Of a DNA stretch of 64,000 nt, positions 1 to 64,000 are shown piece after piece (within the stretch, counting starts at the first letter, position 1; each line of letters opens with the position of its first letter). This DNA comes from Patescibacteria group bacterium (GTDB lineage: Bacteria > Patescibacteriota > Patescibacteriia > Veblenbacterales > UBA10138), in the NCBI GenBank assembly GCA_041645215.1, contig JBAZQK010000004.1, forward strand, positions 2,475 to 66,474, given 5' to 3'. A program made the position numbers and the translations under genes. The notes beneath the pieces were generated by a model, which was not told where the DNA came from, searched no databases, and worked only from the letters and a program-made list of their open reading frames with translations.

Positions 1-807
1 CAATAAACTATCAATCACGGCTTTAAGTTGGGCATACGGTACCGCGCCCGCGACTGGTTGACCGTTAACAAATGTAGTGGGAGTGCCATTTACGCCAAAA
101 CTCGTGCCTTCCTGCAGGTCAGTTTGAACATGAGCGGTAAATTCGCCGCTATCAAGGCAAGTTTTAAACTTCGCTTCCGGTAGGCCAAGTTCTTGGGCGA
201 GCGGAACGAGCGCGTCCAGCGCGAAGCCGGTACCGTTGGACGCGGTACGCTCAAAAATTTTGTCGGTATAAGCCCAAAACTTGTCATTGCCGCCCAGTTT
301 CCCAGCGCACTCGGTCGCTTCCGCCTCTTTTTGGGCATTGGCGTGGAACGAAAGCGGAAAGTGGCGGTAAACCCAACGAACCTGACCAGGGTACTCCTTC
401 ATAATCTGTTGCATAACCGGATGAAACCGTTTACAAAAAGGACACTCCAGGTCAGAATACTCAACCAGCGTAATCGGCGCATTATTATCACCCAAAATAT
501 GGTCATCAGCCTTAACCGGGACATTAACCTTGCTCGGGGGGGAGGAAGGTTGATTAGGCACCGTCGTGGGGGACGACGAATCACCGCCTTGAGTTACGGT
601 TGGCGCCGCCGCTGAATTTAGAGCCAACCGGCCGGAAGAACTGTACCAAATTGCCAAGGCAAAACCAATCAAACTTATAATCGCGACGCCCGCCATCAGC
701 CCAGTTATGAACGCCAACTGGGGCGAGGCTCCGGTCCATAAACCGGGTTTTGGCGGTAAGGACGATTGAACAATATTTGAATCTTGCAAAATAGGAGATG
801 TTGTCAT
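1..807 (-). CDS. DsbA-family thiol:disulfide oxidoreductase (5' part; gene runs off window start)
   Basis: Minus-strand ORF starting ATG at 807 with no stop before position 1. N-terminal TM segment, then a thioredoxin-fold region with a C-P-F-C active-site motif (encoded around 430-444). Not in the ORF track because it lacks a stop in-window. Confidence 0.7.
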   Translation of the reverse strand, partial: MTTSPILQDSNIVQSSLPPKPGLWTGASPQLAFITGLMAGVAIISLIGFALAIWYSSSGRLALNSAAAPTVTQGGDSSSPTTVPNQPSSPPSKVNVPVKADDHILGDNNAPITLVEYSDLECPFCKRFHPVMQQIMKEYPGQVRWVYRHFPLSFHANAQKEAEATECAGKLGGNDKFWAYTDKIFERTASNGTGFALDALVPLAQELGLPEAKFKTCLDSGEFTAHVQTDLQEGTSFGVNGTPTTFVNGQPVAGAVPYAQLKAVIDSLL

Positions 808-880
808 AAATAAAATAAAATTAAATAATAAAAACAGCGATTTAATTTCGCTCCCGCCAGATTAAACTAACGGTGAGCGC

Positions 881-1321
881 TTAAACGCCGGCGGCAAAAA
901 AACTATAGGTTCTCGGGTTGAGCAAGCCTTGAGCCAAGGCTAAATTCAAAAAACTGTGTAATTTTATATCAGGATGATGAAGGCTGTAAAACTTCAAACC
1001 GTCGGCCGCCTGATCGTACAACCTTAGCGTTACAACCAAAGCGGCCCCGATGGACATCAGGACAATGGCAAAATCCCTCAACGGCGGTCGGGGTTGAGCG
1101 CTATGTGTCAGTAAATTGTAAACTGACTCTGTGCTATTATTTTGCAATTGGCAGCACTTATTACTCACGGCGACTACGGCCGAGTCAGTATATAAACCAT
1201 AATCGCCGGTCATACTGTGGGACGCCATAATTTGACAGTGTACCAGCAAACCTCCAATAAAAAAGCTAAACAGCGCTACAGCCGCGATAACGGTTCTAAA
1301 TTTGGCCGGATAAATTTCCAT
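881..1321 (-). CDS. hypothetical membrane protein (no DsbB/VKOR CxxC motif seen)
   Basis: 146-aa ORF with hydrophobic segments immediately downstream of the DsbA-like gene. No recognisable catalytic motif. Confidence 0.35.
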   Translation of the reverse strand: MEIYPAKFRTVIAAVALFSFFIGGLLVHCQIMASHSMTGDYGLYTDSAVVAVSNKCCQLQNNSTESVYNLLTHSAQPRPPLRDFAIVLMSIGAALVVTLRLYDQAADGLKFYSLHHPDIKLHSFLNLALAQGLLNPRTYSFFAAGV

Positions 1322-1515
1322 AACAATATTATATACTATAACACTAGGGAATACTATATACTATATTTCTCTAGTTGTCGTTCAGTGTCATTGGCTCATG
1401 ACAGAATCGTACCCCCGTGCAGTGTCATTTTAGATGATTGAATACGCGACTTAGACCAATGTTAATATAACTGATAGACTATACACTTAATCACACTAAG
1501 TATAAAACCATTGTT

Positions 1516-2766
1516 ATGACTGACTTTTCCCCCGCTAATCAAGGTTTTGACGGTTTAGGCATTGCGCCCAAGCTTATTGAAATTTTGGACAAATTAAAAT
1601 TCGTCACGCCCACCCCCATCCAACTCCAAGCTATTCCGCTCGCAATTACGGGTAAAGATGTTATGGGTGTGGCTCAAACCGGCACTGGCAAAACTTTGGC
1701 TTTTGGCATTCCGATGTTGCAGCGCTTGGCCCAAACCAAAGGCGCCCAGGGCCTAGTGGTACTGCCAACCCGCGAATTAGCTTTGCAGATAGAAGAAAGT
1801 CTAATGAAAATTGGCAAGGGCATCGGCTTGAGAACGGCCGTGCTAATTGGCGGCGAATACATTAACAAGCAAGTCAGAGCTTTGCGCCGCAACCCGCACA
1901 TTATTATTGCAACACCGGGACGATTGATTGATCATTTGGACCAAAAAAATTTAACCCTGCACAACGTTAGTATTCTGGTGCTGGACGAAGCTGACCATAT
2001 GTTGGACATGGGGTTTGCTCCGCAAATCAAAAATATTTTGCGCCAAGTACCGACCAATCGGCAAACCATGCTATTCTCGGCCACTATGCCTAAAACCATT
2101 ATTAATATGGCCACTAGCTGTATGAAACTGCCGATTCGGGTAGAAGTGGCGCCCTCCGGCACCACACCCGGCGATGTCAGCCATGAATTATTTTTTGTAA
2201 CTAAAGCCAACAAAATTTCATTACTTAAAAAACTATTAGAAGAGTATCGCGGCAGTGTGCTGATATTCAGCCGCACTAAATTCGGCGCCAAGCAAATCAC
2301 CCACACCCTGCGGAATAACGGCTTTACGGCGGCGGAAATACACTCCAACCGCTCGCTTAACCAGCGGCTGGAGGCCTTGTCTGGATTTAAACTTGGTATC
2401 TACCGCGTGTTAGTGGCGACTGATATTGCCGCCCGCGGTATCGACATTACCGGCATTGAACTGGTTGTGAACTACGACTTACCTGATAATCCGGAAGATT
2501 ACGTGCACCGCATCGGCCGAACCGGTCGGGCCGGCCACAAAGGCCACGCTATTTCCTTTGCCACACCGGAACAAAAATGGGACGTTAAAAGCATTGAGCA
2601 TGTTATAAAAATACCTTTGCCGGTTTCGCGCTCGCCCCATTTGGCTGGCCTGGCGTCTGAACCAGAGCCAGCGCGCACCGGCCAACGAGCGCCTAACCGC
2701 CGGCCGGATTTAGGCCGAGGCGCCCGACTGTCCAACCGCCGCTCTTTTCACCACCGCGGCCGCTAA
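1516..2766 (+). CDS. DEAD-box ATP-dependent RNA helicase with RG-rich C-terminal tail
   Basis: Motif I AQTGTGKT, motif II VLDEADHML (DEAD), SAT, and HRIGRTGRAG motif VI. Arg/Gly-rich C-terminus. Confidence 0.95.
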   Translation: MTDFSPANQGFDGLGIAPKLIEILDKLKFVTPTPIQLQAIPLAITGKDVMGVAQTGTGKTLAFGIPMLQRLAQTKGAQGLVVLPTRELALQIEESLMKIGKGIGLRTAVLIGGEYINKQVRALRRNPHIIIATPGRLIDHLDQKNLTLHNVSILVLDEADHMLDMGFAPQIKNILRQVPTNRQTMLFSATMPKTIINMATSCMKLPIRVEVAPSGTTPGDVSHELFFVTKANKISLLKKLLEEYRGSVLIFSRTKFGAKQITHTLRNNGFTAAEIHSNRSLNQRLEALSGFKLGIYRVLVATDIAARGIDITGIELVVNYDLPDNPEDYVHRIGRTGRAGHKGHAISFATPEQKWDVKSIEHVIKIPLPVSRSPHLAGLASEPEPARTGQRAPNRRPDLGRGARLSNRRSFHHRGR

Positions 2767-2776
2767 CGATAGTACT

Positions 2777-2808
2777 AAAAATCAGCCGTTGTAATCGGCT
2801 GATTTTAG
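2777..2808 (+). terminator. intrinsic terminator hairpin downstream of the helicase gene
   Basis: aaaaATCAGCCGttgtaatCGGCTGATtttagat: 8-bp GC-containing stem followed by a T-rich run. Confidence 0.6.
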
Positions 2809-3043
2809 ATATCAAATTTATAGCTGGATATCCACCTTACCTTCAGCCCGAGGCTGATTCTCGCCGGCACGCCCCGCCAAAGGCGAGGCTCCGCCGAATG
2901 GCGGGCCGAGGGCGGCGGATGGGCCTTGGGCGCACACCTTTTGAAACAGAGGTGAGAATCTGCCTATGGCATGAGGCGAAAACGCCCATGGTTTTAGGCG
3001 AAGCCCCGCTAAGCGGGGCGAAGGCGGATAAATTAACCTAAAT

Positions 3044-3208
3044 AGGACTTACGGGTTTGAGCCAAGTTCGAGGCAAAACCGAGCATTTGAGCGAGCCGTA
3101 GTAAAACTACGGTGAACGAAAAGCGGAGGTTTTAACAAAGAAATTGGCCAAAGCCGCTTGCGGGGTCGTCCCTGCGCCCGCCCTGCAAGCGGCCAACCCG
3201 TAAGTCCT
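3044..3208. mobile_element. 165-bp MITE-like repeat, copy 1 (TIR AGGACTTACGGGTT / AACCCGTAAGTCCT)
   Basis: Near-identical copy at 4725..4888 in direct orientation. 14-bp perfect terminal inverted repeats. Internal hairpins (ccgtagtaaaactacgg; gccgcttgc...gcaagcggc). Confidence 0.75.
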
Positions 3209-3214
3209 ACTAAA

Positions 3215-4687
3215 CTATAACTTGTCTAAATCAACTGTGTCATCAATCCGCACTTGCGCCACAAAATCCGGAATGTGACTTACTATAATCATGGCTCCGG
3301 CAAAAGCCTTTAACGCCCGCGCAATTACCGGCAAGTGCCGCCAATTTATGTGATTAGTCGGCTCGTCCAAAATTAGCAAACCAGGCTTAAATAGAACTAA
3401 GCGGGCAAACACCAATAGTCCTTTTTGCCCTTCGGACAAACTTTTAATTTGACTCGCCAAAATTTTGCCATCCAGTAAAAATCCTGCCGCGGTGGAACGC
3501 AATAAATGTTCGTCTTTTATTTCCATAACTTCTTCTAAACTGTCGTACGCTGTTTTTTTAAAATCAAGCGTGGAAAAATCCTGCCGACAATAACCAACCC
3601 GCACGTCTTGGCCAATGGTTACCCGTTGAGCTTGCCCTAATACTATTTTCTCTAAAAAAGTGCTTTTGCCGATTCCGTTGGGGCCAGTCAGCAACAAATG
3701 CGAACCGCGACGGAGCACAATATTAACCGCCTGGCTGACGGGCTCGCCCTGCTTAATAATACCAATCTGCAATATTTCCAAAATCTTACCGTTAAAATCA
3801 AAAGCAAATTCCTGGGTGGAAATTTCAAAATTACGGATAGTTTTATCCTCGCGCCGCACCTCCACCATACCCTCCTCCATATCGGCCGCATATTCACGCA
3901 TGCGCTTGGCCACGGAACGCAACTTCCCGCCTTTGTGGGCAAACACCTCGGCTTGGGCAATTTTCTTTTTTACGTCGGCCTCGGCCCGAGCGTTCAATTG
4001 GCGCTCCCGTTCAATCCGGCTGGCAATCTGCTCAACCACGTTAAAATAATTGCCCACATACTGTTCAATCTTTTGCGCATGCATATCCAAATACAACACG
4101 CCGTCAGTAAAAGCGTTTAAAAAGTCAGCATCGTGCGATATAACAATAACGGTTTTGTCATAGCTCATTAAAAAACCAGTCAAGTGGTTGATGCCGGTTT
4201 GATCAAGGTTGTTAGTTGGCTCGTCCAACAATAAAATATCCGGATCTTGCATAAGCGCGTAGGCCAATAATAAACGAGCTTGTTGGCCGCCGGAATGAGC
4301 CCGGACTTTTTTGGTTAAATCGGTTTTTAAATTAACCGCCTGTAACACGTCGCCAATATGTTTGTCCAAATTATATGGTATGTCTGTAAAAGTGGTGGCA
4401 AACCAAGCGCGCAGCGTTAAATCCAGATGGCTCGGCGCTATGACCTGTTTGGCAATGCCAATAGTGGCATTCTTAGGTGTAATAAAAATACCGCCGCGAG
4501 TCGGCGTAAGCTCGCCTAAAATAAGTTTGAACAACGAGGTTTTACCAGCCCCATTCTGGCCCATTAAGGCCACGCGCGAACCAGTGCGAATTGAAAAACT
4601 AACCTCATTCAAAATAGGTTTGTGGTCGGCGTGATTAAATACGACTTCGTCAAATCGAAGCACGACACTGTTATTTGGCATAACCAT
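3215..4687 (-). CDS. ABC-F family ATPase (tandem ABC domains, no TM domain; EttA/Uup-like)
   Basis: Two nucleotide-binding domains. Walker A GQNGAGKT and GPNGIGKST; signatures LSGGQQARL and LSEGQKGLL; Walker B LLLDEPTNNLD and LILDEPTNHI. Confidence 0.9.
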   Translation of the reverse strand: MVMPNNSVVLRFDEVVFNHADHKPILNEVSFSIRTGSRVALMGQNGAGKTSLFKLILGELTPTRGGIFITPKNATIGIAKQVIAPSHLDLTLRAWFATTFTDIPYNLDKHIGDVLQAVNLKTDLTKKVRAHSGGQQARLLLAYALMQDPDILLLDEPTNNLDQTGINHLTGFLMSYDKTVIVISHDADFLNAFTDGVLYLDMHAQKIEQYVGNYFNVVEQIASRIERERQLNARAEADVKKKIAQAEVFAHKGGKLRSVAKRMREYAADMEEGMVEVRREDKTIRNFEISTQEFAFDFNGKILEILQIGIIKQGEPVSQAVNIVLRRGSHLLLTGPNGIGKSTFLEKIVLGQAQRVTIGQDVRVGYCRQDFSTLDFKKTAYDSLEEVMEIKDEHLLRSTAAGFLLDGKILASQIKSLSEGQKGLLVFARLVLFKPGLLILDEPTNHINWRHLPVIARALKAFAGAMIIVSHIPDFVAQVRIDDTVDLDKL

Positions 4688-4724
4688 AACAGATTACGCT
4701 ATATGAACTGTTTTGACAATAATT

Positions 4725-4888
4725 AGGACTTACGCGTTTGAGCCAAGTTCGAGGCAAAACCGAGCATTTGAGCAAGCCGTAGTAAAACTACGGTGAGCGA
4801 AAAGCCGAGGTTTTAACGAAGAAATTGGCCAAAGCCGCTTGCGGGGTCGGGCTGCGCCCGCCCCTAAGGCGGCAAGCGCGTAAGTCCT
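4725..4888. mobile_element. 165-bp MITE-like repeat, copy 2 (TIR AGGACTTACGCGTT / AGCGCGTAAGTCCT)
   Basis: About 90% identical to 3044..3208. The TIR carries a compensatory G-to-C / C-to-G change that preserves end complementarity. Confidence 0.75.
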
Positions 4889-5007
4889 AAATAATCAAGG
4901 GTAGTGAAACGCCACGGCCCTTAAGCCGTGGCGTCTTGGAGTACAATGGTTTCACGGAGCGAAACTCCCGCCCAAGGCGGGCTGGTACAAAGGGTAAAGA
5001 AGCCTAA

Positions 5008-6243
5008 TTATTCAGCCGCCAGGCTGGCGCCGGCCGTTTGTCCGGTTGCCCAAGCTGATTGCAAATTAAAACCGCCAGTAAATCCGTCTATATTCAAAAT
5101 CTCACCAACCAAATAAAGTCCCGCGCATACTTTGGATTGCATTGTACGCGGATCAACCTCGGTTAACTCTACGCCGCCGGCGGTAACAAACTCATCCCCG
5201 GCCCGGCGACCAATCACATTCAGTGGCAAATGCTTTAATCGTTGCTCAACCTGGTGCAAATCATATTTGCTCATAGCGGCGTTTTTCTGTTCCGGTGGAA
5301 TACTAAGTTGCCGGCATATTAGTTCGGCGACTGACAGTGGCACAAAATTATGTAAGGTATTTTTAAAACTTTTTTTAGGGTTGACCGACACCAGACTTTT
5401 TAATTCTGCCGCCATGGTCGCAACTGTTAAATCCGGCAACAAATCAATATAAACCGCCAGTGGCTTAGTGGCGCTATAATCAACAAACGCCATTAGTGAT
5501 GACAGAGCAAATACCGCCGGTCCGCTAATACCCCAATGAGTAAATACCAACGGACCCAAGGCGGCTTGGTATTTAGGCGTATCAGTCTGAATTTTCACCT
5601 TAATCAACGACACGCCAGTAAGTCGAGCCGGCCACTGCTCCTGAGTAGTAAAAGCATTAAGACTGGGCGCGAGTGGCGTAATATGATGCCCCAGCTGCTC
5701 GGCCAAACTATAGCCATCGCCAGTTGATCCGGTGTAACGCCGGGCTTGGCCACCTAAGGCCAACACGACCCTGTCTACTGCCAGCGACGGTTGAGTGGCA
5801 AAATCAACCCTAAACCCCTGGGCAGTTTTGGCAATATGCTTGACGGTATGCTTAAAAAGTAAGGTAGTTTTATGTAATGCAAAAATATTCTCAAAAACCT
5901 TAACCACCTCCTCGCCTTTGTTAGATAAAGGAAACAAACGACCGTCCGCCTCGCATTTAAGCGGTACATTATGATTGGCAAACCAAGCCTTGACTGCGGC
6001 CGGCGGAAAACGATGCATGGCTGAATTTAAAAATTTACCACCGCGGGGATATTTGCTAAGCACGACTTTTATATCAGTAAAGCCAGTGGTGACATTACAG
6101 CGCCCGCCGCCGGAAATAATTACTTTTTTACCCAGCGAGTCGTTTTTTTCCAACAAAAAAATTTCTATCTTGGGGTTAAGCTCGTTAATAGCGGCGGCAC
6201 ACATCATACCAGCCGCTCCGCCACCCACCACGGCAATTCTCAT
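5008..6243 (-). CDS. NAD(P)/FAD-dependent oxidoreductase, HI0933/YhiN-like flavoprotein
   Basis: N-terminal dinucleotide-binding motif MRIAVVGGGAAGMMCA. GGGRCNVTT motif characteristic of the HI0933 family. Confidence 0.85.
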   Translation of the reverse strand: MRIAVVGGGAAGMMCAAAINELNPKIEIFLLEKNDSLGKKVIISGGGRCNVTTGFTDIKVVLSKYPRGGKFLNSAMHRFPPAAVKAWFANHNVPLKCEADGRLFPLSNKGEEVVKVFENIFALHKTTLLFKHTVKHIAKTAQGFRVDFATQPSLAVDRVVLALGGQARRYTGSTGDGYSLAEQLGHHITPLAPSLNAFTTQEQWPARLTGVSLIKVKIQTDTPKYQAALGPLVFTHWGISGPAVFALSSLMAFVDYSATKPLAVYIDLLPDLTVATMAAELKSLVSVNPKKSFKNTLHNFVPLSVAELICRQLSIPPEQKNAAMSKYDLHQVEQRLKHLPLNVIGRRAGDEFVTAGGVELTEVDPRTMQSKVCAGLYLVGEILNIDGFTGGFNLQSAWATGQTAGASLAAE

Positions 6244-6365
6244 ACATTATTATTTTTAAATATTAGATAAATTCTACCTTAGCACATCTTAATTGCTCTA
6301 AACCAGCCGCCTTAACTGCCATTAAACTTTTATTGCTTGGGCGGCTTCCCGGGCGACAAGGCAAA

Positions 6366-6395
6366 CAAAAACACCCCGAACCTGTCGGGGTGTTT
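6366..6395 (-). terminator. intrinsic terminator downstream of cold-shock gene
   Basis: aacaCCCCGAcaggtTCGGGGtgtttttgtttgc on the minus strand: hairpin plus T-run. Confidence 0.55.
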
Positions 6396-6405
6396 AAGTT
6401 TACCG

Positions 6406-6603
6406 TTAGATGCGGCGAACATTGACGGCGCGCGGGCCTTTTTCAGCCTGCTCAGTATCAAACGATACTTTGTCGTCAACATGAAGCTCGTCAAAAGTTA
6501 CATCAACGAGAGCGGACGAGTGAAAAAACAAGTCCTTGTCTTGACCTTCGGGGGTAATGAAACCAAAACCCTTGTCAGTCAGACGCTTAATCGATCCATT
6601 CAT
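6406..6603 (-). CDS. cold-shock protein (CspA family, S1-like OB fold)
   Basis: 65 aa. KGFGFITPE and VFFHSSAL-type RNP motifs (KGFGFITPEGQDKDLFFHSSAL). Confidence 0.95.
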   Translation of the reverse strand: MNGSIKRLTDKGFGFITPEGQDKDLFFHSSALVDVTFDELHVDDKVSFDTEQAEKGPRAVNVRRI

Positions 6604-7018
6604 AGTAATATTTAAAATTATGAATTATGTGCTAATTTGAGCCTCAGAGCGGAAACTCGACCAATCTCCCGTTTAGGCTTTTTCGCAAACTCAATGTACC
6701 ATAATCTAACAATAGTGTAAAGGGCTATATATTTATTGCTATTGGAAACAAATTTTAAAACCCATATAAAACCGCCAACCATAGTGGCTCACGATTTTTT
6801 ATTTGGCTCCAAATAATGGATGATACTCGAACTTATTTTATGAAGGCTGGCGCTCAGGAATATAAGTTACCAGTGGGGGCAATATAACCGCGCAAAGTTG
6901 CCTTTGTGAAAATAAGAAATGGTAATTGGACCAGCAACAAGTTGAATAATAGTAAACCCCGTTACACCCCGCCGAATCGGCGGGGCATTTTTGGGGAAGA
7001 TTTTTAATTTCCCATTCA

Positions 7019-7083
7019 CCCCGTTAGAAGTCTCCACCAGTGGTGGAGTATCCCGACAGCCATTGGGATTGCTTCCAACGGGG
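7019..7083. mobile_element. MITE-like element, CCCCGTTAGAA-TIR family (short copy)
   Basis: ccccgttagaag...cttccaacgggg terminal inverted repeats. Flanked on both sides by ccccgccgaatcggcgggg hairpins and an outer ccccgttacaccc / gggtgtaacgggg inverted pair. Confidence 0.55.
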
Positions 7084-7973
7084 TTCATCCCCGCCGAATC
7101 GGCGGGGCATTCTGGGTGTAACGGGGTAAATCGCCAGGAAATATTATGTGAAGGAATAGAGTAGCAAGACTTATTTTTAATGTCTCAACTTGCCCAACTC
7201 CGCCGCTAAATTTTATACCAAATTCTTACTATTCGCCTATTTCCTCCAAACCTGCCTGCCCACGGTCCCGCTGCGACGGAACCTCGCCTATAGCGGGGTG
7301 TGACCGGCAGGCAGGGGCGGGCGCGCGAATTAGATCATGGAAAAGATAGGATGGACAATCAAAAGTATGGTTCAACTTTTTAAAACCAATAGCCTCACCC
7401 AATAAAATAAATAGTATTAACCCCCCAGAGCAGGCTCTGGGCTCATATTCTGATTTTAATCCCGTAGCAAGCGGGCGCGGTATTATGATAAATGGAACTC
7501 CCTCCCGCTGTCCGCCGGCTGGCGGAATCCGGAGGTTATTCTGACGAAGCCCCGCTAAGCGGGGCGGAGGCGGATAAAAGAATCGAGTATCGAATAATTA
7601 AAATAGAACCCCCCAGCTAAAGCCGTGGTACCTGTCCCAACGCTCCTGCGGGGCGAACCGTAACACATATTGTGCGGCCGCACAATATGTGTTACGGCAT
7701 GCGGCCAGCGTCAGCCTTGGTCCCGAACTTTGCTCTGGTACAAAGGCGCCAGCGGACCAATTCACTCACCTTTGATGTACATCGGGGTGATCCTCTGGAC
7801 GCTGCGCTAGAATGAGTTGTGTTTTAACCTCTTGCTTTATTACCTAAAGGTTATATTTTTTTATACATCTCGCGCCATCAAATTTTGTGTTAAATTGTTA
7901 CTATTCGCCTATTCCCTCCAAAGGCGGGCAGACGCACGAATTAGATCATAGAAATGAACTACCTCACAGCCAG

Positions 7974-8051
7974 CCCCGTTAGAAAGCTTTGCACCGAGGA
8001 ATCTCAAAATGAGATATTAAAAACAAACTTAAAAACAACTTTCTAACGGGG
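7974..8051. mobile_element. MITE-like element, CCCCGTTAGAA-TIR family (short copy)
   Basis: ccccgttagaaagc...ctttctaacgggg, 13-bp perfect TIRs, AT-rich interior. Confidence 0.55.
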
Positions 8052-8317
8052 CAAACCGACGAGGTATTGACAGCGGAGGAGAATAATAAAGAGATTGATT
8101 AAACATATTGTTCGGCCATTTGAATTCAATAATCCACAAAGTGAAATGAAACTCCCTGCCGATGTACAAAAGGGAGGGTATGCTGGCGCAGCCCCGCTTG
8201 GACGGGGCGCAGAAGAATAAACACCTCCGGTTGTAGAAATCTTCAGGTGTTTAAAATGCCACAACTTTGCTCGGGCGCCGCCCCGCCGAATCGGCGGGGC
8301 GCCGGCGGAAGTGATAA

Positions 8318-9889
8318 CTAAGGCTTAATTCCCTCTGCCGGCATGGTTTCGGCTGGAGCTGGCTTGGGCGACGGCACAAATTTATTGATGTCGAAATTTA
8401 AACTGGGCGGGTTAAATTGTTGTAACCCATTTTCCCAAGGCATCACATCTTTTTTACCCGTTAACTCCTGCATGTTGTTGTCAAAATCATTCCTTAACTC
8501 TTGCATTTCCATCAAACCCGAGGTGATTGCCTCTTCATCAATTGGCTTGACTTTGACTAATTCTAAAATTTCATTACCCTTGGCTTTGGACTGATTAAAC
8601 AGATCCTCTAATCCCGCCGTGTCAATTTTTTGCCGCTTTAATCTATTGATTTGCAGTTGCGCTTGGTTGATGCCTTGCTTAAATTCTCTGGTAAATTGGC
8701 CCAAATTGCTCATTGTTTGAATGACTCGTTGGTTTTGCCAGACATCTTCCATTTGACCAAAAAAGTCATCCGGCAGCGATTCAAAAATACCTTGAGCAAT
8801 TTCAGCATCACCGATTTGGATTTTATTGACAGCTTCATCTCTGACGGCTTTTAATTTATTAACCGCCGCCTCAAAGTCAGTATAAAGCGAAGTCAGGTCA
8901 ATGCCTTTTTTTTGCAGGCGGTCCACAATACTTTTACTGCGCTTGAGCGCGCTAGTCAGTTGTTTTAACTGTCTGTCCATATCCCTCAGGGTCTGCGGCC
9001 AGCGAACAAACATTTCCAACTGTTGACGGCTTTGTTGCAAATTGTCCATAAATTCCTGGATTTGATCAAGTCCGGCGTTTTCAATTTCGGTCCAGGTTTT
9101 GGCGTTGTTAATAATAGCAATAACAGCTTTTAATTTATCAAGGTTGTCAGTCACCTGGATTGGAACGCCTATTTTTTGTCTTTTCAGGGTAGCAATCTGC
9201 TTTTCAAACATTTTCACATCCCGTTCCAGACCACGCATATTGCGTTTAATATCATTAATCCGTTGGGCGGCCTCAACATATTCCTGGCGCGCTTCTTCTA
9301 GTGACCGCATCTCTTCGTTTAATCCTTCCATATCAATGTCCCCCATTTCATCCGTACTTTGGGCGACTTTAACAGATTTTATTGTTTCTTTAACTTTGGT
9401 TAGTTTGTCTTTTACTTCCGTGGGAATGTTAATGCCTTTCTTTTCCGCACTTTGGAACATGCGCTCCAGCCTGGTTAAATTAAGACCCATTTGATTTAAG
9501 CCGCGCTTCATGTCTGATAACTGCCGGTTTCTGTTTTCTTGTTCTCTTTTCATCATGTCTTCTTCACTCGGCCCAGCTGGCGCTCCGCTTGGACCAAAAC
9601 TTTCGCCCCCCGGACTCATGGGGCCTTGGTTATAATTACTGCACGGCCCGGGCATTTCTTGGCCGTTAATATTGCAAGTTTGTCCCGAGGTGTTAGGTTG
9701 CATTCCTGCTGGCGGTTGTGGCAAGGGTGTTTGTTCACCCAAAACTTTTTGTCGGCTCACTTTCCAGGCGTCTTTAAAATAGCTCGGCACTTCCAGATAA
9801 AAAGCTTGGGCCGGCATGGCTACCAGCCAAACGACTAATAATGCCAAGATAATATTAAATTTCCTGGCAAAAGATGATAATTTACACAT
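8318..9889 (-). CDS. hypothetical secreted/membrane-anchored coiled-coil protein
   Basis: N-terminal signal/TM (LALLVVWLVAMPAQA), Pro/Gln-rich low-complexity region, then a long heptad-rich coiled-coil region. Confidence 0.65.
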   Translation of the reverse strand: MCKLSSFARKFNIILALLVVWLVAMPAQAFYLEVPSYFKDAWKVSRQKVLGEQTPLPQPPAGMQPNTSGQTCNINGQEMPGPCSNYNQGPMSPGGESFGPSGAPAGPSEEDMMKREQENRNRQLSDMKRGLNQMGLNLTRLERMFQSAEKKGINIPTEVKDKLTKVKETIKSVKVAQSTDEMGDIDMEGLNEEMRSLEEARQEYVEAAQRINDIKRNMRGLERDVKMFEKQIATLKRQKIGVPIQVTDNLDKLKAVIAIINNAKTWTEIENAGLDQIQEFMDNLQQSRQQLEMFVRWPQTLRDMDRQLKQLTSALKRSKSIVDRLQKKGIDLTSLYTDFEAAVNKLKAVRDEAVNKIQIGDAEIAQGIFESLPDDFFGQMEDVWQNQRVIQTMSNLGQFTREFKQGINQAQLQINRLKRQKIDTAGLEDLFNQSKAKGNEILELVKVKPIDEEAITSGLMEMQELRNDFDNNMQELTGKKDVMPWENGLQQFNPPSLNFDINKFVPSPKPAPAETMPAEGIKP

Positions 9890-10200
9890 AAGTTATTTTT
9901 AAAATTTAAGATTAAAATACTATCGACTTTTTAAAAACCATATTAAATGAAGCTTCTACGGGTTTATGGTTCGACTATGCTCACCATCCTGAGATTGTCG
10001 AAGGACGCCAGTAACATCCTTCATTTCTTCGTCCCGCCACGGCGGGACGAAGGCGGATAAAGGCAGGAAATATATATCCATTATACCATATAATTAAAAA
10101 ATAAAACACCAACCCAACGCTTTCACGTCGGTTTGTACTGTACACACTGGCTCGCTGTTGTGCTTGCCTGCCTTGAGTGGGGAGGAAATTAGAACTAAAA

Positions 10201-10998
10201 TTACGGCCAAATACGGTTATATGGATGGAATATTCTGAATCCGTTTTTTCTTTTTAACTCTGACAAAATTAGTGATTTCTTGATTTCAACACCACGTGCA
10301 TTTAATGGAGTTTCACCTCGTTTCCCCCGACTGTCAAACCACCAAACGCCTAAATTTCTTTTATAGATTGGTGTGCCAAATATCTTTGCATACGTTGGAA
10401 TTTTATATTCTAGCATTCCTCTCTCTTTATTAGGTATTTCTTGCCACTTCCTAAAGAAGCTTCGCGGTAAAATTTGAAGTATAAACAAACTGCATAGCAG
10501 TCTTCCTTTATATCCATACTTTTGCTCTAAATATTTCTTAAAAGCAACATAGTCATTCCGCCGTTTACTTTGAGGTTTAGTCCAGTTCCAACGTACCTCT
10601 ATATTTTTATCTAATATACGAGTTCCCGATATGAATAACTGATCATTTTTTAAACCAGGAAACTGCTTCTTTATTGAGCCAAGGACTAAGGCATCCCATT
10701 GAATTACAACAATACTGTCCCACTTAAGTCGTCTCCCTTGTTTTTTATACCAGTCAAGAATCATTAGGTCACCATGGATCCATTTCCACGCAGTTGATTT
10801 AGCATGTTTTGAACTAACATAAAAATCGTTCAAAAGAGGTACAAGCAATTTTCTGTACTTAGAAACTTCTTTTTTTGTGCCACCATAAAGTCCGTAGATG
10901 GGTAGTCTCGGATTGTATCTCTTAATAAGCTCCAGACGATTTTTACATATGTCTGATTTTTGATAAAACCAAAATAATACTGCGAGTTTCATATACAA
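10201..10998 (-). CDS. hypothetical protein (Lys/Arg/Trp-rich)
   Basis: 265-aa ORF with clean start and strong coding periodicity. No recognised motif. Confidence 0.55.
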   Translation of the reverse strand: MYMKLAVLFWFYQKSDICKNRLELIKRYNPRLPIYGLYGGTKKEVSKYRKLLVPLLNDFYVSSKHAKSTAWKWIHGDLMILDWYKKQGRRLKWDSIVVIQWDALVLGSIKKQFPGLKNDQLFISGTRILDKNIEVRWNWTKPQSKRRNDYVAFKKYLEQKYGYKGRLLCSLFILQILPRSFFRKWQEIPNKERGMLEYKIPTYAKIFGTPIYKRNLGVWWFDSRGKRGETPLNARGVEIKKSLILSELKRKNGFRIFHPYNRIWP

Positions 10999-11448
10999 AT
11001 TATATCACAGTCCGTGTTTACTTACGTAAAGTAAAAATATCAGATTCAATCAGGTGATTTAACTGGCCCCGGGGGTCACTTCGACAAGCTCAGGACACAT
11101 TAAACCAAAACCATTCGCCAGGCTCATTGTTTTTAAAATTCGACAGGCCCATGGCACAAAGCCATGGGCCTGTCGAATGGCTCCCCAGCCATCACGCTGT
11201 TATAAGTTTGCTATCGAATATAGATTACTCAAATACTGGATGGCCTTAAAATTATAGCTCCGGGTCGTGGTGCCTGCCTGACGGCAGGCAGGGACATTAA
11301 AACTGGAGTGATAGCTAAGGCTGCAGCCTTAGCCTAAGTACCCCACACCCCAGCACCAGCATAGCTTCCTATTGACTCATTATTTCTTTTATTGTAAGGT
11401 CTTTATGAAGACCACAAAAGTACCCAACAAACAAAAAAAGAGGTAAAA

Positions 11449-12303
11449 ATGAAAACCCTTAAAATTCTACTTGTCGGTTTTATTTTGTTTATCGCTATCT
11501 CCTGTCAGAGCGAAAAGGACAAAACCAATCCTCCTAACTCAGAGCAGTCAAACATAACTACTAAATATGGGGAACCAGAAGAATACTTTCCCATGGTCAT
11601 CGGCAAAAAATGGAAATACAATATTAAATTGGCCGAGAACAAAGAAATGAGCCCATTGCAATATGAAGTAGTTAGCTGGCCAATAGGAAAAAATGCTATT
11701 TCCTACTTAACACGCGGCATATTATACAGCCGAGACAAAAATGACGACCTCTGGTTAGTTCTTCAAATTGATAGCTCGGCGTCAAAACAAGGACCGTTGC
11801 AATTCCCAATCGGTGTGAGATTAAAAGTGTTACGCGATGATTTACGTATCTACGGCTGGCCGGAATATAATGAAGGTATTTACTGGGCCCGCCCAGCATC
11901 TGGCCGGTTTCAAGTTACCGAAGTGGTTTTGTATGACCCTATGGGCCCGGGTGCGCCGCGGATAGGCAGTTGGGGTGGATGGGGTGCAGAGCCCGGCTAT
12001 TCATTAGGAATTAAATTCTTTGGTGGTCGTCCGAATACTAGTATTAGTTTGGGAAAGAATAGTCCCGATCGTCTAGTATTTATCGGACCAGAGGATTTTG
12101 CCGGTTCAACTGCCCTGCATTTTAGGCGTCTGGTAGGCGAGGATAGTGAAAACGATTACGGAAAATCAAAAAACATCAAGGCTGATTACTTAAACAAATC
12201 GTTCACTGAGGATATGTGGTACCTCAGGCACGTGGGGTTAGTACGCTTGGTCCAAATAGTCGATGGAACAAGGACAATGGTTTGGACACTTGAAGGGCAT
12301 TGA
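11449..12303 (+). CDS. hypothetical lipoprotein
   Basis: Signal peptide with lipobox LFIAISC, then a hydrophilic domain. Confidence 0.65.
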   Translation: MKTLKILLVGFILFIAISCQSEKDKTNPPNSEQSNITTKYGEPEEYFPMVIGKKWKYNIKLAENKEMSPLQYEVVSWPIGKNAISYLTRGILYSRDKNDDLWLVLQIDSSASKQGPLQFPIGVRLKVLRDDLRIYGWPEYNEGIYWARPASGRFQVTEVVLYDPMGPGAPRIGSWGGWGAEPGYSLGIKFFGGRPNTSISLGKNSPDRLVFIGPEDFAGSTALHFRRLVGEDSENDYGKSKNIKADYLNKSFTEDMWYLRHVGLVRLVQIVDGTRTMVWTLEGH

Positions 12304-12513
12304 ACCCAAACATCAGCATGCATAGTTGCTGTCGATTTAGCTCGGCAGCAATTTTTTTAATGAGCGATGATTCAAATTTACTCCCAGACATCACTATAGC
12401 CTGGAAACAAAGAACTCACGTGCGTAACGATAAAAATGGTGGACAAAAGTCCTTGGCTCCGCATCGTGGAGGATATTAGAATCAGGATTGTGGTGAAATA
12501 TATGGCTAAAGTC

Positions 12514-12594
12514 TTAAAATCCACAAATGTTCCCAACATTGGCCGTTATGGGTACCAGTAACAGACCGCCCAATATGTTAAGTGATTTTTTCAT
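12514..12594 (-). pseudogene. remnant duplicate of the N-terminus of the 13468..14520 gene
   Basis: Encodes MKKSLNILGGLLLVPITA...CGF* versus MKKSFNLLGGLLLVPATA... of the downstream gene. Includes an exact 25-nt match gtcttaaaatccacaaatgttccca (12511-12535 vs 14413-14437). Confidence 0.5.
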
Positions 12595-12679
12595 AAATTA
12601 AACTATTAAATATTCAAATTAATTACATAACCTTTCATATTTTTTATAATTAAGAATTAATAAATTAATCATTATAATT

Positions 12680-13411
12680 TTACAGCCGTGATACCACAAA
12701 AGCCACCAAAAAACCAAAAACCGTTAAGGCGCTAATGGTAAACCCGCCCTCTTCATAAGCTTCCGGCATCATGTTAGCCGCCAGCATAGCCAGGATAGCG
12801 CCGGCCGCTAATGATTCCAAAATACCGATAGTGTTTGGACTTAAATCGTGTAAAAATAAATAACTAAATATCGTTATCAAAGTGATGAACAAGCTGGCGG
12901 CAAGCCAAGTGACAAAGATTTTGCCTGGCTTAAAGCCGGCTTTTTTCAAGCCACTGGCTGAAGCTACACCTTCGGGAAAGTTAGAAATGGCAATAGCCGC
13001 CAGCATCATCAAGCCAATATTTGGCTGGGCAAATAAGGTTATACCGAGGGCTATTGATTCAGGAATACCGTCTAACATTGAACCTAAGGTTATCATAAAT
13101 CCACTAGGTTCGCGTGGCGTAATTTTGAATTGATGGCGTTTATGCTTGCGACCACCCAGGTAGTGCACCAAATAATCGCTGCCGATATATATTAAGCCGC
13201 CAGCCAGAAACCCGATTATAACCGCGTCAAAACCGCCGCTTAAGAAAGCTTCGTCCATCAAACCAAAGGTTAGCGCGCAAATCAGCGCCCCGGCGCCAAA
13301 AGCCATAAAAGCCGCGATAGTCCTCTGCTCCCAGCGGCTATAAACACCACAGGCGGCTCCTAAAAGAAGACTAAAGCCATTCACCAGCGCAAAGGCAATT
13401 ATTTGAGTCAT
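12680..13411 (-). CDS. ZIP-family divalent metal transporter (ZupT-like)
   Basis: Multi-TM protein. HDLSPNT and NFPEGVA motifs (ZIP HNxPEG-like). His-rich loop GGRKHKRHQ. Confidence 0.8.
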   Translation of the reverse strand: MTQIIAFALVNGFSLLLGAACGVYSRWEQRTIAAFMAFGAGALICALTFGLMDEAFLSGGFDAVIIGFLAGGLIYIGSDYLVHYLGGRKHKRHQFKITPREPSGFMITLGSMLDGIPESIALGITLFAQPNIGLMMLAAIAISNFPEGVASASGLKKAGFKPGKIFVTWLAASLFITLITIFSYLFLHDLSPNTIGILESLAAGAILAMLAANMMPEAYEEGGFTISALTVFGFLVAFVVSRL

Positions 13412-13467
13412 AGCAAATTAATATTTAGGTAATTTATCATACAAAAGCGAAGCCATGAACCAGGCAA

Positions 13468-14520
13468 TTAATTCAAGGGCTTATTATTTTCTAATTGTTT
13501 CCGTAAAGTTTCGCCTTTGGTAGCAACGGCGTCAACTTCGGCTTTAATCTGATTAAGCACAGTCTGGGGCACGCCAAAATCATTAGGAATTTTAACGTCA
13601 CCCAGTTTGGGCGTCAGGTCAGGAATATTTATTTGGGGCGCACCGGGTGGAAGTTTAATAATTGGAATAATACCAGTGGGCAAACCTATTTCATTCAATG
13701 TTATATCCAAAACAATGTCTGGTCCGCCCGTGCCAGTGGGATAAGGAAAAGCGAGCGGCAATGGCGGCAAGTCAATCCGGGCGGCCAAGGTCATTCTAAT
13801 AACCCGGCCATCATTGGCAAATGATTTAATTTTAATAAAACTTGGCAAATACGGTTCGATGACCTGGCGATTGATATAATCCTTCATACCGGCCTCAATG
13901 CGCGCCTTAATATCGCTCTCGTTGGGCAACTGCGCTAAAGCGGCGGCAGGAATATCCGCCGGTATCAACGGTTTAAACATCTTCTCAAACTGAATATAGG
14001 CTAGTTCCGCCTCCTTGGCCAAATCCACATTAATATCTACCTCCACATTTTTAATGCTCATTTTGCCGGATTTATAAGTGCCGGCCGGAATGTTAAGCTG
14101 CCCTAAATTAACCATATTTTTCCCTGGGTACAAAGTTTTAACGCCGCTGGCCGGTAGAACCACCATCTCCTGATTTTGGTCGTTTACAAAAATTAGATCA
14201 CCCATCTCCACCCTAATTTCAGGCACGCTGACCGAAGGCCTGAGGTTGGGCGGATCGGTTAGAAAGATATTTATTTTGCCAACTAAAAATTGCACATAAG
14301 GCGAGATTAGAATACCAATCACAATGGCACCAGCCCAGAATTTTGGCAACTTTATAATAAAATGTAATATCGCCACTACCACCACGGCCACGCCAGCGGC
14401 CAGGGCCAAAGTCTTAAAATCCACAAATGTTCCCAGTTTGGCTTCGGCCGCTAGCGCCGCCCCATAGGCCGTTGCGGGCACCAGCAACAAACCACCTAAG
14501 AGGTTGAATGATTTTTTCAT
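13468..14520 (-). CDS. hypothetical exported membrane-anchored protein
   Basis: N-terminal signal plus TM, Pro-rich C-terminal half. Its N-terminus is duplicated as a remnant at 12514..12594. Confidence 0.6.
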   Translation of the reverse strand: MKKSFNLLGGLLLVPATAYGAALAAEAKLGTFVDFKTLALAAGVAVVVVAILHFIIKLPKFWAGAIVIGILISPYVQFLVGKINIFLTDPPNLRPSVSVPEIRVEMGDLIFVNDQNQEMVVLPASGVKTLYPGKNMVNLGQLNIPAGTYKSGKMSIKNVEVDINVDLAKEAELAYIQFEKMFKPLIPADIPAAALAQLPNESDIKARIEAGMKDYINRQVIEPYLPSFIKIKSFANDGRVIRMTLAARIDLPPLPLAFPYPTGTGGPDIVLDITLNEIGLPTGIIPIIKLPPGAPQINIPDLTPKLGDVKIPNDFGVPQTVLNQIKAEVDAVATKGETLRKQLENNKPLN

Positions 14521-14530
14521 AAATTGGAGT

Positions 14531-14926
14531 TTAAATATGCAAATTAATTACCAATGGTATAAGCGTATAATAAACCAGTAGCGACAGCAGTAGCCAGAGC
14601 AGAGAAAACTTAAAACAAATCAAACCTTTATAATTTAACCAACAACCAGAATAGTCCCAATCTAATTTTAAATTATGTTTTAATAAATAAACAGCCACGG
14701 CCAATTCCATCCCGGTGGTGAAGACGATGATTAACAATACTTGGTATATTAAGGCCAAACCGTAAAAATGTAAAAACCATAAAAATACCGCCGTGGCAGC
14801 ATACATCTGCACATTAACCAACCGTGGCCGTATTAGTTTATGTCTTTCAACTGACTTATAAATAAACTCCGCCACCGAACCAATCACCAAACCGGAAATA
14901 AAAACGATTATTAATTTAAGTAACAT
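14531..14926 (-). CDS. hypothetical small integral membrane protein
   Basis: 131 aa with 3-4 hydrophobic helices. Confidence 0.45.
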   Translation of the reverse strand: MLLKLIIVFISGLVIGSVAEFIYKSVERHKLIRPRLVNVQMYAATAVFLWFLHFYGLALIYQVLLIIVFTTGMELAVAVYLLKHNLKLDWDYSGCWLNYKGLICFKFSLLWLLLSLLVYYTLIPLVINLHI

Positions 14927-15093
14927 AAATTATAATACCTCCGACCAATTGTTCATCGAAATAATTTTCCCTAGGCCCTTTTTATTATACGCTAAATCAG
15001 CAAAATACCTTATAGACTAACCAGATTAATCAAAAAACATCTAAGGTGGTATAATATTATGACACAAGCAATTAACTCTTAGCCTTTAAATAT

Positions 15094-15381
15094 ATGCTTA
15101 ATGGACTTAGAGAAACCTCAATAGACAAACCGACCACAGATACAGATAAAGAAAAAAGTGATTTAGTAGTTGACCCAGAAGGAAAACTGAAATTAAATAA
15201 AGAAACCTGGGAACTTAGCTCCAAAGCCAGAAAAATGATTGAGAACCGTTGTCAAAGCCAGAAACTGACAGTTAAATTCCTAAAAGATTCCGTAGAACTC
15301 ACTTTCCCAAGCGGCCAGACAAAAACCTTTCCTAATGAAATTGCCATGCAATCTATTCTGAAAGTGCCGAACTGGTATTAA
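15094..15381 (+). CDS. hypothetical protein
   Basis: 95-aa hydrophilic ORF. No motif. Confidence 0.35.
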   Translation: MLNGLRETSIDKPTTDTDKEKSDLVVDPEGKLKLNKETWELSSKARKMIENRCQSQKLTVKFLKDSVELTFPSGQTKTFPNEIAMQSILKVPNWY

Positions 15382-15434
15382 GTTGCTGTCACAAAACACC
15401 CAGCTGACTAACCAGCTGGGTGTTTTATTATTTA

Positions 15435-15535
15435 CCCCGTTAGAAACAGAATGCCCCGCGGCTTGCCGCGGGGATGAATGCCGGTCGGTTTTAGCGAACA
15501 CGGTGTTTAATGCCCCGTGTGAGTTTCTAACGGGG
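15435..15535. mobile_element. MITE-like element A, CCCCGTTAGAA-TIR family (101 bp)
   Basis: ccccgttagaaac...gtttctaacgggg, 13-bp perfect TIRs. Internal hairpin gccccgcggcttgccgcgggg. Homologous inverted copy at 50898..51001. Confidence 0.7.
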
Positions 15536-15536
15536 T

Positions 15537-16061
15537 TTACAAAATAATTGGAAAAACCTTAAACAATAAGAACAACCAAAGTATAATTTTAACCACCAAC
15601 TCCAGTGGCACTCTAACATAAGAAATTGTCGGCCGAGCCAAATAACTTTCCAGCGCCAACCATACGGCCATAATTACATCCCACCAGATAAAAAACAGGA
15701 AAAAGTTAAACTGATAGCCGGTAAGACCATAAAGAACTATTAATATGGCAATATTGCTGAATTTATCACTCCAGTGGTCAAGATAACCTCCGAAGTATGT
15801 AACTTTGTTTTTTAAACGCGCCATCGCCCCATCCAGCAAATCCAAAAAATAAACCAAGCCGAAGACCAAAACCTGAATTAAGCTTGGTTTAAATATCGCC
15901 CAGGGCAACCAAACCAGTAATATCACGCTGCGAAATATAGTTACCTGATTCGGTGTCAACCACTCTGGCAAAATTTTTACCAAAGGTATGAATTTTTTAT
16001 CCTTGGTCAGCCTTAGCTGGTCGTGAAACTTGGAAAGATTTTGTCCAATTTTGCTTAACAT
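15537..16061 (-). CDS. CDP-alcohol phosphatidyltransferase family protein
   Basis: D-x2-DG-x2-AR-x8-G-x3-D-x3-D motif (DLLDGAMARLKNKVTYFGGYLDHWSD) in a multi-TM protein. Confidence 0.8.
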   Translation of the reverse strand: MLSKIGQNLSKFHDQLRLTKDKKFIPLVKILPEWLTPNQVTIFRSVILLVWLPWAIFKPSLIQVLVFGLVYFLDLLDGAMARLKNKVTYFGGYLDHWSDKFSNIAILIVLYGLTGYQFNFFLFFIWWDVIMAVWLALESYLARPTISYVRVPLELVVKIILWLFLLFKVFPIIL

Positions 16062-16177
16062 AAATTTTAGGTTCTTATATTATAGCACTAATAACCAACG
16101 GTTGTCCGAGTATTAATTATAATAAAAACCAGCGCTTCCTAAGAATTGCTGGCTTGAACAATTTGTCAGCTCGTTTG

Positions 16178-16360
16178 TTAACGAGCCTTTTTCTTTTTGA
16201 AAAAGTATATCACCGCGGCTGTAGCAGTGACCGCCAGGGTTGAAAGAAATCCCCAGGCGAAACCCTGATTGGCATTTTTACCTTTATCTTTAAAATAGCG
16301 GTAGCCTACTATTCCAACCAACAGGGCGATAATTACTCCATATATTACTATATTCGGCAT
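16178..16360 (-). CDS. hypothetical small membrane protein
   Basis: 60 aa, two hydrophobic helices, immediately downstream of 16378..17601. Confidence 0.3.
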   Translation of the reverse strand: MPNIVIYGVIIALLVGIVGYRYFKDKGKNANQGFAWGFLSTLAVTATAAVIYFFKKKKAR

Positions 16361-16377
16361 TGTATCCTCCTTAATCG

Positions 16378-17601
16378 TTAGTTGATATTGAAAGAATTGA
16401 CTCTTACTAATTCTCCTTCTTTGACTGTAAATTTCCTGGTCCGGCCGCCTCCTTGTTGATAATATTCTCCCACTGCTAGCAGTACCCTTCTTATCCCACG
16501 CGGGCGGACAGTGAGAACTAACCTTCCAGATGAATTATATATCTTAAAAGCAAAGTTGGTTTCATTATAGAATCTGACCTTACCTTTGAGCGGATACGAC
16601 CTAGAAATAGTGGGTGGTTCTTCATTGTTTTTTAAAGTCGTAGGAGCTGTAATTTCCTCCTGTTTAGGAACGGTGGAAGGCTGAGACGCTTGAGTTTCCG
16701 CAGATATATCCTGATTCTCTTTATATCTTTTATCTACGGCTTTTTCTTTTGGTGGTTCGGAAGCAGGTACTTCAGTCGGCCACAAACCTTTGCTTTTTAA
16801 GACAACCTCCCTACTCACCTTTTTAAGAACATCACCAGTAACAGGATCATAACCTGGTCCAGAATAGAACTTATACTGTCCATCCGGCCACTGGCTGTAA
16901 TATTTCAGCGGTTCGCCAGTTTTCGGATCAAAATCATAATCTTCAGTCGGCCAAAGTCCTTTGCTTTTCAAAATTATTTCCCGAGTCACCTTCTTTACCG
17001 GTTCGCCGGTCAAAGGATCAAAGCCGGGTTGAAGGTAAAATTTGTATTCGCCATTGGGCAGCTGACTGTAATATTGTATCGCTTCTCCAGTTTCCGGATC
17101 AAAAGGCGAATTGTTCTCGGGCCAAAGTCCATTGCTTTTCATACTGACTTCAGGAGTAACTTTTTTGAGCGAGTCACCGGTGAATGGATCAAAGCCGGGT
17201 TCGGAGTAAAACTTGTATTCGCCATTGGGTAGCTGACTGTAATACTTGACGGGTTTACCGGTTTCCGGATCGAAAAAGGTGTTTTTGGAAGCCAGATAGG
17301 CAAACAGGAAGAAAACAGCGATTCCGCCGAAAACGAGCGCGCGATAAAGACTCTTTTTCTTTTCCGGCAAAGGGGTGAAGGCTAAGGCCATGCGACCGAA
17401 AGGCAGCATGACTAGAACAGCTAAGAGTAAGGCGGCAAGCGCCTTGCTTAACTGGACATCCAAGCCGGTGATACCGCGGACTCCACCTTGAATCCAATTA
17501 AATATACTCCAAAAAAATAATAAGTTTCCGCCTGTAAGTAAAAGAAACAGGAGGAATAGGCCGATTATGACCAATACGGCGTTTCTTATGAATTTCTTCA
17601 T
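16378..17601 (-). CDS. hypothetical membrane protein with 4 tandem ~55-aa repeats
   Basis: N-terminal TMs, then four repeats DPETG-PVKYYSQLPNGEYKFY--PGFDP-TG--LKKVT-E---KSKGLWP. The repeats are also visible at DNA level (~165-bp periodicity, 16800-17290). Confidence 0.65.
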   Translation of the reverse strand: MKKFIRNAVLVIIGLFLLFLLLTGGNLLFFWSIFNWIQGGVRGITGLDVQLSKALAALLLAVLVMLPFGRMALAFTPLPEKKKSLYRALVFGGIAVFFLFAYLASKNTFFDPETGKPVKYYSQLPNGEYKFYSEPGFDPFTGDSLKKVTPEVSMKSNGLWPENNSPFDPETGEAIQYYSQLPNGEYKFYLQPGFDPLTGEPVKKVTREIILKSKGLWPTEDYDFDPKTGEPLKYYSQWPDGQYKFYSGPGYDPVTGDVLKKVSREVVLKSKGLWPTEVPASEPPKEKAVDKRYKENQDISAETQASQPSTVPKQEEITAPTTLKNNEEPPTISRSYPLKGKVRFYNETNFAFKIYNSSGRLVLTVRPRGIRRVLLAVGEYYQQGGGRTRKFTVKEGELVRVNSFNIN

Positions 17602-18135
17602 GGCTTACTCTCCTTTTTTGTTATTGTTATTAAAGGACAATTTTGAATTCAGTTTTGAATTCTTTAAATCTTAATATATAGTTAAAAATATGTCAATTTA
17701 TTAATACTAATCAAGGGACAGATAAAAAAGAGGCTCTTGTTTCTCTTAGTACATGTTAGCTTGTGATAATAAATGTTTCAGACAAATAAAAACGAGCGAT
17801 TTAAATCTACTCGTTTAAACATTCTAATTTTTTGTCTTATTTTGATAAGACGCATTTAAAGCTTTGATAAACAGAAATAGAACCCGTACCAAATTTGTCC
17901 GATTTTGATTAACATAAATTTATCTTTTCATTATACCGCAAATCACCGCTGGCACGCTTATTATAAACAAAACAACCCTTCCGAATAAACAAGTTGTTTT
18001 GTTTGGCTCACTGCCGTCAGGCAGGCAGGCGGGGGTGGAACGTCAAACGTTCCTTGTTCGAGTGCCACACACTTACAAAGCAAAACAAAAAACCGCGAAC
18101 CAAAAAATTGGCTGCTTAAAGTATCGTTATAAATT

Positions 18136-18258
18136 TTACTTTTTCTTTCTCTTACTGGCCCTGGCTTCCAGCATCAGACGCTTTATTTCCAATCGCTTCT
18201 TGGTTTTGTGAGAATGTGATTTTTTGCCCTTACCGACTGCTTTTCTTCTTTTTGCCAT
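18136..18258 (-). CDS. possible 40-aa highly basic small protein
   Basis: MAKRRKAVGKGKKSHSHKTKKRLEIKRLMLEARASKRKKK*. Below the ORF-track length cutoff. Flanked by ~45-bp direct repeats. Confidence 0.2.
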   Translation of the reverse strand: MAKRRKAVGKGKKSHSHKTKKRLEIKRLMLEARASKRKKK

Positions 18259-18395
18259 ATATATATTTCAATTACTTGATTATTCTTTAAGTATAACAGA
18301 AAATACTAACAAAGGAAAATACTCCCCGCTCGTGCCCGACTCGTCTGACGTTCCCCCGTTCGAGTTCCACGCATTCACAAAATAAAATAAAAAAA

Positions 18396-19289
18396 TTATT
18401 TTTCTTTTAATATAAAATGTTCAAAAATATACATTGCATCTTCGTTTCCGTATTTTTTAGCCATCTTATTAAAAAAATCTAAAACTGGTTTAGCCAAAAC
18501 ATTATCTACTTTTTGATTTTTAACAATTTCATTAAAGATATTCATATCTTTAGCCATGTACTTAAGATAGAAACCTATACTGGGATGTTTTTTACCCAAC
18601 CTACTTTTAATGGAAATACTTAAGGCGCTATTATTCCCAGAACTTTCGGATATTACTTCAACAGCTTTACGTAAATCTATATTGTTTTTCTTCAGGATTA
18701 TTAAACCTTGAGTACTGGCTAATAAATTCATGGCAAAAATAAAATTATTAAGTGCTTTAACATATAGACCTGAACCAAAAGACCCCAGATGTATAACAAA
18801 TGTACCCATAGATTTAAAAATTGGTAAACATTTTTGAAAAGCTTTTTTGTCGCCCCCTACCATAATTGACAAAGTACCTTTTACTGCCGCCTTCTGCCCT
18901 CTCGATACTGGAGCATCTAACATAACAACTCCTTTCTTTTTTAATATCCTCATTATTTTCAGGCTTTCCATTGGATTAGAAGTGCTCATGTCAATTACAA
19001 TCTGCCCTCTCTTTAGGCCTGCGAGTAATCCATCTTTACCAAACATAACTTGCTTAGTTTCTTTTGAGCTAGGTAACATTAAAATTACAATCTCACTTTC
19101 CAAGGCTACTTGTATTGGTTTTTTAGCAACACCTAAACCAGATTTTTCCAATTCATCTAGTACTTCTTTGGAGCGATTATAACCAGTAATTTTATAGCCA
19201 TTTTTAATGAGATTTTTGGCCATATATTTACCCATCTGGCCTAGCCCAATAAATCCTAATTTATACTTTTTCATAAATTTATTATACAT
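18396..19289 (-). CDS. NAD(P)-binding beta-hydroxyacid dehydrogenase (3-hydroxyisobutyrate/6-phosphogluconate dehydrogenase-like)
   Basis: N-terminal Rossmann motif KLGFIGLGQMGKYMAKNL. Length and layout typical of the HIBADH family. Confidence 0.8.
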   Translation of the reverse strand: MYNKFMKKYKLGFIGLGQMGKYMAKNLIKNGYKITGYNRSKEVLDELEKSGLGVAKKPIQVALESEIVILMLPSSKETKQVMFGKDGLLAGLKRGQIVIDMSTSNPMESLKIMRILKKKGVVMLDAPVSRGQKAAVKGTLSIMVGGDKKAFQKCLPIFKSMGTFVIHLGSFGSGLYVKALNNFIFAMNLLASTQGLIILKKNNIDLRKAVEVISESSGNNSALSISIKSRLGKKHPSIGFYLKYMAKDMNIFNEIVKNQKVDNVLAKPVLDFFNKMAKKYGNEDAMYIFEHFILKEK

Positions 19290-19328
19290 TATATAATCAT
19301 TAGGTTCTAACCTTCATTTGTCCTATAC

Positions 19329-19360
19329 AAAAATCCCCAATATCTATTGGGGATTTTTGG
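19329..19360. terminator. bidirectional intrinsic terminator hairpin
   Basis: aaaaATCCCCAATatctATTGGGGATttttgg: 10-bp stem with T-runs on both strands. Confidence 0.6.
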
Positions 19361-19364
19361 TATG

Positions 19365-19600
19365 GCTTCGGGGGTGGACTTCCGCCACCGGCGGATAAAC
19401 TACCCCATCCGCCAGGGCGGACCGCGGACGGACTCTACCACTTAACTCTTACATATCGTCGTCCTCCTTAGGAGGACTCCTCGGGTTAGCCACCGCCTCG
19501 CAGTCCGCCTTGGGCGGACATTGCTCCGGCGTTCTCGTCCCAACGCGAGTGAAGCAGTTCACTCGCTCCCCCTAAAAAAACAATAATAAAATCACCCACC
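19365..19600 (-). ncRNA. candidate structured ncRNA (unidentified family)
   Basis: About 235-bp GC-rich (~60%) non-coding segment in a ~40% GC genome. Multiple hairpins (gtcctccttaggaggac). Followed on the minus strand by the terminator at 19329-19360. No coding frame. Confidence 0.25.
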
Positions 19601-19852
19601 TTGATGGTGAGTGATTGTATTATTGCTCGAACGATGATATGATTATAGAACAACTGACTGGGCAACCGAGCTTGAATACCCAGAGTTTACCCTGAAACAA
19701 ACTCAGCAACTCTTAGCCGTAATCTAATCCTCAGACTAACTCTTTTATATAAAGGGTAAACCATTTTCATTTTAGGTTTAAGTATAGTTTATCAGATTAT
19801 TAAGCTCAAAGAAACAAGAAGAGAAGCCTTAAATTTGGTATAATCTGGTGTT

Positions 19853-22087
19853 ATGAGGCATATTATTTTTGCTGTCTTGATCATTTTTTTAGCAATTGGT
19901 CTTATTGCCGTTGTTTTTACTTATAATCAAGCCAATCAGGAACAACAGAGGTTAGCCCTTGATTTGCAATACCGTTCCGATTTACTCGCCAGAAGTCTTC
20001 GGGAAACAATCGAACCAAATTTTATAAACAAATCGAACGATTATCTCCAAACACTCGTTGAAAAATTTGCCAACCGTGAAAGATTTGCGGGGATGGCGAT
20101 TTACGATAATAAAGATAACATCGTAGCCATATCATCTGATTTACCAAAAGAGCTATCTGCTTCGCAACAAATTGTAACAGAGGTTATGGATGCGGACAAA
20201 GCAAACGGGGATTTTTCAAATTTGAATGATAAAAATTACTATCTTTTCGCCATGCCTCTACACGATAAAGACAGTGTTGTTGGTGCGGTAATGATTGTTC
20301 AAAATGCAGGTTATATTGACGGAAGGCTTACAGAAATATGGAAAAACAACTTAACAAGATTATTCTTACAAACCTCGCTTCTTGTAATAGCGTTACTTCT
20401 TCTTATCAGATGGTTGATCTTTGCTCCAATCAGAAGCCTTGCGGAGTCGTTAAAATCTGTAAGAGCAGGAAATGATAACACAAATAAACAGTTATCAAAC
20501 TCCTTATTTCTACAGCCTCTTACAAAAGAAATCTCAGGTATCAGGAGAAGCCTTTTAGAAGCAAGGCTTGCGGCAAGTGAGGAAGCAAAGGTAAATTTGG
20601 AAAGATTAGATTCTCCCTGGACAGCTGAAAGATTAAAACAATTCGTCAAAAACACTCTTGAAGATAGGACAATTGTTGTCGTGTCCAACAGAGAGCCTTA
20701 TATACATACCAAAGTTGGCAATAAGATAAATTATTATTTTCCTGCAAGTGGTATGGTCACCGCCATAGAACCTGTAATGCGGGCTTGCGGAGGGACATGG
20801 ATTGCCCATGGAAGTGGAGATGCCGATAGGCTCGTGGTTGATAAAGACAATAGACTGCAAGTTCCACCTGATGAACCTAAATATACCCTCAAGCGGGTTT
20901 GGTTGACAGAGGAAGAAGAAAAAGGACATTATTATGGTTTTTCCAATGAGGGATTATGGGCATTATGCCACATAGCACATACCCGACCGATTTTCAGGAA
21001 AGAAGATTGGGAAGAATATAAAAAGGTAAACGGCAAATTTGCTCAAGCCGTGCTTTCGGAAATAAGAAACTTACAAAAACCGATTATCTTCATTCAAGAC
21101 TTTCATTTTGCATTACTGCCGAGAATGATAAAAAGAAGTAGACCTGATGCGACAATAGGTTTGTTTTGGCATGTCCCTTGGGTAAGTGCAGAATCTTTTA
21201 GCATCTGTCCCTGGAAGAAAGAGATTTTAGACGGAATGTTGGGCGCGGATCTTGTAGGATTTCATACGCAACTTCACTGTAACAATTTTATTGAAACTGT
21301 CGGGAGAGAACTTGAGTCTTTAATTGATTTTGAACAATTTACCGTTACTCGAAACGAACATGTGTCTTTTATTAAACCATTTCCTATCAGTATTGCTTTT
21401 TCCAACGGCTACGAATATCAAGCAAGAGATAAGGAAGAAAAATATAATAGTCAAAAACTCTTAAAAAATTTGGGCGTTGCTACAAAACTCGTTGGCGTTG
21501 GAGTCGACCGATTAGACTATACCAAAGGAATCCTTGAACGCCTGAAGGCAATCGAAATTTTTCTAAAGAAGTATCCTTCTTACCAAGGTCATTTTACTTT
21601 TATTCAGATTGCCGCACCCTCAAGAAGTAAAATAAAGAAATATCGAGAGTTTGCCCAAGAAGTAGAAAAGGAAGTTGAGCGAATAAACACACTATTTAGC
21701 GCTAAAGGTTGGAAACCAATCTTTTTGATAGAAAGACATCATGACCATGAAGAAATCAACCAATTTTATAAACTGGCTGATTTTTGCTTAGTAACCTCTC
21801 TTCATGATGGAATGAATCTGGTCGCCAAAGAGTTTGTTGCCAGCAGAAGCGACGAGAAGGGCGTTCTTATTCTAAGTCAATTTACAGGCGCTTCAAGAGA
21901 GTTAAAAGATGCTTTAATTGTTAATCCTTATAACGGAGAACAGACCGCTGAAGCTATCCATACTGCTTTAGAAATGCCTCCTTCCGAGCAAACAAAGCGC
22001 ATGAAAAAATTACGGGAAACGGTAAAAAATCATAATGCCTATCGCTGGTCAGCAGAGTTTTTAAAAACGATGGTGAATTTAGGATAA
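19853..22087 (+). CDS. otsA: trehalose-6-phosphate synthase (OtsA, GT20) with N-terminal two-TM sensor-like extension
   Basis: Residues ~265-744 match GT20 hallmarks (IVVVSNREPY, FIQDFHFALLPRMI, GFHTQLHCNNF, VDRLDYTKGI). The N-terminal ~260 aa contain TM1, a ~150-aa extracytoplasmic segment, TM2 and a HAMP-like linker. Confidence 0.85.
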   Translation: MRHIIFAVLIIFLAIGLIAVVFTYNQANQEQQRLALDLQYRSDLLARSLRETIEPNFINKSNDYLQTLVEKFANRERFAGMAIYDNKDNIVAISSDLPKELSASQQIVTEVMDADKANGDFSNLNDKNYYLFAMPLHDKDSVVGAVMIVQNAGYIDGRLTEIWKNNLTRLFLQTSLLVIALLLLIRWLIFAPIRSLAESLKSVRAGNDNTNKQLSNSLFLQPLTKEISGIRRSLLEARLAASEEAKVNLERLDSPWTAERLKQFVKNTLEDRTIVVVSNREPYIHTKVGNKINYYFPASGMVTAIEPVMRACGGTWIAHGSGDADRLVVDKDNRLQVPPDEPKYTLKRVWLTEEEEKGHYYGFSNEGLWALCHIAHTRPIFRKEDWEEYKKVNGKFAQAVLSEIRNLQKPIIFIQDFHFALLPRMIKRSRPDATIGLFWHVPWVSAESFSICPWKKEILDGMLGADLVGFHTQLHCNNFIETVGRELESLIDFEQFTVTRNEHVSFIKPFPISIAFSNGYEYQARDKEEKYNSQKLLKNLGVATKLVGVGVDRLDYTKGILERLKAIEIFLKKYPSYQGHFTFIQIAAPSRSKIKKYREFAQEVEKEVERINTLFSAKGWKPIFLIERHHDHEEINQFYKLADFCLVTSLHDGMNLVAKEFVASRSDEKGVLILSQFTGASRELKDALIVNPYNGEQTAEAIHTALEMPPSEQTKRMKKLRETVKNHNAYRWSAEFLKTMVNLG

Positions 22088-22104
22088 GTATCACAATTTC
22101 TATT

Positions 22105-23247
22105 ATGAGAATTGCCATAGTATGTTCAAATTACTTTAATATCGATAAAAAAACCAAAAAAGGAACGGAGATATTTTCTTATATCCTGATAAATAACTTA
22201 GTTAAGTATGCCAAAAACAAGAATTTAGACATAACCGCTTTTGCTTCAGGTGCATCCCGACTACCAGTAAAGATTGAAAGTATCGACTCTAATCCTTCTT
22301 TCTCAGACAAAAATGTTATTTTAAACGGCAAACATATTATTTTTGAGTTAGCCCTTATCTCCAAGGCGATATCTGAGCAAGATAACTTTGATCTTTACCA
22401 TATTAATATTGGCGATGGGGATATTGTGCTTCCCTTCGTCCCTTTTGTTAAAAAACCTATTTTGATTACCTTACATCATATAATAGATGCGGAATTTACA
22501 AGAAAATATTTCTCTTTGTTCAAGCAAAATAAAAATGTTTTCTTTGTCTCTGTTAGCAATGCCCAAAGAAAGATATTGCCTGATTTGAATTATGTAGCAA
22601 CAATTTATCACGGAATAGATACTGAAACATTCAAATTTAATTCGGAAGGTGGAGAAACGATCATGTGGGCTGGCAGGGCAATTCCTGAAAAAGGCATAGA
22701 AATAGCAGTAGAAGTAGCAAATAGGATTAAAAAAGAAGCTAAACTGTTTGGAATTACTAAAAAAGAACATCATGGTTGGTTACAGGAAAAAGTTGTTGCA
22801 AAGATTAATTCTAATAATCATCCCTTGCCGATTTCTTTTATCGCAGATAAAGAAAGATCTCAGTTGGTAAATCATTTTCAAGCAAGTAAACTATTTCTCT
22901 TCCCTGTTCAATATGAAGAGGCATTTGGACTCGTTCTCATAGAATCGATGAGCTGTGGCACACCAGTTGTAGCATATGCCAGAGGCTCGATACCTGAAAT
23001 CATCAAAGACGGTGAAACGGGTTTCATTATTAACTCTTCGAATGCTGATAAACGAGGAAACTGGACTATTAAAAAAACAGGAATAGAGGGATTATGTGAA
23101 GCGGTTGAAAAGATATACTCAATGCCCGAAGAAGAATATAAAAAGATGCGAGATAACTGCCGCAAGCATGTTGAGAAAAATTTCACAGTAAAACGAATGG
23201 TATGGGAATATGAGGAGTTATACGAAAGGCTACTTTCGAAAAGTTAG
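22105..23247 (+). CDS. glycosyltransferase family 4 (GT-B, E-x7-E motif)
   Basis: EEAFGLVLIESMSCGTPVVAYARGSIPEII C-terminal GT4 signature. Immediately downstream of otsA. Confidence 0.85.
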   Translation: MRIAIVCSNYFNIDKKTKKGTEIFSYILINNLVKYAKNKNLDITAFASGASRLPVKIESIDSNPSFSDKNVILNGKHIIFELALISKAISEQDNFDLYHINIGDGDIVLPFVPFVKKPILITLHHIIDAEFTRKYFSLFKQNKNVFFVSVSNAQRKILPDLNYVATIYHGIDTETFKFNSEGGETIMWAGRAIPEKGIEIAVEVANRIKKEAKLFGITKKEHHGWLQEKVVAKINSNNHPLPISFIADKERSQLVNHFQASKLFLFPVQYEEAFGLVLIESMSCGTPVVAYARGSIPEIIKDGETGFIINSSNADKRGNWTIKKTGIEGLCEAVEKIYSMPEEEYKKMRDNCRKHVEKNFTVKRMVWEYEELYERLLSKS

Positions 23248-23440
23248 TCCTTTAATTATAAGCAAGTTAGATATGAAAGACCCAGAGGTTTTGGAGAAGG
23301 CAAAACAGGCAGAAGAATGGTGCAAGATCACTTCAGGAGCGACTAAAAAGAAGTGGATCTACAAACTTCTGCCCCATACAGCAGTAAGTAGAATTAACAG
23401 TTTTGACGCTATTATCAGTAGCGCTTACAAAATTAACTAG
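23210..23440 (+). pseudogene. orphan fragment resembling the C-terminus of restriction-enzyme helicase subunits
   Basis: VLEKAKQAEEWCKITSGATKKKWIYKLL resembles the conserved C-terminal (ekakaa..Wc....g..kW.Y.l) tail of Res/HsdR-type proteins. No upstream catalytic domains. Overlaps the GT4 stop. Confidence 0.25.
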
Positions 23441-23645
23441 ACATGCAAATCCATGAAAAACATAAACGACCTATTAACTGAATTAGTTAAGGATTCAACC
23501 TTACAGAGCAGTGAACTAGAGAAGTAATATCTAAATTTAAAAGTGTTGATTTTAGAGCGTTTGAGGTAAAAAAAGGACAGGTGCCAATGTAATCCACCCG
23601 AAGGGTGGGATGAGTGGGGCAGGCCATTGAGCTACACATAGAAAC

Positions 23646-23800
23646 TTGGCTCCGAACGCTGAACGAAATCCGAACTTTTTTTAGCGAAAATCCGAACGCT
23701 GAATTTTGAAAAACTTTTAAGCTCGGGCGGGCAAAAAGGAAGGGGGTTGGGGGGAAGGAATTTTTGCCCGTCCTCGCTTTTCCGCCGCCGCCGAATTTCG
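23646..23800. repeat. IR-A copy 1 (155 bp), begins with core TTGGCTCCG
   Basis: 100% identical inverted copy at 26624..26780. Internal sub-repeats tccgaacgctgaa x2 and a G-rich hairpin gggcaaaaaggaagggggttggggggaaggaatttttgccc. Confidence 0.9.
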
Positions 23801-23848
23801 TGCCAACTTCGTTGGCGCGCCGCCTATAAATTTAAAAATTCATTCTTT

Positions 23849-26230
23849 TTAATTCTTATGAAATTTCCAAACAACGTCATAGGCCAAATCCGCAAGTTCT
23901 TCTTGTCTTTCTCTTATTTCTTTCTCGCCCCATTTATAATTAAGTTTTTCAAATTCTTTGATTAACTTTTTATTAATTTCTAAATCAGACCTCCTAAATT
24001 CACCAACTTTTTCTTGCAACTTTTTATTTCCAACTAAACCATTTATTTTTTTAGCTATTAATGTTAAGTTGCCTAACATATTAACATAATTCTTTATTTC
24101 TTTTTTAGTTAGCGACCATTGAGAGGGATCCTGCGGTAAAACATGTTCGATATTAACCTTTGTAAAATTTAAAGTTTTCTCTTCGGTTGCAGATAATGCC
24201 TTTTCTATATTGGAGAGAATGTAAAGAACAAGTTGATAATTTCTGTACTCAATTTCTAAAAACTTCTCTTTAAATAATGACTTATTCGGATAAGAAAGGT
24301 TTTTTTCGAACTGCGATAATGCTCTTTGTACATTTTTGATTATATTTTCCTTGCTACTAGAATTCTCTATAGCTTTTCTGACCTCCTTCGCAGCGTTGAA
24401 ATAAACCCTTTCTACAACGTTCCCAGATAATTTGCAAACGGCAGAATATGCAAAATGGTACCTTTCAATTACTTTAAAAATTTCGCTGAAATCATACTCA
24501 ATCTTGTCTTTATTCATCAATAAACATAGCACCAACGAATAACATTGAGTTATCCCCATGATCCTTAATCCGGCCATGGCCTCGTTAATTTTCTGAGCTG
24601 TTTTCTTTTCTTGAAAATCCTCTAACCAATCTTCGGGACTTATTGAATCATTAGCAATTTTATAATAAAATCCAGAAGCCTTCTGTAATTCTTGCAAGAA
24701 CGCCCTTGGATCGCCCTTAACTTCGTTTTTTATTTCTTTGTAAAGTTTCTTTTCTGGAACAAAAGAATATCTCGAAAGCCAAAAATATCTAATAAATTTT
24801 GAAACATTCAATGGTCCTCTTGCGCTTTCAACGTTATTCTCAATGTTACTCCAAATATCCTTCGCAACATCTTCTCCCCCAGGAGTTTTCGGCAACTTAC
24901 CAAAAAGATAGTTCTTTAATAAATCAGCCGCTGTTAGGTCTGCTCCGCGTGCGTTGACGGTTTCAAATATAGAATATGCGTCTTCTTCATTTTCTATCTT
25001 TATTAAAATTATTTTTAAACTAAATATTCTTGCTTTAAAATCGTCTAAACATTTAACTTTATCTTCTAAATTAAATTGATTAAGATCTTCGCTTATTTTG
25101 TCTCGGATAAACTCATAATTAGATTTTATTAATTTTTCCTCTTTTGTTTTTGGCTTAGAGGCTAGAATATTAGAATCTTGCTTCTGGATATGTTCCGTAA
25201 AAAAGTTGTTCAACGAATCTCCGCACTTTAATCTGTTTTCTTGTTTCGCAGTAACAGGATCTTTGCGTGCTATTATACTTTGCGTAAGAATCGATTTTTC
25301 AGTTTGATCTAATTCTTTGTATTTATCTCTAATAACGGCCATCAATATGGTTAATGTTATTAACCTTTGCTGACCGTCTATAACCTCAACAAAACCGTCT
25401 TCATCGTATCTTTCATAGTTGAAGACAAAAGATCCTAAAAAAGTGCTCTCTCCACTAATCAAATCACCCCACAAATCGGAAACTTGATCATTGGTCCACG
25501 AATATGGTCTTTGATATCTCGGTATCTTATATTTTTCCTCACCATCATATAAAATAGCCCTTAGCTCTATATCGACAGCACGAAAATCCAATTTATCGAT
25601 TTTTTGCCTATTATAACTAATGGTATTATACTTCATATTGTTCCCACTTTTTACATCAGAATTTTCTAAATTATCTTCCGTTTGTTTGTCGTTTTTTCTT
25701 GTTTTAATTTTTGTATCTTTCTTTTTCTGAATCATTTTGTCAGTAATTATATACGATTTCTTAATTTTCATAAGTCTCTTTTCGGATAACGGGTATTCCT
25801 TTTTATCTTTTTGAGAGCCCTCCAAAAGATTTTTAATCGTGTTGCCATCTTCCTCGTTTAACCTATTCGGGGACCCTCGTCTGATCCCTCCCCATTTTTT
25901 GGCTATCGTTAATTCAGAAACGATCCGATCTGCTGGAACGCTATGCAAAAGATCTAAAGTTATTACCGGCTCAATATCCATTAAGCATGGGAATGGTCCG
26001 CCTCTCCAAACTTTCTTTGATGCCTCATGGCTAAAATACGGTTTTGAGATTACTTTTAAGATGCCCGAAAAACGCATTTCTCCTGTTATATAACAAACTA
26101 AAAAATCTCCGGGTTTAATTTGCTGGGTTAAATGCCATCTATTTTCGCGAAACCCACTTAATTTAAAATTATTCTTTTTTGCTTCCTCCCAGGTTTCAGG
26201 AGTGAATAAATCTAACCAATATTGAGTCAT
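23849..26230 (-). CDS. GmrSD-like type IV restriction endonuclease (EVE/PUA-like N-domain + DUF262 + DUF1524)
   Basis: N-terminal EVE-like modified-base reader fold pattern. DUF262 motifs YQRPYSW and DGQQRLITL. C-terminal DUF1524/HNH-like NIEHVLPQ. 793 aa. Confidence 0.8.
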   Translation of the reverse strand: MTQYWLDLFTPETWEEAKKNNFKLSGFRENRWHLTQQIKPGDFLVCYITGEMRFSGILKVISKPYFSHEASKKVWRGGPFPCLMDIEPVITLDLLHSVPADRIVSELTIAKKWGGIRRGSPNRLNEEDGNTIKNLLEGSQKDKKEYPLSEKRLMKIKKSYIITDKMIQKKKDTKIKTRKNDKQTEDNLENSDVKSGNNMKYNTISYNRQKIDKLDFRAVDIELRAILYDGEEKYKIPRYQRPYSWTNDQVSDLWGDLISGESTFLGSFVFNYERYDEDGFVEVIDGQQRLITLTILMAVIRDKYKELDQTEKSILTQSIIARKDPVTAKQENRLKCGDSLNNFFTEHIQKQDSNILASKPKTKEEKLIKSNYEFIRDKISEDLNQFNLEDKVKCLDDFKARIFSLKIILIKIENEEDAYSIFETVNARGADLTAADLLKNYLFGKLPKTPGGEDVAKDIWSNIENNVESARGPLNVSKFIRYFWLSRYSFVPEKKLYKEIKNEVKGDPRAFLQELQKASGFYYKIANDSISPEDWLEDFQEKKTAQKINEAMAGLRIMGITQCYSLVLCLLMNKDKIEYDFSEIFKVIERYHFAYSAVCKLSGNVVERVYFNAAKEVRKAIENSSSKENIIKNVQRALSQFEKNLSYPNKSLFKEKFLEIEYRNYQLVLYILSNIEKALSATEEKTLNFTKVNIEHVLPQDPSQWSLTKKEIKNYVNMLGNLTLIAKKINGLVGNKKLQEKVGEFRRSDLEINKKLIKEFEKLNYKWGEKEIRERQEELADLAYDVVWKFHKN

Positions 26231-26235
26231 ATGTT

Positions 26236-26445
26236 TTATTTCATTAAATTATCAAGCGAAACGCCGAGCGCGTCCGCAATTTTTTTGACTGTATCAATAG
26301 TAGGGTTGGGTGTCGAGCCCGCTTCAATTTTAGCGATAGTATGAAAAGCCAAATTTGCCTTTTTTGATAAGACATCTTGAGAAATACCGAGCTTATTTCG
26401 GAATTTCTTTATATTCTCGGCGATTGTGGATTTTTCGTTTGACAT
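26236..26445 (-). CDS. XRE-family helix-turn-helix transcriptional regulator
   Basis: 69 aa with canonical Cro/CI HTH (LGISQDVLSKKANLAFHTIAKIEAG). Forms an operon with the GmrSD-like gene. Confidence 0.85.
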   Translation of the reverse strand: MSNEKSTIAENIKKFRNKLGISQDVLSKKANLAFHTIAKIEAGSTPNPTIDTVKKIADALGVSLDNLMK

Positions 26446-26623
26446 ATTCGTATAGTTTTACTACGATAGTTAGTAGATAACCATGATCATAACTTATCAC
26501 TAGTTAGTATATGAAATTTTTACAATTTAGTCAAACGAAATTAGGGAGTTCCTTGATGTTGCGCGCGAATGGGCAGGGTGGGTCAAGCGCAACTGTATTG
26601 GCGGCGCATTTCGCAAAGCGAAA

Positions 26624-26780
26624 TACGAAATTCGGCGGCGGCGGAAAAGCGAGGACGGGCAAAAATTCCTTCCCCCCAACCCCCTTCCTTTTTGCCCGCC
26701 CGAGCTTAAAAGTTTTTCAAAATTCAGCGTTCGGATTTTCGCTAAAAAAAGTTCGGATTTCGTTCAGCGTTCGGAGCCAA
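26624..26780. repeat. IR-A copy 2 (inverted), ends with core GGAGCCAA
   Basis: Reverse complement of 23646..23800 with no mismatches. Confidence 0.9.
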
Positions 26781-26898
26781 ATTGTATGTTGTGAGTTTAT
26801 TGCCTCGGCGCTTCGCGCCTCGGCAGGCAGGTTGTATAGTATTTGCCAAGATTTTTTGGGTTCAATCGCCACCTTTTGCGAAAGCAAAACGCGGTTCG
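26772..26898. repeat. IR-B copy 1 (126 bp), begins with core GGAGCCAA
   Basis: Reverse complement of 28347..28472 with no mismatches. Shares the 9-bp core with IR-A copy 2. Confidence 0.9.
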
Positions 26899-26998
26899 CC
26901 GTTGCAAAGCAACGGATAAACGAAGTTTATGAGCCAATCCTTTTATTTCCGCCAAAGGCGGAAAGCAAAGCGATAATTTTTAATAGCCCAAAAACGAT

Positions 26999-28507
26999 AT
27001 GAAATATTTTTTATACATTAGAAAATCAACAGACGAGGACGACAGACAAGTTTTGTCGTTGGAAGCGCAGGAAACGGAATTGAAAGAATTTGCCTTGCGG
27101 GAAAATCTTTTGATCGCCGCGACTTTTCGAGAATCGCAAACTGCCAAAGAGCCGGGCAGACCGATTTTCAACGATATGCTCAAACGAATGGAAAGCGGCG
27201 AAGCCGAAGGGATTTTAGCGTGGCACCCCGATAGATTGGCAAGAAATAGCATAGACGGCGGACGAGTTATTTTTCTGATTGATACCGGAAAAATCAAGGC
27301 GCTAAAATCCCCGACATTTTGGTTTGAGCCGACCCCGCAAGGCAAATTTATGTTGAATATCGCTTTTGGGCAATCCAAATATTTTGTGGATAATCTTTCA
27401 GAGAATACCAAAAGAGGGTTGCGTCAAAAATTGCGCCGAGGCGAATTGCCCGGCTATGCTCCGCTCGGCTATTTGAACGATTTGCTAAAGCACACAATGT
27501 ATAAAGACCCAGAGAGATTTCGCCTCGTCAAGAAAATTTTTGAACTTTACGCAACTGGCAATTATTCTCTGAAAGATGTGCGGAAGTTAATAACTTCCGC
27601 TGGCTTGTTGAGCCGAAAGAAAAATATGCTTTCCGTTTCAAATATCCAAAGCATACTTTCAAATTCTTTTTATTACGGCGTTTTCAAATATAACGGCGAA
27701 ATGTATGACGGAAAGCATGAGCCAATGATTCCAAAGAAACTTTTTGAAGCGTGCCAAAAAGTAATGGCGGATCGTTCGCGCCCGAAAAAACCAAGCCAAA
27801 AAGAATATCCATTTAGAAATATGCTCGTTTGCGGTGAGTGCGGGTGCGCCATCACTTCCGAAACGCAAAAAGGACATAACTATTATCGTTGCACCAAAAA
27901 GCGGGATAAAAAATGTTCGCAAAAATATATTCGCGAGGAAGTTTTGGCAAGCCAGATTAAAGACGAGATTCAAAAAGTTTCTTTGTCTTCCGCTTGGGCG
28001 GAGTGGATGTTAAGCGAGATGAATAAAGAAGAAGCGGAAGCCGCCCAAAGCGGAGCCGTTTTCGCTCAAAATCTTAAAGACAAAATAAAAGAACTTGAAG
28101 GAAAGCTCGACCTACTTTTGGACGCACATTTGGACGGCACAATTTCTCGCGAGGAATACACCGCTAAAAAGGAAAAAATCATCAACGAAAAAAGCGAGTT
28201 TTCCGAAAAATCAAAGGATTTTGAGCGAAACGGCAATCATTGGCTCGAACCGGCCAGACAATTCATTTTAGCGGCTCAACAAGCCAAAATTGTCGCTTTG
28301 CAAGAAAATCCCGTCGCGGGACGGGATTTTCTCAAAAGGATTGGCTCGAACCGCGTTTTGCTTTCGCAAAAGGTGGCGATTGAACCCAAAAAATCTTGGC
28401 AAATACTATACAACCTGCCTGCCGAGGCGCGAAGCGCCGAGGCAATAAACTCACAACATACAATTTGGCTCCGGGGGTGGGACTCGAACCCACGACCAAG
28501 TGCTTAA
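26999..28507 (+). CDS. large serine recombinase (resolvase/invertase catalytic domain + recombinase domain + zinc ribbon)
   Basis: N-terminal YIRKSTDEDDRQVLSLEAQ (catalytic Ser), recombinase domain, Cys-rich CGECGCAITSE...YYRC, coiled-coil tail. The last ~50 codons are encoded by IR-B copy 2 and the tRNA-Asn 3' end. Confidence 0.9.
   Translation: MKYFLYIRKSTDEDDRQVLSLEAQETELKEFALRENLLIAATFRESQTAKEPGRPIFNDMLKRMESGEAEGILAWHPDRLARNSIDGGRVIFLIDTGKIKALKSPTFWFEPTPQGKFMLNIAFGQSKYFVDNLSENTKRGLRQKLRRGELPGYAPLGYLNDLLKHTMYKDPERFRLVKKIFELYATGNYSLKDVRKLITSAGLLSRKKNMLSVSNIQSILSNSFYYGVFKYNGEMYDGKHEPMIPKKLFEACQKVMADRSRPKKPSQKEYPFRNMLVCGECGCAITSETQKGHNYYRCTKKRDKKCSQKYIREEVLASQIKDEIQKVSLSSAWAEWMLSEMNKEEAEAAQSGAVFAQNLKDKIKELEGKLDLLLDAHLDGTISREEYTAKKEKIINEKSEFSEKSKDFERNGNHWLEPARQFILAAQQAKIVALQENPVAGRDFLKRIGSNRVLLSQKVAIEPKKSWQILYNLPAEARSAEAINSQHTIWLRGWDSNPRPSA
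28347..28472. repeat. IR-B copy 2 (inverted), ends with core TTGGCTCCG fused to the tRNA-Asn 3' end
   Basis: Identical to the reverse complement of 26772..26898. The core equals the last nucleotides of tRNA-Asn (GGAGCCAA). Confidence 0.9.
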
Positions 28508-28540
28508 CAGGCACCTGCTCTACCACTGAGCTACCCCGGA
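28466..28540 (-). tRNA. tRNA-Asn (anticodon GTT), CCA encoded
   Basis: Cloverleaf folded by hand. Acceptor TCCGGGG/CCCCGGA, D-arm GCTC-AGTGGTA-GAGC, anticodon loop CTGTTAA, T-arm GTGGG-TTCGAGT-CCCAC, discriminator G plus CCA. Confidence 0.9.
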
Positions 28541-28800
28541 AAGTTAAATGACTTTTGTTTTAATAAACTTCTTAAATATTCTTTACCGCTACCTGATTTA
28601 AAATACTTCTCCCTTTTCCTGGCATCATTTCTACTACCTACTCTTTCCGAATAAACCAACACCCACGGATAGTAACCTTTAGTTGAAAAAACTCTTTTGT
28701 TATTATGTTCATGCAACCGCTGTTTAATATTTTGGGACATCCCAACGTATAATCGACGATCAATTGAACTTTGAATTACATAAATTGAATATATAGGCAC
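28531..28800 (-). CDS. small GIY-YIG nuclease family protein
   Basis: 89 aa: YSIYVIQS...RLYVGMSQNIKQRLHEHN...G (GIY-YIG core). Stop codon lies within tRNA-Asn nt 2-10. Confidence 0.85.
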   Translation of the reverse strand: MPIYSIYVIQSSIDRRLYVGMSQNIKQRLHEHNNKRVFSTKGYYPWVLVYSERVGSRNDARKREKYFKSGSGKEYLRSLLKQKSFNFPG

Positions 28801-28841
28801 AACTCAATTATACACCTACTCCCTGCCTACCGGCAGGCAGG

Positions 28842-28861
28842 TACCGCTGAGCTACCCCGGA
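28842..28861. repeat. duplicate of tRNA-Asn 5' segment (nt ~1-17)
   Basis: accgctgagctaccccgga versus tRNA 5' end accactgagctaccccgga (28523-28541). Lies on the far side of the GIY-YIG ORF. Confidence 0.6.
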
Positions 28862-28999
28862 TTATTAAAGATCGCCTGCAAAAGAGCATCTCCTTAAAAG
28901 GAAATGCTCTTGTATACTAAACTATTCTTTCCCGCCTGACAAGGGTATGGCTGGTAAAACACCCTTGAAGAAATAAAAATTATTTGATACCATATCCTT

Positions 29000-29242
29000 A
29001 TGAGCGAACGCCATTACGAGAATGACAAGCCACCCAAAATGGAGGACGGTAAATTTTACAACATTGACCCGTTAATTGAAGTTAATGGTAAAATTTTTCG
29101 TAAAGTCCAATGCGAATACAGAAACCCAAGCAATCCTGATGAATATGCGGTCCGCGGTATTCCTGAAGGTAGTGATGAAATGAAATCTTTTGTATTGGGT
29201 TTTACGGACGATGGGGTAAAAATTACCGTAACTCAAGAATAA
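29000..29242 (+). CDS. hypothetical protein
   Basis: 80-aa hydrophilic ORF. Confidence 0.35.
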   Translation: MSERHYENDKPPKMEDGKFYNIDPLIEVNGKIFRKVQCEYRNPSNPDEYAVRGIPEGSDEMKSFVLGFTDDGVKITVTQE

Positions 29243-29307
29243 AGAATTAAAAACTCCGATTGAAAGAGGGTCTTACCCGCCGCTACGCCGAATAAAGTAA
29301 AATCATT

Positions 29308-29754
29308 ATGAGCAATCCTGATAAAAATACCCAAAACGAAATGGCCCTGGCCGAATTCAGGCTATGCCAGGAACAAATAGACAAATACGACGCGTCTTTG
29401 GACCACATCAGAACTTGGACTATAACCTTGTGGATAGCCACGCTGGGTTGGTCGTTTCAGACCAAACGCCAGGAAGTGGTGCTTTTAAGCATGGTGGCGG
29501 TAATTATCTTCTGGCTGCTCGACGCTATTAACAAATCATTCCGCGAGAATTATAAAACGCGGCGTGACCAAATAGCTACGGCTCTGCAATTACTCTTTAA
29601 CCAAGGGGTCTTACCGGTAGGATTTTCTTCTCCTCAGCTCCCGGCTCATGAAAAACTATTCAGCCAGACTTTAAGGGTAATGTTTTATTTCCATACGGCC
29701 CTGGTCTACATTATTCTTTTAATAATTTCACTACTGCTTTACCTGCAAATTTAA
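29308..29754 (+). CDS. hypothetical membrane protein
   Basis: 148 aa with 3 predicted TM helices. Confidence 0.5.
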   Translation: MSNPDKNTQNEMALAEFRLCQEQIDKYDASLDHIRTWTITLWIATLGWSFQTKRQEVVLLSMVAVIIFWLLDAINKSFRENYKTRRDQIATALQLLFNQGVLPVGFSSPQLPAHEKLFSQTLRVMFYFHTALVYIILLIISLLLYLQI

Positions 29755-29817
29755 AACCAATAAAGAACCGTCCCGATGTACATCGGAACGGTTCTTTAGT
29801 TAGGCAAAATTTAATAA

Positions 29818-30846
29818 CTATGCCTTATCCAAAAAGTCAGTCCAACGTTTGGCTGTACGCTCTTTCCACACGCCTGAGTGATAGGCGTACGCCGCAATTA
29901 AAGGTAAGGTCAGGGTGGCTTCGGCATACACCATTTGTTCGTAAGTGGTTTCCACTTTCCCCCAGGAACTCGCCTCTTTCAAAGTAGAACTGGAACAAGC
30001 GCCATCGCGCACATCCGCCACCGTCAGCTGCACTGCGTACTTGTGCATAGGTACTTCGTGCCCTAAGACTTCGGCAGCCACCACTGTGTCCTGGGCAAAA
30101 TTCTTAGGCACACCGCCGCCAATCATTAGTAAACCGGTTAAGGGCGCGGCCATTTTAATTTTAGTTAGTTCCAAAAAATCTTTGACTGAATCAATCGCCA
30201 CGTGTTTTTCAGGATGATGATACTGGTGATAAACCAAACCAAAACCGGCTGACGAATCGGAAAAAGCCGGACAGAAAATCGGCACACCCTGCTCGTAAGC
30301 AACTTGGACTAATGAATCCGGTTTTTTAGCTCCGCCATTTTTCAAGAATTTACCCATCTCCCGGATAAATTCACGAGATGAATATGGTTTAGCTTCCAGA
30401 CTGTCGGCAATTTTAGCCACCGCGCTGTCACACTCTTTAAGTTCATCCTCATTAATAAAAGTGTCGTAGATGCGGTCAATGTGCAAGTCGCGCATCAGAT
30501 TGTCGTCAACAAACGGCGTGCCTTGATAATGTTTAAACCCCAGTGCTTCAAAAAAATCCATATCCACGATGGAGGCGCCAGTGGCCACAATCACATCTAC
30601 CATGTGATTTTTCACCAAATCAACGTAAACCTGCATACAACCAGCCGCGCTGGTGGAACCGGCCAACGTTAAAATAACCGTACCGCCTTTTTCCGCCAGC
30701 ATCATCTTGTAAATTTCCGCCGCCCGGGCTAGGTCGCGTGAGGAAAATGACATTTTGCTCATGGCCGGCACTAAATACGACGGGTCAATTTTGGTAAAAT
30801 CAATATGTTCAATTGGCTCTTTTAGGAAATCAGCTTGAGTAGGCAT
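29818..30846 (-). CDS. deoxyhypusine synthase-like protein (DHS-like NAD-binding fold)
   Basis: Length and conserved blocks (TLAGSTSAAG, VIVATGASIVDMDFFEALG, GGGVPKNF) typical of deoxyhypusine/homospermidine synthase family. Confidence 0.7.
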   Translation of the reverse strand: MPTQADFLKEPIEHIDFTKIDPSYLVPAMSKMSFSSRDLARAAEIYKMMLAEKGGTVILTLAGSTSAAGCMQVYVDLVKNHMVDVIVATGASIVDMDFFEALGFKHYQGTPFVDDNLMRDLHIDRIYDTFINEDELKECDSAVAKIADSLEAKPYSSREFIREMGKFLKNGGAKKPDSLVQVAYEQGVPIFCPAFSDSSAGFGLVYHQYHHPEKHVAIDSVKDFLELTKIKMAAPLTGLLMIGGGVPKNFAQDTVVAAEVLGHEVPMHKYAVQLTVADVRDGACSSSTLKEASSWGKVETTYEQMVYAEATLTLPLIAAYAYHSGVWKERTAKRWTDFLDKA

Positions 30847-31327
30847 AGAAAATTAGAATTACGAATTATGAATGATGAATTAAGAATAATCCATTAAAAA
30901 TCCTAAATCTTAAAACTTAAATCCCCGCCTGCCAAAGCTAAAGTCCTGAAAGATAATCTAACTATGAATATAAGTACTGTAATTCAAAGAGCTACTAGTT
31001 AATCAGGTAAGGCTAGCGGCGGGCAGGCTAAATAAATACCAAATCCCAAAATATAAATCTATTCAGTAATCAATTTAATGTTTATATGTTAATTTTGGGC
31101 TTGGTAGATTGGGAATTATTTCCCGCCCGAAGCGGGTCGGCCTATGGTGGAAGAAATTAGGATTTAGGAATTAGGAATTAGAAATTAACTTCTAGTAGTC
31201 TTTCAACTTACGAAACCTCAATAATAAAATAATAACATACGCGAGTCAGAAAATCAAAACCATCTCTTTAATCATTTGGTGCTGTCTAGGGGGGTTTATT
31301 TTGTCAATAAATTATATTCACTAATAA

Positions 31328-32230
31328 TTAATTATTTTTCTCACGCTCATCACGCGACAAAAGATCTAAAACCTCATAATTCTTAATTGGCTTAATAATT
31401 TCATCCTCTAAAATCATTCTGACGGTATTTTTATGTTTTTCCCAGGCTTTATCGTCTTGAAACCTTTCGCGCCGACGAATATACCAACTGTCCCACCAAC
31501 TTTTTAAAACTTGCGCCAATTTCTCTACGGAAATTTGCTTAGGACTGCCCGCCACCGCAATTTGCAAATTTTCTTTTACCACCCGATTATCAAATGGCGT
31601 GCCGTCAGCATTCCATTCTAGGGGTGGCAAACGGTAATATACTTGCTCACCATTACCCGGTTTATAAAGCCTTCGCATGCCGTTTCCAGGCTCTATTTCA
31701 AAACCATTCCAATAGGCCTCGGACTGATCAACTGCTTCGCCAACCAATACTTCCAATTTTTTCCCTGGATGCATTAACTCTTGCTGTTCTCGCGCCACTC
31801 CCAAAAGAAGCTCATCAACTCTCTGACTTAGGCCAGTCCCGCGATAGCCTCTGAATCCCTTAAATCCCGGCTTTTTCTCTTGTTTAGAAACAGGATAGCC
31901 AAGATAAAGTTTTGCTTCGGTTAAGGTAAAACGTATGGCCAAAATGCCATCCTGAACCGAACCATAAGCTCCGCTGACAAACTTATTATCAAGAGGATCT
32001 TTCAGCAAAGTACAGATGAAACGAGTTTTTGAATCCGGGTTTTTATTTCGGCTCATCTCTTCTTGAAAAACCTCCAATGACTCAACCTCGCCAGGTTTAA
32101 AATTTTTTTCCAGAAAAGCATGAAAATCGGCCAATGATTCTGCTTCAGGAGATAATATAACTTCTGCTTGATTACCAACACGCGTATACATATCTCTAAT
32201 GTCCTGCGCTGGAAATTCTCCTAACTTCAT
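31328..32230 (-). CDS. hypothetical protein
   Basis: 300-aa ORF with good coding periodicity. No recognised motif. Confidence 0.55.
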   Translation of the reverse strand: MKLGEFPAQDIRDMYTRVGNQAEVILSPEAESLADFHAFLEKNFKPGEVESLEVFQEEMSRNKNPDSKTRFICTLLKDPLDNKFVSGAYGSVQDGILAIRFTLTEAKLYLGYPVSKQEKKPGFKGFRGYRGTGLSQRVDELLLGVAREQQELMHPGKKLEVLVGEAVDQSEAYWNGFEIEPGNGMRRLYKPGNGEQVYYRLPPLEWNADGTPFDNRVVKENLQIAVAGSPKQISVEKLAQVLKSWWDSWYIRRRERFQDDKAWEKHKNTVRMILEDEIIKPIKNYEVLDLLSRDEREKNN

Positions 32231-32344
32231 ATATTAAAATCAAAAGTTAAAATTACAAATCAAACCCAAATTCCTAATTTCAAATTTTGACATTTAGTCA
32301 TTTAGTCATTGATTTGACATTTGAAATTAAAAATTTGTCATTAA

Positions 32345-33631
32345 CTAGTAGTCTTTCAGCTTGCGCATATCAAAATGATCCTGAATGCGCTCCAAGGCCT
32401 TAGCCTCAATCTGCCGAATGCGTTCGCGCGTCACGCCGAATTCCTGCCCCACCTCTTCCAAAGTGTGCGACACGCCGTCATGCAAACCAAACCGCATTTC
32501 CAAAATCTTCTGCTCGCGCGGCGTCAATTCCTGCACGATCGCCTTAACATGGTCGCGCAACAGCTGCATCGCCGCCACGCGGTCGGGCGACACTGTCTTA
32601 ATGTCCTCAATAAAATCACCCAAGGTGGAATCTTCGTCGTCCTCGCCGACTGATGTTTCTAAACTAATAGTTTCCTGGGAAATTTTTATAATATGATGAA
32701 TCTTTTCTATCGGCTCGCCCATTTCCGCGGCAATTTCCTCGGGCAACGGCTGGCGCCCCAAATCCTGAATTAATTGGCGTTCAATCTGCTGAAAACGGTT
32801 AATGGTTTCTACCATATGCACGGGAATGCGAATCGTGCGCGATTGGTCGGCCAAAGCGCGCGTAATCGCCTGACGAATCCACCAGGTGGCGTAAGTCGAA
32901 AATTTGTAGCCCTTGCGATAATCAAACTTTTCCACCGCTCGGAACATGCCGATATTACCCTCCTGAATTAAATCCAGCAACGATAATGATTTACCAGTGA
33001 ATTTTTTGGCAATTGATACCACCAAACGCAAGTTTGATTCAATCAAGCGTCGTTTGGCCTCTTGGTCGCCGCGCTCCTTACGCTTGGCCAAGACAATTTC
33101 CTCGTCGGCTTTTAACAACGGCACCTTACCAATTTCCCGTAAATACATTTGTATGGAGTCGGTCGAAATTTCCGAAAGATCATAAGGTTTTTTATCATTG
33201 GAAAGCCCGGCTCGTTTAAAAATACCCTCCTTTTTTTCGGCCATATCCAAAATACTGCCCTCGGTTTCCAATACCTGAATACCCTGCTTATCCAAATCAT
33301 CCAAAAAAATATCGTAGCGGTCAATATATTCCTCCACCTCGGGAAAGACGGCTAAAGCCTCGTCTTCGGTTACAAAACCGCGCGTTCGGCTTTTTTTTAT
33401 AAGACCAAAAATTTCGTCCTCGTTCGGCTCCAGTATCAACGGTTTGGCTTGGAACCGGCTTTTAACTTTTTTAACCGCTGACTTCTTAGCTTTGGCAGTC
33501 TTGCCCTTAACTTTGACCTTGCCAGTTAGCTTAGTAAACCGCTTAACTTTTGGCTTAAGGCCGGCCTTGGGCTTGGTTCTGGCAGGCGGGCGGCTAATCT
33601 TAGCTTTAGCGGCCGATTTCTTTTTTACCAT
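32345..33631 (-). CDS. rpoD: RNA polymerase primary sigma factor (sigma-70/RpoD)
   Basis: Region 2 [39 protein letters not shown], region 4 [26 protein letters not shown]. Lys-rich N-terminus. Downstream of dnaG. Confidence 0.95.
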
Positions 33632-33633
33632 AA

Positions 33634-35424
33634 TTAATTTTGCGAGTTGGATAATTGCTGACTAATTTTATTAAAATGATCTAACAAACTGGCGAGCTCT
33701 TCCTGGCTCCCCCGTTTTTCCGCATCCTTAATAGACAAACTAAGCTGTTTAAGCTCATTACTAAAATAATGCCGTCTAAGCTGAATGAGTAAATTTTGCG
33801 CTTCTTTAACTGCCGCGGTCTCGTCATAATCGGCAAAATCGCGCTCACCCATCATACCTAAAGCATCAAACTGACGGACTAAATCCGCCTCCGCCCATAA
33901 TTCACTGCGAAACTCATCAATATCAAAATCCTGAACTTTATTATAATAAATCATTAGTCGTTTGTAAAGTTCGGACAAATCCTTTCCGGCTAACATTTCA
34001 AAAGGTAAATTAGCCATTAACTCATTCCAATCCCGCTTAAACTTAATCAGCAAGGCCAATAACCGTTCGGACATTAAGCGTGGCCGGTCAATATTAGGCA
34101 AAGGCGTGGCGGCTGATTCAACTGCCGTATTTTTGGTCGGAGTTAGTTGGGCAAATTTTTGCCGCAAAGCTAGCTCATCCGTACTTATGACGCGCGCCAA
34201 TTGTTTTAAATAATAATCTTGCTCCACCGGATCAGGTAGTTTACTGATAGCTTTAAGCAAACGATTAGCCGCTACTTTCTTGCCTTCGCGCGTGGCCACA
34301 TCAACCTCTTTTAAAACAGTCTTAAACGCATAATCAACTATGGGCAAGGCTTGGGCAACGGCCGCCTGCCAGGCGGCAGTATCTTGACGGGCGCATTCGT
34401 CAGGATCTTTGCCGAACGGCAAAATTATAACTTTAACCTCCATTTCTGCTTGCAACGCTAAATCAATACCGCGCTCGGAAGCGCTCCGACCCGCCAAGTC
34501 AGCATCAAAGGCAATTCTAATTTCATTAGTATAGCGTTTGATTAATTTAATTTGGTCCGGTGTTAAGGCCGTGCCTGATGTCGCCACTACATTCTTGGTG
34601 CCAGCTTGCCAGACGCCGATAACATCCATATAACCCTCCACCAAAACCGCGTAGCCTGCCTCTTTTATATAGCTCTTGGCGCGATTAAGGTTATAAACCA
34701 AAAAACTTTTATTATAGGCCGGCCCTTGGGGTGAATTAATATATTTAGCCTCCTTAGCCTCCGCTGTCAGAACACGACCGCCAAAACCAACTATGCGGTT
34801 TTGCGCGTCAGCTATCGGGAACATTAAGCGTTCGCGAAACCGATCATATATACCCGGCCCCCGCTCACTCTTGAGGGCCAAACCAGCCGCGACTAATTCG
34901 TTAATGGTAAAACCTTGTTGGCGCAAATAATTACTTAATTTATCCCATTCCGGCAAGCTATAACCAATGCCGAAAGTATTTATACTGTCGTCAGTTATTT
35001 GACGCTCCCGCAAATAGGCCCGGACAGTTTGGGCCAACGACGATTTAAGAAGCTGCTCCTGAAAAAACATTTGCGCCTTTTCCAAAGCGTGCAGTAAACG
35101 CAAACGCTGGCTTGATTCAGCTGGACTGACTTTGTCCAAAGTAACTTGCGCCCGCCGCGCCAGCATTTCCAGCGCCTCGGGAAAATCCATACTCTCTAAG
35201 CGCTGTATAAATTCAAAAATATCACCGCCGCTATTGCAGCCAAAACAATGCCAAATCTGGCGTTCACGCGACACCATAAAAGACGGCGTTTTTTCATTAT
35301 GAAACGGGCACAATCCCTTCCAATTTTGACCAGCTTGCTTTAGGCGCACATATTCACCCACCACATCTATAATATCCAAGCGGGCTTTGATTTGTTGAAT
35401 AACATCAGACGAGGCCATAAACAA
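33634..35424 (-). CDS. dnaG: DNA primase DnaG
   Basis: Zinc ribbon [40 protein letters not shown] plus DxD. Classic dnaG-rpoD arrangement. Confidence 0.95.
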
Positions 35425-35561
35425 CGGATGAATTAAATTATATACTATTCTTAGAGCGATATGTGAATATGATAGGTATCACCGCTTCATAGGTATTGTA
35501 AGGGGTTTAGAGAGCTTAGTCTATCAGTCTATTGAAGGGTATTTGGGCCGAAGGACCGCAG

Positions 35562-36197
35562 TTAGATAATTTTAATTTCAATAGAGCCTGACCCGATTTT
35601 TTTATACTCTTTGGGAAATTTATCAAGCTCAAATTCTATCGCCGTCAGGCTATCAATTCCTATACCATAACGCGCCTTAGCTTGTTTCATTTCTTGAACA
35701 AGCATCGTTTGTCTTTTTTTTTCCGTATAGTGTGGCTCTATTATTGTATTTTTTATAATCCCAAGACCCCTAAGGAGCCGACGCGGGCCGTCACGGCGGC
35801 CTGACCTAAAATACGTTCCCAAAACCATAGCACCGGCTGATTCACCAATAATATAAGAAGCATTTTTAATCAAATTTAATAACCGAGAATTTGATTTAAT
35901 TTTCTTAATTAGATTAACATGCTCGCTGCCACCGCTTATGAAAACTAACGGCGAACGAGCCTTGTTAATATCGGATTTATTGGCAGCATTAAGATAATTT
36001 ATTCCCGGCAAATGAATATGCCTATGGAACCAATCTCCACTCCATTCTATTTCTTGGGTTTGCGTGCGGGCAAAAGGAATATGAAGGACTTGTTTTACCC
36101 CCAAGCGTTTTATAACTTTTTCAATAAGTTTTAATTCCCGCGCTACCTGCCTGGGCTCAGCGCCGCCAAATAAAAATACTTTCATTGATTTATACAT
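35562..36197 (-). CDS. peptidase S51 / class-I glutamine amidotransferase-like (peptidase E/cyanophycinase-like)
   Basis: GESAGA nucleophile-elbow motif and overall Rossmann-like layout. 211 aa. Confidence 0.55.
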   Translation of the reverse strand: MYKSMKVFLFGGAEPRQVARELKLIEKVIKRLGVKQVLHIPFARTQTQEIEWSGDWFHRHIHLPGINYLNAANKSDINKARSPLVFISGGSEHVNLIKKIKSNSRLLNLIKNASYIIGESAGAMVLGTYFRSGRRDGPRRLLRGLGIIKNTIIEPHYTEKKRQTMLVQEMKQAKARYGIGIDSLTAIEFELDKFPKEYKKIGSGSIEIKII

Positions 36198-36399
36198 TTA
36201 CTTATAAATTGGCCCTACCTTTCCTTAATTTTGGTAAAATTGAACAGGTACTATCTAATGTTACACTATAGAGAAATAATTTATTTGCGGGGTTCTACTC
36301 TGAACGAGCAGGACGGCGGGACTTCACTTTTCGCGCCTACGGAACTTGTGTCAACTAACGCTGATACGCCACTTTTTATGGTTAATGTTAATTATAATT

Positions 36400-37554
36400 T
36401 TACTCTTTTGCTTGCTCCAATAAAGGTTTAATCAATTGCATTTTCGGACCGAATTTCTTTCCTAGTTCTTTCGGTTGGGAAGAAACAATAGAAAGAATTT
36501 GTTCTTTTTCTTCGGCGGATATTTGCCCAGTGGAAATTAGAGTATCAAGTTTCTCTCCAAGAGTCAGAAGATTATACTTTTCCTCGCGAGGTATAATTTT
36601 TTCAATGTCCTCGGCGGTTAGAACCTTATCTTGTTTTTTTAAAGCGGTTAACTCGTTTTCTCTAAAAGTAGTGCCTTTATCCGTATATTGTTTAATAAGT
36701 AAAAAATTGTCACGCGACTTGGCTAGATTAGCAAAGTTACTTAAATTAGGTTTGCCGTCTGGTCCAAGCGAAGCTATTGTATCAATGTAAGATGCAACCA
36801 AAATAAACTTTTGCTGATTTTCAGAAAACCCCGGCTTTACAAAATGTCCTTCATAAGTCGCCGCGTTTATTTTGCCAAATTGGTAAGCCACCTCGTGTTT
36901 GCTTATGGCCGTAATAATTTCGGGTGGTATCCCCTTGTCTTTCAACATCTCGGCGGCCTTGTTCCCGTGTTGGCCATTTGCTCCTTCACTTGAATGAAAG
37001 TAAGAAATTGAGGTGATCAGTTTACCCTCGTGTTGGTAAGGAAGGCCATTTTTCTCAATATCTTTCCATTGTTCCCAAGTAATTTCAATTCCTTTTTTCT
37101 CAGCTTCAATTTTTAGAGTCAGACAATCGGGCTTAGCGACATCGTGAAGAAAAGTATAATCAATGAGAGCGGGATTAACGGCAGTTTTTTCCGGATTATT
37201 CCCTTCTCGCCTCACAGCGATACCCGCCATTGCTTCCCTTAAACTCACTTCCTTGAGTGATTCGTGAAATTGTCCATCTTTCATTGACTCTAGAGTTGCT
37301 AATATCAAAGAAAGATGAGAATCCATTCTAGGGCCTTCATTATGATGCTCACCTAGCTGTGGAGTCTCAAGCGAGGTTTTAATTTTTTCCGAGAGTTCGG
37401 GGAGTCTTTTACACACCTCGTTTAAGGCAATTTCAAAGTCCCTTTTTTGCAATTCTTTTACCCGCTGTTCGCCCATCGCCCTCTCCTTATTTGTCATCAT
37501 TGCTTCGGCCTGATTGATTTCTTCTGGCGGTGGTTCGTATTTTTCCATAGACAT
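36400..37554 (-). CDS. HD-domain-like phosphohydrolase (putative)
   Basis: FLHDVAKP (HD motif) with upstream His residues. Otherwise uncharacterised. Confidence 0.45.
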   Translation of the reverse strand: MSMEKYEPPPEEINQAEAMMTNKERAMGEQRVKELQKRDFEIALNEVCKRLPELSEKIKTSLETPQLGEHHNEGPRMDSHLSLILATLESMKDGQFHESLKEVSLREAMAGIAVRREGNNPEKTAVNPALIDYTFLHDVAKPDCLTLKIEAEKKGIEITWEQWKDIEKNGLPYQHEGKLITSISYFHSSEGANGQHGNKAAEMLKDKGIPPEIITAISKHEVAYQFGKINAATYEGHFVKPGFSENQQKFILVASYIDTIASLGPDGKPNLSNFANLAKSRDNFLLIKQYTDKGTTFRENELTALKKQDKVLTAEDIEKIIPREEKYNLLTLGEKLDTLISTGQISAEEKEQILSIVSSQPKELGKKFGPKMQLIKPLLEQAKE

Positions 37555-37613
37555 ATTTGTAATGTTAAAAATTATTCTTCTAAAATTGTTATATCCTTAC
37601 TATATTATAACTT

Positions 37614-38165
37614 TTATTTAAACTCGCTAAAAGTAACTACAGTGATGTTATCCAGATTATAGCCGTAGTGCCTAAAGACTTCCCGTGCATCGCCGTCAAA
37701 TCTTTTTTCCCAATCAAGGCCGAGTTGATGGCAAACGTTTTTCAAAGATTCCACCGCCGGTCCTTCCATTTCCGCATAAACAGGAATCTTAGGCCAGGTG
37801 TCAATATCAATAGTTACGTCGCCCAGCTTAAAGGTATGCCGATACTTCTCTAATCGTCTTATCGCTTTTAATCCAGTACTTATTAAAAATTCCGAACATT
37901 CATTAAAATCCGATACTTCCAATTCAATTTCTTGCGCGCTGTCCACTGTTTGCCCCACATTCTCTTTATAAGTCAGCTTAACTTTATTTTTGGTTTGGCG
38001 TAGCCGCACAAACTTACCCTTTCCCTTCCACAATCCTTCTTTGTCGTGGAAAATTATTTCTGCCAATTTTTCTTCACCTTTATTAATCGCCCCGAGCGAA
38101 ACGAGTTTTTTGACCAGTTCATCTTTATTTATATCCAAAAACCTGGTTTCTATTTCCTTTTGCAT
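37614..38165 (-). CDS. CYTH-domain protein (class IV adenylyl cyclase / triphosphate tunnel metalloenzyme)
   Basis: N-terminal EIETRFLDI (CYTH ExExK-type motif) and ~180-aa size. Confidence 0.75.
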   Translation of the reverse strand: MQKEIETRFLDINKDELVKKLVSLGAINKGEEKLAEIIFHDKEGLWKGKGKFVRLRQTKNKVKLTYKENVGQTVDSAQEIELEVSDFNECSEFLISTGLKAIRRLEKYRHTFKLGDVTIDIDTWPKIPVYAEMEGPAVESLKNVCHQLGLDWEKRFDGDAREVFRHYGYNLDNITVVTFSEFK

Positions 38166-38415
38166 AACACCTAATTAAAATATTAATCCGCGGAAGGGGC
38201 AATCTGTCCCGTGGTGCCTTGCGGCCCATCCCGAGTTCCATCGGTCCGATGACTCCGTATGAGGCCGAGTATTGGGCTCCATCGGAGGACGCACTATATT
38301 TCCCTGTGCGGAGAGGAAGGCCCCGCAGTAGAACTGTAAATTCACTACGGGGTAAAGATTCGCCACCGCAGAGCGGGGTCCCGCTTGGCGGGAAACCCTA
38401 CCTTATCCTACTCAT

Positions 38416-38769
38416 CTATCCCACCCAGAGCGGAGAGGGCGGGATTTGAACCCGCGATACCTTGCGGTATGCCGCCTTTCCAAGACGGTGCACTAGACCA
38501 CTATGCGACCTCTCCGCTCTGGGCAAGATTCTCGCCCATGAGTATTTTAAATTGTATTCCCCCCTTATAGGATTTAATTTCTCTTTCCCGACGATACGCT
38601 TCAGACCTATTAGGAAAACTCTCTTGAAAATAAGCCTCCATGGCCGATAAGGCTTTGTTGAGCGAACTGTACCTCGGTTATGCTGTGTCAGTCGAACGTC
38701 AATATCTACAGCAGAACCAATGTAGTAACGGCCACTGCTTAAGCCTTTTAAAATATAAACGTAAAACAT
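38416..38769 (-). CDS. small GIY-YIG nuclease family protein (ORF reads through tRNA-Ser)
   Basis: MFYVYILKGLSSGRYYIGSAVDIDVRLTQHNRG... GIY-YIG core. The ORF track extends it N-terminally to 38919, probably spuriously. The frame stays open across the whole tRNA-Ser. Confidence 0.7.
   Translation of the reverse strand: MFYVYILKGLSSGRYYIGSAVDIDVRLTQHNRGTVRSTKPYRPWRLIFKRVFLIGLKRIVGKEKLNPIRGEYNLKYSWARILPRAERSHSGLVHRLGKAAYRKVSRVQIPPSPLWVG
38431..38515 (-). tRNA. tRNA-Ser (anticodon GGA), long variable arm
   Basis: Acceptor GGAGAGG/CCTCTCC, D-arm CGCA-TAGTGGTCTAG-TGCA (as typed in reasoning), anticodon loop TTGGAAA, 17-nt variable arm, T-arm CGGG-TTCAAAT-CCCG. Confidence 0.9.
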
Positions 38770-39049
38770 AAGTTGCTTTCTACCGCTAAGCGGCATCCTC
38801 CCGCATACAGGGTCCCGCCATGCGGTGACGTCAGCGGGCCAAACAGACACACCCCGCATTCTGCGGGGTAAACTAGACCACTTTACCCCGCCAGAGGCGG
38901 CGGTAGGCGATCTCTCCACTGGCTATATAATTAGGTAAATTTACACCGCAAGCGACTTTCACCTTAACACTTTTCGCCTAAAAAATAAAGCCCCCTAATC
39001 ATTCTTAATTGAAGATTAAAAGGGCCATAAAAAAGGGAAATACTAAACT

Positions 39050-39433
39050 CTAAACTCTACTCTTGGCGGCTGTTACGGTTTGGACCACAGAAATAATATT
39101 AGTGCCAATTATCTTAACGATGCCATTATCGTTTAAAACTTTTGTTTTAATAGCAGCAGCGGAGTTTTTCAACTCATCGTTAAATGACAAATTCTTTTCC
39201 AAAGTCATTAAGACATACCCATCATCACCTAAACTGTTGCTTAAAAGTTTTAGATCTTTTAAGTTTTTAATTGTAAAAGCCCCCAAGATAGGGCCCAATA
39301 TCAGATAAGCGGTTTCAATTGTAACATCAGACTTTGTTGGATTAGAGCCAGCAATCATTATTAACTCCTTGTTTTTAGTGATTATTTTAGCGGCATATTT
39401 TGTCGCGTTAATTAAAAGACCGATTTTATCCAA
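39050..39433 (-). CDS. hypothetical protein (possibly fasciclin-like)
   Basis: 127 aa. Weak resemblance to the FAS1 C-terminal NGVIHVID block (NGIVKIIGTNII). Confidence 0.4.
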   Translation of the reverse strand: MDKIGLLINATKYAAKIITKNKELIMIAGSNPTKSDVTIETAYLILGPILGAFTIKNLKDLKLLSNSLGDDGYVLMTLEKNLSFNDELKNSAAAIKTKVLNDNGIVKIIGTNIISVVQTVTAAKSRV

Positions 39434-39538
39434 TTAAACTAACATGGTACTTGATTTACGTCAAGGGTTTGATAACCGTAGGCGCCAAGAATCAACTTAG
39501 TTATCTTAAACAATGCTTTCTGCTATAATAAATAAAGT

Positions 39539-40873
39539 ATGAATAAAAAATATCCCTCCCAAGCTTGGGTCGTGGCGGTTGACATGGGCTACGGCCACGA
39601 ACGAGCCGCTTATGCCCTCAAGGAACTGGCTTATGGCCCAGTTCTGATTGCTAATAATTACCGTGGCATACCGCGCCAGGAACGCGCTTATTGGCGTAGC
39701 TCGCGCGAAATTTATGAAAAAGTATCGCGTTTAAAAAGTTTACCGGTAATCGGCGATTTGATTTTTGAGGTGATGGACCGCTTTCAACAAATTGAACCAT
39801 TTTATCCGCGGCGCGATTTATCCGCCCCTACCATACAACTTAAACAAAGCTATGATTTAATTAAAAAAGGGCTGGGCAAGCATCTGATAGATTTGATGCG
39901 TCGTCGCCCTTTGCCGCTGGTGGCTACTTTCTTTCAAGCCGCTTTTATGGCCGAGGAGGCCGGCTATCCCGAAGATATTTACTGTGTTGTTTGTGATGCT
40001 GACTGCAGCCGCACCTGGGCGCCGCTTAACCCCAAACAAAGCCGGATAAAATACCTGGCCCCCAACGGACGAGTGGTGGAACGGTTAAAACTGTATGGCG
40101 TACGAGAGGCCAATATTTTCTTAACCGGATTCCCCCTGCCCAAGGAGCTTATTGGCGGCACCAACTCGCCGATATTGCGCCACAATTTGGCGCGACGAAT
40201 AAAAAATCTAGACCCCAAAGGTGTTTTTTGCAGTAAATATGACCGAGCCTTAGCCAGACGTTTAGGGGCGCGTTGGCGCTCCATTAACCATAAGCGTCCC
40301 CTAACCCTGACTTTTGCCATTGGCGGCGCGGGCGCGCAAAAAGATTTAGGCGTGCAAATTACCGAAAGTTTAGCGGTTAAAATCAGTCAGGGAAAAATTA
40401 AACTTAATTTAATTGTCGGTACGCATCATGAAACTATGCGCTATTACCGCCAAACGGTTAAAGACTTAAAACTTAATAAATACTTGGGTAAATACATTGA
40501 TATCATTCATAACGAAACTCGAGCCGAATATTTTGTTCAATTCAGTAAAATTATCGCTGATACCGACATTTTGTGGACCAAGCCGTCGGAACTTTCCTTT
40601 TATACCGGCTTAGGGCTCCCAATTATTATTGCTCCGCCCATTGGCTCACAAGAGCAATTTAACCGCCTCTGGCTCAAGACCGTGGCCGGCGGCATTACTC
40701 AAAACGACCCGCGTTACACCAACGAATGGCTGTTTGACTGGGTTGACTCCGGCGGCTTGGCCCGCACCGCCTGGAACGGCTATGTTGAAGCGCCATCGCA
40801 CGGCACCTACCGCATTGAAAGCCTTATCACCGGCAAAAAGACCGACCTGCCGCAAATTCCGTTGATTGTGTAA
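39539..40873 (+). CDS. putative GT-B glycosyltransferase (MGDG-synthase/UgtP-like N-terminal G-x-GH motif)
   Basis: VVAVDMGYGHERAAYAL resembles the GxGH..A motif of GT28-like lipid glycosyltransferases. 444 aa. Confidence 0.45.
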   Translation: MNKKYPSQAWVVAVDMGYGHERAAYALKELAYGPVLIANNYRGIPRQERAYWRSSREIYEKVSRLKSLPVIGDLIFEVMDRFQQIEPFYPRRDLSAPTIQLKQSYDLIKKGLGKHLIDLMRRRPLPLVATFFQAAFMAEEAGYPEDIYCVVCDADCSRTWAPLNPKQSRIKYLAPNGRVVERLKLYGVREANIFLTGFPLPKELIGGTNSPILRHNLARRIKNLDPKGVFCSKYDRALARRLGARWRSINHKRPLTLTFAIGGAGAQKDLGVQITESLAVKISQGKIKLNLIVGTHHETMRYYRQTVKDLKLNKYLGKYIDIIHNETRAEYFVQFSKIIADTDILWTKPSELSFYTGLGLPIIIAPPIGSQEQFNRLWLKTVAGGITQNDPRYTNEWLFDWVDSGGLARTAWNGYVEAPSHGTYRIESLITGKKTDLPQIPLIV

Positions 40874-40878
40874 TCAGT

Positions 40879-41598
40879 ATGATAAAAGGAGTTTTGTTTG
40901 ATTTTCGCGACACCCTGATAAACGTTAAAGCGGCGAACAAAGCCATAGGAGCCGCCGCTTTTAAGTTGGTTAAAAAGCTTAAACCACGGCTAAGTTATGA
41001 CAAATTTCAAAAAGATTACACTGCAGCCCGCCAAGAGACTAAAAAACGGTATTTTCAAAACCCGCTAATCCACAATTGGACAAAGATAATTTTACTAACC
41101 TACTTAGAATCGCAAAAACTTAAACTCTCACCCAAAGAACAGCAGCGCTGGCTGGATGAGCTGGACCGGGTTTTTATAAAAAACTGCCGTTTATTTGCCG
41201 ATGCCAAAATTGCCCTTGACCGGTTGCAAAAGAAACATTTAAAAATCGGCGTAATAATAGACGGTACAGTAAAACGCGAACAAGCCATTATTAAAAAATT
41301 AAAGCTGGCTAAATATTTCCAAGTCATCATTATCAGCGAAGCTGTCGGCAAAAATAAATTTACCTCCCAACCGCTGCACGCCGGCATTAAAAAACTCAAA
41401 CTTCCGGCCAAACAAATTATAGTAATCGGCGACCGGCTGGACAAAGACATCCGCTGGGCAAATCAGCTCGGCGCCATCAGCGTATTATTGCAACGACAAC
41501 GTGGCCGCTACAATCAATTCCCCGCGCGGTCACACTTAGAAATTCCACAGTATACTATAAAAAATCTAACTGAACTTAAAAAAATAATTAAATCTTAG
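40879..41598 (+). CDS. HAD-superfamily hydrolase
   Basis: Motif I FDFRDTL (DxD), motif IV-like IGDRLDKDI. 239 aa. Confidence 0.85.
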   Translation: MIKGVLFDFRDTLINVKAANKAIGAAAFKLVKKLKPRLSYDKFQKDYTAARQETKKRYFQNPLIHNWTKIILLTYLESQKLKLSPKEQQRWLDELDRVFIKNCRLFADAKIALDRLQKKHLKIGVIIDGTVKREQAIIKKLKLAKYFQVIIISEAVGKNKFTSQPLHAGIKKLKLPAKQIIVIGDRLDKDIRWANQLGAISVLLQRQRGRYNQFPARSHLEIPQYTIKNLTELKKIIKS

Positions 41599-41734
41599 AA
41601 TGATTAAGTTATGAAACATACAAAACTATTCACCTTATTTTTACTGGCCAGTTTGCAGGTACTTTTCAAATTCATTGCGCCACAGAAAGCCAACATTCAC
41701 TTCTATGAAGTTTAATATATAAAACCTTAGTACC

Positions 41735-42361
41735 ATGGAGCAACAATCAAATCCAAAACAATTAGCGACGAAACCGAAGTTTGCAATTGTCTACCAAGGC
41801 AAGATATTTGAAGTAATAAGGTGGGAAGGCAAACCTGGAGTTATGTTTGAGGCCGCAGTACGTGCGCCCGGTGTGCGTCTTATTATTGAAACTGAAAAAG
41901 ACGGACAAAAAGGGCTCCTCATGACCAAAGAGCTGCGCCGAGAAGCGGAAGGGTTTGATTATCGTCTACCCGGTGGCAAGGTTTTTGATAACTTGGAAGA
42001 ATACAATCAATTCCGCAGTAAGGGCGGCGATATTAGTGCGGCAGCGAAGCTAGCTGCGGTTAAAGAAGGCCGGGAAGAGGCGGGAGTGTTGACTGGGGAC
42101 ATTTCTCAAGTTGGTATTTCTAAAGCTGGCGCCTCGGTTGAATGGGATCTTCATTACTACCTGGTAAAAAATGCCAAGCTAGGAAAACAAAATCTAGAGG
42201 AGCACGAACAAGGCGATATTGAGACCATAATACTTTCGGCCCACGAAATTTTTGAGAAATTAGTCGCCGGTAAAATTCAGGAAGGACGCTCGGCTGATGT
42301 GTTGTGGAGGTGGCTAGCTAAAAATAATTTTGTGGAATTCGTTACTGACCTACGTGCTTAA
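41735..42361 (+). CDS. NUDIX hydrolase
   Basis: Nudix box GG-x5-A-x7-REEAGV (GGDISAAAKLAAVKEGREEAGVL). Confidence 0.75.
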   Translation: MEQQSNPKQLATKPKFAIVYQGKIFEVIRWEGKPGVMFEAAVRAPGVRLIIETEKDGQKGLLMTKELRREAEGFDYRLPGGKVFDNLEEYNQFRSKGGDISAAAKLAAVKEGREEAGVLTGDISQVGISKAGASVEWDLHYYLVKNAKLGKQNLEEHEQGDIETIILSAHEIFEKLVAGKIQEGRSADVLWRWLAKNNFVEFVTDLRA

Positions 42362-42496
42362 AACCCCGCTACGTTATCATATAAAAAATCTGAAAGAAGT
42401 TAAGCAATTAAGCGCCGCTTCGACCTAACCTAAACAGTTTGATATAATAATAGGCGGCTGTATCAATTGGTACGGCTGTCTTAATATCTTACACCT

Positions 42497-43597
42497 ATGA
42501 AAAAAATAATTATTCTATTACTAGTCAGCCTGCTAGTGCCCAGCTTAGCCTTGGCTGCTAGTCCAACCAAGTCAAAAACTACTAAACCATCTGTACCGGT
42601 CGTCACCAATATAGTTGTGCCCGAAGAAGAAGCTGTTATCAAAGCTTACGAAAACACCCTACCCGCAGTGGTCAATATCATAGTAAGCCAAAAATTAACC
42701 GATATTTTTGGCACTACCTCGGTGCAGGACGTTGGTGGCGGTACTGGTTTTTTTATTTCAACTGACGGCTATATTGTTACCAACAAACATGTCGTGGCTA
42801 ATGATAATGTTGATTACACTGTTATTACCAGCGCCGGCAAAGAATACGTGGCCTCGGTCTTAGCGCGCGATCCGGTTTATGATATTGCCATTGTAAAAAT
42901 TGAAGGCAACGGTTTTACGCCGGCCAAATTAGGTAATTCCGATAAAATAAGAATCGGCCAAACCGTTATCGCTATTGGCAACGTGCTGGCCGAATTCCGC
43001 AATACCGTAACTCGCGGCATTGTCAGCGGTATTGGCCGTACTATTTCCGCTACGGGCGGTGGCATCAGCGAAACTATTGAAAATGCCATTCAAACTGACG
43101 CCTCTATTAACCCGGGCAATTCCGGCGGACCGCTGGTTAATATGCAAGGCGGAGTTATTGGTATGAATACCGCTATTAACCGAGCGGGCGAAGCTTTGGG
43201 TTTTGCCATTCCAATCAATATAATTCAGCAAACAGTCAATAATTTTTTGCAACATGGTCGTATTGTGCATAGCTATTTGGGCGTACGTTACGTCATGCTG
43301 AACAAAAACTTGGCCCGGGCCAATAATTTGCGCATTTATCAAGGGGCCTTTGTGCTACTGCCCAATCTAACTGGCGGCACTGGTGTTGTACCCGGCAGTC
43401 CGGCCGCCGCCGCCGACATCCAGCCTGGCGATATTATACTGGCTATCAATAACGAAATTTTAACTGCCAACAAATCATTAAGCGGCCTAATAACAAAATA
43501 CAAACCCGGCGATCAAATTACGCTTAAGGTGCTCCGCGCCGGGCGGGAAATAATGCTAAAAGCCACTCTGACCGAGCGCCCAACAACTGACAATTAA
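42497..43597 (+). CDS. HtrA/DegP-family serine protease with C-terminal PDZ domain
   Basis: Signal peptide. Catalytic His in GTGFFISTDGYIVTNKHVV, Asp in DIAIVKIE, Ser in GNSGGPLVN. PDZ-like C-terminus. Confidence 0.9.
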   Translation: MKKIIILLLVSLLVPSLALAASPTKSKTTKPSVPVVTNIVVPEEEAVIKAYENTLPAVVNIIVSQKLTDIFGTTSVQDVGGGTGFFISTDGYIVTNKHVVANDNVDYTVITSAGKEYVASVLARDPVYDIAIVKIEGNGFTPAKLGNSDKIRIGQTVIAIGNVLAEFRNTVTRGIVSGIGRTISATGGGISETIENAIQTDASINPGNSGGPLVNMQGGVIGMNTAINRAGEALGFAIPINIIQQTVNNFLQHGRIVHSYLGVRYVMLNKNLARANNLRIYQGAFVLLPNLTGGTGVVPGSPAAAADIQPGDIILAINNEILTANKSLSGLITKYKPGDQITLKVLRAGREIMLKATLTERPTTDN

Positions 43598-43604
43598 TAA
43601 CTGT

Positions 43605-44891
43605 CTAGCGGCTAATGTAATTCTTATAATCATCCGACTCCTTCCACACACTCCACGGAATAGCCGGATGCACAGTTTTGCCGCCAAACTTAACCGCCTG
43701 TATAATGGCCTCCGGCGGATAACCGCCATAAACATAAGCTTTTACCAGAGTAAACCAGTTAGTATAGGCCGACAAGGGAACCTTGCCGGAAAATATATTA
43801 TTTAAAAATGCCCTAAGATTCACGGCCAAGGTTTTTTCTGAATTTAAATTGCGGCACAGTCCGCCATAAATTCCGCTGCTGTTGCAGCCTGATTGAGCTG
43901 TTGGCACTTCGCCGCTCAAAAACTTGGTTACAAAAACCGCCTCTTCGGTTTTAGCTGATTTACCTAAAACGTCAGTAGAATTTATTTTAAACTTATAACG
44001 TGTGCCGGCCTTAAGGTCAGCCAAAGTCAAACTGTGGTCCAGGTTGTAAAAGCCAGTCTCATTGATTTTAGTGCGGCGGGCGTATTTTTGGTCAGCCCAA
44101 TATTCTACATTGCCGCGAGCCGGGCGCGAACTATGCCAGGTCACGGTCACGCTGTTGCTGCCAACCACCGGGTCGTAAATTGAAACCGGTGAAATTAAGT
44201 TCAAAACCAAATTCTCTTTATCCCCGCTGGCGTCAGGCGCCGTAGTAACTGAATAATTCTCATTTATCCATTCCTTACGATCACTGTTGCGACTCTTAAT
44301 GCGATAATAGTAAACGCTGTTATTCTTTAAACCTTTAACCACTGCCTCGTGCGTAAGCACCTTGCCACCTCCGCCCGCGCGACTGTAGCGCTTAAATAAA
44401 TTATCCGTGGAATATTCCACGTCGCCATCAATCGCTTTATTGGTTTTCCAAGTCAAAATAAAATAAGTAGCGCCGCTGTAAGTTACATTGACTTCGCTTA
44501 GTTCCGGAGCGATATTATCGGTGTACTTAGGTGTTTTAAAAGTTTGGTCAAATGATTCCGCCAACAAACCATCAGCCGTATTAACGGTTATTTTATAATG
44601 ATAAACAGTTTCACTTTTAAGATTGGGCAGTTCTATTTCATTATAAGTATCTGTGGCCTTAGAAGAAGCCAGATAAGCTCCGTAACTTTCCGTCAAACCA
44701 TAGTCAATCCGGCCGGCCGAGATTACATTCGTATACCAACTTATGATTATGGCGGCCTCTGGTAAAACCTGGCCTTTGGCTTTAACCGAGACTTTGCTAA
44801 TTACCAAATCCTGCGCGCGGGCGACCGGCGCAAGTAGCCCGAAGAATAAAATGATTATTATAAAAACTATATTTAATTTAGCAAGTCTCAT
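43605..44891 (-). CDS. hypothetical secreted protein with fibronectin-III-like repeats
   Basis: Signal peptide. Three ~90-aa segments with FN3-like Y-x-Y/YRI(K) strand pattern. Confidence 0.55.
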   Translation of the reverse strand: MRLAKLNIVFIIIILFFGLLAPVARAQDLVISKVSVKAKGQVLPEAAIIISWYTNVISAGRIDYGLTESYGAYLASSKATDTYNEIELPNLKSETVYHYKITVNTADGLLAESFDQTFKTPKYTDNIAPELSEVNVTYSGATYFILTWKTNKAIDGDVEYSTDNLFKRYSRAGGGGKVLTHEAVVKGLKNNSVYYYRIKSRNSDRKEWINENYSVTTAPDASGDKENLVLNLISPVSIYDPVVGSNSVTVTWHSSRPARGNVEYWADQKYARRTKINETGFYNLDHSLTLADLKAGTRYKFKINSTDVLGKSAKTEEAVFVTKFLSGEVPTAQSGCNSSGIYGGLCRNLNSEKTLAVNLRAFLNNIFSGKVPLSAYTNWFTLVKAYVYGGYPPEAIIQAVKFGGKTVHPAIPWSVWKESDDYKNYISR

Positions 44892-45323
44892 AGGTAATTG
44901 ATTATAAACTAAACCACCTTAAAGTATAGCAAGACTAATGATAAACTGGTAGACTATAGAGGAAACTCAAAAGTCAAAGTTCAAAAGTCAAAACTTTTTA
45001 GTTTAGCCAAATTAAAATTCGTTTTATATCTTTTTGCCGCTATGCCGAAGGTTCAGCTAGCACTGCGGCACCCGCCTGAAGAATAAACTAACATATGTTG
45101 TAGCAGTTTGTGTACCCGTCTGATAAACAACGAACACCGTAGTTGCTGAGCTATGTATGGCTACTCTCCCTTTCATGGCGTGCCAGAAGTGGGGGTGCAG
45201 GGGGTAGAGGACGGGCATCGCAACTCGGAGTCCTCTACCCCCTGCGATTAAAACTTTTTTAAAAAAGTAACAAAGACCAATTTAGATTTAGAATTTTAAA
45301 CCGTTCATAATTTTTGTCAAATC

Positions 45324-46388
45324 ATGAATATACTCGCGATTGAAACTTCGTGCGATGAAACCTCAGTGGCGGTACTTAAAATTGATCGTAAAAATCTGGC
45401 TTTACGGGCTATAAACACATCTTCCCAAATCAAATTACACGCTCCTTACGGCGGGGTCGTGCCGGAGTTGGCGGCGCGGCGACATACCGAAGTAATTATT
45501 CCACTGTTAAATCAAACCTTAAAACAATCGCAAATAAACACTGGTCAAATTAATGCTCTCGCCGTAACGGGCGGGCCGGGTTTAATTACTGCCCTGCAAA
45601 TCGGAGTGGAAACGGCTAAAACTTTAGCTTATGCTTGGCGTAAACCATTAATACCGGTTAATCATATGACCGGACATTTAGTCAGTCCATTTTTAACGCC
45701 GGGTTTATGGCCAAAGGTTTTTTATAAAGCAATTTGGCCGGCGGTGGCATTAATCGTATCAGGCGGACACACTGAACTGTATTTAATGAAATCACTTAGT
45801 CAGTGGCAACTGTTAGGCCATACCCTTGATGACGCGGCGGGCGAAGCTTTTGACAAAGTGGCTAAAATGCTAAAACTCCCCTATCCGGGCGGTCCCGAGG
45901 TGGGCCGATTAGCTGAATTTGGCAACAGTCAGGCTTTTGCCTTTCCCCGACCAATGCTAAGCCATAAAAACTATGACTTTAGTTTTTCCGGGCTTAAAAC
46001 CGCCGTGCTGTATACGCTTAAAAAATACCCACCCTTAGCCATTAGCCATCAGCTAACAGCTAACTTATGCGCCTCTTTCCAACAAGCGGTGACTGATGTT
46101 TTAATAGGTAAAACTATCAGAGCGGCTCAAGCTTATAAAGCCAAAACTATTATGGTGAGTGGCGGGGTTTCGGCCAACCGATATTTGCGCGAAACATTTT
46201 TACAAACAACCAAAAAACTGCAGGGGCCGATTAATTTATTGTTCCCCGAACTAAAATATACCGGCGACAACGCGGCGATGATAGCTTTGGCGGCTTATGT
46301 TATTTCCAATAACGGTAAAAATTTAAGTAAATACAAATCAAGTTGGAAAAATCTGACCGCCCAAGCTAATTGGGAATTGTGGAATTAG
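45324..46388 (+). CDS. tsaD: tRNA N6-adenosine threonylcarbamoyltransferase TsaD (Kae1/YgjD)
   Basis: MNILAIETSCDETSVAV N-terminus, ASKH-fold motifs, metal-binding His pair. 354 aa. Confidence 0.95.
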   Translation: MNILAIETSCDETSVAVLKIDRKNLALRAINTSSQIKLHAPYGGVVPELAARRHTEVIIPLLNQTLKQSQINTGQINALAVTGGPGLITALQIGVETAKTLAYAWRKPLIPVNHMTGHLVSPFLTPGLWPKVFYKAIWPAVALIVSGGHTELYLMKSLSQWQLLGHTLDDAAGEAFDKVAKMLKLPYPGGPEVGRLAEFGNSQAFAFPRPMLSHKNYDFSFSGLKTAVLYTLKKYPPLAISHQLTANLCASFQQAVTDVLIGKTIRAAQAYKAKTIMVSGGVSANRYLRETFLQTTKKLQGPINLLFPELKYTGDNAAMIALAAYVISNNGKNLSKYKSSWKNLTAQANWELWN

Positions 46389-46549
46389 ACATAGAATTAT
46401 GAATAAAGAATTAAGAATCAAGAATACGGTACAAACACGCAGCGGCAAAGAAACCGAAAAATTGGGGCAAAAAATCGCCATAAATGGTTCCTACCTATAC
46501 AATTAGGATACGATTAACTATTAATCTTACTAATCATTAACTATCTCAT

Positions 46550-47125
46550 ATGCAAAACTCTATCAAACGTACGCTAACACTAGCCGTCGGCGCGGCTTTG
46601 TTATTAGGTACTATTATCCCAGTCTTAGCTCAAGACACTGGGGCCACTAACACTAACACTAATAGTGCCCTGGAGCAGGTACGTGAAGACGCCAAAAAAG
46701 CCCAAGAAGAAGCCAGAGAAAAGGCTAAACAAGCTCGTGAGGAAGCGCGCGAAAAAGCCAAGCAAGCCTTAGAAGAAGCTAGAGAGAGGGCTAAACAGGT
46801 GCGTGAAGAGGCGCGCGAGAAAGCCAAGCTGGCACGGGAGGTAGTGAAGGCTAAAAACGAAGCCCACTTAGCCACGCTTAAATCCAAACGTGAGGCTATC
46901 GGTTCCGCTACCGAAACCTACACCGCGGCTGTGCAAAAAGCCAATCAAGATTATAAAACAGCTGTTAAGGCAGCCAAGGAGACACGCCAAGCCGCGGTCA
47001 AGGCTGCTCGTGAAGCTTTAGTTGCCGCCCGCGAACAGGCGAGTACTATCGTGGTACAGCCAAACGTACCAACCACTACCCCAGTCATTCCTACTCCCGA
47101 GCCAACAACTGGCGCCACTCAATAA
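46550..47125 (+). CDS. hypothetical secreted protein with tandem 11-aa EEAREKAKQAR repeats
   Basis: Signal peptide, then about 5 tandem (EEAREKAKQAR)-type repeats (33-bp DNA periodicity), then a Pro/Thr-rich tail. Confidence 0.6.
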   Translation: MQNSIKRTLTLAVGAALLLGTIIPVLAQDTGATNTNTNSALEQVREDAKKAQEEAREKAKQAREEAREKAKQALEEARERAKQVREEAREKAKLAREVVKAKNEAHLATLKSKREAIGSATETYTAAVQKANQDYKTAVKAAKETRQAAVKAAREALVAAREQASTIVVQPNVPTTTPVIPTPEPTTGATQ

Positions 47126-47266
47126 ATTCTGGCTAACACTAAACTTCCTCCCCCGGCCTATGGCTTGGGAGGAAGTTTTTGTTATGGCGCCAAATATTTT
47201 TCTCACCCCAACTACCGATCGGCTACCCAATAATCAAATTAAAAGGTAAAATATCAATCAAGAACT

Positions 47267-47755
47267 ATGCCTAAATCAATCTCTACCGCTTCAGCCAAGC
47301 AAACCATGGCACTAGGCTTCAGGCTGGCCAAACAACTAAAAAGCGGCGAGGTTCTTGCCTTAATTGGAGACCTGGGTAGCGGTAAAACCACTTTTGTCAA
47401 GGGTTTAGCCAAGGGCTTGGGCGTAAAACAACCAATTACCAGCCCGACTTTCGTACTGCTCAAAGTTTATCCTGTAACCAAACACAAAGCCATTAAACTA
47501 TTTATTCATGTGGATTGTTATCGTGTCGCTGGTATTGAATTAAGTAAAATCGGTTTAGATGATTATTTGGGCCGGCCCGATTGCGTGGTGGCGATTGAAT
47601 GGGCGGAAAAAATTAAACAACTACCGCGCCACACCCATAAAATTTTACTAGCCTACGATCGCAGGGCTGGCGGACGAAAAATAAAATTTGGTCAAAAAAG
47701 TAAAAAAAGTTCTAGTTTAAAAATCTCACTAATGGCAGTAACTGGCAGAAAATAA
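47267..47755 (+). CDS. tsaE: tRNA threonylcarbamoyladenosine biosynthesis protein TsaE (YjeE) with Lys-rich C-terminal extension
   Basis: Walker A LIGDLGSGKTTFVKGLAKGLG and TSPTF motif. Confidence 0.9.
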   Translation: MPKSISTASAKQTMALGFRLAKQLKSGEVLALIGDLGSGKTTFVKGLAKGLGVKQPITSPTFVLLKVYPVTKHKAIKLFIHVDCYRVAGIELSKIGLDDYLGRPDCVVAIEWAEKIKQLPRHTHKILLAYDRRAGGRKIKFGQKSKKSSSLKISLMAVTGRK

Positions 47756-47784
47756 TAATATTATAATACGAAAAATTAACTGAA

Positions 47785-49002
47785 CTAACTTTTCTTTGCT
47801 TTTTTTGTTTGTCTAATATAGTCAATTGTTTTTGAACCTAGAAAACCTAATTTATCAACCGTTGCCAGTACACCCGGACCAATCTTTTCTGTCATCAAAC
47901 GGTTGAGGTGCAGTAAACCGTGTTGGGTAAAATTCGCTTCAACTAGAGGACGGAAAGTATCCTTATTGTCCAGAAGATTAGCCAAACACTCCTCCGAGGT
48001 AGGATCTAGCGGTAAATCATTAATGGCGTTAATAATCTCAACTGTAACTTCGTTAACTTTACCGTAAGGACCACGCGCTAGGGCAGGGGGCTTCTTACCT
48101 AAACGTAGTTCAACCATACGAGATAGAATCTCTGTTATACTCTCGTTCAGCGCTTTGAGTGAAATATGTTTATCCCCTCTCATATAATTTTGTGAAGCTA
48201 CCCCCATCTTCCCTATTAAACAAGATTCCCAATAAAGAGGATCAATTTTGGGATCATCTTTGATAACTTTATGAAGAGATAATGCATGCATGAGCTCGTG
48301 AGAGAGTAAATTATTGCGCTCTAAGGTATTAGTTGTCGTTAAATCATTCACGCCAATCATTACATTATGAAGACGAAAATTGTATACCCCCGCCGTATGA
48401 CTCGGACCACCCGCAGATACTTCCTTCGAAACGACAAAATCGTAGTAATCCAGATTCAGCGGGCCAAGAAATGTCACCTTAAACTGCTCGGAAGGCGGCT
48501 CAACGCCAAACTCAACCAACACCTCACGGGCGACTTGATGATGCCGTGCCACTAGCGCTCGAGTTTCTGGTTTATCAACCAGCTCCTGTATACGATTTTC
48601 CTCCCACGCCAGTCGCTCAGTTATCTCTTGGTCCAAAAAATGTTCCTTATTATTCGTCATGGAAAAACGTTCTTTCAACGCCAGAAGCTCGGTAGGGCTG
48701 TAGTAATGCCTTAGGGACTTGTAACTATAGAATTGCCGATTATATAGATCTGGATACTGCTCCTTTATATGAAAATCTTCACTACCGACTAATAATAGCT
48801 TAGCAAGGCCTTCTTCATAACGACCGATATTATCCTCTGAAACTTTGAACTGCTCTAATTCACGCCCAAGCCATTCACCCTTACTAATGATAAAACGTTC
48901 CTTGTTTTCCTTAAATTCTGGCTTATCTAGATAATTAAAGTGAGAACTAATTATCTCATCGTTTCCATCAAACAGTTCTTCGTTGCTAAACTCTTCTTTC
49001 AT
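47785..49002 (-). CDS. putative zinc metallopeptidase (HExxH)
   Basis: LSHELMHALSLH zincin motif. 405 aa. Interrupts the tsaE region and its duplicate. Confidence 0.5.
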   Translation of the reverse strand: MKEEFSNEELFDGNDEIISSHFNYLDKPEFKENKERFIISKGEWLGRELEQFKVSEDNIGRYEEGLAKLLLVGSEDFHIKEQYPDLYNRQFYSYKSLRHYYSPTELLALKERFSMTNNKEHFLDQEITERLAWEENRIQELVDKPETRALVARHHQVAREVLVEFGVEPPSEQFKVTFLGPLNLDYYDFVVSKEVSAGGPSHTAGVYNFRLHNVMIGVNDLTTTNTLERNNLLSHELMHALSLHKVIKDDPKIDPLYWESCLIGKMGVASQNYMRGDKHISLKALNESITEILSRMVELRLGKKPPALARGPYGKVNEVTVEIINAINDLPLDPTSEECLANLLDNKDTFRPLVEANFTQHGLLHLNRLMTEKIGPGVLATVDKLGFLGSKTIDYIRQTKKAKKS

Positions 49003-49034
49003 ATTGTATATTATAGCAAAAAATGTTAACTTAA

Positions 49035-49182
49035 CACAAAACCATTAAACTATTTATTCATGTGGATTGCTATCGCGTCGCTGGCATTGAATTAAGTAAA
49101 ATCGGCTTAGATGAATATTTGGGCCGGCCCGATTGCGTGGTGGCGATTGAATGGGCGGAAAAAATTAAACAACTGCCACGCC
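49035..49182 (+). pseudogene. duplicated fragment of tsaE 3' region
   Basis: About 92% identical to 47482..47631. Encodes ...DCYRVAGIELSKIGLDEYLGRPDCVVAIEWAEKIKQLPR, matching the TsaE C-terminal region. Confidence 0.6.
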
Positions 49183-49246
49183 TTACTAAAATAATAAATT
49201 TCAAGCACGCCAAAAACAATAATCAGAGGATTATTAAACTATAAGG

Positions 49247-50668
49247 TTATTTTACTGTTTGGTATTTGGGCATGATTAATTTACCCGCCCCCAATGGATT
49301 GTAACCATTTTTAACCTCATCGCCGTCTTTATACCCATCACCATCCGTGTCGGGATTATTTTTATCAGTACCATAAAATTCTTCCTCTTTATCACTTAAC
49401 CCATCATTATCACTATCATTTATAGCTAAATTATCCTTAGTTACTTCTTTTGATATACCGCCCATAAAACCAGCCAGCATTTGATTAAGGTCGGCAACTT
49501 CCTGTGGTACGTCAACTTTAACTGGTTCGTTTATCTTATCTAAATTAATAACTATAGTTATGCTATCTGATTTGTCACCTTTATTGTTTAATTGGGGAAT
49601 TACTATTTTAAAACGCCTGGCTATATAGTCGCTTTTTCCTACCCAGATTTCTCCTGTTAACGGTTCATTATAATCGCTATCTAGCTTTTTTAATTGGTCC
49701 ATTTGCTCTTTATTATAAGCTTCCCCTAAAATCACTGGCCCGGCTTGTTGTAAAAAATCTATTATCGCCTTAGGCTCAATAATAAAACCATAATGGTAGG
49801 AAGCTAAACCATTAATGTTTTCACTGCCATAGCGCTGGTTAAATTTAATAGGTTTGGTTTCTGCAAATATCTGTTTCAACTTGTCTTTTTGTTCCTGGCT
49901 GATAGTTTGAATTTTTTTATAATCAGGTATTTTACCAGATAGTAATGGTGAGTCGGCTAATTGTTCTTGGGAGAATTTAACCCACTGGTTCTTTAACGAA
50001 CTTAAGTCTAAAAAGCCTAAGCTAGGAACGTCTAGCAATTGTAAATAATTTTCTTTATCTTTTTTAATATATTGCAGACCCAATAACATAGGTCGCTCGC
50101 CCTCGCTTAGGCTCAACCACAATTTTCCATCAACTTGGCTGTTTGCCTGGTCTGTTTTATCTTGAGTAAGGTCGAACTTGATACTTAAATTAACTGAACT
50201 AGAATCATTGGGCAATTGTAATAGCGATAGCTGATCTTGGGCCGCACCGCTCAGATTAAATTTGGTACTGACGGTGCTGCTTAAATGAAAAGTCTTAATC
50301 TCTCCCATACTAATCAAACTTTTGCTAACGACTCTTTCCGGCGCTGTCCAATAATAATAGTAATAAGCCCAGGCGCCACCGGCCACTAAAAATAAACAAA
50401 CACTGATAATTGCCATTAACCACCATTTTTTATTAATACCGGAAAACCGTTTAAAAATTTTAACAGCATCAAAATGCCCGCCGCTTGAGGGTAATATTCT
50501 AGCTGAACCCAAGGACGGCACGATTTGAGGATTAACTATTTTATTAAAAGCCTCGTCTATTTGTTCAACTGGCCAACCAGCAGTTAGTAGTCCCTGCTTT
50601 ATGCCGGACTGACCAAGGCCGCGAGTTAATTCATTTTTAATATGGCTTTCTAATTCAAGAGGTTGCAT
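49247..50668 (-). CDS. hypothetical membrane protein with C-terminal calcium-binding (thrombospondin-type-3-like DxDxDG) repeats
   Basis: Central TM segment. C-terminal DSDNDGLSDKEEEFYGTDKNNPDTDGDGYKDGDE. Confidence 0.55.
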   Translation of the reverse strand: MQPLELESHIKNELTRGLGQSGIKQGLLTAGWPVEQIDEAFNKIVNPQIVPSLGSARILPSSGGHFDAVKIFKRFSGINKKWWLMAIISVCLFLVAGGAWAYYYYYWTAPERVVSKSLISMGEIKTFHLSSTVSTKFNLSGAAQDQLSLLQLPNDSSSVNLSIKFDLTQDKTDQANSQVDGKLWLSLSEGERPMLLGLQYIKKDKENYLQLLDVPSLGFLDLSSLKNQWVKFSQEQLADSPLLSGKIPDYKKIQTISQEQKDKLKQIFAETKPIKFNQRYGSENINGLASYHYGFIIEPKAIIDFLQQAGPVILGEAYNKEQMDQLKKLDSDYNEPLTGEIWVGKSDYIARRFKIVIPQLNNKGDKSDSITIVINLDKINEPVKVDVPQEVADLNQMLAGFMGGISKEVTKDNLAINDSDNDGLSDKEEEFYGTDKNNPDTDGDGYKDGDEVKNGYNPLGAGKLIMPKYQTVK

Positions 50669-50897
50669 AGATTAATAAGATTTAATTTTTATTTATCACA
50701 TTTTAATAGTACTCCTTCTGAGAAAAACAAAAAACTGCCCGATTGGCAGTTTGGTTGTATCTTATGGCGGGTGTGTCCCGATGAACGTCGGGAGACCCCC
50801 CATGCCCCGTAGCGTCCTCCAGAGGAGGACTGCTACTGGGTTTCTTCATTACCCCCGAAGAACGAACTGATATTCTTCTACGGGGCAAGTCAGTGAA

Positions 50898-51001
50898 CCC
50901 CGTTAGAAGCTCACACAGGGCATTAAACCCCGTGTTCGCTGTTGAGAATTGGGCATTCATCCCTGCGGCAGAGACCGCAGGGCATCCTGCTTCTAACGGG
51001 G
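50898..51001. mobile_element. MITE-like element B, CCCCGTTAGAA-TIR family (104 bp, inverted relative to A)
   Basis: About 85% identical to the reverse complement of 15435..15535. Paired compensatory substitutions in the internal hairpin (ccccgcgg/ccgcgggg vs ccctgcgg/ccgcaggg). Confidence 0.7.
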
Positions 51002-51016
51002 TGAAGTACATTCCAC

Positions 51017-51181
51017 TGGTGGGCGGCGATGGATTTGAACCATCGACCTTCTCATTACCGCGCCCCGTACCAAATTTGGGTTGGTGGGTGTGCCTGGATT
51101 CGAACCAGGGACCTCTTCATTATCAGTGACCCCGCACAACTTCGCCTTTGCTCAGTAAACGGGGCAAGAGTGCTTTTTCTC
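51017..51181 (-). other. two tandem tRNA-3'-half-like remnants, each ending in ACCA
   Basis: Minus strand: ...GGTC GATGG-TTCAAAT-CCATC GCCGCCC ACCA (51017-51081) and ...GGTC CCTGG-TTCGAAT-CCAGG CACACCC ACCA (51082-51181). T-arm plus acceptor 3' strand, but no matching 5' acceptor strand. Confidence 0.55.
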
Positions 51182-51490
51182 TGGTGGCTATTTACAACAC
51201 CGGTTGGACTTACTTTAGCAAAAAATCCTGACCCTGACCAGCGATTTACCCCTTCATGCACCCCTTCATTCGCTCGGTCGCGGCTTGAAGGGGCAGATTT
51301 CGCAATATCACGCTTAAACACTCGCTTCTTTCCCCTCACTCCTCGCAAAATCAAAGTCCGACTTCACTACGGAAAGGGTTGCTCCGCTCCTCGCTTCGCT
51401 CGTCGCTCCGCAAGTCGCGGGGTCGCGTCTGGTGGCTCGGCCTTCTCCTTCCGTCCCGCTATTTCTTTTTGCTCGTCGTGGGGGGGGTGA
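51182..51490. repeat. 309-bp terminal inverted repeat, left copy
   Basis: 100% identical to the reverse complement of 59241..59549. Outer end TGGTGGCTATTTAC, inner end poly-G(8). GC-rich. The embedded ORFs (51055..51354, 59377..59697) are judged spurious. Confidence 0.9.
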
Positions 51491-51572
51491 AGACGGGTAA
51501 AAAGGAAGGACGGAAGGAAGAAGGCCTCGTTAGAGGGGGTCGGAGGGCGTATAATGACAATATAACGCTTCT

Positions 51573-52436
51573 ATGTCAAAACCACGTCTTAAACAATTTG
51601 AACGAGCAGTGGTCGCCGACCCCCTCAAGCTCCAGCCCCGCGACATCGCGCTCCTCCGCAATGTGGCCGAGTTTCGTTTTCTAAACACCGAGCAGATTTT
51701 GACGCTTCACGAGGGAAGCCGCCGCAACCTGATGGAGCGATTGAGCCGCCTCTACCATCACGGCTTTCTTGACCGACCAGTCAGTCAAAGCTCCGCACGC
51801 CTTACCTCGTCGCACATGGTTTACTCCTTGGGACGCAAAGGAGCGGAGCAACTGTCAAAAGACGCGGAGGAGCGCGAAGGGATTTATCGCCGCGTCAAAG
51901 AAGTTGAGCGAACGCTCCCTCTTATGGCTCACGCCTTGATGATTTCTCAATTCCGAGTTTGCCTTACGCTGGCGGCGAAAACTCACGGGGTTAAAATTAC
52001 TCGCTGGTCGCAAGGTTACGACTTAAAAGAAACCTTGCGTCATGTCCACGGCGAAAATCCCTCGTTAGTGCCGGACGCATTTTTTACGCTGGAAGATAAA
52101 GATGATGTTATCAACTTTTTTCTTGAAGCCGACAGAGGCACGATGACGGCGGAAAGGTTTGTAAATAAATTAAAAACATATTGGTCGTGGCGAAGCGACG
52201 AGAGGTTGAAAAAGAAACTCCGTCTTGCCCGTTTCCGCGTCCTCACTATCGCCCCGTCGGAACGACGGAGCGACAGTTTACGGAACGCTGGAAAGGGCGG
52301 CGACCCGCGAGGAGAAGGAAGTTTAATGTTTTTATTCGCTTCCGAAACGCGATATAATACGGCTACACCAAAGACGATTCTCCAAACGATATGGAAATCG
52401 CCCAAGGACGAAATTCCTCACTCTATTTTAGAGTAG
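51573..52436 (+). CDS. replication-relaxation family protein (winged-helix, plasmid/ICE-type)
   Basis: N-terminal LQPRDIALLRNVAEFRFLNTEQILTLH...SRRNLMERLSRLYHHGFLDRP matches the replication-relaxation family signature. Confidence 0.7.
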   Translation: MSKPRLKQFERAVVADPLKLQPRDIALLRNVAEFRFLNTEQILTLHEGSRRNLMERLSRLYHHGFLDRPVSQSSARLTSSHMVYSLGRKGAEQLSKDAEEREGIYRRVKEVERTLPLMAHALMISQFRVCLTLAAKTHGVKITRWSQGYDLKETLRHVHGENPSLVPDAFFTLEDKDDVINFFLEADRGTMTAERFVNKLKTYWSWRSDERLKKKLRLARFRVLTIAPSERRSDSLRNAGKGGDPRGEGSLMFLFASETRYNTATPKTILQTIWKSPKDEIPHSILE

Positions 52437-52690
52437 AGTGTTATAATGGATTTAGAAAACAGAATGGTTTGGAAGCAAAAGTTATTTCCAATAATCATAT
52501 ATATTGTAATCGGATTTTTTAGTAGCGCGGGTTCAGAAAATCCTGCTTCAAAAGCATATGCGCCAACTATTCCACCGCAAACCAATCCGTTTTACGAGGA
52601 TATAACCGCATAGTTTTCTGGTAAAATTAAGTAAATAGCCGTCAGTCGAAACGGCTTTAATTAAGCAGTTGTTTAATAAAATCTTATATT

Positions 52691-53437
52691 ATGGGAACTT
52701 TAATTTTTTGGATTGTCGTTATCGCCTTCGTGGGCTATATCTACCTGCGGCGGAAAAAGAAGATTCCGCCTCTTTTCAGTTTGAACGCCAAAGCGGGAGG
52801 TCTCGGCAAAGGAACATCGGTCATTAACGAAAACAACATCGTGGAGGAGTGGTCGCAAATCATACTCGGTATGGGCGGCAAAGGCGAGGAACTCCTGAAA
52901 TCCATCACCGCCAAACTTCAGGCCCAAAACTTGCCGGATGTGGTCTTTGCCCGCAAAGAGGCGTCTTTGGGCCAGTCAAATTACACCTTGGGCGACAAGA
53001 GATACGAGTTTGTTACTATGCGTCACCAACGCTACCCCGACTACGAGATGTTTATCGGCGCGATTGACCGCGCGGGACAGCTTAAGGTGTCGTGGTATCT
53101 TACTGTCGCCTTGCCGGGGAGAATTATGGGAAAGTTGCGGGCCATAAACAAAGCGGACAGGGACGCCATGCCCCGCGCATTGAGAGCACCTCAAATGCTC
53201 TCCAAGACGCTCGGTAAAATGCTCGCCCAGCGGCTAAACGAAAAGATGGCCGGTAAGCCCGTGCCGATTCGCGTCCGGCCGGAGGATATGACGATGGACG
53301 ACAAGGAAGAACTCGGCACATACATTACCGTCGCCCACAATGTCGTCTTGGCCGCGCTGGAGGAAATGATGAACGACCTCAAACTGGATTTCTCCAAAGT
53401 GGACAAGCACACGCAGGGCTTCCTTAATCTTTCGTAG
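52691..53437 (+). CDS. hypothetical membrane-anchored protein
   Basis: N-terminal TM, 248 aa. No motif. Confidence 0.5.
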   Translation: MGTLIFWIVVIAFVGYIYLRRKKKIPPLFSLNAKAGGLGKGTSVINENNIVEEWSQIILGMGGKGEELLKSITAKLQAQNLPDVVFARKEASLGQSNYTLGDKRYEFVTMRHQRYPDYEMFIGAIDRAGQLKVSWYLTVALPGRIMGKLRAINKADRDAMPRALRAPQMLSKTLGKMLAQRLNEKMAGKPVPIRVRPEDMTMDDKEELGTYITVAHNVVLAALEEMMNDLKLDFSKVDKHTQGFLNLS

Positions 53438-53439
53438 TT

Positions 53440-54936
53440 ATGGAAAGCAATTTCCAAAAATGGCTACGGCTTGTTTTCAGCAAGCCGAAAGTTTTGCCGA
53501 TTTGGGCTAATGAAGAAAACCAAGAGCCGCTTTTACGCTCCCGCTCGCCGAACCCCGACGAGCTGGCTTTGGGTTGGGCGGCGGGCAAGGACGAAACGGA
53601 CAACCGCGAAGTCCATCAACTAAAAGGCGTGTCCCAAGAACACCGCGACACGCATTTTTACGTCATCGGGGCTTCCGGTAGCGGCAAAACTAAATTTTTG
53701 GAAACGCTCGCCAAGCAGGACATAGAAAACGGCTTGGGCTTCGGGGTGCTTGACCCGCACGGCGACCTGACGGAAGACATCAAGGGCTATCTCTACGTTT
53801 TGAAAAAGCACGCGGCCGAACAGCTTCAAGAGCGTGTTGTCCTGATTGATCCCACTGACCCGAAATATACTGTCGCCTTCAATCCGCTTGAAATAACCAA
53901 AGGAGAATCCGCCGCCTCCGTTGCCTCCGAGCTTACGGAAGCGTTCAAGAAAATATGGAAGGACGCTTGGGGCGCGAGAATGGAGGACTTATTAAAAAAC
54001 TCCCTTATCGCCCTTATTGAAAACGACCTCACGCTCGCCGAGTTGCCTTTGTTTCTTACCAACGCCGAAGTGCGTCGCAAGATTTTGGAAAAAGTTAATC
54101 ACGGCGTCAGCCGCCAGTATTTTGAGCGGTTTAATTCTTTGCGGCGAACTACGCAAGACGAGTGGATGGAATCCACTTTGAATAAAGTGAACGCCTTTTT
54201 ATTTGACGACAATATCCGGCAAATGCTCTCCTCGCCCAAAAGCTCTTTCAACCTGCGGGACGTAATGGACGAGGGGAAAATTCTCCTCGTTAAACTGGAC
54301 AAGGGCAGGTTGAAAGGCAACGCCGATCTTTTGGGGTCGCTTATGCTCGCCAAAATACAGGCGGCGGCGTTCTCCCGCACCGACACGCCGGAGCTTCAAC
54401 GGCAGAAGTTTTATTTATACATAGACGAGTTCCAAAACTTTGCGACAGAGAATTTTATCAGTATGCTCGGTGAAGCTCGCAAGTATCGGCTCGCGTTGTT
54501 GTTGGCTCATCAAAACCTCGCCCAACTGCCCGCCACCCTGCGGGCTTCCATTCTTTCCAACTGCGGGCTTCAAGCGTATTTCAGAATATCGCGCGACGAC
54601 TCCAACATTTTGGCGAAAGAATCACTCGCCTCAATTTACAACGACCCGCCCGGCTGGGAGCGATATATTCAAGCACTTCAAGAATTGCCGCGTCGCGGGT
54701 GCGTCATAAAAAACAAAATTGACGGCGGGGTGATTGCCGTGCGGACGCTCGACCTTCTTCCTCCGCACGAATTGGCGGAAACGGACGAGGAGCAATTCGT
54801 CAAAGAAGTTGCCGCCTGCGAGATAGGCAAAAACTATCTTTGCGAAAGGAAGAAGATCGAGGAAGAATACAAGGCACGGCGGGACAAGCTCACCAGAGCC
54901 GACGAATCGGAGAGTTTCAGAGAGCCGAGGCGTTAA
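53440..54936 (+). CDS. VirD4/TraG/TraD-like coupling-protein ATPase (AAA_10-like), soluble form
   Basis: Walker A GASGSGKTKF, DPHGD, Walker B YLYIDEFQNF, ARKYRL. Paralog of 57893..59182. Confidence 0.65.
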   Translation: MESNFQKWLRLVFSKPKVLPIWANEENQEPLLRSRSPNPDELALGWAAGKDETDNREVHQLKGVSQEHRDTHFYVIGASGSGKTKFLETLAKQDIENGLGFGVLDPHGDLTEDIKGYLYVLKKHAAEQLQERVVLIDPTDPKYTVAFNPLEITKGESAASVASELTEAFKKIWKDAWGARMEDLLKNSLIALIENDLTLAELPLFLTNAEVRRKILEKVNHGVSRQYFERFNSLRRTTQDEWMESTLNKVNAFLFDDNIRQMLSSPKSSFNLRDVMDEGKILLVKLDKGRLKGNADLLGSLMLAKIQAAAFSRTDTPELQRQKFYLYIDEFQNFATENFISMLGEARKYRLALLLAHQNLAQLPATLRASILSNCGLQAYFRISRDDSNILAKESLASIYNDPPGWERYIQALQELPRRGCVIKNKIDGGVIAVRTLDLLPPHELAETDEEQFVKEVAACEIGKNYLCERKKIEEEYKARRDKLTRADESESFREPRR

Positions 54937-55028
54937 TTGGACTGTTTCAATAATACGGATATAATGAGGGTATTATAAATTCTTTAAGGTCGAGACCATA
55001 AAAACTTTAATTATAAACAAATAATCTT

Positions 55029-55736
55029 ATGAAAAAAATAACCTTTTTAACTTTAGCTCTTGCGGTTGTTATCACAACCGGCAACCTTGTTGCCGTAGCT
55101 GAAATAAACCCACTGGCGGGAAAAATCATCGCGCTTGACGCCGGACACGGCGATACGGACGGTGCGGTAAATGAGAGAGTGCTGAAATCTGACGGCACGC
55201 CCGTAACAGAGGCGGAGGTAAACTGGGATGTAGTCCAAGCGTTAAAAACAAAGTTGGAAATTTCTAACGGCGCGTATGTGGTGGTCACCGAGCGTTTCTC
55301 AACGCGGCGGGATAGAGTGAACGACGCAGTAACGAAATGCGCCGAGCTTGATGTGGATGGCGTTGTTGGGGCAGACAACAGAAAGTGCGATGTCTTGGTA
55401 TCAGTTCACCACAACGGGAGCACCGACCCGACACATGACGGCACGCTCACTATTTACACCCAGAACTCGGACAAGCCGTTGGCTAAAGCCCTTTACGATT
55501 CATTGCTCCCTCTTACCAATAAACCGGAAGGAATGTTGAACGGCGGCTATGGGATGACAGTATATAAAAATCTTGTTTCTACCATCACCGAAGCGTATTA
55601 CATTACTAACGACGACGAAGCGCGTTTATGGCTTTCCGGCACAAGAACACCGGAGGAAGTAGACGCACAAATTGTCGGACTGACCAATTACTTCGCTTCT
55701 CAATCTTCCGGCGGCAAGGGAGGAAAACCAAGATAA
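55029..55736 (+). CDS. N-acetylmuramoyl-L-alanine amidase (Amidase_3 family), secreted
   Basis: Signal peptide. LDAGHGDTDGA zinc-site motif. VSVHHNGS and E-containing blocks typical of Amidase_3. Confidence 0.75.
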   Translation: MKKITFLTLALAVVITTGNLVAVAEINPLAGKIIALDAGHGDTDGAVNERVLKSDGTPVTEAEVNWDVVQALKTKLEISNGAYVVVTERFSTRRDRVNDAVTKCAELDVDGVVGADNRKCDVLVSVHHNGSTDPTHDGTLTIYTQNSDKPLAKALYDSLLPLTNKPEGMLNGGYGMTVYKNLVSTITEAYYITNDDEARLWLSGTRTPEEVDAQIVGLTNYFASQSSGGKGGKPR

Positions 55737-56202
55737 CCGCCCGCCCGCCGAAAACCTCTCCCTTGAAAAAACTCGCTTGACGAAAATCTCACCCGAAACC
55801 GCTTAATCGCTATTACAGAATGTCTGCGACATACTGTAATTTTCTGGCTTGATTTTCTGCTCTTTTTTCTCGGTCGCTTTCCTCAAAAACCTTTTCTCTC
55901 CGAGTAAAGTTTTTTCAGGAATTTTCGGCGTTATGGCGTCCGAATCCTTACCGCCTTTTGAAAGCACCCCGCAATACGATTGTGGCGTGTTTTCAAAACT
56001 CATTCGCCAAAGGCGAAAGAGCAAGGACGGACGGCTTCGTCCGCCATTTCAAAAAAGCCCCGCCCTACGCGGGGCTTTTCACATTTTCCTTATTGCCATC
56101 AGTGTCTCTTAATTTTAGCGTCAGCTTATCGCCCGTAAAGGTAGTACAAAGTCTCCACCTTGACTGGCGCAAGCTATCAGCCGCTTTCTCCTGCTTCGGT
56201 CG

Positions 56203-56556
56203 ATGGCAGATAAGGCGGCGATGCCAAACAACATAAATAGCCGCCAGTTAAATAAAAACATGATTAAACAAATCATATCTAACTGGACGGGTTCAGAGAA
56301 AACGTCCGACCTCGTTCGCGGTCAAATCGCGGAACGCTGGGGAGCCGAAGAGGCCAAGCGTTACGATCCGAGGACGAATTGCCTCACTTTCAAAGCGTGG
56401 GGCGATAATGGCTATGTCGTCCGCAAGGGCGAGAAAGCCATTAAATCCTTCATCATCGTTGAGAAGAAGGATGAAAAGACGGGAGAAGTCGTTGAAAAAC
56501 GACTCAAGAATATCTTCCTCTTTTACGAGAAGCAGGTCGAGAAGCTTCCCGCGTAA
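56203..56556 (+). CDS. ArdC-N-terminal-like (DUF1738) ssDNA-binding protein
   Basis: TFKAWGDNGYVVRKGEKAIK resembles the ArdC N-domain block TFKQA..GG.VRKGEKG. 117 aa. Confidence 0.4.
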   Translation: MADKAAMPNNINSRQLNKNMIKQIISNWTGSEKTSDLVRGQIAERWGAEEAKRYDPRTNCLTFKAWGDNGYVVRKGEKAIKSFIIVEKKDEKTGEVVEKRLKNIFLFYEKQVEKLPA

Positions 56557-56710
56557 CAGAAAGGGAGCCGGCTCCGGAAACGGGGTTGGCTCCCTTTTTT
56601 GCGTTTACACTGAACTGGTTTTTTAAGATAGTATTTTATGAGTAATCGTTAAATCGGAAAGTTTCAGAGAACCGAAAACATTGACAGAATAAACAAGCCA
56701 TTGTTTAATT

Positions 56711-57538
56711 TTGTCAATGGAGTCCACCGAAAAAAGATTTTTACGGACATTAGGAATAGCGATGGGAATTCTCTTTTTAGGTGGTCTAATCATTTTCATA
56801 GACACTCTAACACCGCCGCTTCCAACTCCTCAAACCGTTATTAAGGAAGCTCCGCAAGAAATTCCAAAAAGCGACAATGCGGACTACTCAACCATAGTTG
56901 CCGAGTGGCAAAACAGAGTGGTTCGAGTTACCTGCTATTGGAGTAGCTCTAACGAACAACCGCTAACATTAGTGGGAGGGTCTGCCCTCTTGACCACCAT
57001 TGCCGACTATGGCTTTGTGGCCGTGACAAACAAACACGTCATAACCGATTCTTATGGTAGGACGGCAGACAGTTGCGGTTTACTCTTAGTGGGGTTCGGG
57101 GATATTAGTTCTATGGAGACTAATCCGCTTAAATTTCTTTACGGCGATCCCTTTTTGGTTGATTCGAATAGTAGAGATGTGGCGTATATAAAACTTGGTC
57201 GCGCGAATATTTTGCGTGACAAAAACGGATTGTTCGCTGCAGCCGCCAAAGCGGCGTTAAATCTATGCTCTGTATCGAGAGTTCGTATTGGTGATGAATT
57301 AATTGTTTTGGGTTATCCAACTATCGGAAGTCAAAATGGAATCACCGTTACAAAGGGGATTATTGCGGGAATTGAGAATGACTATTACGTGACGGATGCG
57401 AAAATTGATCATGGTAACTCCGGTGGTGCGGCCATTCTTATTAAAGATGATTGCTATATTGGGATACCGACATGGGCGAGTACCGGTAGCGTTGAATCGC
57501 TTGGAAGAATATTAAAAACCGATTTTTATTACCCATAA
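56711..57538 (+). CDS. trypsin-like serine peptidase, membrane-anchored
   Basis: N-terminal TM. His in VAVTNKHVITDS, Asp in DVAYIKL, Ser in GNSGGAAIL. Confidence 0.65.
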   Translation: MSMESTEKRFLRTLGIAMGILFLGGLIIFIDTLTPPLPTPQTVIKEAPQEIPKSDNADYSTIVAEWQNRVVRVTCYWSSSNEQPLTLVGGSALLTTIADYGFVAVTNKHVITDSYGRTADSCGLLLVGFGDISSMETNPLKFLYGDPFLVDSNSRDVAYIKLGRANILRDKNGLFAAAAKAALNLCSVSRVRIGDELIVLGYPTIGSQNGITVTKGIIAGIENDYYVTDAKIDHGNSGGAAILIKDDCYIGIPTWASTGSVESLGRILKTDFYYP

Positions 57539-57568
57539 AACAATACAATTTTGCGCTTCTTTATTTTT

Positions 57569-57641
57569 GCCCTCGTAGCTCAATGGACAGAGCAAGACGC
57601 TTCTATCGTCAAGGTTGGGGGTTCGATTCCCTCCGAGGGCG
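57569..57641 (+). tRNA. tRNA-Arg (anticodon TCT)
   Basis: Acceptor GCCCTCG/CGAGGGC, D-arm GCTC-AATGGACA-GAGC, anticodon loop CTTCTAT, T-arm GGGGG-TTCGATT-CCCTC. No encoded CCA. Confidence 0.85.
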
Positions 57642-57892
57642 CAAATCTTGACTTTCGTATCTCTAATGTTGTATAACTCTTTTAAGTTTCATTACCCTCG
57701 CTTCTCCTGCACAAAGGATGTCGCGGGCGGGACGGCTTGGGGAAATACAAAAGCCGGTCCCGACCTTCAAACAATCTTTCCCCGATTGATTGAGGACGGA
57801 ATGGACACGATTTAATAAGTTAGGGCACACGGCAAAAGGGCGAGCAATCGCCCTTTTGTCTTTATGAAAGCTACGGAAAACAACTTTATTCT

Positions 57893-59182
57893 TTGGACGA
57901 ACATCATTTGGACGAAATAGAATCGCTCGGCGAAACTACTTTTAGAGAACAGCGTCGTGCGTTCGGAATAAGACCCAAAGACCGACGCCATCATGTTTAT
58001 ATCATCGGCAAGACCGGCACGGGCAAATCCACTCTTATCAAAAACATGGTCATTCAAGACCTGCGTCTGAATCACGGCGTCGCTCTTATTGATCCTCACG
58101 GCGACTTGGTGGAGGACATATTAAACTTCATACCGAAAACGCGGACAAACGAAGTTGTCTATTTCAATCCTGCGGACACCGAGCACCCTGTCGCTATCAA
58201 CATACTTGAAGCGAAGGGCGACGAGGAAAAACAACTCGTCGCCTCATCGCTTATTTCCGTTTTCCGTCATTTGTGGAAAGAGTTTTGGGGTCCCCGTCTT
58301 GAACACATTTTATACAACTGCGTCTTGGCTTTGATGGACACGCCCGGGCAAACTTTGCTCGGCGTGTATCGCATGCTCGTGGATGACGAGTTCAGAAAAC
58401 TCATCGTCGGCAACATCAAAGACCCGATTGTAAAAATGTTTTGGGTCGAGGATTATGAAAGTTACGACACCCGTTTTCGCAAGGAAATAATCTCGCCCGT
58501 TCAAAACAAAGTGGGACAACTTCTCACATCTCCGCAAATGCGAAACATCGTCGGCCAAGCCAAAAGCTCGGTGGACTTCGGTTTTGTGATGGACCAAAAG
58601 CGGATTCTTTTGGCCAATCTTTCCAAGGGGAAAGTTGGCGAAGATAAATCAAACCTGCTCGGTTCGGCCATCGTTACTAAAATGTATCTCTCCGCTTTGG
58701 AGCGGCAGAACTTGCCGGAGGAGCACCGCAAGGACTTCTATCTCTACATAGACGAATTTCAGAATTTTTCCACCGACATTTTCCCGTCTATCCTCTCCGA
58801 AGCTCGTAAATACCGCTTGAACCTCAACCTCGCCCATCAATACCTCTACCAACTGCCCGAAGGCATCAAGCACGCCGTTTTCGGAAACGTCGGGACTGTC
58901 ATTTCCTTCCGCGTCGGGAGCTACGACGCCAAAGAACTGGCGGAAGAAATGAAGCCCGTATTTACGAGCGAGGACTTGGAGAACTTGGACAATCATCATA
59001 TCGCCTTGCGGCTCTTGATAGACGGAAAAATGTCTCACGCTTTCTCCGCCGTTACCTTTCCGCCCCTGAAACCCACCGGACGGGAAGCGGAACGGGACAC
59101 GGTTTTACGAATATCGCGGGAACGCTACGCTACTCCGCGCGATATTGTAGAAGAAAAATTAAAAAATTGGTTTGAAAAATAA
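57893..59182 (+). CDS. VirD4/TraG/TraD-like coupling-protein ATPase (AAA_10-like), second paralog
   Basis: Walker A GKTGTGKSTL, DPHGD, Walker B YLYIDEFQNF, ARKYRL. Confidence 0.65.
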   Translation: MDEHHLDEIESLGETTFREQRRAFGIRPKDRRHHVYIIGKTGTGKSTLIKNMVIQDLRLNHGVALIDPHGDLVEDILNFIPKTRTNEVVYFNPADTEHPVAINILEAKGDEEKQLVASSLISVFRHLWKEFWGPRLEHILYNCVLALMDTPGQTLLGVYRMLVDDEFRKLIVGNIKDPIVKMFWVEDYESYDTRFRKEIISPVQNKVGQLLTSPQMRNIVGQAKSSVDFGFVMDQKRILLANLSKGKVGEDKSNLLGSAIVTKMYLSALERQNLPEEHRKDFYLYIDEFQNFSTDIFPSILSEARKYRLNLNLAHQYLYQLPEGIKHAVFGNVGTVISFRVGSYDAKELAEEMKPVFTSEDLENLDNHHIALRLLIDGKMSHAFSAVTFPPLKPTGREAERDTVLRISRERYATPRDIVEEKLKNWFEK

Positions 59183-59240
59183 AACGCTCTCGGCCACGCG
59201 GCCTTGAGCGTTTGTTATTTTATTTTTCAATCACGATTTA

Positions 59241-59549
59241 TCACCCCCCCCACGACGAGCAAAAAGAAATAGCGGGACGGAAGGAGAAGGCCGAGCCACC
59301 AGACGCGACCCCGCGACTTGCGGAGCGACGAGCGAAGCGAGGAGCGGAGCAACCCTTTCCGTAGTGAAGTCGGACTTTGATTTTGCGAGGAGTGAGGGGA
59401 AAGAAGCGAGTGTTTAAGCGTGATATTGCGAAATCTGCCCCTTCAAGCCGCGACCGAGCGAATGAAGGGGTGCATGAAGGGGTAAATCGCTGGTCAGGGT
59501 CAGGATTTTTTGCTAAAGTAAGTCCAACCGGTGTTGTAAATAGCCACCA
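59241..59549. repeat. 309-bp terminal inverted repeat, right copy
   Basis: Exact reverse complement of 51182..51490. Confidence 0.9.
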
Positions 59550-59699
59550 AGATACAACTCAATTCATTTTCAGAAATTTTTTGATGGGCTTCCTCAATGG
59601 AAGCCCATTGTTTTTCCGCAACGCCGCGCGCTTCGCGCGCGTGAAGTGTCAGGTTCAATCCGAAGATTTTTTGAGCGAACGATTTTTTGAGGGGTAAGG

Positions 59700-61448
59700 T
59701 TAAATATTATCGTGAATTTTTATAAGCAGTTGTACTAAATCCTTAATCTTGAATTTTTTGAGCTCGCTCTTGTCAGCAAGATACTCAAAAACATAGTGCG
59801 CTTTTGTATTCGCCTCCTTCCTGAATAAACCCACTTCTCTATTAAACTTATCTATATAGTTTTCAATGTTAGGTTTGCCGAAATTTTTTCTCTCGCCGTA
59901 AAGATTCTTTATAAGAACACCGAATTTGTGTCTCACCTTATTTTTTGTGTCGTACCACAAATCAACACGCCTAGGGAATTTCTTTTCCAGAATATTAAAC
60001 ACCAAATTTTCTATCATCTTCCTGCAAAGAAAAAACGCCGCGTTGGGGTGATTATGTTCATAACAAACATTAATTTCCTCTTGAAGTTGGTCATAAAAAT
60101 TCTCCGGGTACTTACCGCCAATCTCAACCAAGACCTCTGGCGGCGTTGGAACTTTTGTGGGCGTTGGAACTGGCAATGGGCCCTTGCGTTCTTTTGCAGT
60201 TTTCTTTTTCCTTGCTTTGATTTTATGCGATTCAAGCTCACTTCGCAGGTCGGTGAATATCCCGAATATGGAAGCCTGAACGAACGCAATCAAGTCTTGA
60301 AACTCCTCCGTAAATACAACGCCCTCCCTCGTAGTTGTATCAATAATTGCGGAATTTTTTGACCTGCTTATGTGAACCATTCCGATCAGTTGATCGCGTC
60401 TGGGATATATGCTGTTGTTATGTGCAGAGATATCCAGGTTAAGCCAGTCATTTCCAATATCCCCATAAGGTTTTACCCGAAAATTATCCCGATAGAGTTT
60501 GATTCCATTGTAGTGCTCCAGCAACTTTACAATCTCCTTGAGCTCGGCGGTTACCATCTTTTTCCCGACTGCCTGCTCAAAAGATTTCGGCGACTTGTAG
60601 AAGAAGTGCAGTTCAAAAACAGCATCTCCGCATTTAAGTTTTCTGTCCGTTGGCCGGTTGCCGTCTCTCTTTTTTCCTTTTGCCGAAGAAAATTCGTAAC
60701 GGATCAGGCTTCCGCCTACCAATTTGGTTTTCAAAGTATAAACAGCTTTATCAAGAAATTCTTTCTTGATTTTGGGGACTACGGCTAGCGGCGGGTCAAA
60801 TTTTGCGGCTACCTTAAAATCTCTTGCTTGTTTATTCAACGGGTTGAGCAGATATACATCTGACAATAGCTCTGTCTGTGTTTCTTGAATGTTCCAGTCG
60901 TGGTTTAGATTCTTGATTTCAATCCTTATGCCGTGTTCAGATTTTTTCTTCTTGAATTCGGATGTTGGATTATCAATATCGTTTACAAGAACTTTTTCGT
61001 CCTGATATTTATCCCAATCAAAGACAATTTTATATCCCGTATCCTTTCCTTTGGGCAAAGAAAACAAAGTCGCTGTTCTGCCCAAGCTTTCTACAGACAA
61101 TCTTCCAATACCTTTCTCGCCGATAAAAGTTCTCTCCCCGTTTTTTAGTTTCTTTGATTTAAATGGGGTGGCTATCCGCATCCATTTACTTTTAAGGTCC
61201 AGATAATCCATCCCGTTGCCATTATCTGATATAGAAATCATTGCGTCCTTCGTATTAACGGAGCTAAAATCAACCTCTACTTTAGCCGCACCAGCATCAT
61301 AGGAATTTTTAAGGAGTTCTAGTATAGCGACGTCCTTATTGGAAATGGACTCACGCCCGAATTTTCTTATCAGGTTGCCGCTAACGTCAAAGCGGAGCGG
61401 TTCAACGCTTTTCTCCTGAAAATTTTTGTGATCTTTCGGATTGTGCAT
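59700..61448 (-). CDS. GHKL-superfamily ATPase (MORC/MutL-like, HATPase_c_3-type)
   Basis: N-box ILELLKNSYDAGA, G1 box ISDNGNGMD, G2 GEKGIGRLS. 582 aa. Last gene of a three-gene minus-strand operon. Confidence 0.75.
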   Translation of the reverse strand: MHNPKDHKNFQEKSVEPLRFDVSGNLIRKFGRESISNKDVAILELLKNSYDAGAAKVEVDFSSVNTKDAMISISDNGNGMDYLDLKSKWMRIATPFKSKKLKNGERTFIGEKGIGRLSVESLGRTATLFSLPKGKDTGYKIVFDWDKYQDEKVLVNDIDNPTSEFKKKKSEHGIRIEIKNLNHDWNIQETQTELLSDVYLLNPLNKQARDFKVAAKFDPPLAVVPKIKKEFLDKAVYTLKTKLVGGSLIRYEFSSAKGKKRDGNRPTDRKLKCGDAVFELHFFYKSPKSFEQAVGKKMVTAELKEIVKLLEHYNGIKLYRDNFRVKPYGDIGNDWLNLDISAHNNSIYPRRDQLIGMVHISRSKNSAIIDTTTREGVVFTEEFQDLIAFVQASIFGIFTDLRSELESHKIKARKKKTAKERKGPLPVPTPTKVPTPPEVLVEIGGKYPENFYDQLQEEINVCYEHNHPNAAFFLCRKMIENLVFNILEKKFPRRVDLWYDTKNKVRHKFGVLIKNLYGERKNFGKPNIENYIDKFNREVGLFRKEANTKAHYVFEYLADKSELKKFKIKDLVQLLIKIHDNI

Positions 61449-61457
61449 GTTTTTGTC

Positions 61458-62714
61458 TTAAATACTACGCAGAATAGTGGAAGCGATTATTTCAGCAAAT
61501 ATCGGAGGTACAGCATTGCCGATTTGTTTGAACTGTGGTCCGCGCTCGCCCTCAAACTTATAATCATCAGGGAATGTTTGCAGGCGCGCCGCCTCTCTTA
61601 CGGTCAGAGAACGGTTTTGTTTTATGTCAGGATGAATATAAAAATGTCCATCTTTCGCGATGTGCGCAACGATGGTGTGTAAACCTTTAGCAACAGCATC
61701 AACCACCTTGAACCGGTCCAGAAAACCATCCTCGTTGCTATGTGTTTTCAGGCGTTCTGGCAGGTGATTATACTTTATGTTTTCACCTTTCCGTTTTGCA
61801 AGCACCGCACGTCTGTAAATTTCCAAGTCTTGGCTGTTATTCGGCCTGGCCACGTGATCCATAAGGATTCCAAACTTCGGATTGAGGATACCGAGTTTCT
61901 CCAAAAGCATGTTCCGTTTTGAAAATTTCCAGACCCGTTTGCCTGTTCCTGCTTGGACTTCCGGCAGACCGGCAAAAAAATCTTTAACGACATACTCGCG
62001 TTCAGTTGCCGGAAAATCCGGATAACCATTGATTTTTGATGTTTTATTCCAACCAACAAGAATGACCCGTTTTCTGTTCTGTGGAACGCCGAAATCCACG
62101 GCATTAAGAATTTTATAATCTGTATCATAACCAGCGTGCTTCATAAGACGGCGCATATCCCGAAGATATTTACCTTTTCCTGCTGTTTCAAGCCCAGGGA
62201 CATTTTCAAAAACAAACACCTTGGGTTTTAGAGCTTTCAGGAATTCTACATAATATCGGTAAAGAAAATTACGCTCATCCCGGCGCATATTTTTGCCGTC
62301 GCGGGCACGCCCTATGTACGAATAAGCCTGACAAGGCGGGCCGCCGACGATAATGTCTATCCTTTTCCCGTTCAAACGTTTCTTGATTTGCTGAATAAGT
62401 TCCGTTATGTTGTTTTTTTCTATTTTCGCGCATATCACAGAATCCTTTTCTTTTTGAAGTCCGTATTTTTCTATCAGCGAATCACGGGTGATTCTGCCGA
62501 ACACATAGTTTCTGTAATCGTCCAGCTTGTCTTTTTTAAGAAGTGCGTGATATACCATTCGCGTTATCAGAGTGCTGCAGGCTTTTTTGTCCATTTCTAC
62601 ATGGGCAACCATCTCACATCCGGCCTGCATAAAACCCTCCGATAGTCCGCCAGCTCCGGAGAAAAGGTCAATCGCGGTAAAAGTTTTATTTTTTCGTTGT
62701 TTTGGCTTTTTCAT
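61458..62714 (-). CDS. DNA (cytosine-5)-methyltransferase
   Basis: Motif I AIDLFSGAGGLSEGF, motif IV GGPPCQAYS, motif VI ENV. The target recognition domain and motifs IX-X are plausible but not examined in detail. Confidence 0.9.
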   Translation of the reverse strand: MKKPKQRKNKTFTAIDLFSGAGGLSEGFMQAGCEMVAHVEMDKKACSTLITRMVYHALLKKDKLDDYRNYVFGRITRDSLIEKYGLQKEKDSVICAKIEKNNITELIQQIKKRLNGKRIDIIVGGPPCQAYSYIGRARDGKNMRRDERNFLYRYYVEFLKALKPKVFVFENVPGLETAGKGKYLRDMRRLMKHAGYDTDYKILNAVDFGVPQNRKRVILVGWNKTSKINGYPDFPATEREYVVKDFFAGLPEVQAGTGKRVWKFSKRNMLLEKLGILNPKFGILMDHVARPNNSQDLEIYRRAVLAKRKGENIKYNHLPERLKTHSNEDGFLDRFKVVDAVAKGLHTIVAHIAKDGHFYIHPDIKQNRSLTVREAARLQTFPDDYKFEGERGPQFKQIGNAVPPIFAEIIASTILRSI

Positions 62715-62717
62715 ATA

Positions 62718-64000
62718 TCAATGAGAAAATATTCTCTCAAAATCATTTGTCCAATACTGCCTATATTCTTCCTTAATTTCTTTGCCCGGCTGTCGTTCGT
62801 TAAAGTAAAACATCTCGGCTTTTTCAAGTTTTTTATTCCTCATTTTATTAAAATCATTAAGAAAATCAAGGAAACCATCAATTTTTTCAGCAGAATTTTC
62901 AGTGTGTTCAATTCCGTGGGGGTCAATAAATTTCAAGTAATATTTATTGTCTTTCTTGAACCAAAAAATAAAATCTGGGAAAAACATTCTGTATTCACTT
63001 TTTTCTGAATCAAAATAAGGAATACCGATTTTATCAATAGTTTCGTCAATTTTTGAAAAATACCACCACTTACATTGTTTTAATTTATTATCTGCTTTAT
63101 TTAAATATTCTTTCAGTTTTTCTAAAAATTCAATTTCGCTCCCAACTTTAATAATGTGCTGGAAACGATCCGAATCCTTTTTAAATAAAATCGGGGAATA
63201 GTAATGTTCCTCTAAAATTTCAAAATCTAAGTAATTTTTCAATACTTCAAGATTCTTGCTATCGGCGATATCTTTAATCAGTTTTTTATATTCATCTCTT
63301 CCGATTTTTCCGTCATCAAACATCTTGTCAATTTCTTTCTCTGTTTTTCTCGGTTTGATAATTTTCAAAATATCTTTTTCCAGTTTCGCCACCTCGGTTT
63401 TATCTATGTTTGTTTTTACCTCTTTATAGTGAGAAATTTCGCCATCCAAAATTTTTATTGCGTTCAGTTTTTTTATGTTTTCATTAAAATAATTGTCCGC
63501 GATAAACAATATATTTTCTATTGATTTTTTCCTTCGCCTTTCGCCAATCTTAAAATTATTTTTGGCGTTTACCATTTTATATGTTCTTAATTTAGCCCAA
63601 TTTTTCAAAAGAAGTACTTTCGCGCCATTTCTTTGAACAATCTGTGAAAGTTCGTCAAATTCATTTTTGCCAATCCAAAAAGGCTTATCGTTTAATCCGC
63701 CATCCTCAAAGACCGGAATAAAAATCGGCAAATCACTTTCTTTGATTTCCTCGTTTTTCTTTATTCCCTCAATTTTAATCCATTCGGCGTTAGCTTGTTT
63801 CTCAAGCCCTTCTAAAATATTTTTCACAACTTCTTTATTCGTGGCGAAAACAAACAAGCTCTCCAAAAGATTATTGCTTTTTTCTATCTTTTCAATTTCG
63901 GAGTTTGAAAAAAGCGAATTGTCCAAATGCTCAAACCTTTTTCTTTGATTTGATGTCGGCTCAATTCTTATTCCTCGTCCGATTGACTGCAAAACAAATT
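62718..64000 (-). CDS. C-terminal part of an SF2-helicase-containing protein with putative nuclease-like C-domain (gene continues beyond window end)
   Basis: Begins in-window with helicase motif VI QSIGRGIRI. About 400 aa follow, ending FPDFIFWFKKDNKYYLKFIDPHG (possible PD-(D/E)xK-like). The upstream helicase motifs lie outside the window. Confidence 0.55.
   Translation of the reverse strand, partial: FVLQSIGRGIRIEPTSNQRKRFEHLDNSLFSNSEIEKIEKSNNLLESLFVFATNKEVVKNILEGLEKQANAEWIKIEGIKKNEEIKESDLPIFIPVFEDGGLNDKPFWIGKNEFDELSQIVQRNGAKVLLLKNWAKLRTYKMVNAKNNFKIGERRRKKSIENILFIADNYFNENIKKLNAIKILDGEISHYKEVKTNIDKTEVAKLEKDILKIIKPRKTEKEIDKMFDDGKIGRDEYKKLIKDIADSKNLEVLKNYLDFEILEEHYYSPILFKKDSDRFQHIIKVGSEIEFLEKLKEYLNKADNKLKQCKWWYFSKIDETIDKIGIPYFDSEKSEYRMFFPDFIFWFKKDNKYYLKFIDPHGIEHTENSAEKIDGFLDFLNDFNKMRNKKLEKAEMFYFNERQPGKEIKEEYRQYWTNDFERIFSH

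Follow-up and report, generated by a model that had tools for sequence, protein, structure and literature searches.

An 8.4-kb stretch between perfect inverted repeats in a Patescibacteria genome reads as the probable left segment of a tRNA-associated, serine-recombinase island with an inverted internal attP

Two exact reverse complements of 309 nt lie 7750 nt apart in the window, by which we mean the whole 64,000-nt stretch of Patescibacteria DNA analysed here, and raise the question of whether they are the ends of a self-contained mobile unit or belong to something larger. An earlier note on this DNA had described the repeats as perfect, and they are indeed 100% complementary (51182-51490 against 59241-59549), with ungapped extension at neither end and TGGTGGCTATTTAC at their outer tips. 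Its gene list was likewise borne out by Pfam profile search, with the ATPase motifs visible in the translations, as were the tRNA-Arg(TCT) and the lack of any integrase or transposase domain in the DNA enclosed by the repeats (Table 1). We consider it likely that this 8.4-kb stretch is the left segment of a ~19-kb island inserted by a large serine recombinase (LSR) at the 3′ end of a tRNA gene and carrying an inverted internal copy of its attP.

Table 1. Coordinates of the features of the island and its left flank, in window numbering.
Feature	Position	Strand	Remarks
Left flank (B side)	51017..51129	-	two tRNA-3′-half-like remnants, 51017-51059 and 51082-51129
Core O, TGGTGG	51182..51187	+	inferred attL; outer tip of left arm
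Left repeat arm	51182..51490	+	likely P′ arm of attP plus conserved intergenic region
Repeat motif CCCCTTCAT	51249-51257, 51261-51269	+	two direct copies
Repeat motif TGAAGGGG	51286-51293	+	one inverted copy of CCCCTTCAT
Conserved 18-bp hairpin	51439-51456 with 51508-51526	+	
Replic_Relax protein	51573..52436	+	Pfam E 9.5e-29; winged helix and PD-(D/E)XK nuclease
248-aa protein	52691..53437	+	N-terminal hydrophobic/membrane helix; directly upstream of ATPase 1
ATPase 1	53440..54936	+	P-loop, VirD4/TraD/HerA superfamily
Amidase_3	55029..55736	+	Pfam; signal-like N-terminus; variable cargo of module
ArdcN-like (ArdC-N-like)	56203..56556	+	Pfam; variable cargo of module
Trypsin_2 protease	56711..57538	+	Pfam; variable cargo of module
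tRNA-Arg(TCT)	57569..57642	+	island-borne; CCA not encoded
ATPase 2	57893..59182	+	paralogue of ATPase 1; best conserved protein of module
Terminator-like hairpin	59176-59221		at 3′ end of ATPase 2 gene
Right repeat arm	59241..59549	-	likely P′ half plus intergenic region of intact, inverted, internal attP
P half of internal attP (likely)	59550..59697	-	LSR C-terminal fragment, in frame into right arm
Second segment, start	59700..64000	-	runs on to ~68.5 kb, outside window
HATPase_c_3 protein	59700-61448	-	second segment
C5 cytosine methylase	61458-62714	-	second segment
424-aa protein	62718-63992	-	second segment
Further genes	beyond window		ResIII/SNF2 helicase, N6_N4 methylase, HTH protein, then LSR
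LSR gene, intact	~68550-70145, outside window	+	Resolvase, Recombinase, Zn_ribbon_recom; ~9 kb right of repeats

The repeats are biologically real, because an independent MEGAHIT assembly (ERZ27249422) holds a single contig corresponding to window 51350-59381 with the same 141-mer inverted at both ends, and because the same gene module lies between near-perfect homologous repeats, 220-318 nt long, at ~35 other Patescibacteria loci, contigs of 420-868 kb among them. These results refute the earlier caveat that the repeats might be an assembly artefact, and others speak against the view that they are the ends of an element: sequence shared between elements continues for ~150 nt past the right arm, and no target-site duplication was found at the repeat pair. 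Left flanks are unrelated between loci, whereas conservation is seen past the right arm, with the 59550-59697 stretch recurring there in nine other elements.

The composition of the arms points to a recombinase as their source. The outer 50 nt of each arm (51182-51231 in the left one) are the last 16 LSR codons and stop, and ~51243-51490 belongs to the conserved intergenic region that precedes the Replic_Relax gene; homology of the left arm with other elements starts at about repeat position 62. Across the right boundary, minus strand 59697-59500 reads as an LSR C-terminus whose stop lies within the arm (translation ...LPLKKSFAQKIFGLNLTLHAREARGVAEKQWASIEEAHQKISENELS/CILVAIYNTGWTYFSKKS, then stop). 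Contig L002, which equals window 59557-70145 with zero mismatches in the overlap, carries the LSR gene, the end of which matches the 141 nt of 59557-59697 in inverted orientation at 100% identity. A second inverted-repeat pair is thus formed by 59557-59697 at least and a partner at ~70005-70145 in the LSR gene 3′ end.

At the junction of these pieces stands TGGTGG, the reverse complement of CCACCA and, judging by the sequence, the putative crossover point of the serine recombinase. The inferred attL reads ...GCTTTTTCTC/TGGTGG/CTATTTAC, the internal copy ...GAGTTGTATCT/TGGTGG/CTATTTAC, and the relative L043, whose LSR is 86% identical and whose almost identical P arm is joined at TGGTGG to a tRNA-Tyr, ...GAGTTGTATCT/TGGTGG/tRNA-Tyr. 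The left-flank contig L004 ends exactly at 51187. Both tRNA remnants in the left flank comprise a T-arm and acceptor strand ending CCACCA, as read off the sequence, and are called by neither ARAGORN nor Rfam; the one at 51082-51129 starts TGGTGGGTG, as does the end of the tRNA-Tyr in L043. Earlier events at this tRNA-type target probably left these relics behind, and the target of the ~19-kb island is probably tRNA-Tyr.

The left arm would accordingly be the attL junction of the island and the right arm half of an internal inverted attP, an assignment in which we have reasonable confidence, as we have in the overall layout: attL (B-O-P′), relaxase/ATPase module, inverted intact attP, restriction/defence cargo, LSR, and attR at the tRNA. 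By analogy and with L043 as a guide, the island would extend roughly from window 51182 to ~70.15 kb. Its attR and target tRNA lie beyond the window and contig L002. An empty site for the ~19-kb island was not found, and no circular form was seen among 80 metagenome loci.

The same layout recurs in a second, smaller island of the window (23636-28473, tRNA-Asn), and there the three-site logic was verified in full. Its attL reads ...ACATAGAAAC/TTGGCTCCG/AACGCTG, its internal inverted site ...ACATACAAT/TTGGCTCCG/AACGCTG and its attR ...ACATACAAT/TTGGCTCCG/tRNA-Asn, and the empty site B-O-B′ occurs in a related strain, in which window 23654 is joined to 28456. The repeats of this sister island are arranged in the same way, and it has no Replic_Relax gene. 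The three-site logic also holds in L035 (tRNA-Asn), L039 (tRNA-Gly) and L089, and its LSR-end half in L103 and L044 (tRNA-Gly). In L032, L123 and L124 the Replic_Relax gene is directly followed by the LSR and no repeats were detected, so the inverted attP copy is not obligatory.

We propose that the LSR integrates the island at the 3′ end of the tRNA gene and excises it again. With attP inside the 3′ end of the LSR gene, 16 codons upstream of the stop, integration would leave two pieces, the P′ arm on the left and the LSR gene on the right. The left end would then consist of the P′ arm, the downstream intergenic region and the Replic_Relax module, with attL as B/TGGTGG/P′, and the right end of the LSR gene, oriented outward so that it reads into the tRNA, with attR as P/TGGTGG/B′. 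One complete inverted attP between the Replic_Relax module and the restriction/defence cargo would create two adjacent inverted-repeat pairs, P′ plus intergenic region (309 nt) and P arm (at least 141 nt). The identity of the arms may be maintained by mutual recombination or gene conversion, which would also flip the segments.

The earlier note's mobile-element reading is upheld by the relaxase-type nuclease, the VirD4/TraD-like ATPases and the real repeats, but not as a self-contained 8.4-kb unit. Replic_Relax is a MOBC relaxase class of PD-(D/E)XK fold (PMC5357655, PMC3424549), and the protein encoded here is a putative relaxase of MOBC or nicking-initiator type; its PHROG annotation points equally well to replication initiation. 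The short repeats upstream of its gene (51249-51293) covary across 16 elements (CTTCA, TAGTCA, CTACA and CATCA, each with its matching partner), six of eight pairs changing on both sides and 93% of cells being paired, and are a candidate binding site or hairpin for this protein (oriT or origin). The loop of the 18-bp hairpin carries a nearly invariant motif, TTTTTGCTCGT..GGGGGG (51466-51487), and contains the inner repeat boundary at 51490; 3′ of the hairpin, a −10-like TATAAT (51550-51555) lies ~17 nt upstream of the Replic_Relax ATG.

Both ATPases, 36% identical over 358 aa, match Pfam TrwB_AAD_bind, T4SS-DNA_transf, DUF87 and TraG-D_C. For ATPase 1 the first two score E 4.5e-12 and 3.3e-9, the NCBIfam VirD4-like CD1115 family E 2e-17 (below cutoff), PADLOC mad8 E 6.6e-18 and phrog_5156 E 1e-43. 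The best matches are divided at similar scores between VirD4/TraD-type coupling proteins and HerA/mad8-type (defence) ATPases, and because these scores are similar a transfer role is putative rather than established. ATPase 2 is 81-96% identical in most relatives and 65-68% in the most distant loci. The 248-aa protein has no Pfam or other family match, and a counterpart of 24-61% identity occupies the same position in relatives. In relatives, Peptidase_S49 or SDH_protease stands in place of the trypsin-like protease and the amidase is often missing; L038 has a tRNA-Arg(tct) at the same place. No VirB4 or pore genes were found in the element. Patescibacteria genomes are reported to hold MOBC relaxases, often beside coupling-protein genes, together with a chromosomal monoderm-type T4SS (PMC12102498). 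The nuclease may act as a relaxase of MOBC type, or else initiate replication, by nicking at the covarying repeat or hairpin, and the two ATPases with the membrane protein may feed DNA to a transfer pore, in which case the island would be an integrative mobilisable element. It is best taken as integrative and probably mobilisable.

A possible but doubtful alternative is a programmed inversion switch, in which the repeats exist for flipping the two segments, as in a shufflon or the 2-micron plasmid, whether through the LSR or through homologous recombination. A flip of the right segment would alternate the native and tRNA-encoded LSR 3′ ends, or alter cargo expression; this would add a function to the island explanation, not replace it. 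Both segments do occur in either orientation among the ~35 loci: a complete LSR reads into the right arm in L046, LSR, arm and Replic_Relax follow one another in L096 and L035, and the module is flipped relative to the LSR in L030, L017, L058 and L088. In ERZ27249422 the GmrSD segment of the sister island is reversed relative to the window; apart from this reversal the DNA matches at 100%. The two arms of one element share 99-100% identity and those of different elements only ~80%, as expected from frequent arm exchange, and the excised circle would be two unique regions parted by inverted repeats. However, large serine integrases of the phiC31 and Bxb1 type are not known to recombine attP with attP, attL or attR unless partner sites or accessory factors are present. 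Moreover, inversion alters only the last ~16 LSR codons and no other coding sequence, no single sample showed the 8.4-kb segment in both orientations, and the L126 arrangement is no simple flip because its outer flank differs too.

That the 309-nt repeats are the ends of an autonomous element, with the Replic_Relax nuclease cleaving or nicking both arms in a cut-and-paste or copy-out cycle and a minimal unit of repeats plus Replic_Relax, appears improbable. Small versions with little but Replic_Relax between the arms (L039, 3.4 kb; L026, 2.7 kb; L037, at least 2.2 kb and cut by the contig end) and putative nuclease-binding repeats in both arms fit this idea, as does the fact that many assemblies give the segment a contig of its own whose ends fall within the arms, although any repeat longer than the assembly k-mer is expected to give such contigs. 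Against it, the right arm is not terminal, being followed by the LSR-derived conserved sequence, the arm tip is the LSR crossover, target duplication is lacking, and the sister island has repeats of this layout without the gene.

An integrated or mis-joined linear plasmid or phage is more improbable still. Protein-primed linear replicons typically have long perfect terminal repeats, and the segment is richer in G+C (0.48, arms 0.55) than the left flank (0.43), but no terminal protein, family B polymerase, telomere resolvase or structural genes were found. The earlier linear-plasmid or TIR-transposon reading finds no support here, there being no transposase, terminal protein or protein-primed polymerase and the repeat tips consisting of the 3′ end of the LSR gene that lies ~9 kb to the right. 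There were no relatives among 2.9 million viral contigs and, by tblastn with the Replic_Relax protein, only three weak partial matches (23-37% identity) among 72,556 plasmids; in other assemblies the contig breaks fall within the arms rather than at their tips, and the relatives sit inside chromosomal contigs of 90-868 kb. An artefact in the form of a chimeric or fold-back join has a negligible probability. Perfect repeats are a well-known red flag in a metagenome-assembled genome, but the independent assembly implies the same structure, and dozens of unrelated samples and assemblers, long contigs included, contain it. The artefact reading is refuted for the repeats themselves; what stays uncertain, should the source assembly be short-read, is the orientation of the 7.75-kb segment between the perfect 309-nt repeats.

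The island of our preferred reading most resembles serine-integrase IMEs, of which the streptococcal ones catalogued by Coluzzi et al. 2017 include a Rel_PF13814/MobC class (PMC5357655). Alike are the site-specific integration at a gene 3′ end (here a tRNA gene), the integrase at one element end, the Replic_Relax/MOBC-type relaxase with an adjacent coupling-type ATPase, the lack of mating-pore genes, and the adaptive cargo of restriction-modification and defence. The island differs in its host phylum, Patescibacteria, in its two paralogous soluble ATPases with a separate membrane protein, in an attP inside the integrase reading frame, and in the intact inverted internal attP that yields two long perfect inverted-repeat pairs. 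This conserved copy appears to be undescribed, no description of one having been found in the searchable literature. The MOBC relaxases TraX (pAD1) and MobC (CloDF13) have a PD-(D/E)XK restriction-endonuclease-like fold (PMC12857230), and in fold and context the island is similar, with the gene beside an inverted-repeat-rich candidate oriT and a TraG/VirD4-like ATPase.

With tRNA-targeting LSRs (phiC31/Bxb1/TP901-1 class; XisF of the Anabaena fdxN element) the recombinase shares its Resolvase, Recombinase and Zn-ribbon architecture, and the sites share a short core, attL and attR as hybrids of P and B arms, and a precise empty site. The cores here are 5-9 nt of identity spanning the tRNA CCA end, and the attP arms duplicated inside the element, at 127-309 nt, are far longer than functional half-sites. 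Two unique segments, inverted repeats with recombinase sites and orientation isomers are also found in the yeast 2-micron plasmid and in engineered inverted-attP cassettes (MiMIC-type). The cassettes are artificial, and the plasmid relies on a recombinase of another family, the tyrosine enzyme FLP; action of the LSR on the two attP copies of the island is purely hypothetical.

The arms at 51182-51490 and 59241-59549 are exact reverse complements lying 7750 nt apart, as the earlier note had claimed of these perfect 309-nt inverted repeats, with no ungapped extension beyond either end and with TGGTGGCTATTTAC at their outer tips. The genes named in that note, most of them assigned by Pfam, were recovered between the arms along with the tRNA-Arg, all module genes lying on the plus strand (51573-59182), and its statement that no integrase or transposase is encoded inside the repeats held for every ORF between the arms in searches against Pfam and NCBIfam. 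The arms had a G+C content of 0.55 and the segment one of 0.48, compared with 0.43 on the left side and 0.38 on the right. The possibility that the repeats are an assembly artefact was not borne out: the independent MEGAHIT assembly ERZ27249422 (ENA; k141) holds a contig identical to 51350-59381, which covers the unique segment and the inner 141 nt of each arm, and the repeats recur across the family. The tRNA-Arg(TCT) of the island lacks an encoded CCA, and the chromosomal tRNA-Asn and the integrase target tRNAs encode one; in the related locus L038, a tRNA-Arg(tct) occupies the equivalent module position and another lies just beyond the right arm.

Features of the module and of the sister island, and inverted repeats flanking the module in related loci (L handles; att sites divided by slashes at the core, O)
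Feature	Coordinates	Strand	Detail
Replic_Relax	51573-52436	+	Pfam E 9.5e-29; protein MFA4818670.1
248-aa protein	52691-53437	+	single N-terminal hydrophobic helix; no family match
ATPase 1	53440-54936	+	Pfam
Amidase_3	55029-55736	+	Pfam
ArdC-N-like	56203-56556	+	Pfam
Trypsin_2	56711-57538	+	Pfam
tRNA-Arg(tct)	57569-57642	+	
ATPase 2	57893-59182	+	Pfam
Sister island, repeats bracketing GmrSD gene	23636-23801 / 26625-26789		
Sister island, repeats bracketing LSR gene	26772-26898 / 28347-28473		
Sister island LSR	26999-28507		Resolvase, Recombinase, zinc ribbon all found
tRNA-Asn	28466-28540	opposite to sister LSR	sister LSR runs into it
Sister attL (B-O-P')			ACATAGAAAC/TTGGCTCCG/AACGCTG
Sister internal inverted site (intact P-O-P', attP)	26625-26898		ACATACAAT/TTGGCTCCG/AACGCTG
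Sister attR (P-O-B')			ACATACAAT/TTGGCTCCG/GGGGTGGGACTCGAACC (tRNA-Asn)
L007, L011 repeats			292-296 nt, 99%
L022 repeats			285 nt, 100%
L024 repeats			300 nt, 99%
L035 repeats			289 nt
L039 repeats			315 nt, on 868-kb contig
L089 repeats			318 nt
L096 repeats			307 nt
L110 repeats			294 nt, 100%, on 460-kb contig

These arms do not delimit a self-contained 8.4-kb element with terminal inverted repeats (TIRs), as had been proposed, since homology between loci continues for ~150 nt beyond the right arm; left flanks differ completely between loci, and contigs in other assemblies break within the arms, not at their tips. Read on the minus strand, 59550-59697 codes for the C-terminal portion of a large serine recombinase (LSR), in frame into the right arm (...ISENELS/CILVAIYNTGWTYFSKKS) and ending in a stop codon at repeat position 48-50. 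The overlapping contig L002 corresponds to 59557-70145 with zero mismatches in its overlap with the window, and its far end, the 3' part of an intact LSR gene (~68550-70145; Resolvase, Recombinase and Zn_ribbon_recom domains all found), is 100% identical, in inverted orientation, to 59557-59697. A second inverted-repeat pair thus brackets the next 10.3 kb, which encode a HATPase_c_3 protein, a C5 methylase, a ResIII/SNF2 helicase, an N6_N4 methylase, an HTH protein and the LSR. This LSR lies outside both the window and the repeat coordinates, and is tied to the repeats through the second pair and its in-frame 3' end. A MEGAHIT contig break near the right arm was considered as a sign of an empty site and ruled out, as the second repeat pair causes it. 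The best-supported reading of the 8.4-kb repeat-bounded unit is that it forms one of two segments of an island.

The two element classes raised in the earlier note fit the locus poorly. Against a TIR transposon, there is no transposase between the arms (Replic_Relax is a PD-(D/E)XK nuclease and not a known transposase), no target-site duplication at the arm tips (flanks ...TTTTTCTC/ and /AGATACAA), and LSR-derived sequence past the right arm. A linear plasmid or phage is contradicted by the absence of a terminal protein with protein-primed polymerase and of a telomere resolvase from Pfam, NCBIfam and PHROGs searches. Searching for free or circular forms, we found a terminal direct repeat in none of 46 metagenome loci of at least 4 kb (80 retrieved) and no relative of the element in the viral contig collection searched. 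The plasmid collection gave only three weak matches, all to Replic_Relax.

Attachment and empty sites are all proven only for a sister island in the same window, a 4.8-kb insertion (23636-28473) at tRNA-Asn that carries a GmrSD restriction gene and matches the large island in architecture. Its empty site, B-O-B', is found in the related strain L125 (ERZ27247322), where 23654 is joined to 28456 and the tRNA-Asn is intact. The same three-site pattern was seen in L035 (core TGCTC, tRNA-Asn), L089 (CTGCT) and L039 (TGGAG, tRNA-Gly); L103 shows the internal copy and attR, its attL flank being cut by the contig start, and in L044 the repeat pair at the LSR end runs into tRNA-Gly. Cores span the last tRNA bases, CCA included. 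At two of these loci (L035 7914-9704, L089 9328-9672), another LSR gene, either older or of a different kind, abuts the left arm; it is 30% identical to the active-looking LSR, and its last 31 codons fall inside the arm. This suggests successive integrations at one tRNA, with newer islands placed between the old integrase and the tRNA.

In the large island, attL reads ...GCTTTTTCTC/TGGTGG/CTATTTAC, with an inferred core at 51182-51187, and the internal copy reads ...GAGTTGTATCT/TGGTGG/CTATTTAC. The best database relative of the LSR (86% identical, on L043) is accompanied by a nearly identical P arm that runs into tRNA-Tyr (...GAGTTGTATCT/TGGTGG/GTGGGATAGGATTCGAACC). Together these three junctions point to the outer tip of the repeat as the integrase crossover point. 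On this reading, the left arm represents P' at an attL, the right arm supplies the P' half of an inverted attP copy inside the island, and the island would probably extend from 51182 to slightly beyond 70.15 kb, beside a predicted tRNA-Tyr. Exact-protein look-ups with the left-flank genes for an empty site of the large island returned only contigs stopping at the junction. Suggestively, the left-flank MEGAHIT contig L004 stops exactly at B+O (51187), a stop that could reflect a branch to an empty site, or to a different allele, in that population.

The left flank itself holds, on the minus strand, two different pieces resembling tRNA 3' halves (51017-51059 and 51082-51129; T-arm, acceptor strand, CCACCA), each preceded by TAATGA and neither a complete tRNA, which may be relics of earlier integrations at a hotspot. 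Next to them, 50735-51020 (minus strand) is a G+C-rich, strongly structured sequence of ~285 nt (MFE -144 kcal/mol, z -7.8 relative to shuffles) that ends in an intrinsic terminator and belongs to no Rfam family; its variant in L004 is limited to one hairpin loop (50970-50972). A tmRNA or permuted tmRNA was rejected for these pieces and the ~285-nt sequence, as ARAGORN reported none and a matching 5' acceptor strand is absent, and Rfam at gathering and permissive thresholds gave nothing but tRNAs in the arms and left flank. Elsewhere in the window, three direct-repeat pairs of 90-170 nt and 81-97% identity (3039-3209/4720-4889, 12504-12626/14404-14551 and 47475-47630/49027-49182) enclose one or two genes on the minus strand; strain L125 lacks the 12.6-14.4 kb segment, which encodes a Zip transporter and a 350-aa protein, and one copy of the last pair sits in tsaE.

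The module recurs widely. Replic_Relax has 650 database relatives, and among the best 120 of these, which are 59-95% identical, every specific taxon name is a Patescibacteria or Parcubacteria lineage, the others reading only 'bacterium'. We compared more than 100 fetched loci. Where both sides of the module were on one contig, near-perfect inverted repeats of ~220-318 nt almost always flanked it, and arms were 99-100% identical within one element compared to only ~80% between elements. Repeat-bounded elements ranged from 2.2-3.4 kb, with little besides Replic_Relax, up to 8.7 kb; many, though not all, carried the two ATPases, the membrane protein and the ArdC-N-like gene, and relatives of the module sit in chromosomal contigs. 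In relatives from the Rifle aquifer (L007-L016), a gene for a 509-541-aa HINT/intein-like protein (~4235-5860 in L007) stops a few bases short of the left arm, and nothing equivalent exists in the window. The reading best supported overall is an integrative, probably mobilisable island type that is widespread in Patescibacteria.

The part of the arm between repeat position ~62 and the inner end is intergenic and conserved among elements. It contains a 9-mer in two direct copies and one inverted copy (CCCCTTCAT ... ATGAAGGGG), variants of which shift together across elements (CTTCA, TAGTCA, CTACA, CATCA); six of eight pairs changed on both sides, 93% of cells were paired, and none of 500 shuffles gave a covariation score as high as that observed. 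An 18-bp hairpin (51439-51456 with 51508-51526) straddles the inner repeat boundary and presents a nearly invariant T-rich/G-rich motif in its loop, and a TATAAT (51550-51555) lies ~17 nt 5' of the Replic_Relax start codon. Judged by its sequence, the covarying region is what a specific binding and nicking site, an oriT or nick-type origin adjoining its nuclease gene, would look like. Its location within the arm means that the module has this candidate site on either side, in inverted orientation.

The adjoining Replic_Relax gene matches PF13814 at 101.3 bits (cutoff 25.3), and its product shows the PD-(D/E)XK fold with D168, E185 and D187 invariant; an AlphaFold model built with 34 homologues had a mean pLDDT of 76.6, exceeding 85 at residues 121-287. 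Replic_Relax has been placed in the PD-(D/E)XK superfamily (PMC3424549) and corresponds to the MOBC relaxase class (PMC5357655, PMC12857230), and its nearest phage family is labelled 'replication initiation by nicking' in PHROGs. The two ATPases, 36% identical to each other, match TrwB_AAD_bind, T4SS-DNA_transf and TraG-D_C in Pfam, with TrwB_AAD_bind scores of 46 and 41 bits, above the Pfam cutoffs. NCBIfam coupling-protein models, including the VirD4-like CD1115 family and TraD, all scored far below their curated cutoffs, the defence-associated mad8 (PADLOC) and HerA matched about as well as the coupling-protein profiles, and the strongest match was the uncharacterised phage family phrog_5156. 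Both a coupling protein and a HerA-like ATPase, the outcome that the earlier note named as refuting, fit these scores. Both ATPases lack a membrane helix, and a separate membrane protein gene lies 5' of ATPase 1. Comparison with sequences of solved structures gave no match for ATPase 1 and noise only for the Replic_Relax profile.

For the attributes of an integrative mobilisable element (IME), namely a relaxase and oriT without a mating pore and a site-specific recombinase, we found the Replic_Relax/MOBC match, the covarying candidate oriT, no VirB4-class match above threshold in the island (Pfam, NCBIfam), and the LSR on L002, contiguous with the window. In the mechanism we propose, the LSR would insert the island at a tRNA 3' end, Replic_Relax would act as relaxase or nicking initiator on the covarying site beside its gene, and the ATPases and membrane protein may, by family resemblance, couple DNA to a pore supplied in trans. 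Chromosomal monoderm-type T4SS are common in Patescibacteria, as are orphan VirD4-like genes, which number in the thousands, some with MOBC relaxases nearby (PMC12102498).

An invertible-segment system of the shufflon or Hin/Gin type is a possible, if less likely, reading: both orientations of the segments were seen in related elements and, when assemblies are compared, in the sister island. The module may be followed by an LSR reading outward into the tRNA (window, L035, L039, L044, L089, L103) or by a complete LSR that reads back into the right arm and keeps its native C-terminus (L046); in other loci the order is LSR, arm and then Replic_Relax (L096, left side of L035), or the module is flipped relative to the LSR side (L030, L017, L058, L088). 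The contig L126 (ERZ27249422 k141_1063730) is 100% identical to 12105-23801 and carries the GmrSD segment reversed. Comparing its 11532-17141 with 23636-26789, we found that a core with a single mismatch (TTGGCTGCG) links the far arm to unrelated sequence encoding a 166-aa protein, a 161-aa protein and an NYN-domain protein. This far junction looks like a second attL-type junction, possibly produced by recombination of the internal attP with a secondary site. The reversed segments and the second junction of L126 mark the arms as places where DNA rearranges, whichever enzyme is responsible. On the favoured reading both arms are copies of a single attP arm, which explains their identity, and recombination between them most likely maintains it.

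Two origins or roles for the inverted copy were weighed and rejected. Nested or tandem double integration should give the order P' ... rc(P) ... rc(P') ... P; in the observed copy, rc(P') directly adjoins rc(P). A single-strand panhandle, in which incoming ssDNA folds into a double-stranded attP, fails because recombination of the stem with attB would split the chromosome into hairpin-capped arms.

Patescibacteria (CPR) account for a large share of bacterial diversity, and to our knowledge almost nothing is known of gene exchange among them. A 2025 survey reported few relaxases in Patescibacteria and judged their T4SS mostly not to serve conjugation (PMC12102498). Our analysis defines a widespread, recognisable island type in this group, composed of a tRNA-targeting serine integrase, a MOBC-type nuclease with a co-evolving DNA site, two coupling-type ATPases and restriction/defence cargo, with attachment sites readable to the base. 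Its repeats systematically break short-read CPR assemblies, leaving the orientation of 3-10 kb segments undetermined, and its integrases, with ready-made attP/attB pairs, are candidate genome-engineering tools.

The inverted spare attP, identical to the active arms, is a conserved oddity that current models of serine-integrase elements do not predict, and we found no description of this architecture in the searchable literature. It is possible, if doubtful, that the copy is a functional, selected feature of this large Patescibacteria serine-integrase island family and not a neutral duplication. If so, the excised circle would gain two working attachment sites of opposite orientation that set its two cargo segments apart, and the Replic_Relax nick site or origin would be duplicated, inverted, on both sides of the transfer module. 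Possible consequences would include alternative integration isomers, flipping that restores the native 3' end of the integrase, and secondary rearrangement or cassette exchange at tRNA-like sites, the last mirroring in nature the cassette exchange that has been engineered with inverted attP sites.

Follow-up and report, generated by a model that had tools for sequence, protein, structure and literature searches.

A C5-methyltransferase–paraMORC pair with a C-terminal HEPN-fold domain beside a Type III-like module in a Patescibacteria genome

The last part of the window, by which we mean the whole 64,000-nt stretch of Patescibacteria DNA analysed here, holds two separate neighbouring defence modules, a division that is well supported: the end of a Type III-like system, and a C5-cytosine methyltransferase (MTase) gene followed by a 582-aa paraMORC gene, for which a self-contained two-gene unit is likewise well supported. 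On balance, we lean towards reading the locus as a mosaic of two head-to-tail modules on a recombinase-bearing island, in the second of which the MTase would mark self DNA and a paraMORC sensor driven by ATP would act through a HEPN-type effector.

A preliminary description of this DNA had reported three tightly packed minus-strand genes with characteristic motifs and spacers of 3 and 9 nt, and the ORF list bears this out (spacers at 62715–62717 and 61449–61457; Table 1). Two contigs match the window with 100% identity, L001 over 4,332 nt and L002 over 4,444 nt. They supply the sequence beyond position 64,000 that the description had called for, completing the helicase gene to a 969-aa ResIII/DEAD protein and giving the order serine recombinase, HTH, Mod, Res, C5-MTase, GHKL. 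The HMM searches that it had proposed matched DNA_methylase and HATPase_c_3 in the window and ResIII on the completed helicase; the helicase did not prove to be a housekeeping enzyme, nor the GHKL protein a MutL or histidine-kinase homolog in an operon of its own. All three genes are of restriction or defence type and the neighbourhood is mobile, as had been suggested. What was not supported was the grouping of the three as one system, as the helicase has its own Mod and HTH genes and the GHKL family keeps only the C5-MTase.

Table 1. Features of the locus, in window coordinates.
Feature	Position	Strand	Extent	Basis or remark
GHKL ORF	59700-61448	-	582 aa	
C5-MTase ORF	61458-62714	-	418 aa	
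Helicase ORF	62718-63992	-	open to window end	reading ...FVLQSIGRGIRI...
Res 3' part	62718..64000	-	~aa 543-969 of 969	SF2 helicase motif VI to PD-(D/E)xK-type nuclease
GHKL (Bergerat-fold) ATPase domain	60879..61448	-	aa 1-190	Pfam, fold match, conservation
S5/transducer-like middle region	60129..60878	-	aa 191-440	model, Foldseek, conservation
All-helical HEPN-fold (DUF4145-like) domain, predicted	59703..60107	-	aa 448-582 (135 aa)	model, fold, conservation
Inverted copy of large serine recombinase gene's end	59500..59697	-	last 65 codons + stop	translation, L002 identity
Right arm of perfect inverted repeat	59241-59549	.	309 nt	left arm 51182-51490

The genes had been placed directly outside the right terminal repeat of a mobile element; the 309-nt repeat is real, and 150 nt separate the end of its right arm from the GHKL stop codon. 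The recombinase-tail fragment begins 3 nt past that stop codon and is overlapped by the outer 50 nt of the arm. Positions 1–141 of L002 correspond to window 59557–59697 and are inverted relative to the other end of L002, and in two other loci (L086 and L087) related recombinase genes end natively in the same tail. The large serine recombinase gene itself lies ~10 kb off, across the cassette.

The helicase gene encodes the Res subunit of a Type III-like system. Only the last 44% of Res falls within the window; beyond 64,000 come the start of the gene and, ahead of it, the genes for Mod and the HTH controller. Alone, the fragment in the window had no Pfam family match; the full 969-aa protein from L001 matches ResIII (Pfam, E 3.9e-16) and has more than 5,000 homologs of about 970 aa. 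Helicase motif VI reads QSIGRGIRI. The possible PD-(D/E)xK-like domain noted earlier at the end of the protein is supported by nuclease-site residues invariant in 107 homologs (S-E831, P-D885, D902-P-(K/H)904), the Lys position of the last motif being His904 in the window copy and His in 41 of the 107. Mod is an 897-aa beta-class N6/N4 methyltransferase that matches the PADLOC MTase_III model PDLC03638 (2.9e-194) and has the Type III Mod proteins 6k0w and 4zcf as best PDB relatives. EcoP15I-like Type III systems likewise pair such a Mod with a following SF2-helicase Res that ends in a PD-(D/E)xK nuclease. However, the Mod described here has a 450-aa N-terminal region and an MTase domain without a large insertion, for its Res (PF27151 in pre-computed annotation) neither Pfam RE_endonuc (PF19778) nor a PADLOC REase_III model gave a match, and an HTH controller gene stands ahead in the operon.

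The second gene, first described as a canonical Dcm-type methyltransferase, does encode a canonical C5 enzyme, judged by its match to DNA_methylase PF00145 (Pfam, E 4.5e-66) and its full set of catalytic motifs (FSGAGG, PPCQ, ENV, QNRKR and GNAVPP seen in the translation). It also scores 198 bits against TIGR00675 (cut-off 100.65), matches the PADLOC DrmMII model (2e-162) and has M.HaeIII as best PDB match.

The 582-aa protein belongs with the MORC/MutL-like GHKL+S5 ATPases, and its ATP site is invariant. Its initial naming as a MORC-like GHKL ATPase with N, G1 and G2 boxes (ELLKNSYDA, DNGNGM and GEKGIGR) agrees with its match to HATPase_c_3 (Pfam, E 1.6e-21) and with its fold: the best Foldseek matches of the full model (pLDDT 87.4) were MORC3 (E 1.6e-11), TRAP1, MORC2, MutL-NTD and SMCHD1, with alignments to the GHKL+S5 modules of MORC3, MORC2 and MutL-NTD spanning ~440 columns. 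Across 95 homologs (36–91% identical), the ATP-site residues E44, N48, D51, D75, G77, G79, G110, K112, G113 and R116 are invariant, and K317, R320, R324, D334, W335, D370, R374 and E375 in the S5-like region are invariant or nearly so.

Beyond this region, modelling points to the HEPN-fold domain, a candidate effector or dimerisation domain. The domain model (pLDDT 93.7) has as top fold matches 2q00 (probability 0.99, TM 0.63/0.69) and 2hsb, both classed as HEPN proteins, followed by 1wol and 1ufb; for this small helical domain Foldseek gave weak E-values, none below 0.35. Its conservation equals that of the ATPase domain: the 95 homologs show no variation at E458, R476, K477, E480 and H551 and full conservation at N/D547, and H551 lies where the long third helix ends, the site of the HEPN motif. 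The position of the canonical HEPN arginine, 546, is V/A/T/S in 95/95 homologs, and the basic residue closest to H551 is R/K543, seven residues N-terminal of the His. The canonical Rx4-6H arginine is thus missing, and RNase activity is therefore uncertain. A DUF5677 match of the 582-aa protein was weak, below the family cut-off. At the C-terminal position, close relatives have Ymh-HEPN, DUF4145 or histidine-kinase modules, including DUF4145 in L018 (Pfam, 26.1 bits; cut-off 23.1) and Hypoth_Ymh in P0069 (Pfam, 4.7e-19). Profile comparison of the domain (hhalign) gave zero signal with Ymh and only a partial match with the DUF4145 domain of L018 (E 6e-4 over 28 columns). Pfam, NCBIfam and PADLOC revealed no DNase domain in the MTase–paraMORC pair, nor did fold search in the GHKL protein. 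The preliminary description had missed both the HEPN-like domain and the pair's lack of a recognisable DNase.

A C5-MTase gene lies directly upstream of the GHKL gene in 10/11 evaluable ortholog loci, at distances of −29 to +15 nt, and in 41/73 loci of the wider family; clustering of flanking ORFs found no third conserved gene beside the pair. Pairwise identities of the two proteins are incongruent (L001 versus L013, GHKL 51% and MTase 30%; L001 versus L012, GHKL 40% and MTase 60%).

In the working that we propose for the pair, the MTase would mark host DNA as self and probably also give sequence specificity, since the MTases found with orthologous GHKL proteins are of unrelated subtypes. A paraMORC dimer may bind and hydrolyse ATP to clamp on or scan DNA, and unmethylated (foreign) target DNA would switch on the C-terminal HEPN-type domain. 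The activity of this domain would most likely be that of a metal-independent RNase, which could stop translation and, in turn, phage growth. Such a role agrees with the one that Anantharaman et al. 2013 (PMC3710099) put forward, by analogy with PrrC and RloC, for paraMORC fusions to Ymh-HEPN noted in restriction-modification (R-M) neighbourhoods. VcSduA (paraMORC3, GHKL plus nuclease) is a proven anti-phage protein in which ATPase and nuclease are both required (PMC12137116).

Alternatively, in an extension of the preliminary description, HTH, Mod, Res, C5-MTase and GHKL could form one composite MORC-type R-M operon such as Iyer et al. 2008 described, in which cutting would fall to the Rad25/Type III-like helicase-nuclease and the DNA between recognition and cleavage sites would be looped or remodelled by the GHKL ATPase. 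The genes share a strand and are closely spaced, with no terminator-like site between them, and Iyer et al. 2008 (PMC2292703) place MORC/paraMORC genes with Type III-like helicase-nucleases and DCM. Given the 3-nt spacer and no predicted terminator between Res and MTase, both modules may be co-transcribed. Type III genes also adjoin the pair in two further unrelated lineages (MTase-GHKL-Mod-Res in L011/L012; an MTase-GHKL-X-Vsr cassette flanked by mod and res in L046), so some functional coupling may exist. We nevertheless consider a single composite system unlikely: the window's Res family was absent from 80/80 other GHKL loci, only 3/80 have any detected kind of Type III Res within 10 kb, and the C5-MTase is the sole gene conserved with GHKL. 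HTH-Mod-Res occurs without the pair in another Patescibacteria genome (L083), and Mod-Res on their own in Orenia (L084). G+C content steps by ~10 points exactly at the Res/MTase junction, from 31–32% (Mod, Res) to 40–44% (MTase, GHKL), and the pair's neighbours in other loci are complete other systems (for example, HinP1I R-M and Pycsar), as expected of defence islands.

Were the pair an ordinary Type II-like R-M system, the GHKL protein would be a DNA endonuclease of the HgiDII/BbrUII kind, cutting unmethylated sites. The M-then-R order, with genes overlapping or abutting, is that of many Type II systems. Over its N-terminal 170 residues the protein hits NCBIfam NF050001 'BbrUII/HgiDII family restriction enzyme' (E 1.1e-19), as well as two PADLOC REase_II models. 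However, the NF050001 score of 70.5 bits falls far short of the cut-off of 550, and the match covers profile positions 2–175 of 659, the GHKL domain alone; the remainder of the protein differs, and we rejected membership of that family. With no PD-(D/E)xK, HNH, PLD or GIY-YIG domain detected (Pfam, NCBIfam, PADLOC, fold search), a C-terminal HEPN fold, and different MTase subtypes paired with orthologous GHKL proteins that have no visibly hypervariable recognition region, this reading seems quite unlikely. It is improbable, too, that the pair is no immune nuclease and the GHKL protein a MutL/MORC-like clamp, its C-terminal domain serving dimerisation and its role being 5mC-deamination mismatch repair with Vsr or methylation-dependent DNA compaction/silencing, like eukaryotic MORCs. 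The closest structures (MORC3, MORC2, MutL), the missing catalytic Arg and Vsr genes (free or MTase-fused) in 8/14 ortholog loci would suit such a clamp, as would the ability of HEPN domains to dimerise and the requirement of GHKL ATPases for a constitutive dimerisation domain. But Vsr is absent from the window and L002, the polar set H551, N/D547, R476, K477 and E480 is kept across the 95 homologs, beyond the needs of a dimer interface, close relatives have Ymh-HEPN instead with its RDKKAH motif intact, and the loci lie in defence islands and mobile DNA.

The MTase–paraMORC pair, taken as a defence module of its own, has several known counterparts. PrrC/RloC anticodon nucleases of Type I/III R-M also combine an NTPase sensor with a C-terminal HEPN nuclease in or beside R-M operons, an analogy drawn from PMC3710099. 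Their ATPases are of the ABC type, their Rx4-6H motif is canonical and no dedicated methyltransferase goes with them; as an analogy, the likeness is one of design, not descent. The prrC gene lies between hsd genes, a placement that the L046 cassette between mod and res resembles. BbrUII/HgiDII enzymes have a similar N-terminal GHKL domain, and HgiDII is paired with a C5 methylase. VcSduA/paraMORC3 (Shedu type I-D, Vibrio cholerae; PMC12137116), likened by description, has a GHKL ATPase, a clamp-like middle and a C-terminal effector, but this is a PD-(D/E)xK DNase (DUF4263) in a single-gene system without a methyltransferase. In the C5-MTase, HEF_HK/paraMORC histidine-kinase-like and Response_reg_2 triplets (Bellieny-Rabelo et al. 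2021, PMC8011034), the MTase is also directly upstream and the N-terminal HATPase_c_3+S5 part is homologous (27–36% identity); those proteins are ~700 aa, end in a histidine-kinase module and are followed by a response-regulator-like gene, whereas a HEPN-fold domain closes the window protein, whose gene has no partner downstream.

The paraMORC-Ymh(HEPN) fusions (PMC3710099; paraMORC families, Iyer et al. 2008, PMC2292703) share the GHKL+S5 ATPase and a C-terminal HEPN-superfamily domain beside DNA methyltransferases, and four members of the window protein's own family with Ymh at the matching position (P0067, P0069, P0071 and P0072) are 56–62% identical to the window protein over its first 68–76%. 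Its C-terminal domain, however, is DUF4145-like and not Ymh (no Pfam match, no hhalign signal), with H551 and no canonical-position arginine where the Ymh relatives keep R-D-K-K-A-H. Pairs of an MTase and a MORC-like ATPase are of a kind known from computation, and the variant with a C-terminal non-Ymh HEPN-fold domain is new.

At the right end of the window, which comes from a Patescibacteria MAG, three minus-strand genes encode a GHKL ATPase, a C5-cytosine methyltransferase (C5-MTase) and a helicase-nuclease (Res). They are as tightly packed as the preliminary description had read them, with gaps of 9 nt (GHKL/MTase) and 3 nt (MTase/Res). The windowed portion of the third ORF had no Pfam family match. 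Two contigs carry the locus past position 64000, L001 (Logan SRR8449827; 100% identical to window 59669–64000) and L002 (ENA ERZ27249422; 100% identical to 59557–64000), and completing the gene from them, as had been proposed, gave a 969-aa ResIII/DEAD helicase. In the profile searches proposed alongside, HATPase_c_3, PF00145 and, with the full protein, ResIII were all matched. The extended order is a divergent serine recombinase gene, an HTH_3 gene (68 aa), an N6_N4 methyltransferase gene (Mod, 897 aa), Res (969 aa), C5-MTase and GHKL; the large serine recombinase comprises Resolvase, Recombinase and Zn_ribbon_recom domains. Promoter and terminator predictions across 59150–64000 were at chance level (14 found versus 10.3 expected, and 3 versus 5.0, respectively) and are therefore uninformative on transcription units.

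Coordinates of the three genes and of the repeats beside them in the window
Feature	Position	Strand	Remark
309-nt inverted repeat, 100% complementary	51182-51490 / 59241-59549		encloses 7.75 kb
Final 65 codons and stop of the serine recombinase gene, as an inverted copy	59500-59697	minus	begins 3 nt past the GHKL stop codon
GHKL ORF, 582 aa	59700-61448	minus	ORF list
C5-MTase ORF, 418 aa	61458-62714	minus	ORF list
Res ORF, open at window end	62718 to window end	minus	ORF list

Upstream of the C5-MTase, the genes resemble a Type III restriction-modification (R-M) system. Mod (L001 1494–4187) matches PF01555 (E 3.5e-34) and the PADLOC MTase_III model PDLC03638 (2.9e-194), its best PDB relatives are the Type III Mod proteins 6k0w and 4zcf, and the 68-aa HTH protein matches R-M controller-protein models. 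Full-length Res matches ResIII (E 3.9e-16) and conserves helicase motifs I, II (DEAH), III, V and VI. At its C-terminus, where a possible PD-(D/E)xK-like domain had been suggested, the nuclease residues SE831, PD885 and D902-P-K/H904 are invariant in 107 homologs. Position 904 of the D-x-K motif is His in the window copy and in 41 of the 107, and Lys in the other 66, a natural K/H dimorphism at a predicted catalytic position. Preceded by a Type III-type Mod and a controller HTH, the helicase is, judged by sequence, the Res partner of that Mod in a Type III-like system that brings its own controller. The likeness lies in a beta-class N6/N4 Mod adjoining a Res in which an SF2 motor is fused to PD-(D/E)xK; the difference is that this Res falls outside the curated Res families. 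We use 'Type III-like' because it matches neither Pfam RE_endonuc (PF19778) nor PADLOC REase_III at E ≤ 0.001, whereas the canonical Res proteins of two relatives' loci (L012 and L046) do match PF19778. A PDB sequence search found no relative of Res.

The Type III-like system belongs to a very large family and is unremarkable within it; our search gave more than 5000 matches for Res. A 91%-identical Res lies in an HTH-Mod-Res operon without MTase-GHKL (locus L083), and a 40%-identical Res in Orenia is accompanied by Mod only. In L083 (10971–13503), the closest of the stand-alone HTH-Mod-Res operons, a 54-aa ORF and then a 799-aa AAA_13 ATPase come after Res, where the window has MTase-GHKL; we take AAA_13 to be the family of PrrC/RloC-type ATPases.

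To establish which genes belong together, we searched a protein collection with the GHKL protein (575 matches; about 120 listed at 36–100% identity, most of them full length), fetched the loci of 80 relatives and compared the five cassette proteins (HTH, Mod, Res, C5-MTase and GHKL) with all of their ORFs. In 10 of 11 evaluable loci with the window-type C-terminal domain, a C5-MTase gene lies directly upstream of GHKL on the same strand, at a distance of −29 to +15 nt; in the wider GHKL family, 41 of 73 evaluable loci have one directly upstream. No third conserved gene emerged from clustering every flanking ORF in the ortholog loci. A profile built on the window-type Res family had 0 matches in the 80 other GHKL loci and a canonical Type III Res query matched in 3, a survey that is blind to SNF2 and other SF2 helicases. 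Mod and Res have G+C contents of 31% and 32%, MTase and GHKL of 44% and 40%. Together, the conservation pattern, the stand-alone Mod-Res operons and the G+C difference show that the cassette is two modules of separate origin, HTH-Mod-Res and C5-MTase-GHKL, placed head to tail. The MTase-then-paraMORC pair is conserved and translationally coupled. The preliminary description had united helicase, MTase and GHKL in one RM-like operon; this grouping gave way, GHKL being conserved with the C5-MTase only and Res going with its own Mod. Adjacency of helicase, MTase and GHKL genes in a defence island does not denote one system unless conservation is checked.

As originally annotated, the 582-aa product is a GHKL ATPase (HATPase_c_3, E 1.6e-21). 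All 95 homologs retain E44, N48, D51, D75, G77, G79, G110, K112, G113 and R116, showing motifs N, G1 and G2 to be intact and predicting an intact ATPase. An AlphaFold model built from the 95 homologs (pLDDT 87.4) aligned in Foldseek, over about 440 columns, with the GHKL+S5 modules of MORC3 (5ix2, E 1.6e-11), TRAP1, MORC2, MutL-NTD and SMCHD1, and in this model an S5-fold transducer follows the GHKL domain. We file the protein as putatively 'paraMORC-like' only; true MORCs are told apart from paraMORCs (paraMORC1–5) by a MORC-specific sequence motif (Iyer et al. 2008). The family profile found only the GHKL domains of Hsp90, MutL and MORC3 among PDB sequences, and no PADLOC model of a known defence system reaches past the ATPase domain. 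No DNase domain was found in the protein by Pfam, NCBIfam, PADLOC, PDB sequence or fold searches. We considered and rejected a classical Type II R-M system, in which a cognate DNA endonuclease adjoins the MTase, as these searches detected no DNase domain and the clustering of flanking ORFs no third conserved gene.

The C-terminal domain (residues about 448–582) is conserved as strongly as the ATPase domain. Modelled alone, it is all-helical (pLDDT 93.7), and its top PDB fold matches were 2q00 (probability 0.99, TM 0.63/0.69) and 2hsb, followed by 1wol and 1ufb; AbiV and HepS ranked lower. E-values were weak, as is to be expected of so small a helical bundle. Both 2q00 and 2hsb are classed as HEPN (Anantharaman et al. 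2013, PMC3710099), and with moderate confidence we assign the modelled domain a four-helix up-and-down HEPN fold. E458, R476, K477, E480 and H551 are invariant among homologs and N/D547 is fully conserved; H551 ends the long third helix (526–551), the site of the HEPN motif. The catalytic Rx4-6H motif is absent from the end of this helix, residue 546 being V/A/T/S and the nearest basic residue, R/K543, giving Rx7H. Four relatives (P0067, P0069, P0071 and P0072), 56–62% identical to the window protein over its first 68–76%, bear, where the window protein has its C-terminal domain, a Pfam-significant Ymh HEPN domain with an RDKKAH motif. HEPN families with 'H conserved, R lacking' exist (PMC3710099), and the window domain, with H551 and no Arg, is similar in this respect.

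In sequence comparisons, the sole Pfam match of the C-terminal domain was sub-threshold (DUF5677, 21.1 bits versus a cut-off of 27.1), its profile returned only noise against PDB sequences, and hhalign gave no signal against the Ymh domain of the sister proteins. Against the DUF4145 domain that a Micrarchaeota relative (L018) carries at the same position, hhalign gave E 6e-4 over 28 columns, covering the first helices only. Relatives of about 700 aa carry a histidine-kinase module there. We conclude that the modelled fold is HEPN and that the slot probably holds an exchangeable effector or output domain.

The partner enzyme is a complete C5-cytosine methyltransferase of the canonical type first described (PF00145, E 4.5e-66; TIGR00675, 198 bits), with M.HaeIII as its best solved relative. 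It also matches the PADLOC DISARM DrmMII model end to end (2.2e-162). DISARM class 2 (DrmMII with the DrmA helicase, the DUF1998 protein DrmB, and DrmC or DrmE) was considered and rejected, the MTase being the sole Drm match; Res, Mod and the GHKL protein match no Drm model in PADLOC. Because the MTase matches while the other DISARM genes are absent, the DrmMII model evidently also catches MTases outside DISARM. Vsr, the very-short-patch repair endonuclease, is fused to or near the MTase in 8 of 14 ortholog loci and absent from the window locus. Among partner C5-MTases, N-terminal Vsr fusions occur in L003 (8353–9993), L009 (144–1541), L010 (8309–9952) and L013 (7335–8747), and free Vsr genes in L004, L005, L007 and L008. 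MTase and GHKL identities between loci are incongruent.

For the working of the C5-MTase/paraMORC pair, we favour the following proposed scheme. The MTase would mark self DNA. It would probably also supply sequence recognition, like Mod in a Type III system, given that orthologous GHKL proteins are found with MTases of different subtypes. A paraMORC dimer would clamp DNA using ATP, and the HEPN-type tail would serve as the output, most likely by RNA cleavage. The template for this scheme is the proposal of Anantharaman et al. (2013) for Ymh-paraMORC fusions, made by analogy with PrrC and RloC (PMC3710099). VcSduA, a GHKL-plus-effector paraMORC, is a working anti-phage protein in which both activities are required (PMC12137116); its effector is a DNase, whereas the window protein has a HEPN-fold tail and no detected DNase. 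A more far-reaching version, which we regard as possible rather than probable, is that the pair provides R-M-like immunity with no DNase at all. The clamp would read its partner's methyl mark and, on meeting unmarked DNA, would fire the tail as a non-canonical HEPN RNase (abortive infection) or would compact and silence that DNA, as eukaryotic MORCs do to transposons. On this version, the recurrent siting of the pair within and next to Type III operons could point to a further role as a guard of those systems, like PrrC for EcoprrI.

An alternative is that all the cassette genes form one composite system. Tight gene spacing and the lack of a predicted terminator between the genes are in keeping with this, as is the contact of Type III genes with the MTase-GHKL pair in two further lineages (L011/L012 and L046), but we consider it unlikely: of 81 lineage-redundant loci, only 4 show the Type III association, and elsewhere the pair adjoins complete but unrelated systems, HinP1I R-M among them. 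In L011/L012 the order is MTase-GHKL-Mod-Res, then Pycsar. L012 (8731–17478; another Patescibacteria genome) is a compact defence island of C5-MTase, paraMORC-HEPN, canonical Type III Mod, Res (RE_endonuc), a Pycsar effector (PycTM) and a cyclase. In L046 (3362–13453; Marinifilaceae MAG), C5-MTase, paraMORC-histidine-kinase, a 440-aa protein with no Pfam match, Vsr and a Fic_N fragment lie between mod and res, which form a canonical Type III system; prrC is similarly situated between hsd genes.

Two further readings concern the GHKL protein and the pair. One takes the protein for a Type II-like DNA endonuclease akin to HgiDII/BbrUII; only the similarity of the GHKL domain suggests it, and it appears improbable: the protein scored 70.5 bits against the NF050001 cut-off of 550, the N-terminal GHKL part alone being aligned, and we rejected membership of that family. 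A role for the pair in repair or silencing draws on the MORC/MutL likeness and the linkage to Vsr; we give it little credence, given the invariant polar constellation in the C-terminal tail and the defence-island setting.

The cassette is located on a recombinase-bearing island. The serine recombinase gene lies at the opposite end of the 10.3-kb cassette from the recombinase-tail copy beside GHKL; in L002, a MEGAHIT contig, positions 1–141 and 10449–10589 are inverted copies of window 59557–59697 (141 nt), the arrangement that a segment with inverted repeats on either side should show. Related recombinase genes possess this tail natively, and a metagenome scan with the tail pattern returned two related short contigs only. 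The cassette is thus bracketed by inverted copies of the recombinase tail, and it may be invertible or the product of a rearrangement between related islands. The 309-nt repeat, previously called a TIR, overlaps the recombinase-tail fragment by 50 nt and encloses an ArdC-N-like gene, a trypsin-like peptidase, a tRNA-Arg(TCT) and a TraG/TrwB-like coupling protein. Both of its arms open with the final 16 codons of that tail, so the repeat may represent an island end that was duplicated, not the terminus of a transposon. Immediately to the left of its left arm lie tRNA-like remnants (translations such as GFEPSTF and WIRTRDL), called by neither ARAGORN nor Rfam; over the whole window Rfam gave three tRNAs only, and near the left arm only chance hairpin matches. 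Long perfect inverted repeats seem to recur on the window's contig. One pair lies at 23643–23801/26625–26783 (159 nt, 99%) and another at 26772–26898/28347–28473 (127 nt, 100%), ending at tRNA-Asn (28466–28540). A short palindromic repeat with core CCCCGTTAGAA/TTCTAACGGGG occurs at several sites (7097–7131, 15423–15547 and 50893–51005; pairs I4–I6 and I12).

The overall kind of system is already known by computational prediction. Reports of MORC/paraMORC genes among SF2 helicases and DCM in R-M neighbourhoods date from 2008 (Iyer et al., PMC2292703), of Ymh-HEPN/paraMORC fusions from 2013 (Anantharaman et al., PMC3710099), and of triplets of C5-MTase, paraMORC-histidine-kinase and a response-regulator-like protein from 2021 (Bellieny-Rabelo et al., PMC8011034). 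By its sequence features the window's family is a further variant, with a DUF4145-like HEPN tail, a non-canonical active site and a predicted two-gene unit with the C5-MTase. Our literature search found no paper on this GHKL family, and VcSduA, with its DNase effector, was the only experimentally studied paraMORC that it found. Members are publicly named 'ATP-binding protein' or 'hypothetical protein' only, and form at least about 120 clusters (90% identity) in CPR bacteria, DPANN archaea, Ignavibacteriae and Zixibacteria. Eukaryotic MORC silencers are regarded as descendants of the prokaryotic relatives of MORC. At two genes and about 3 kb, the pair is compact, and would offer a direct way to study how the 5-methylcytosine status of DNA is read by a GHKL clamp, and whether gating by methylation can be combined with an RNase-type effector in place of DNA cleavage.
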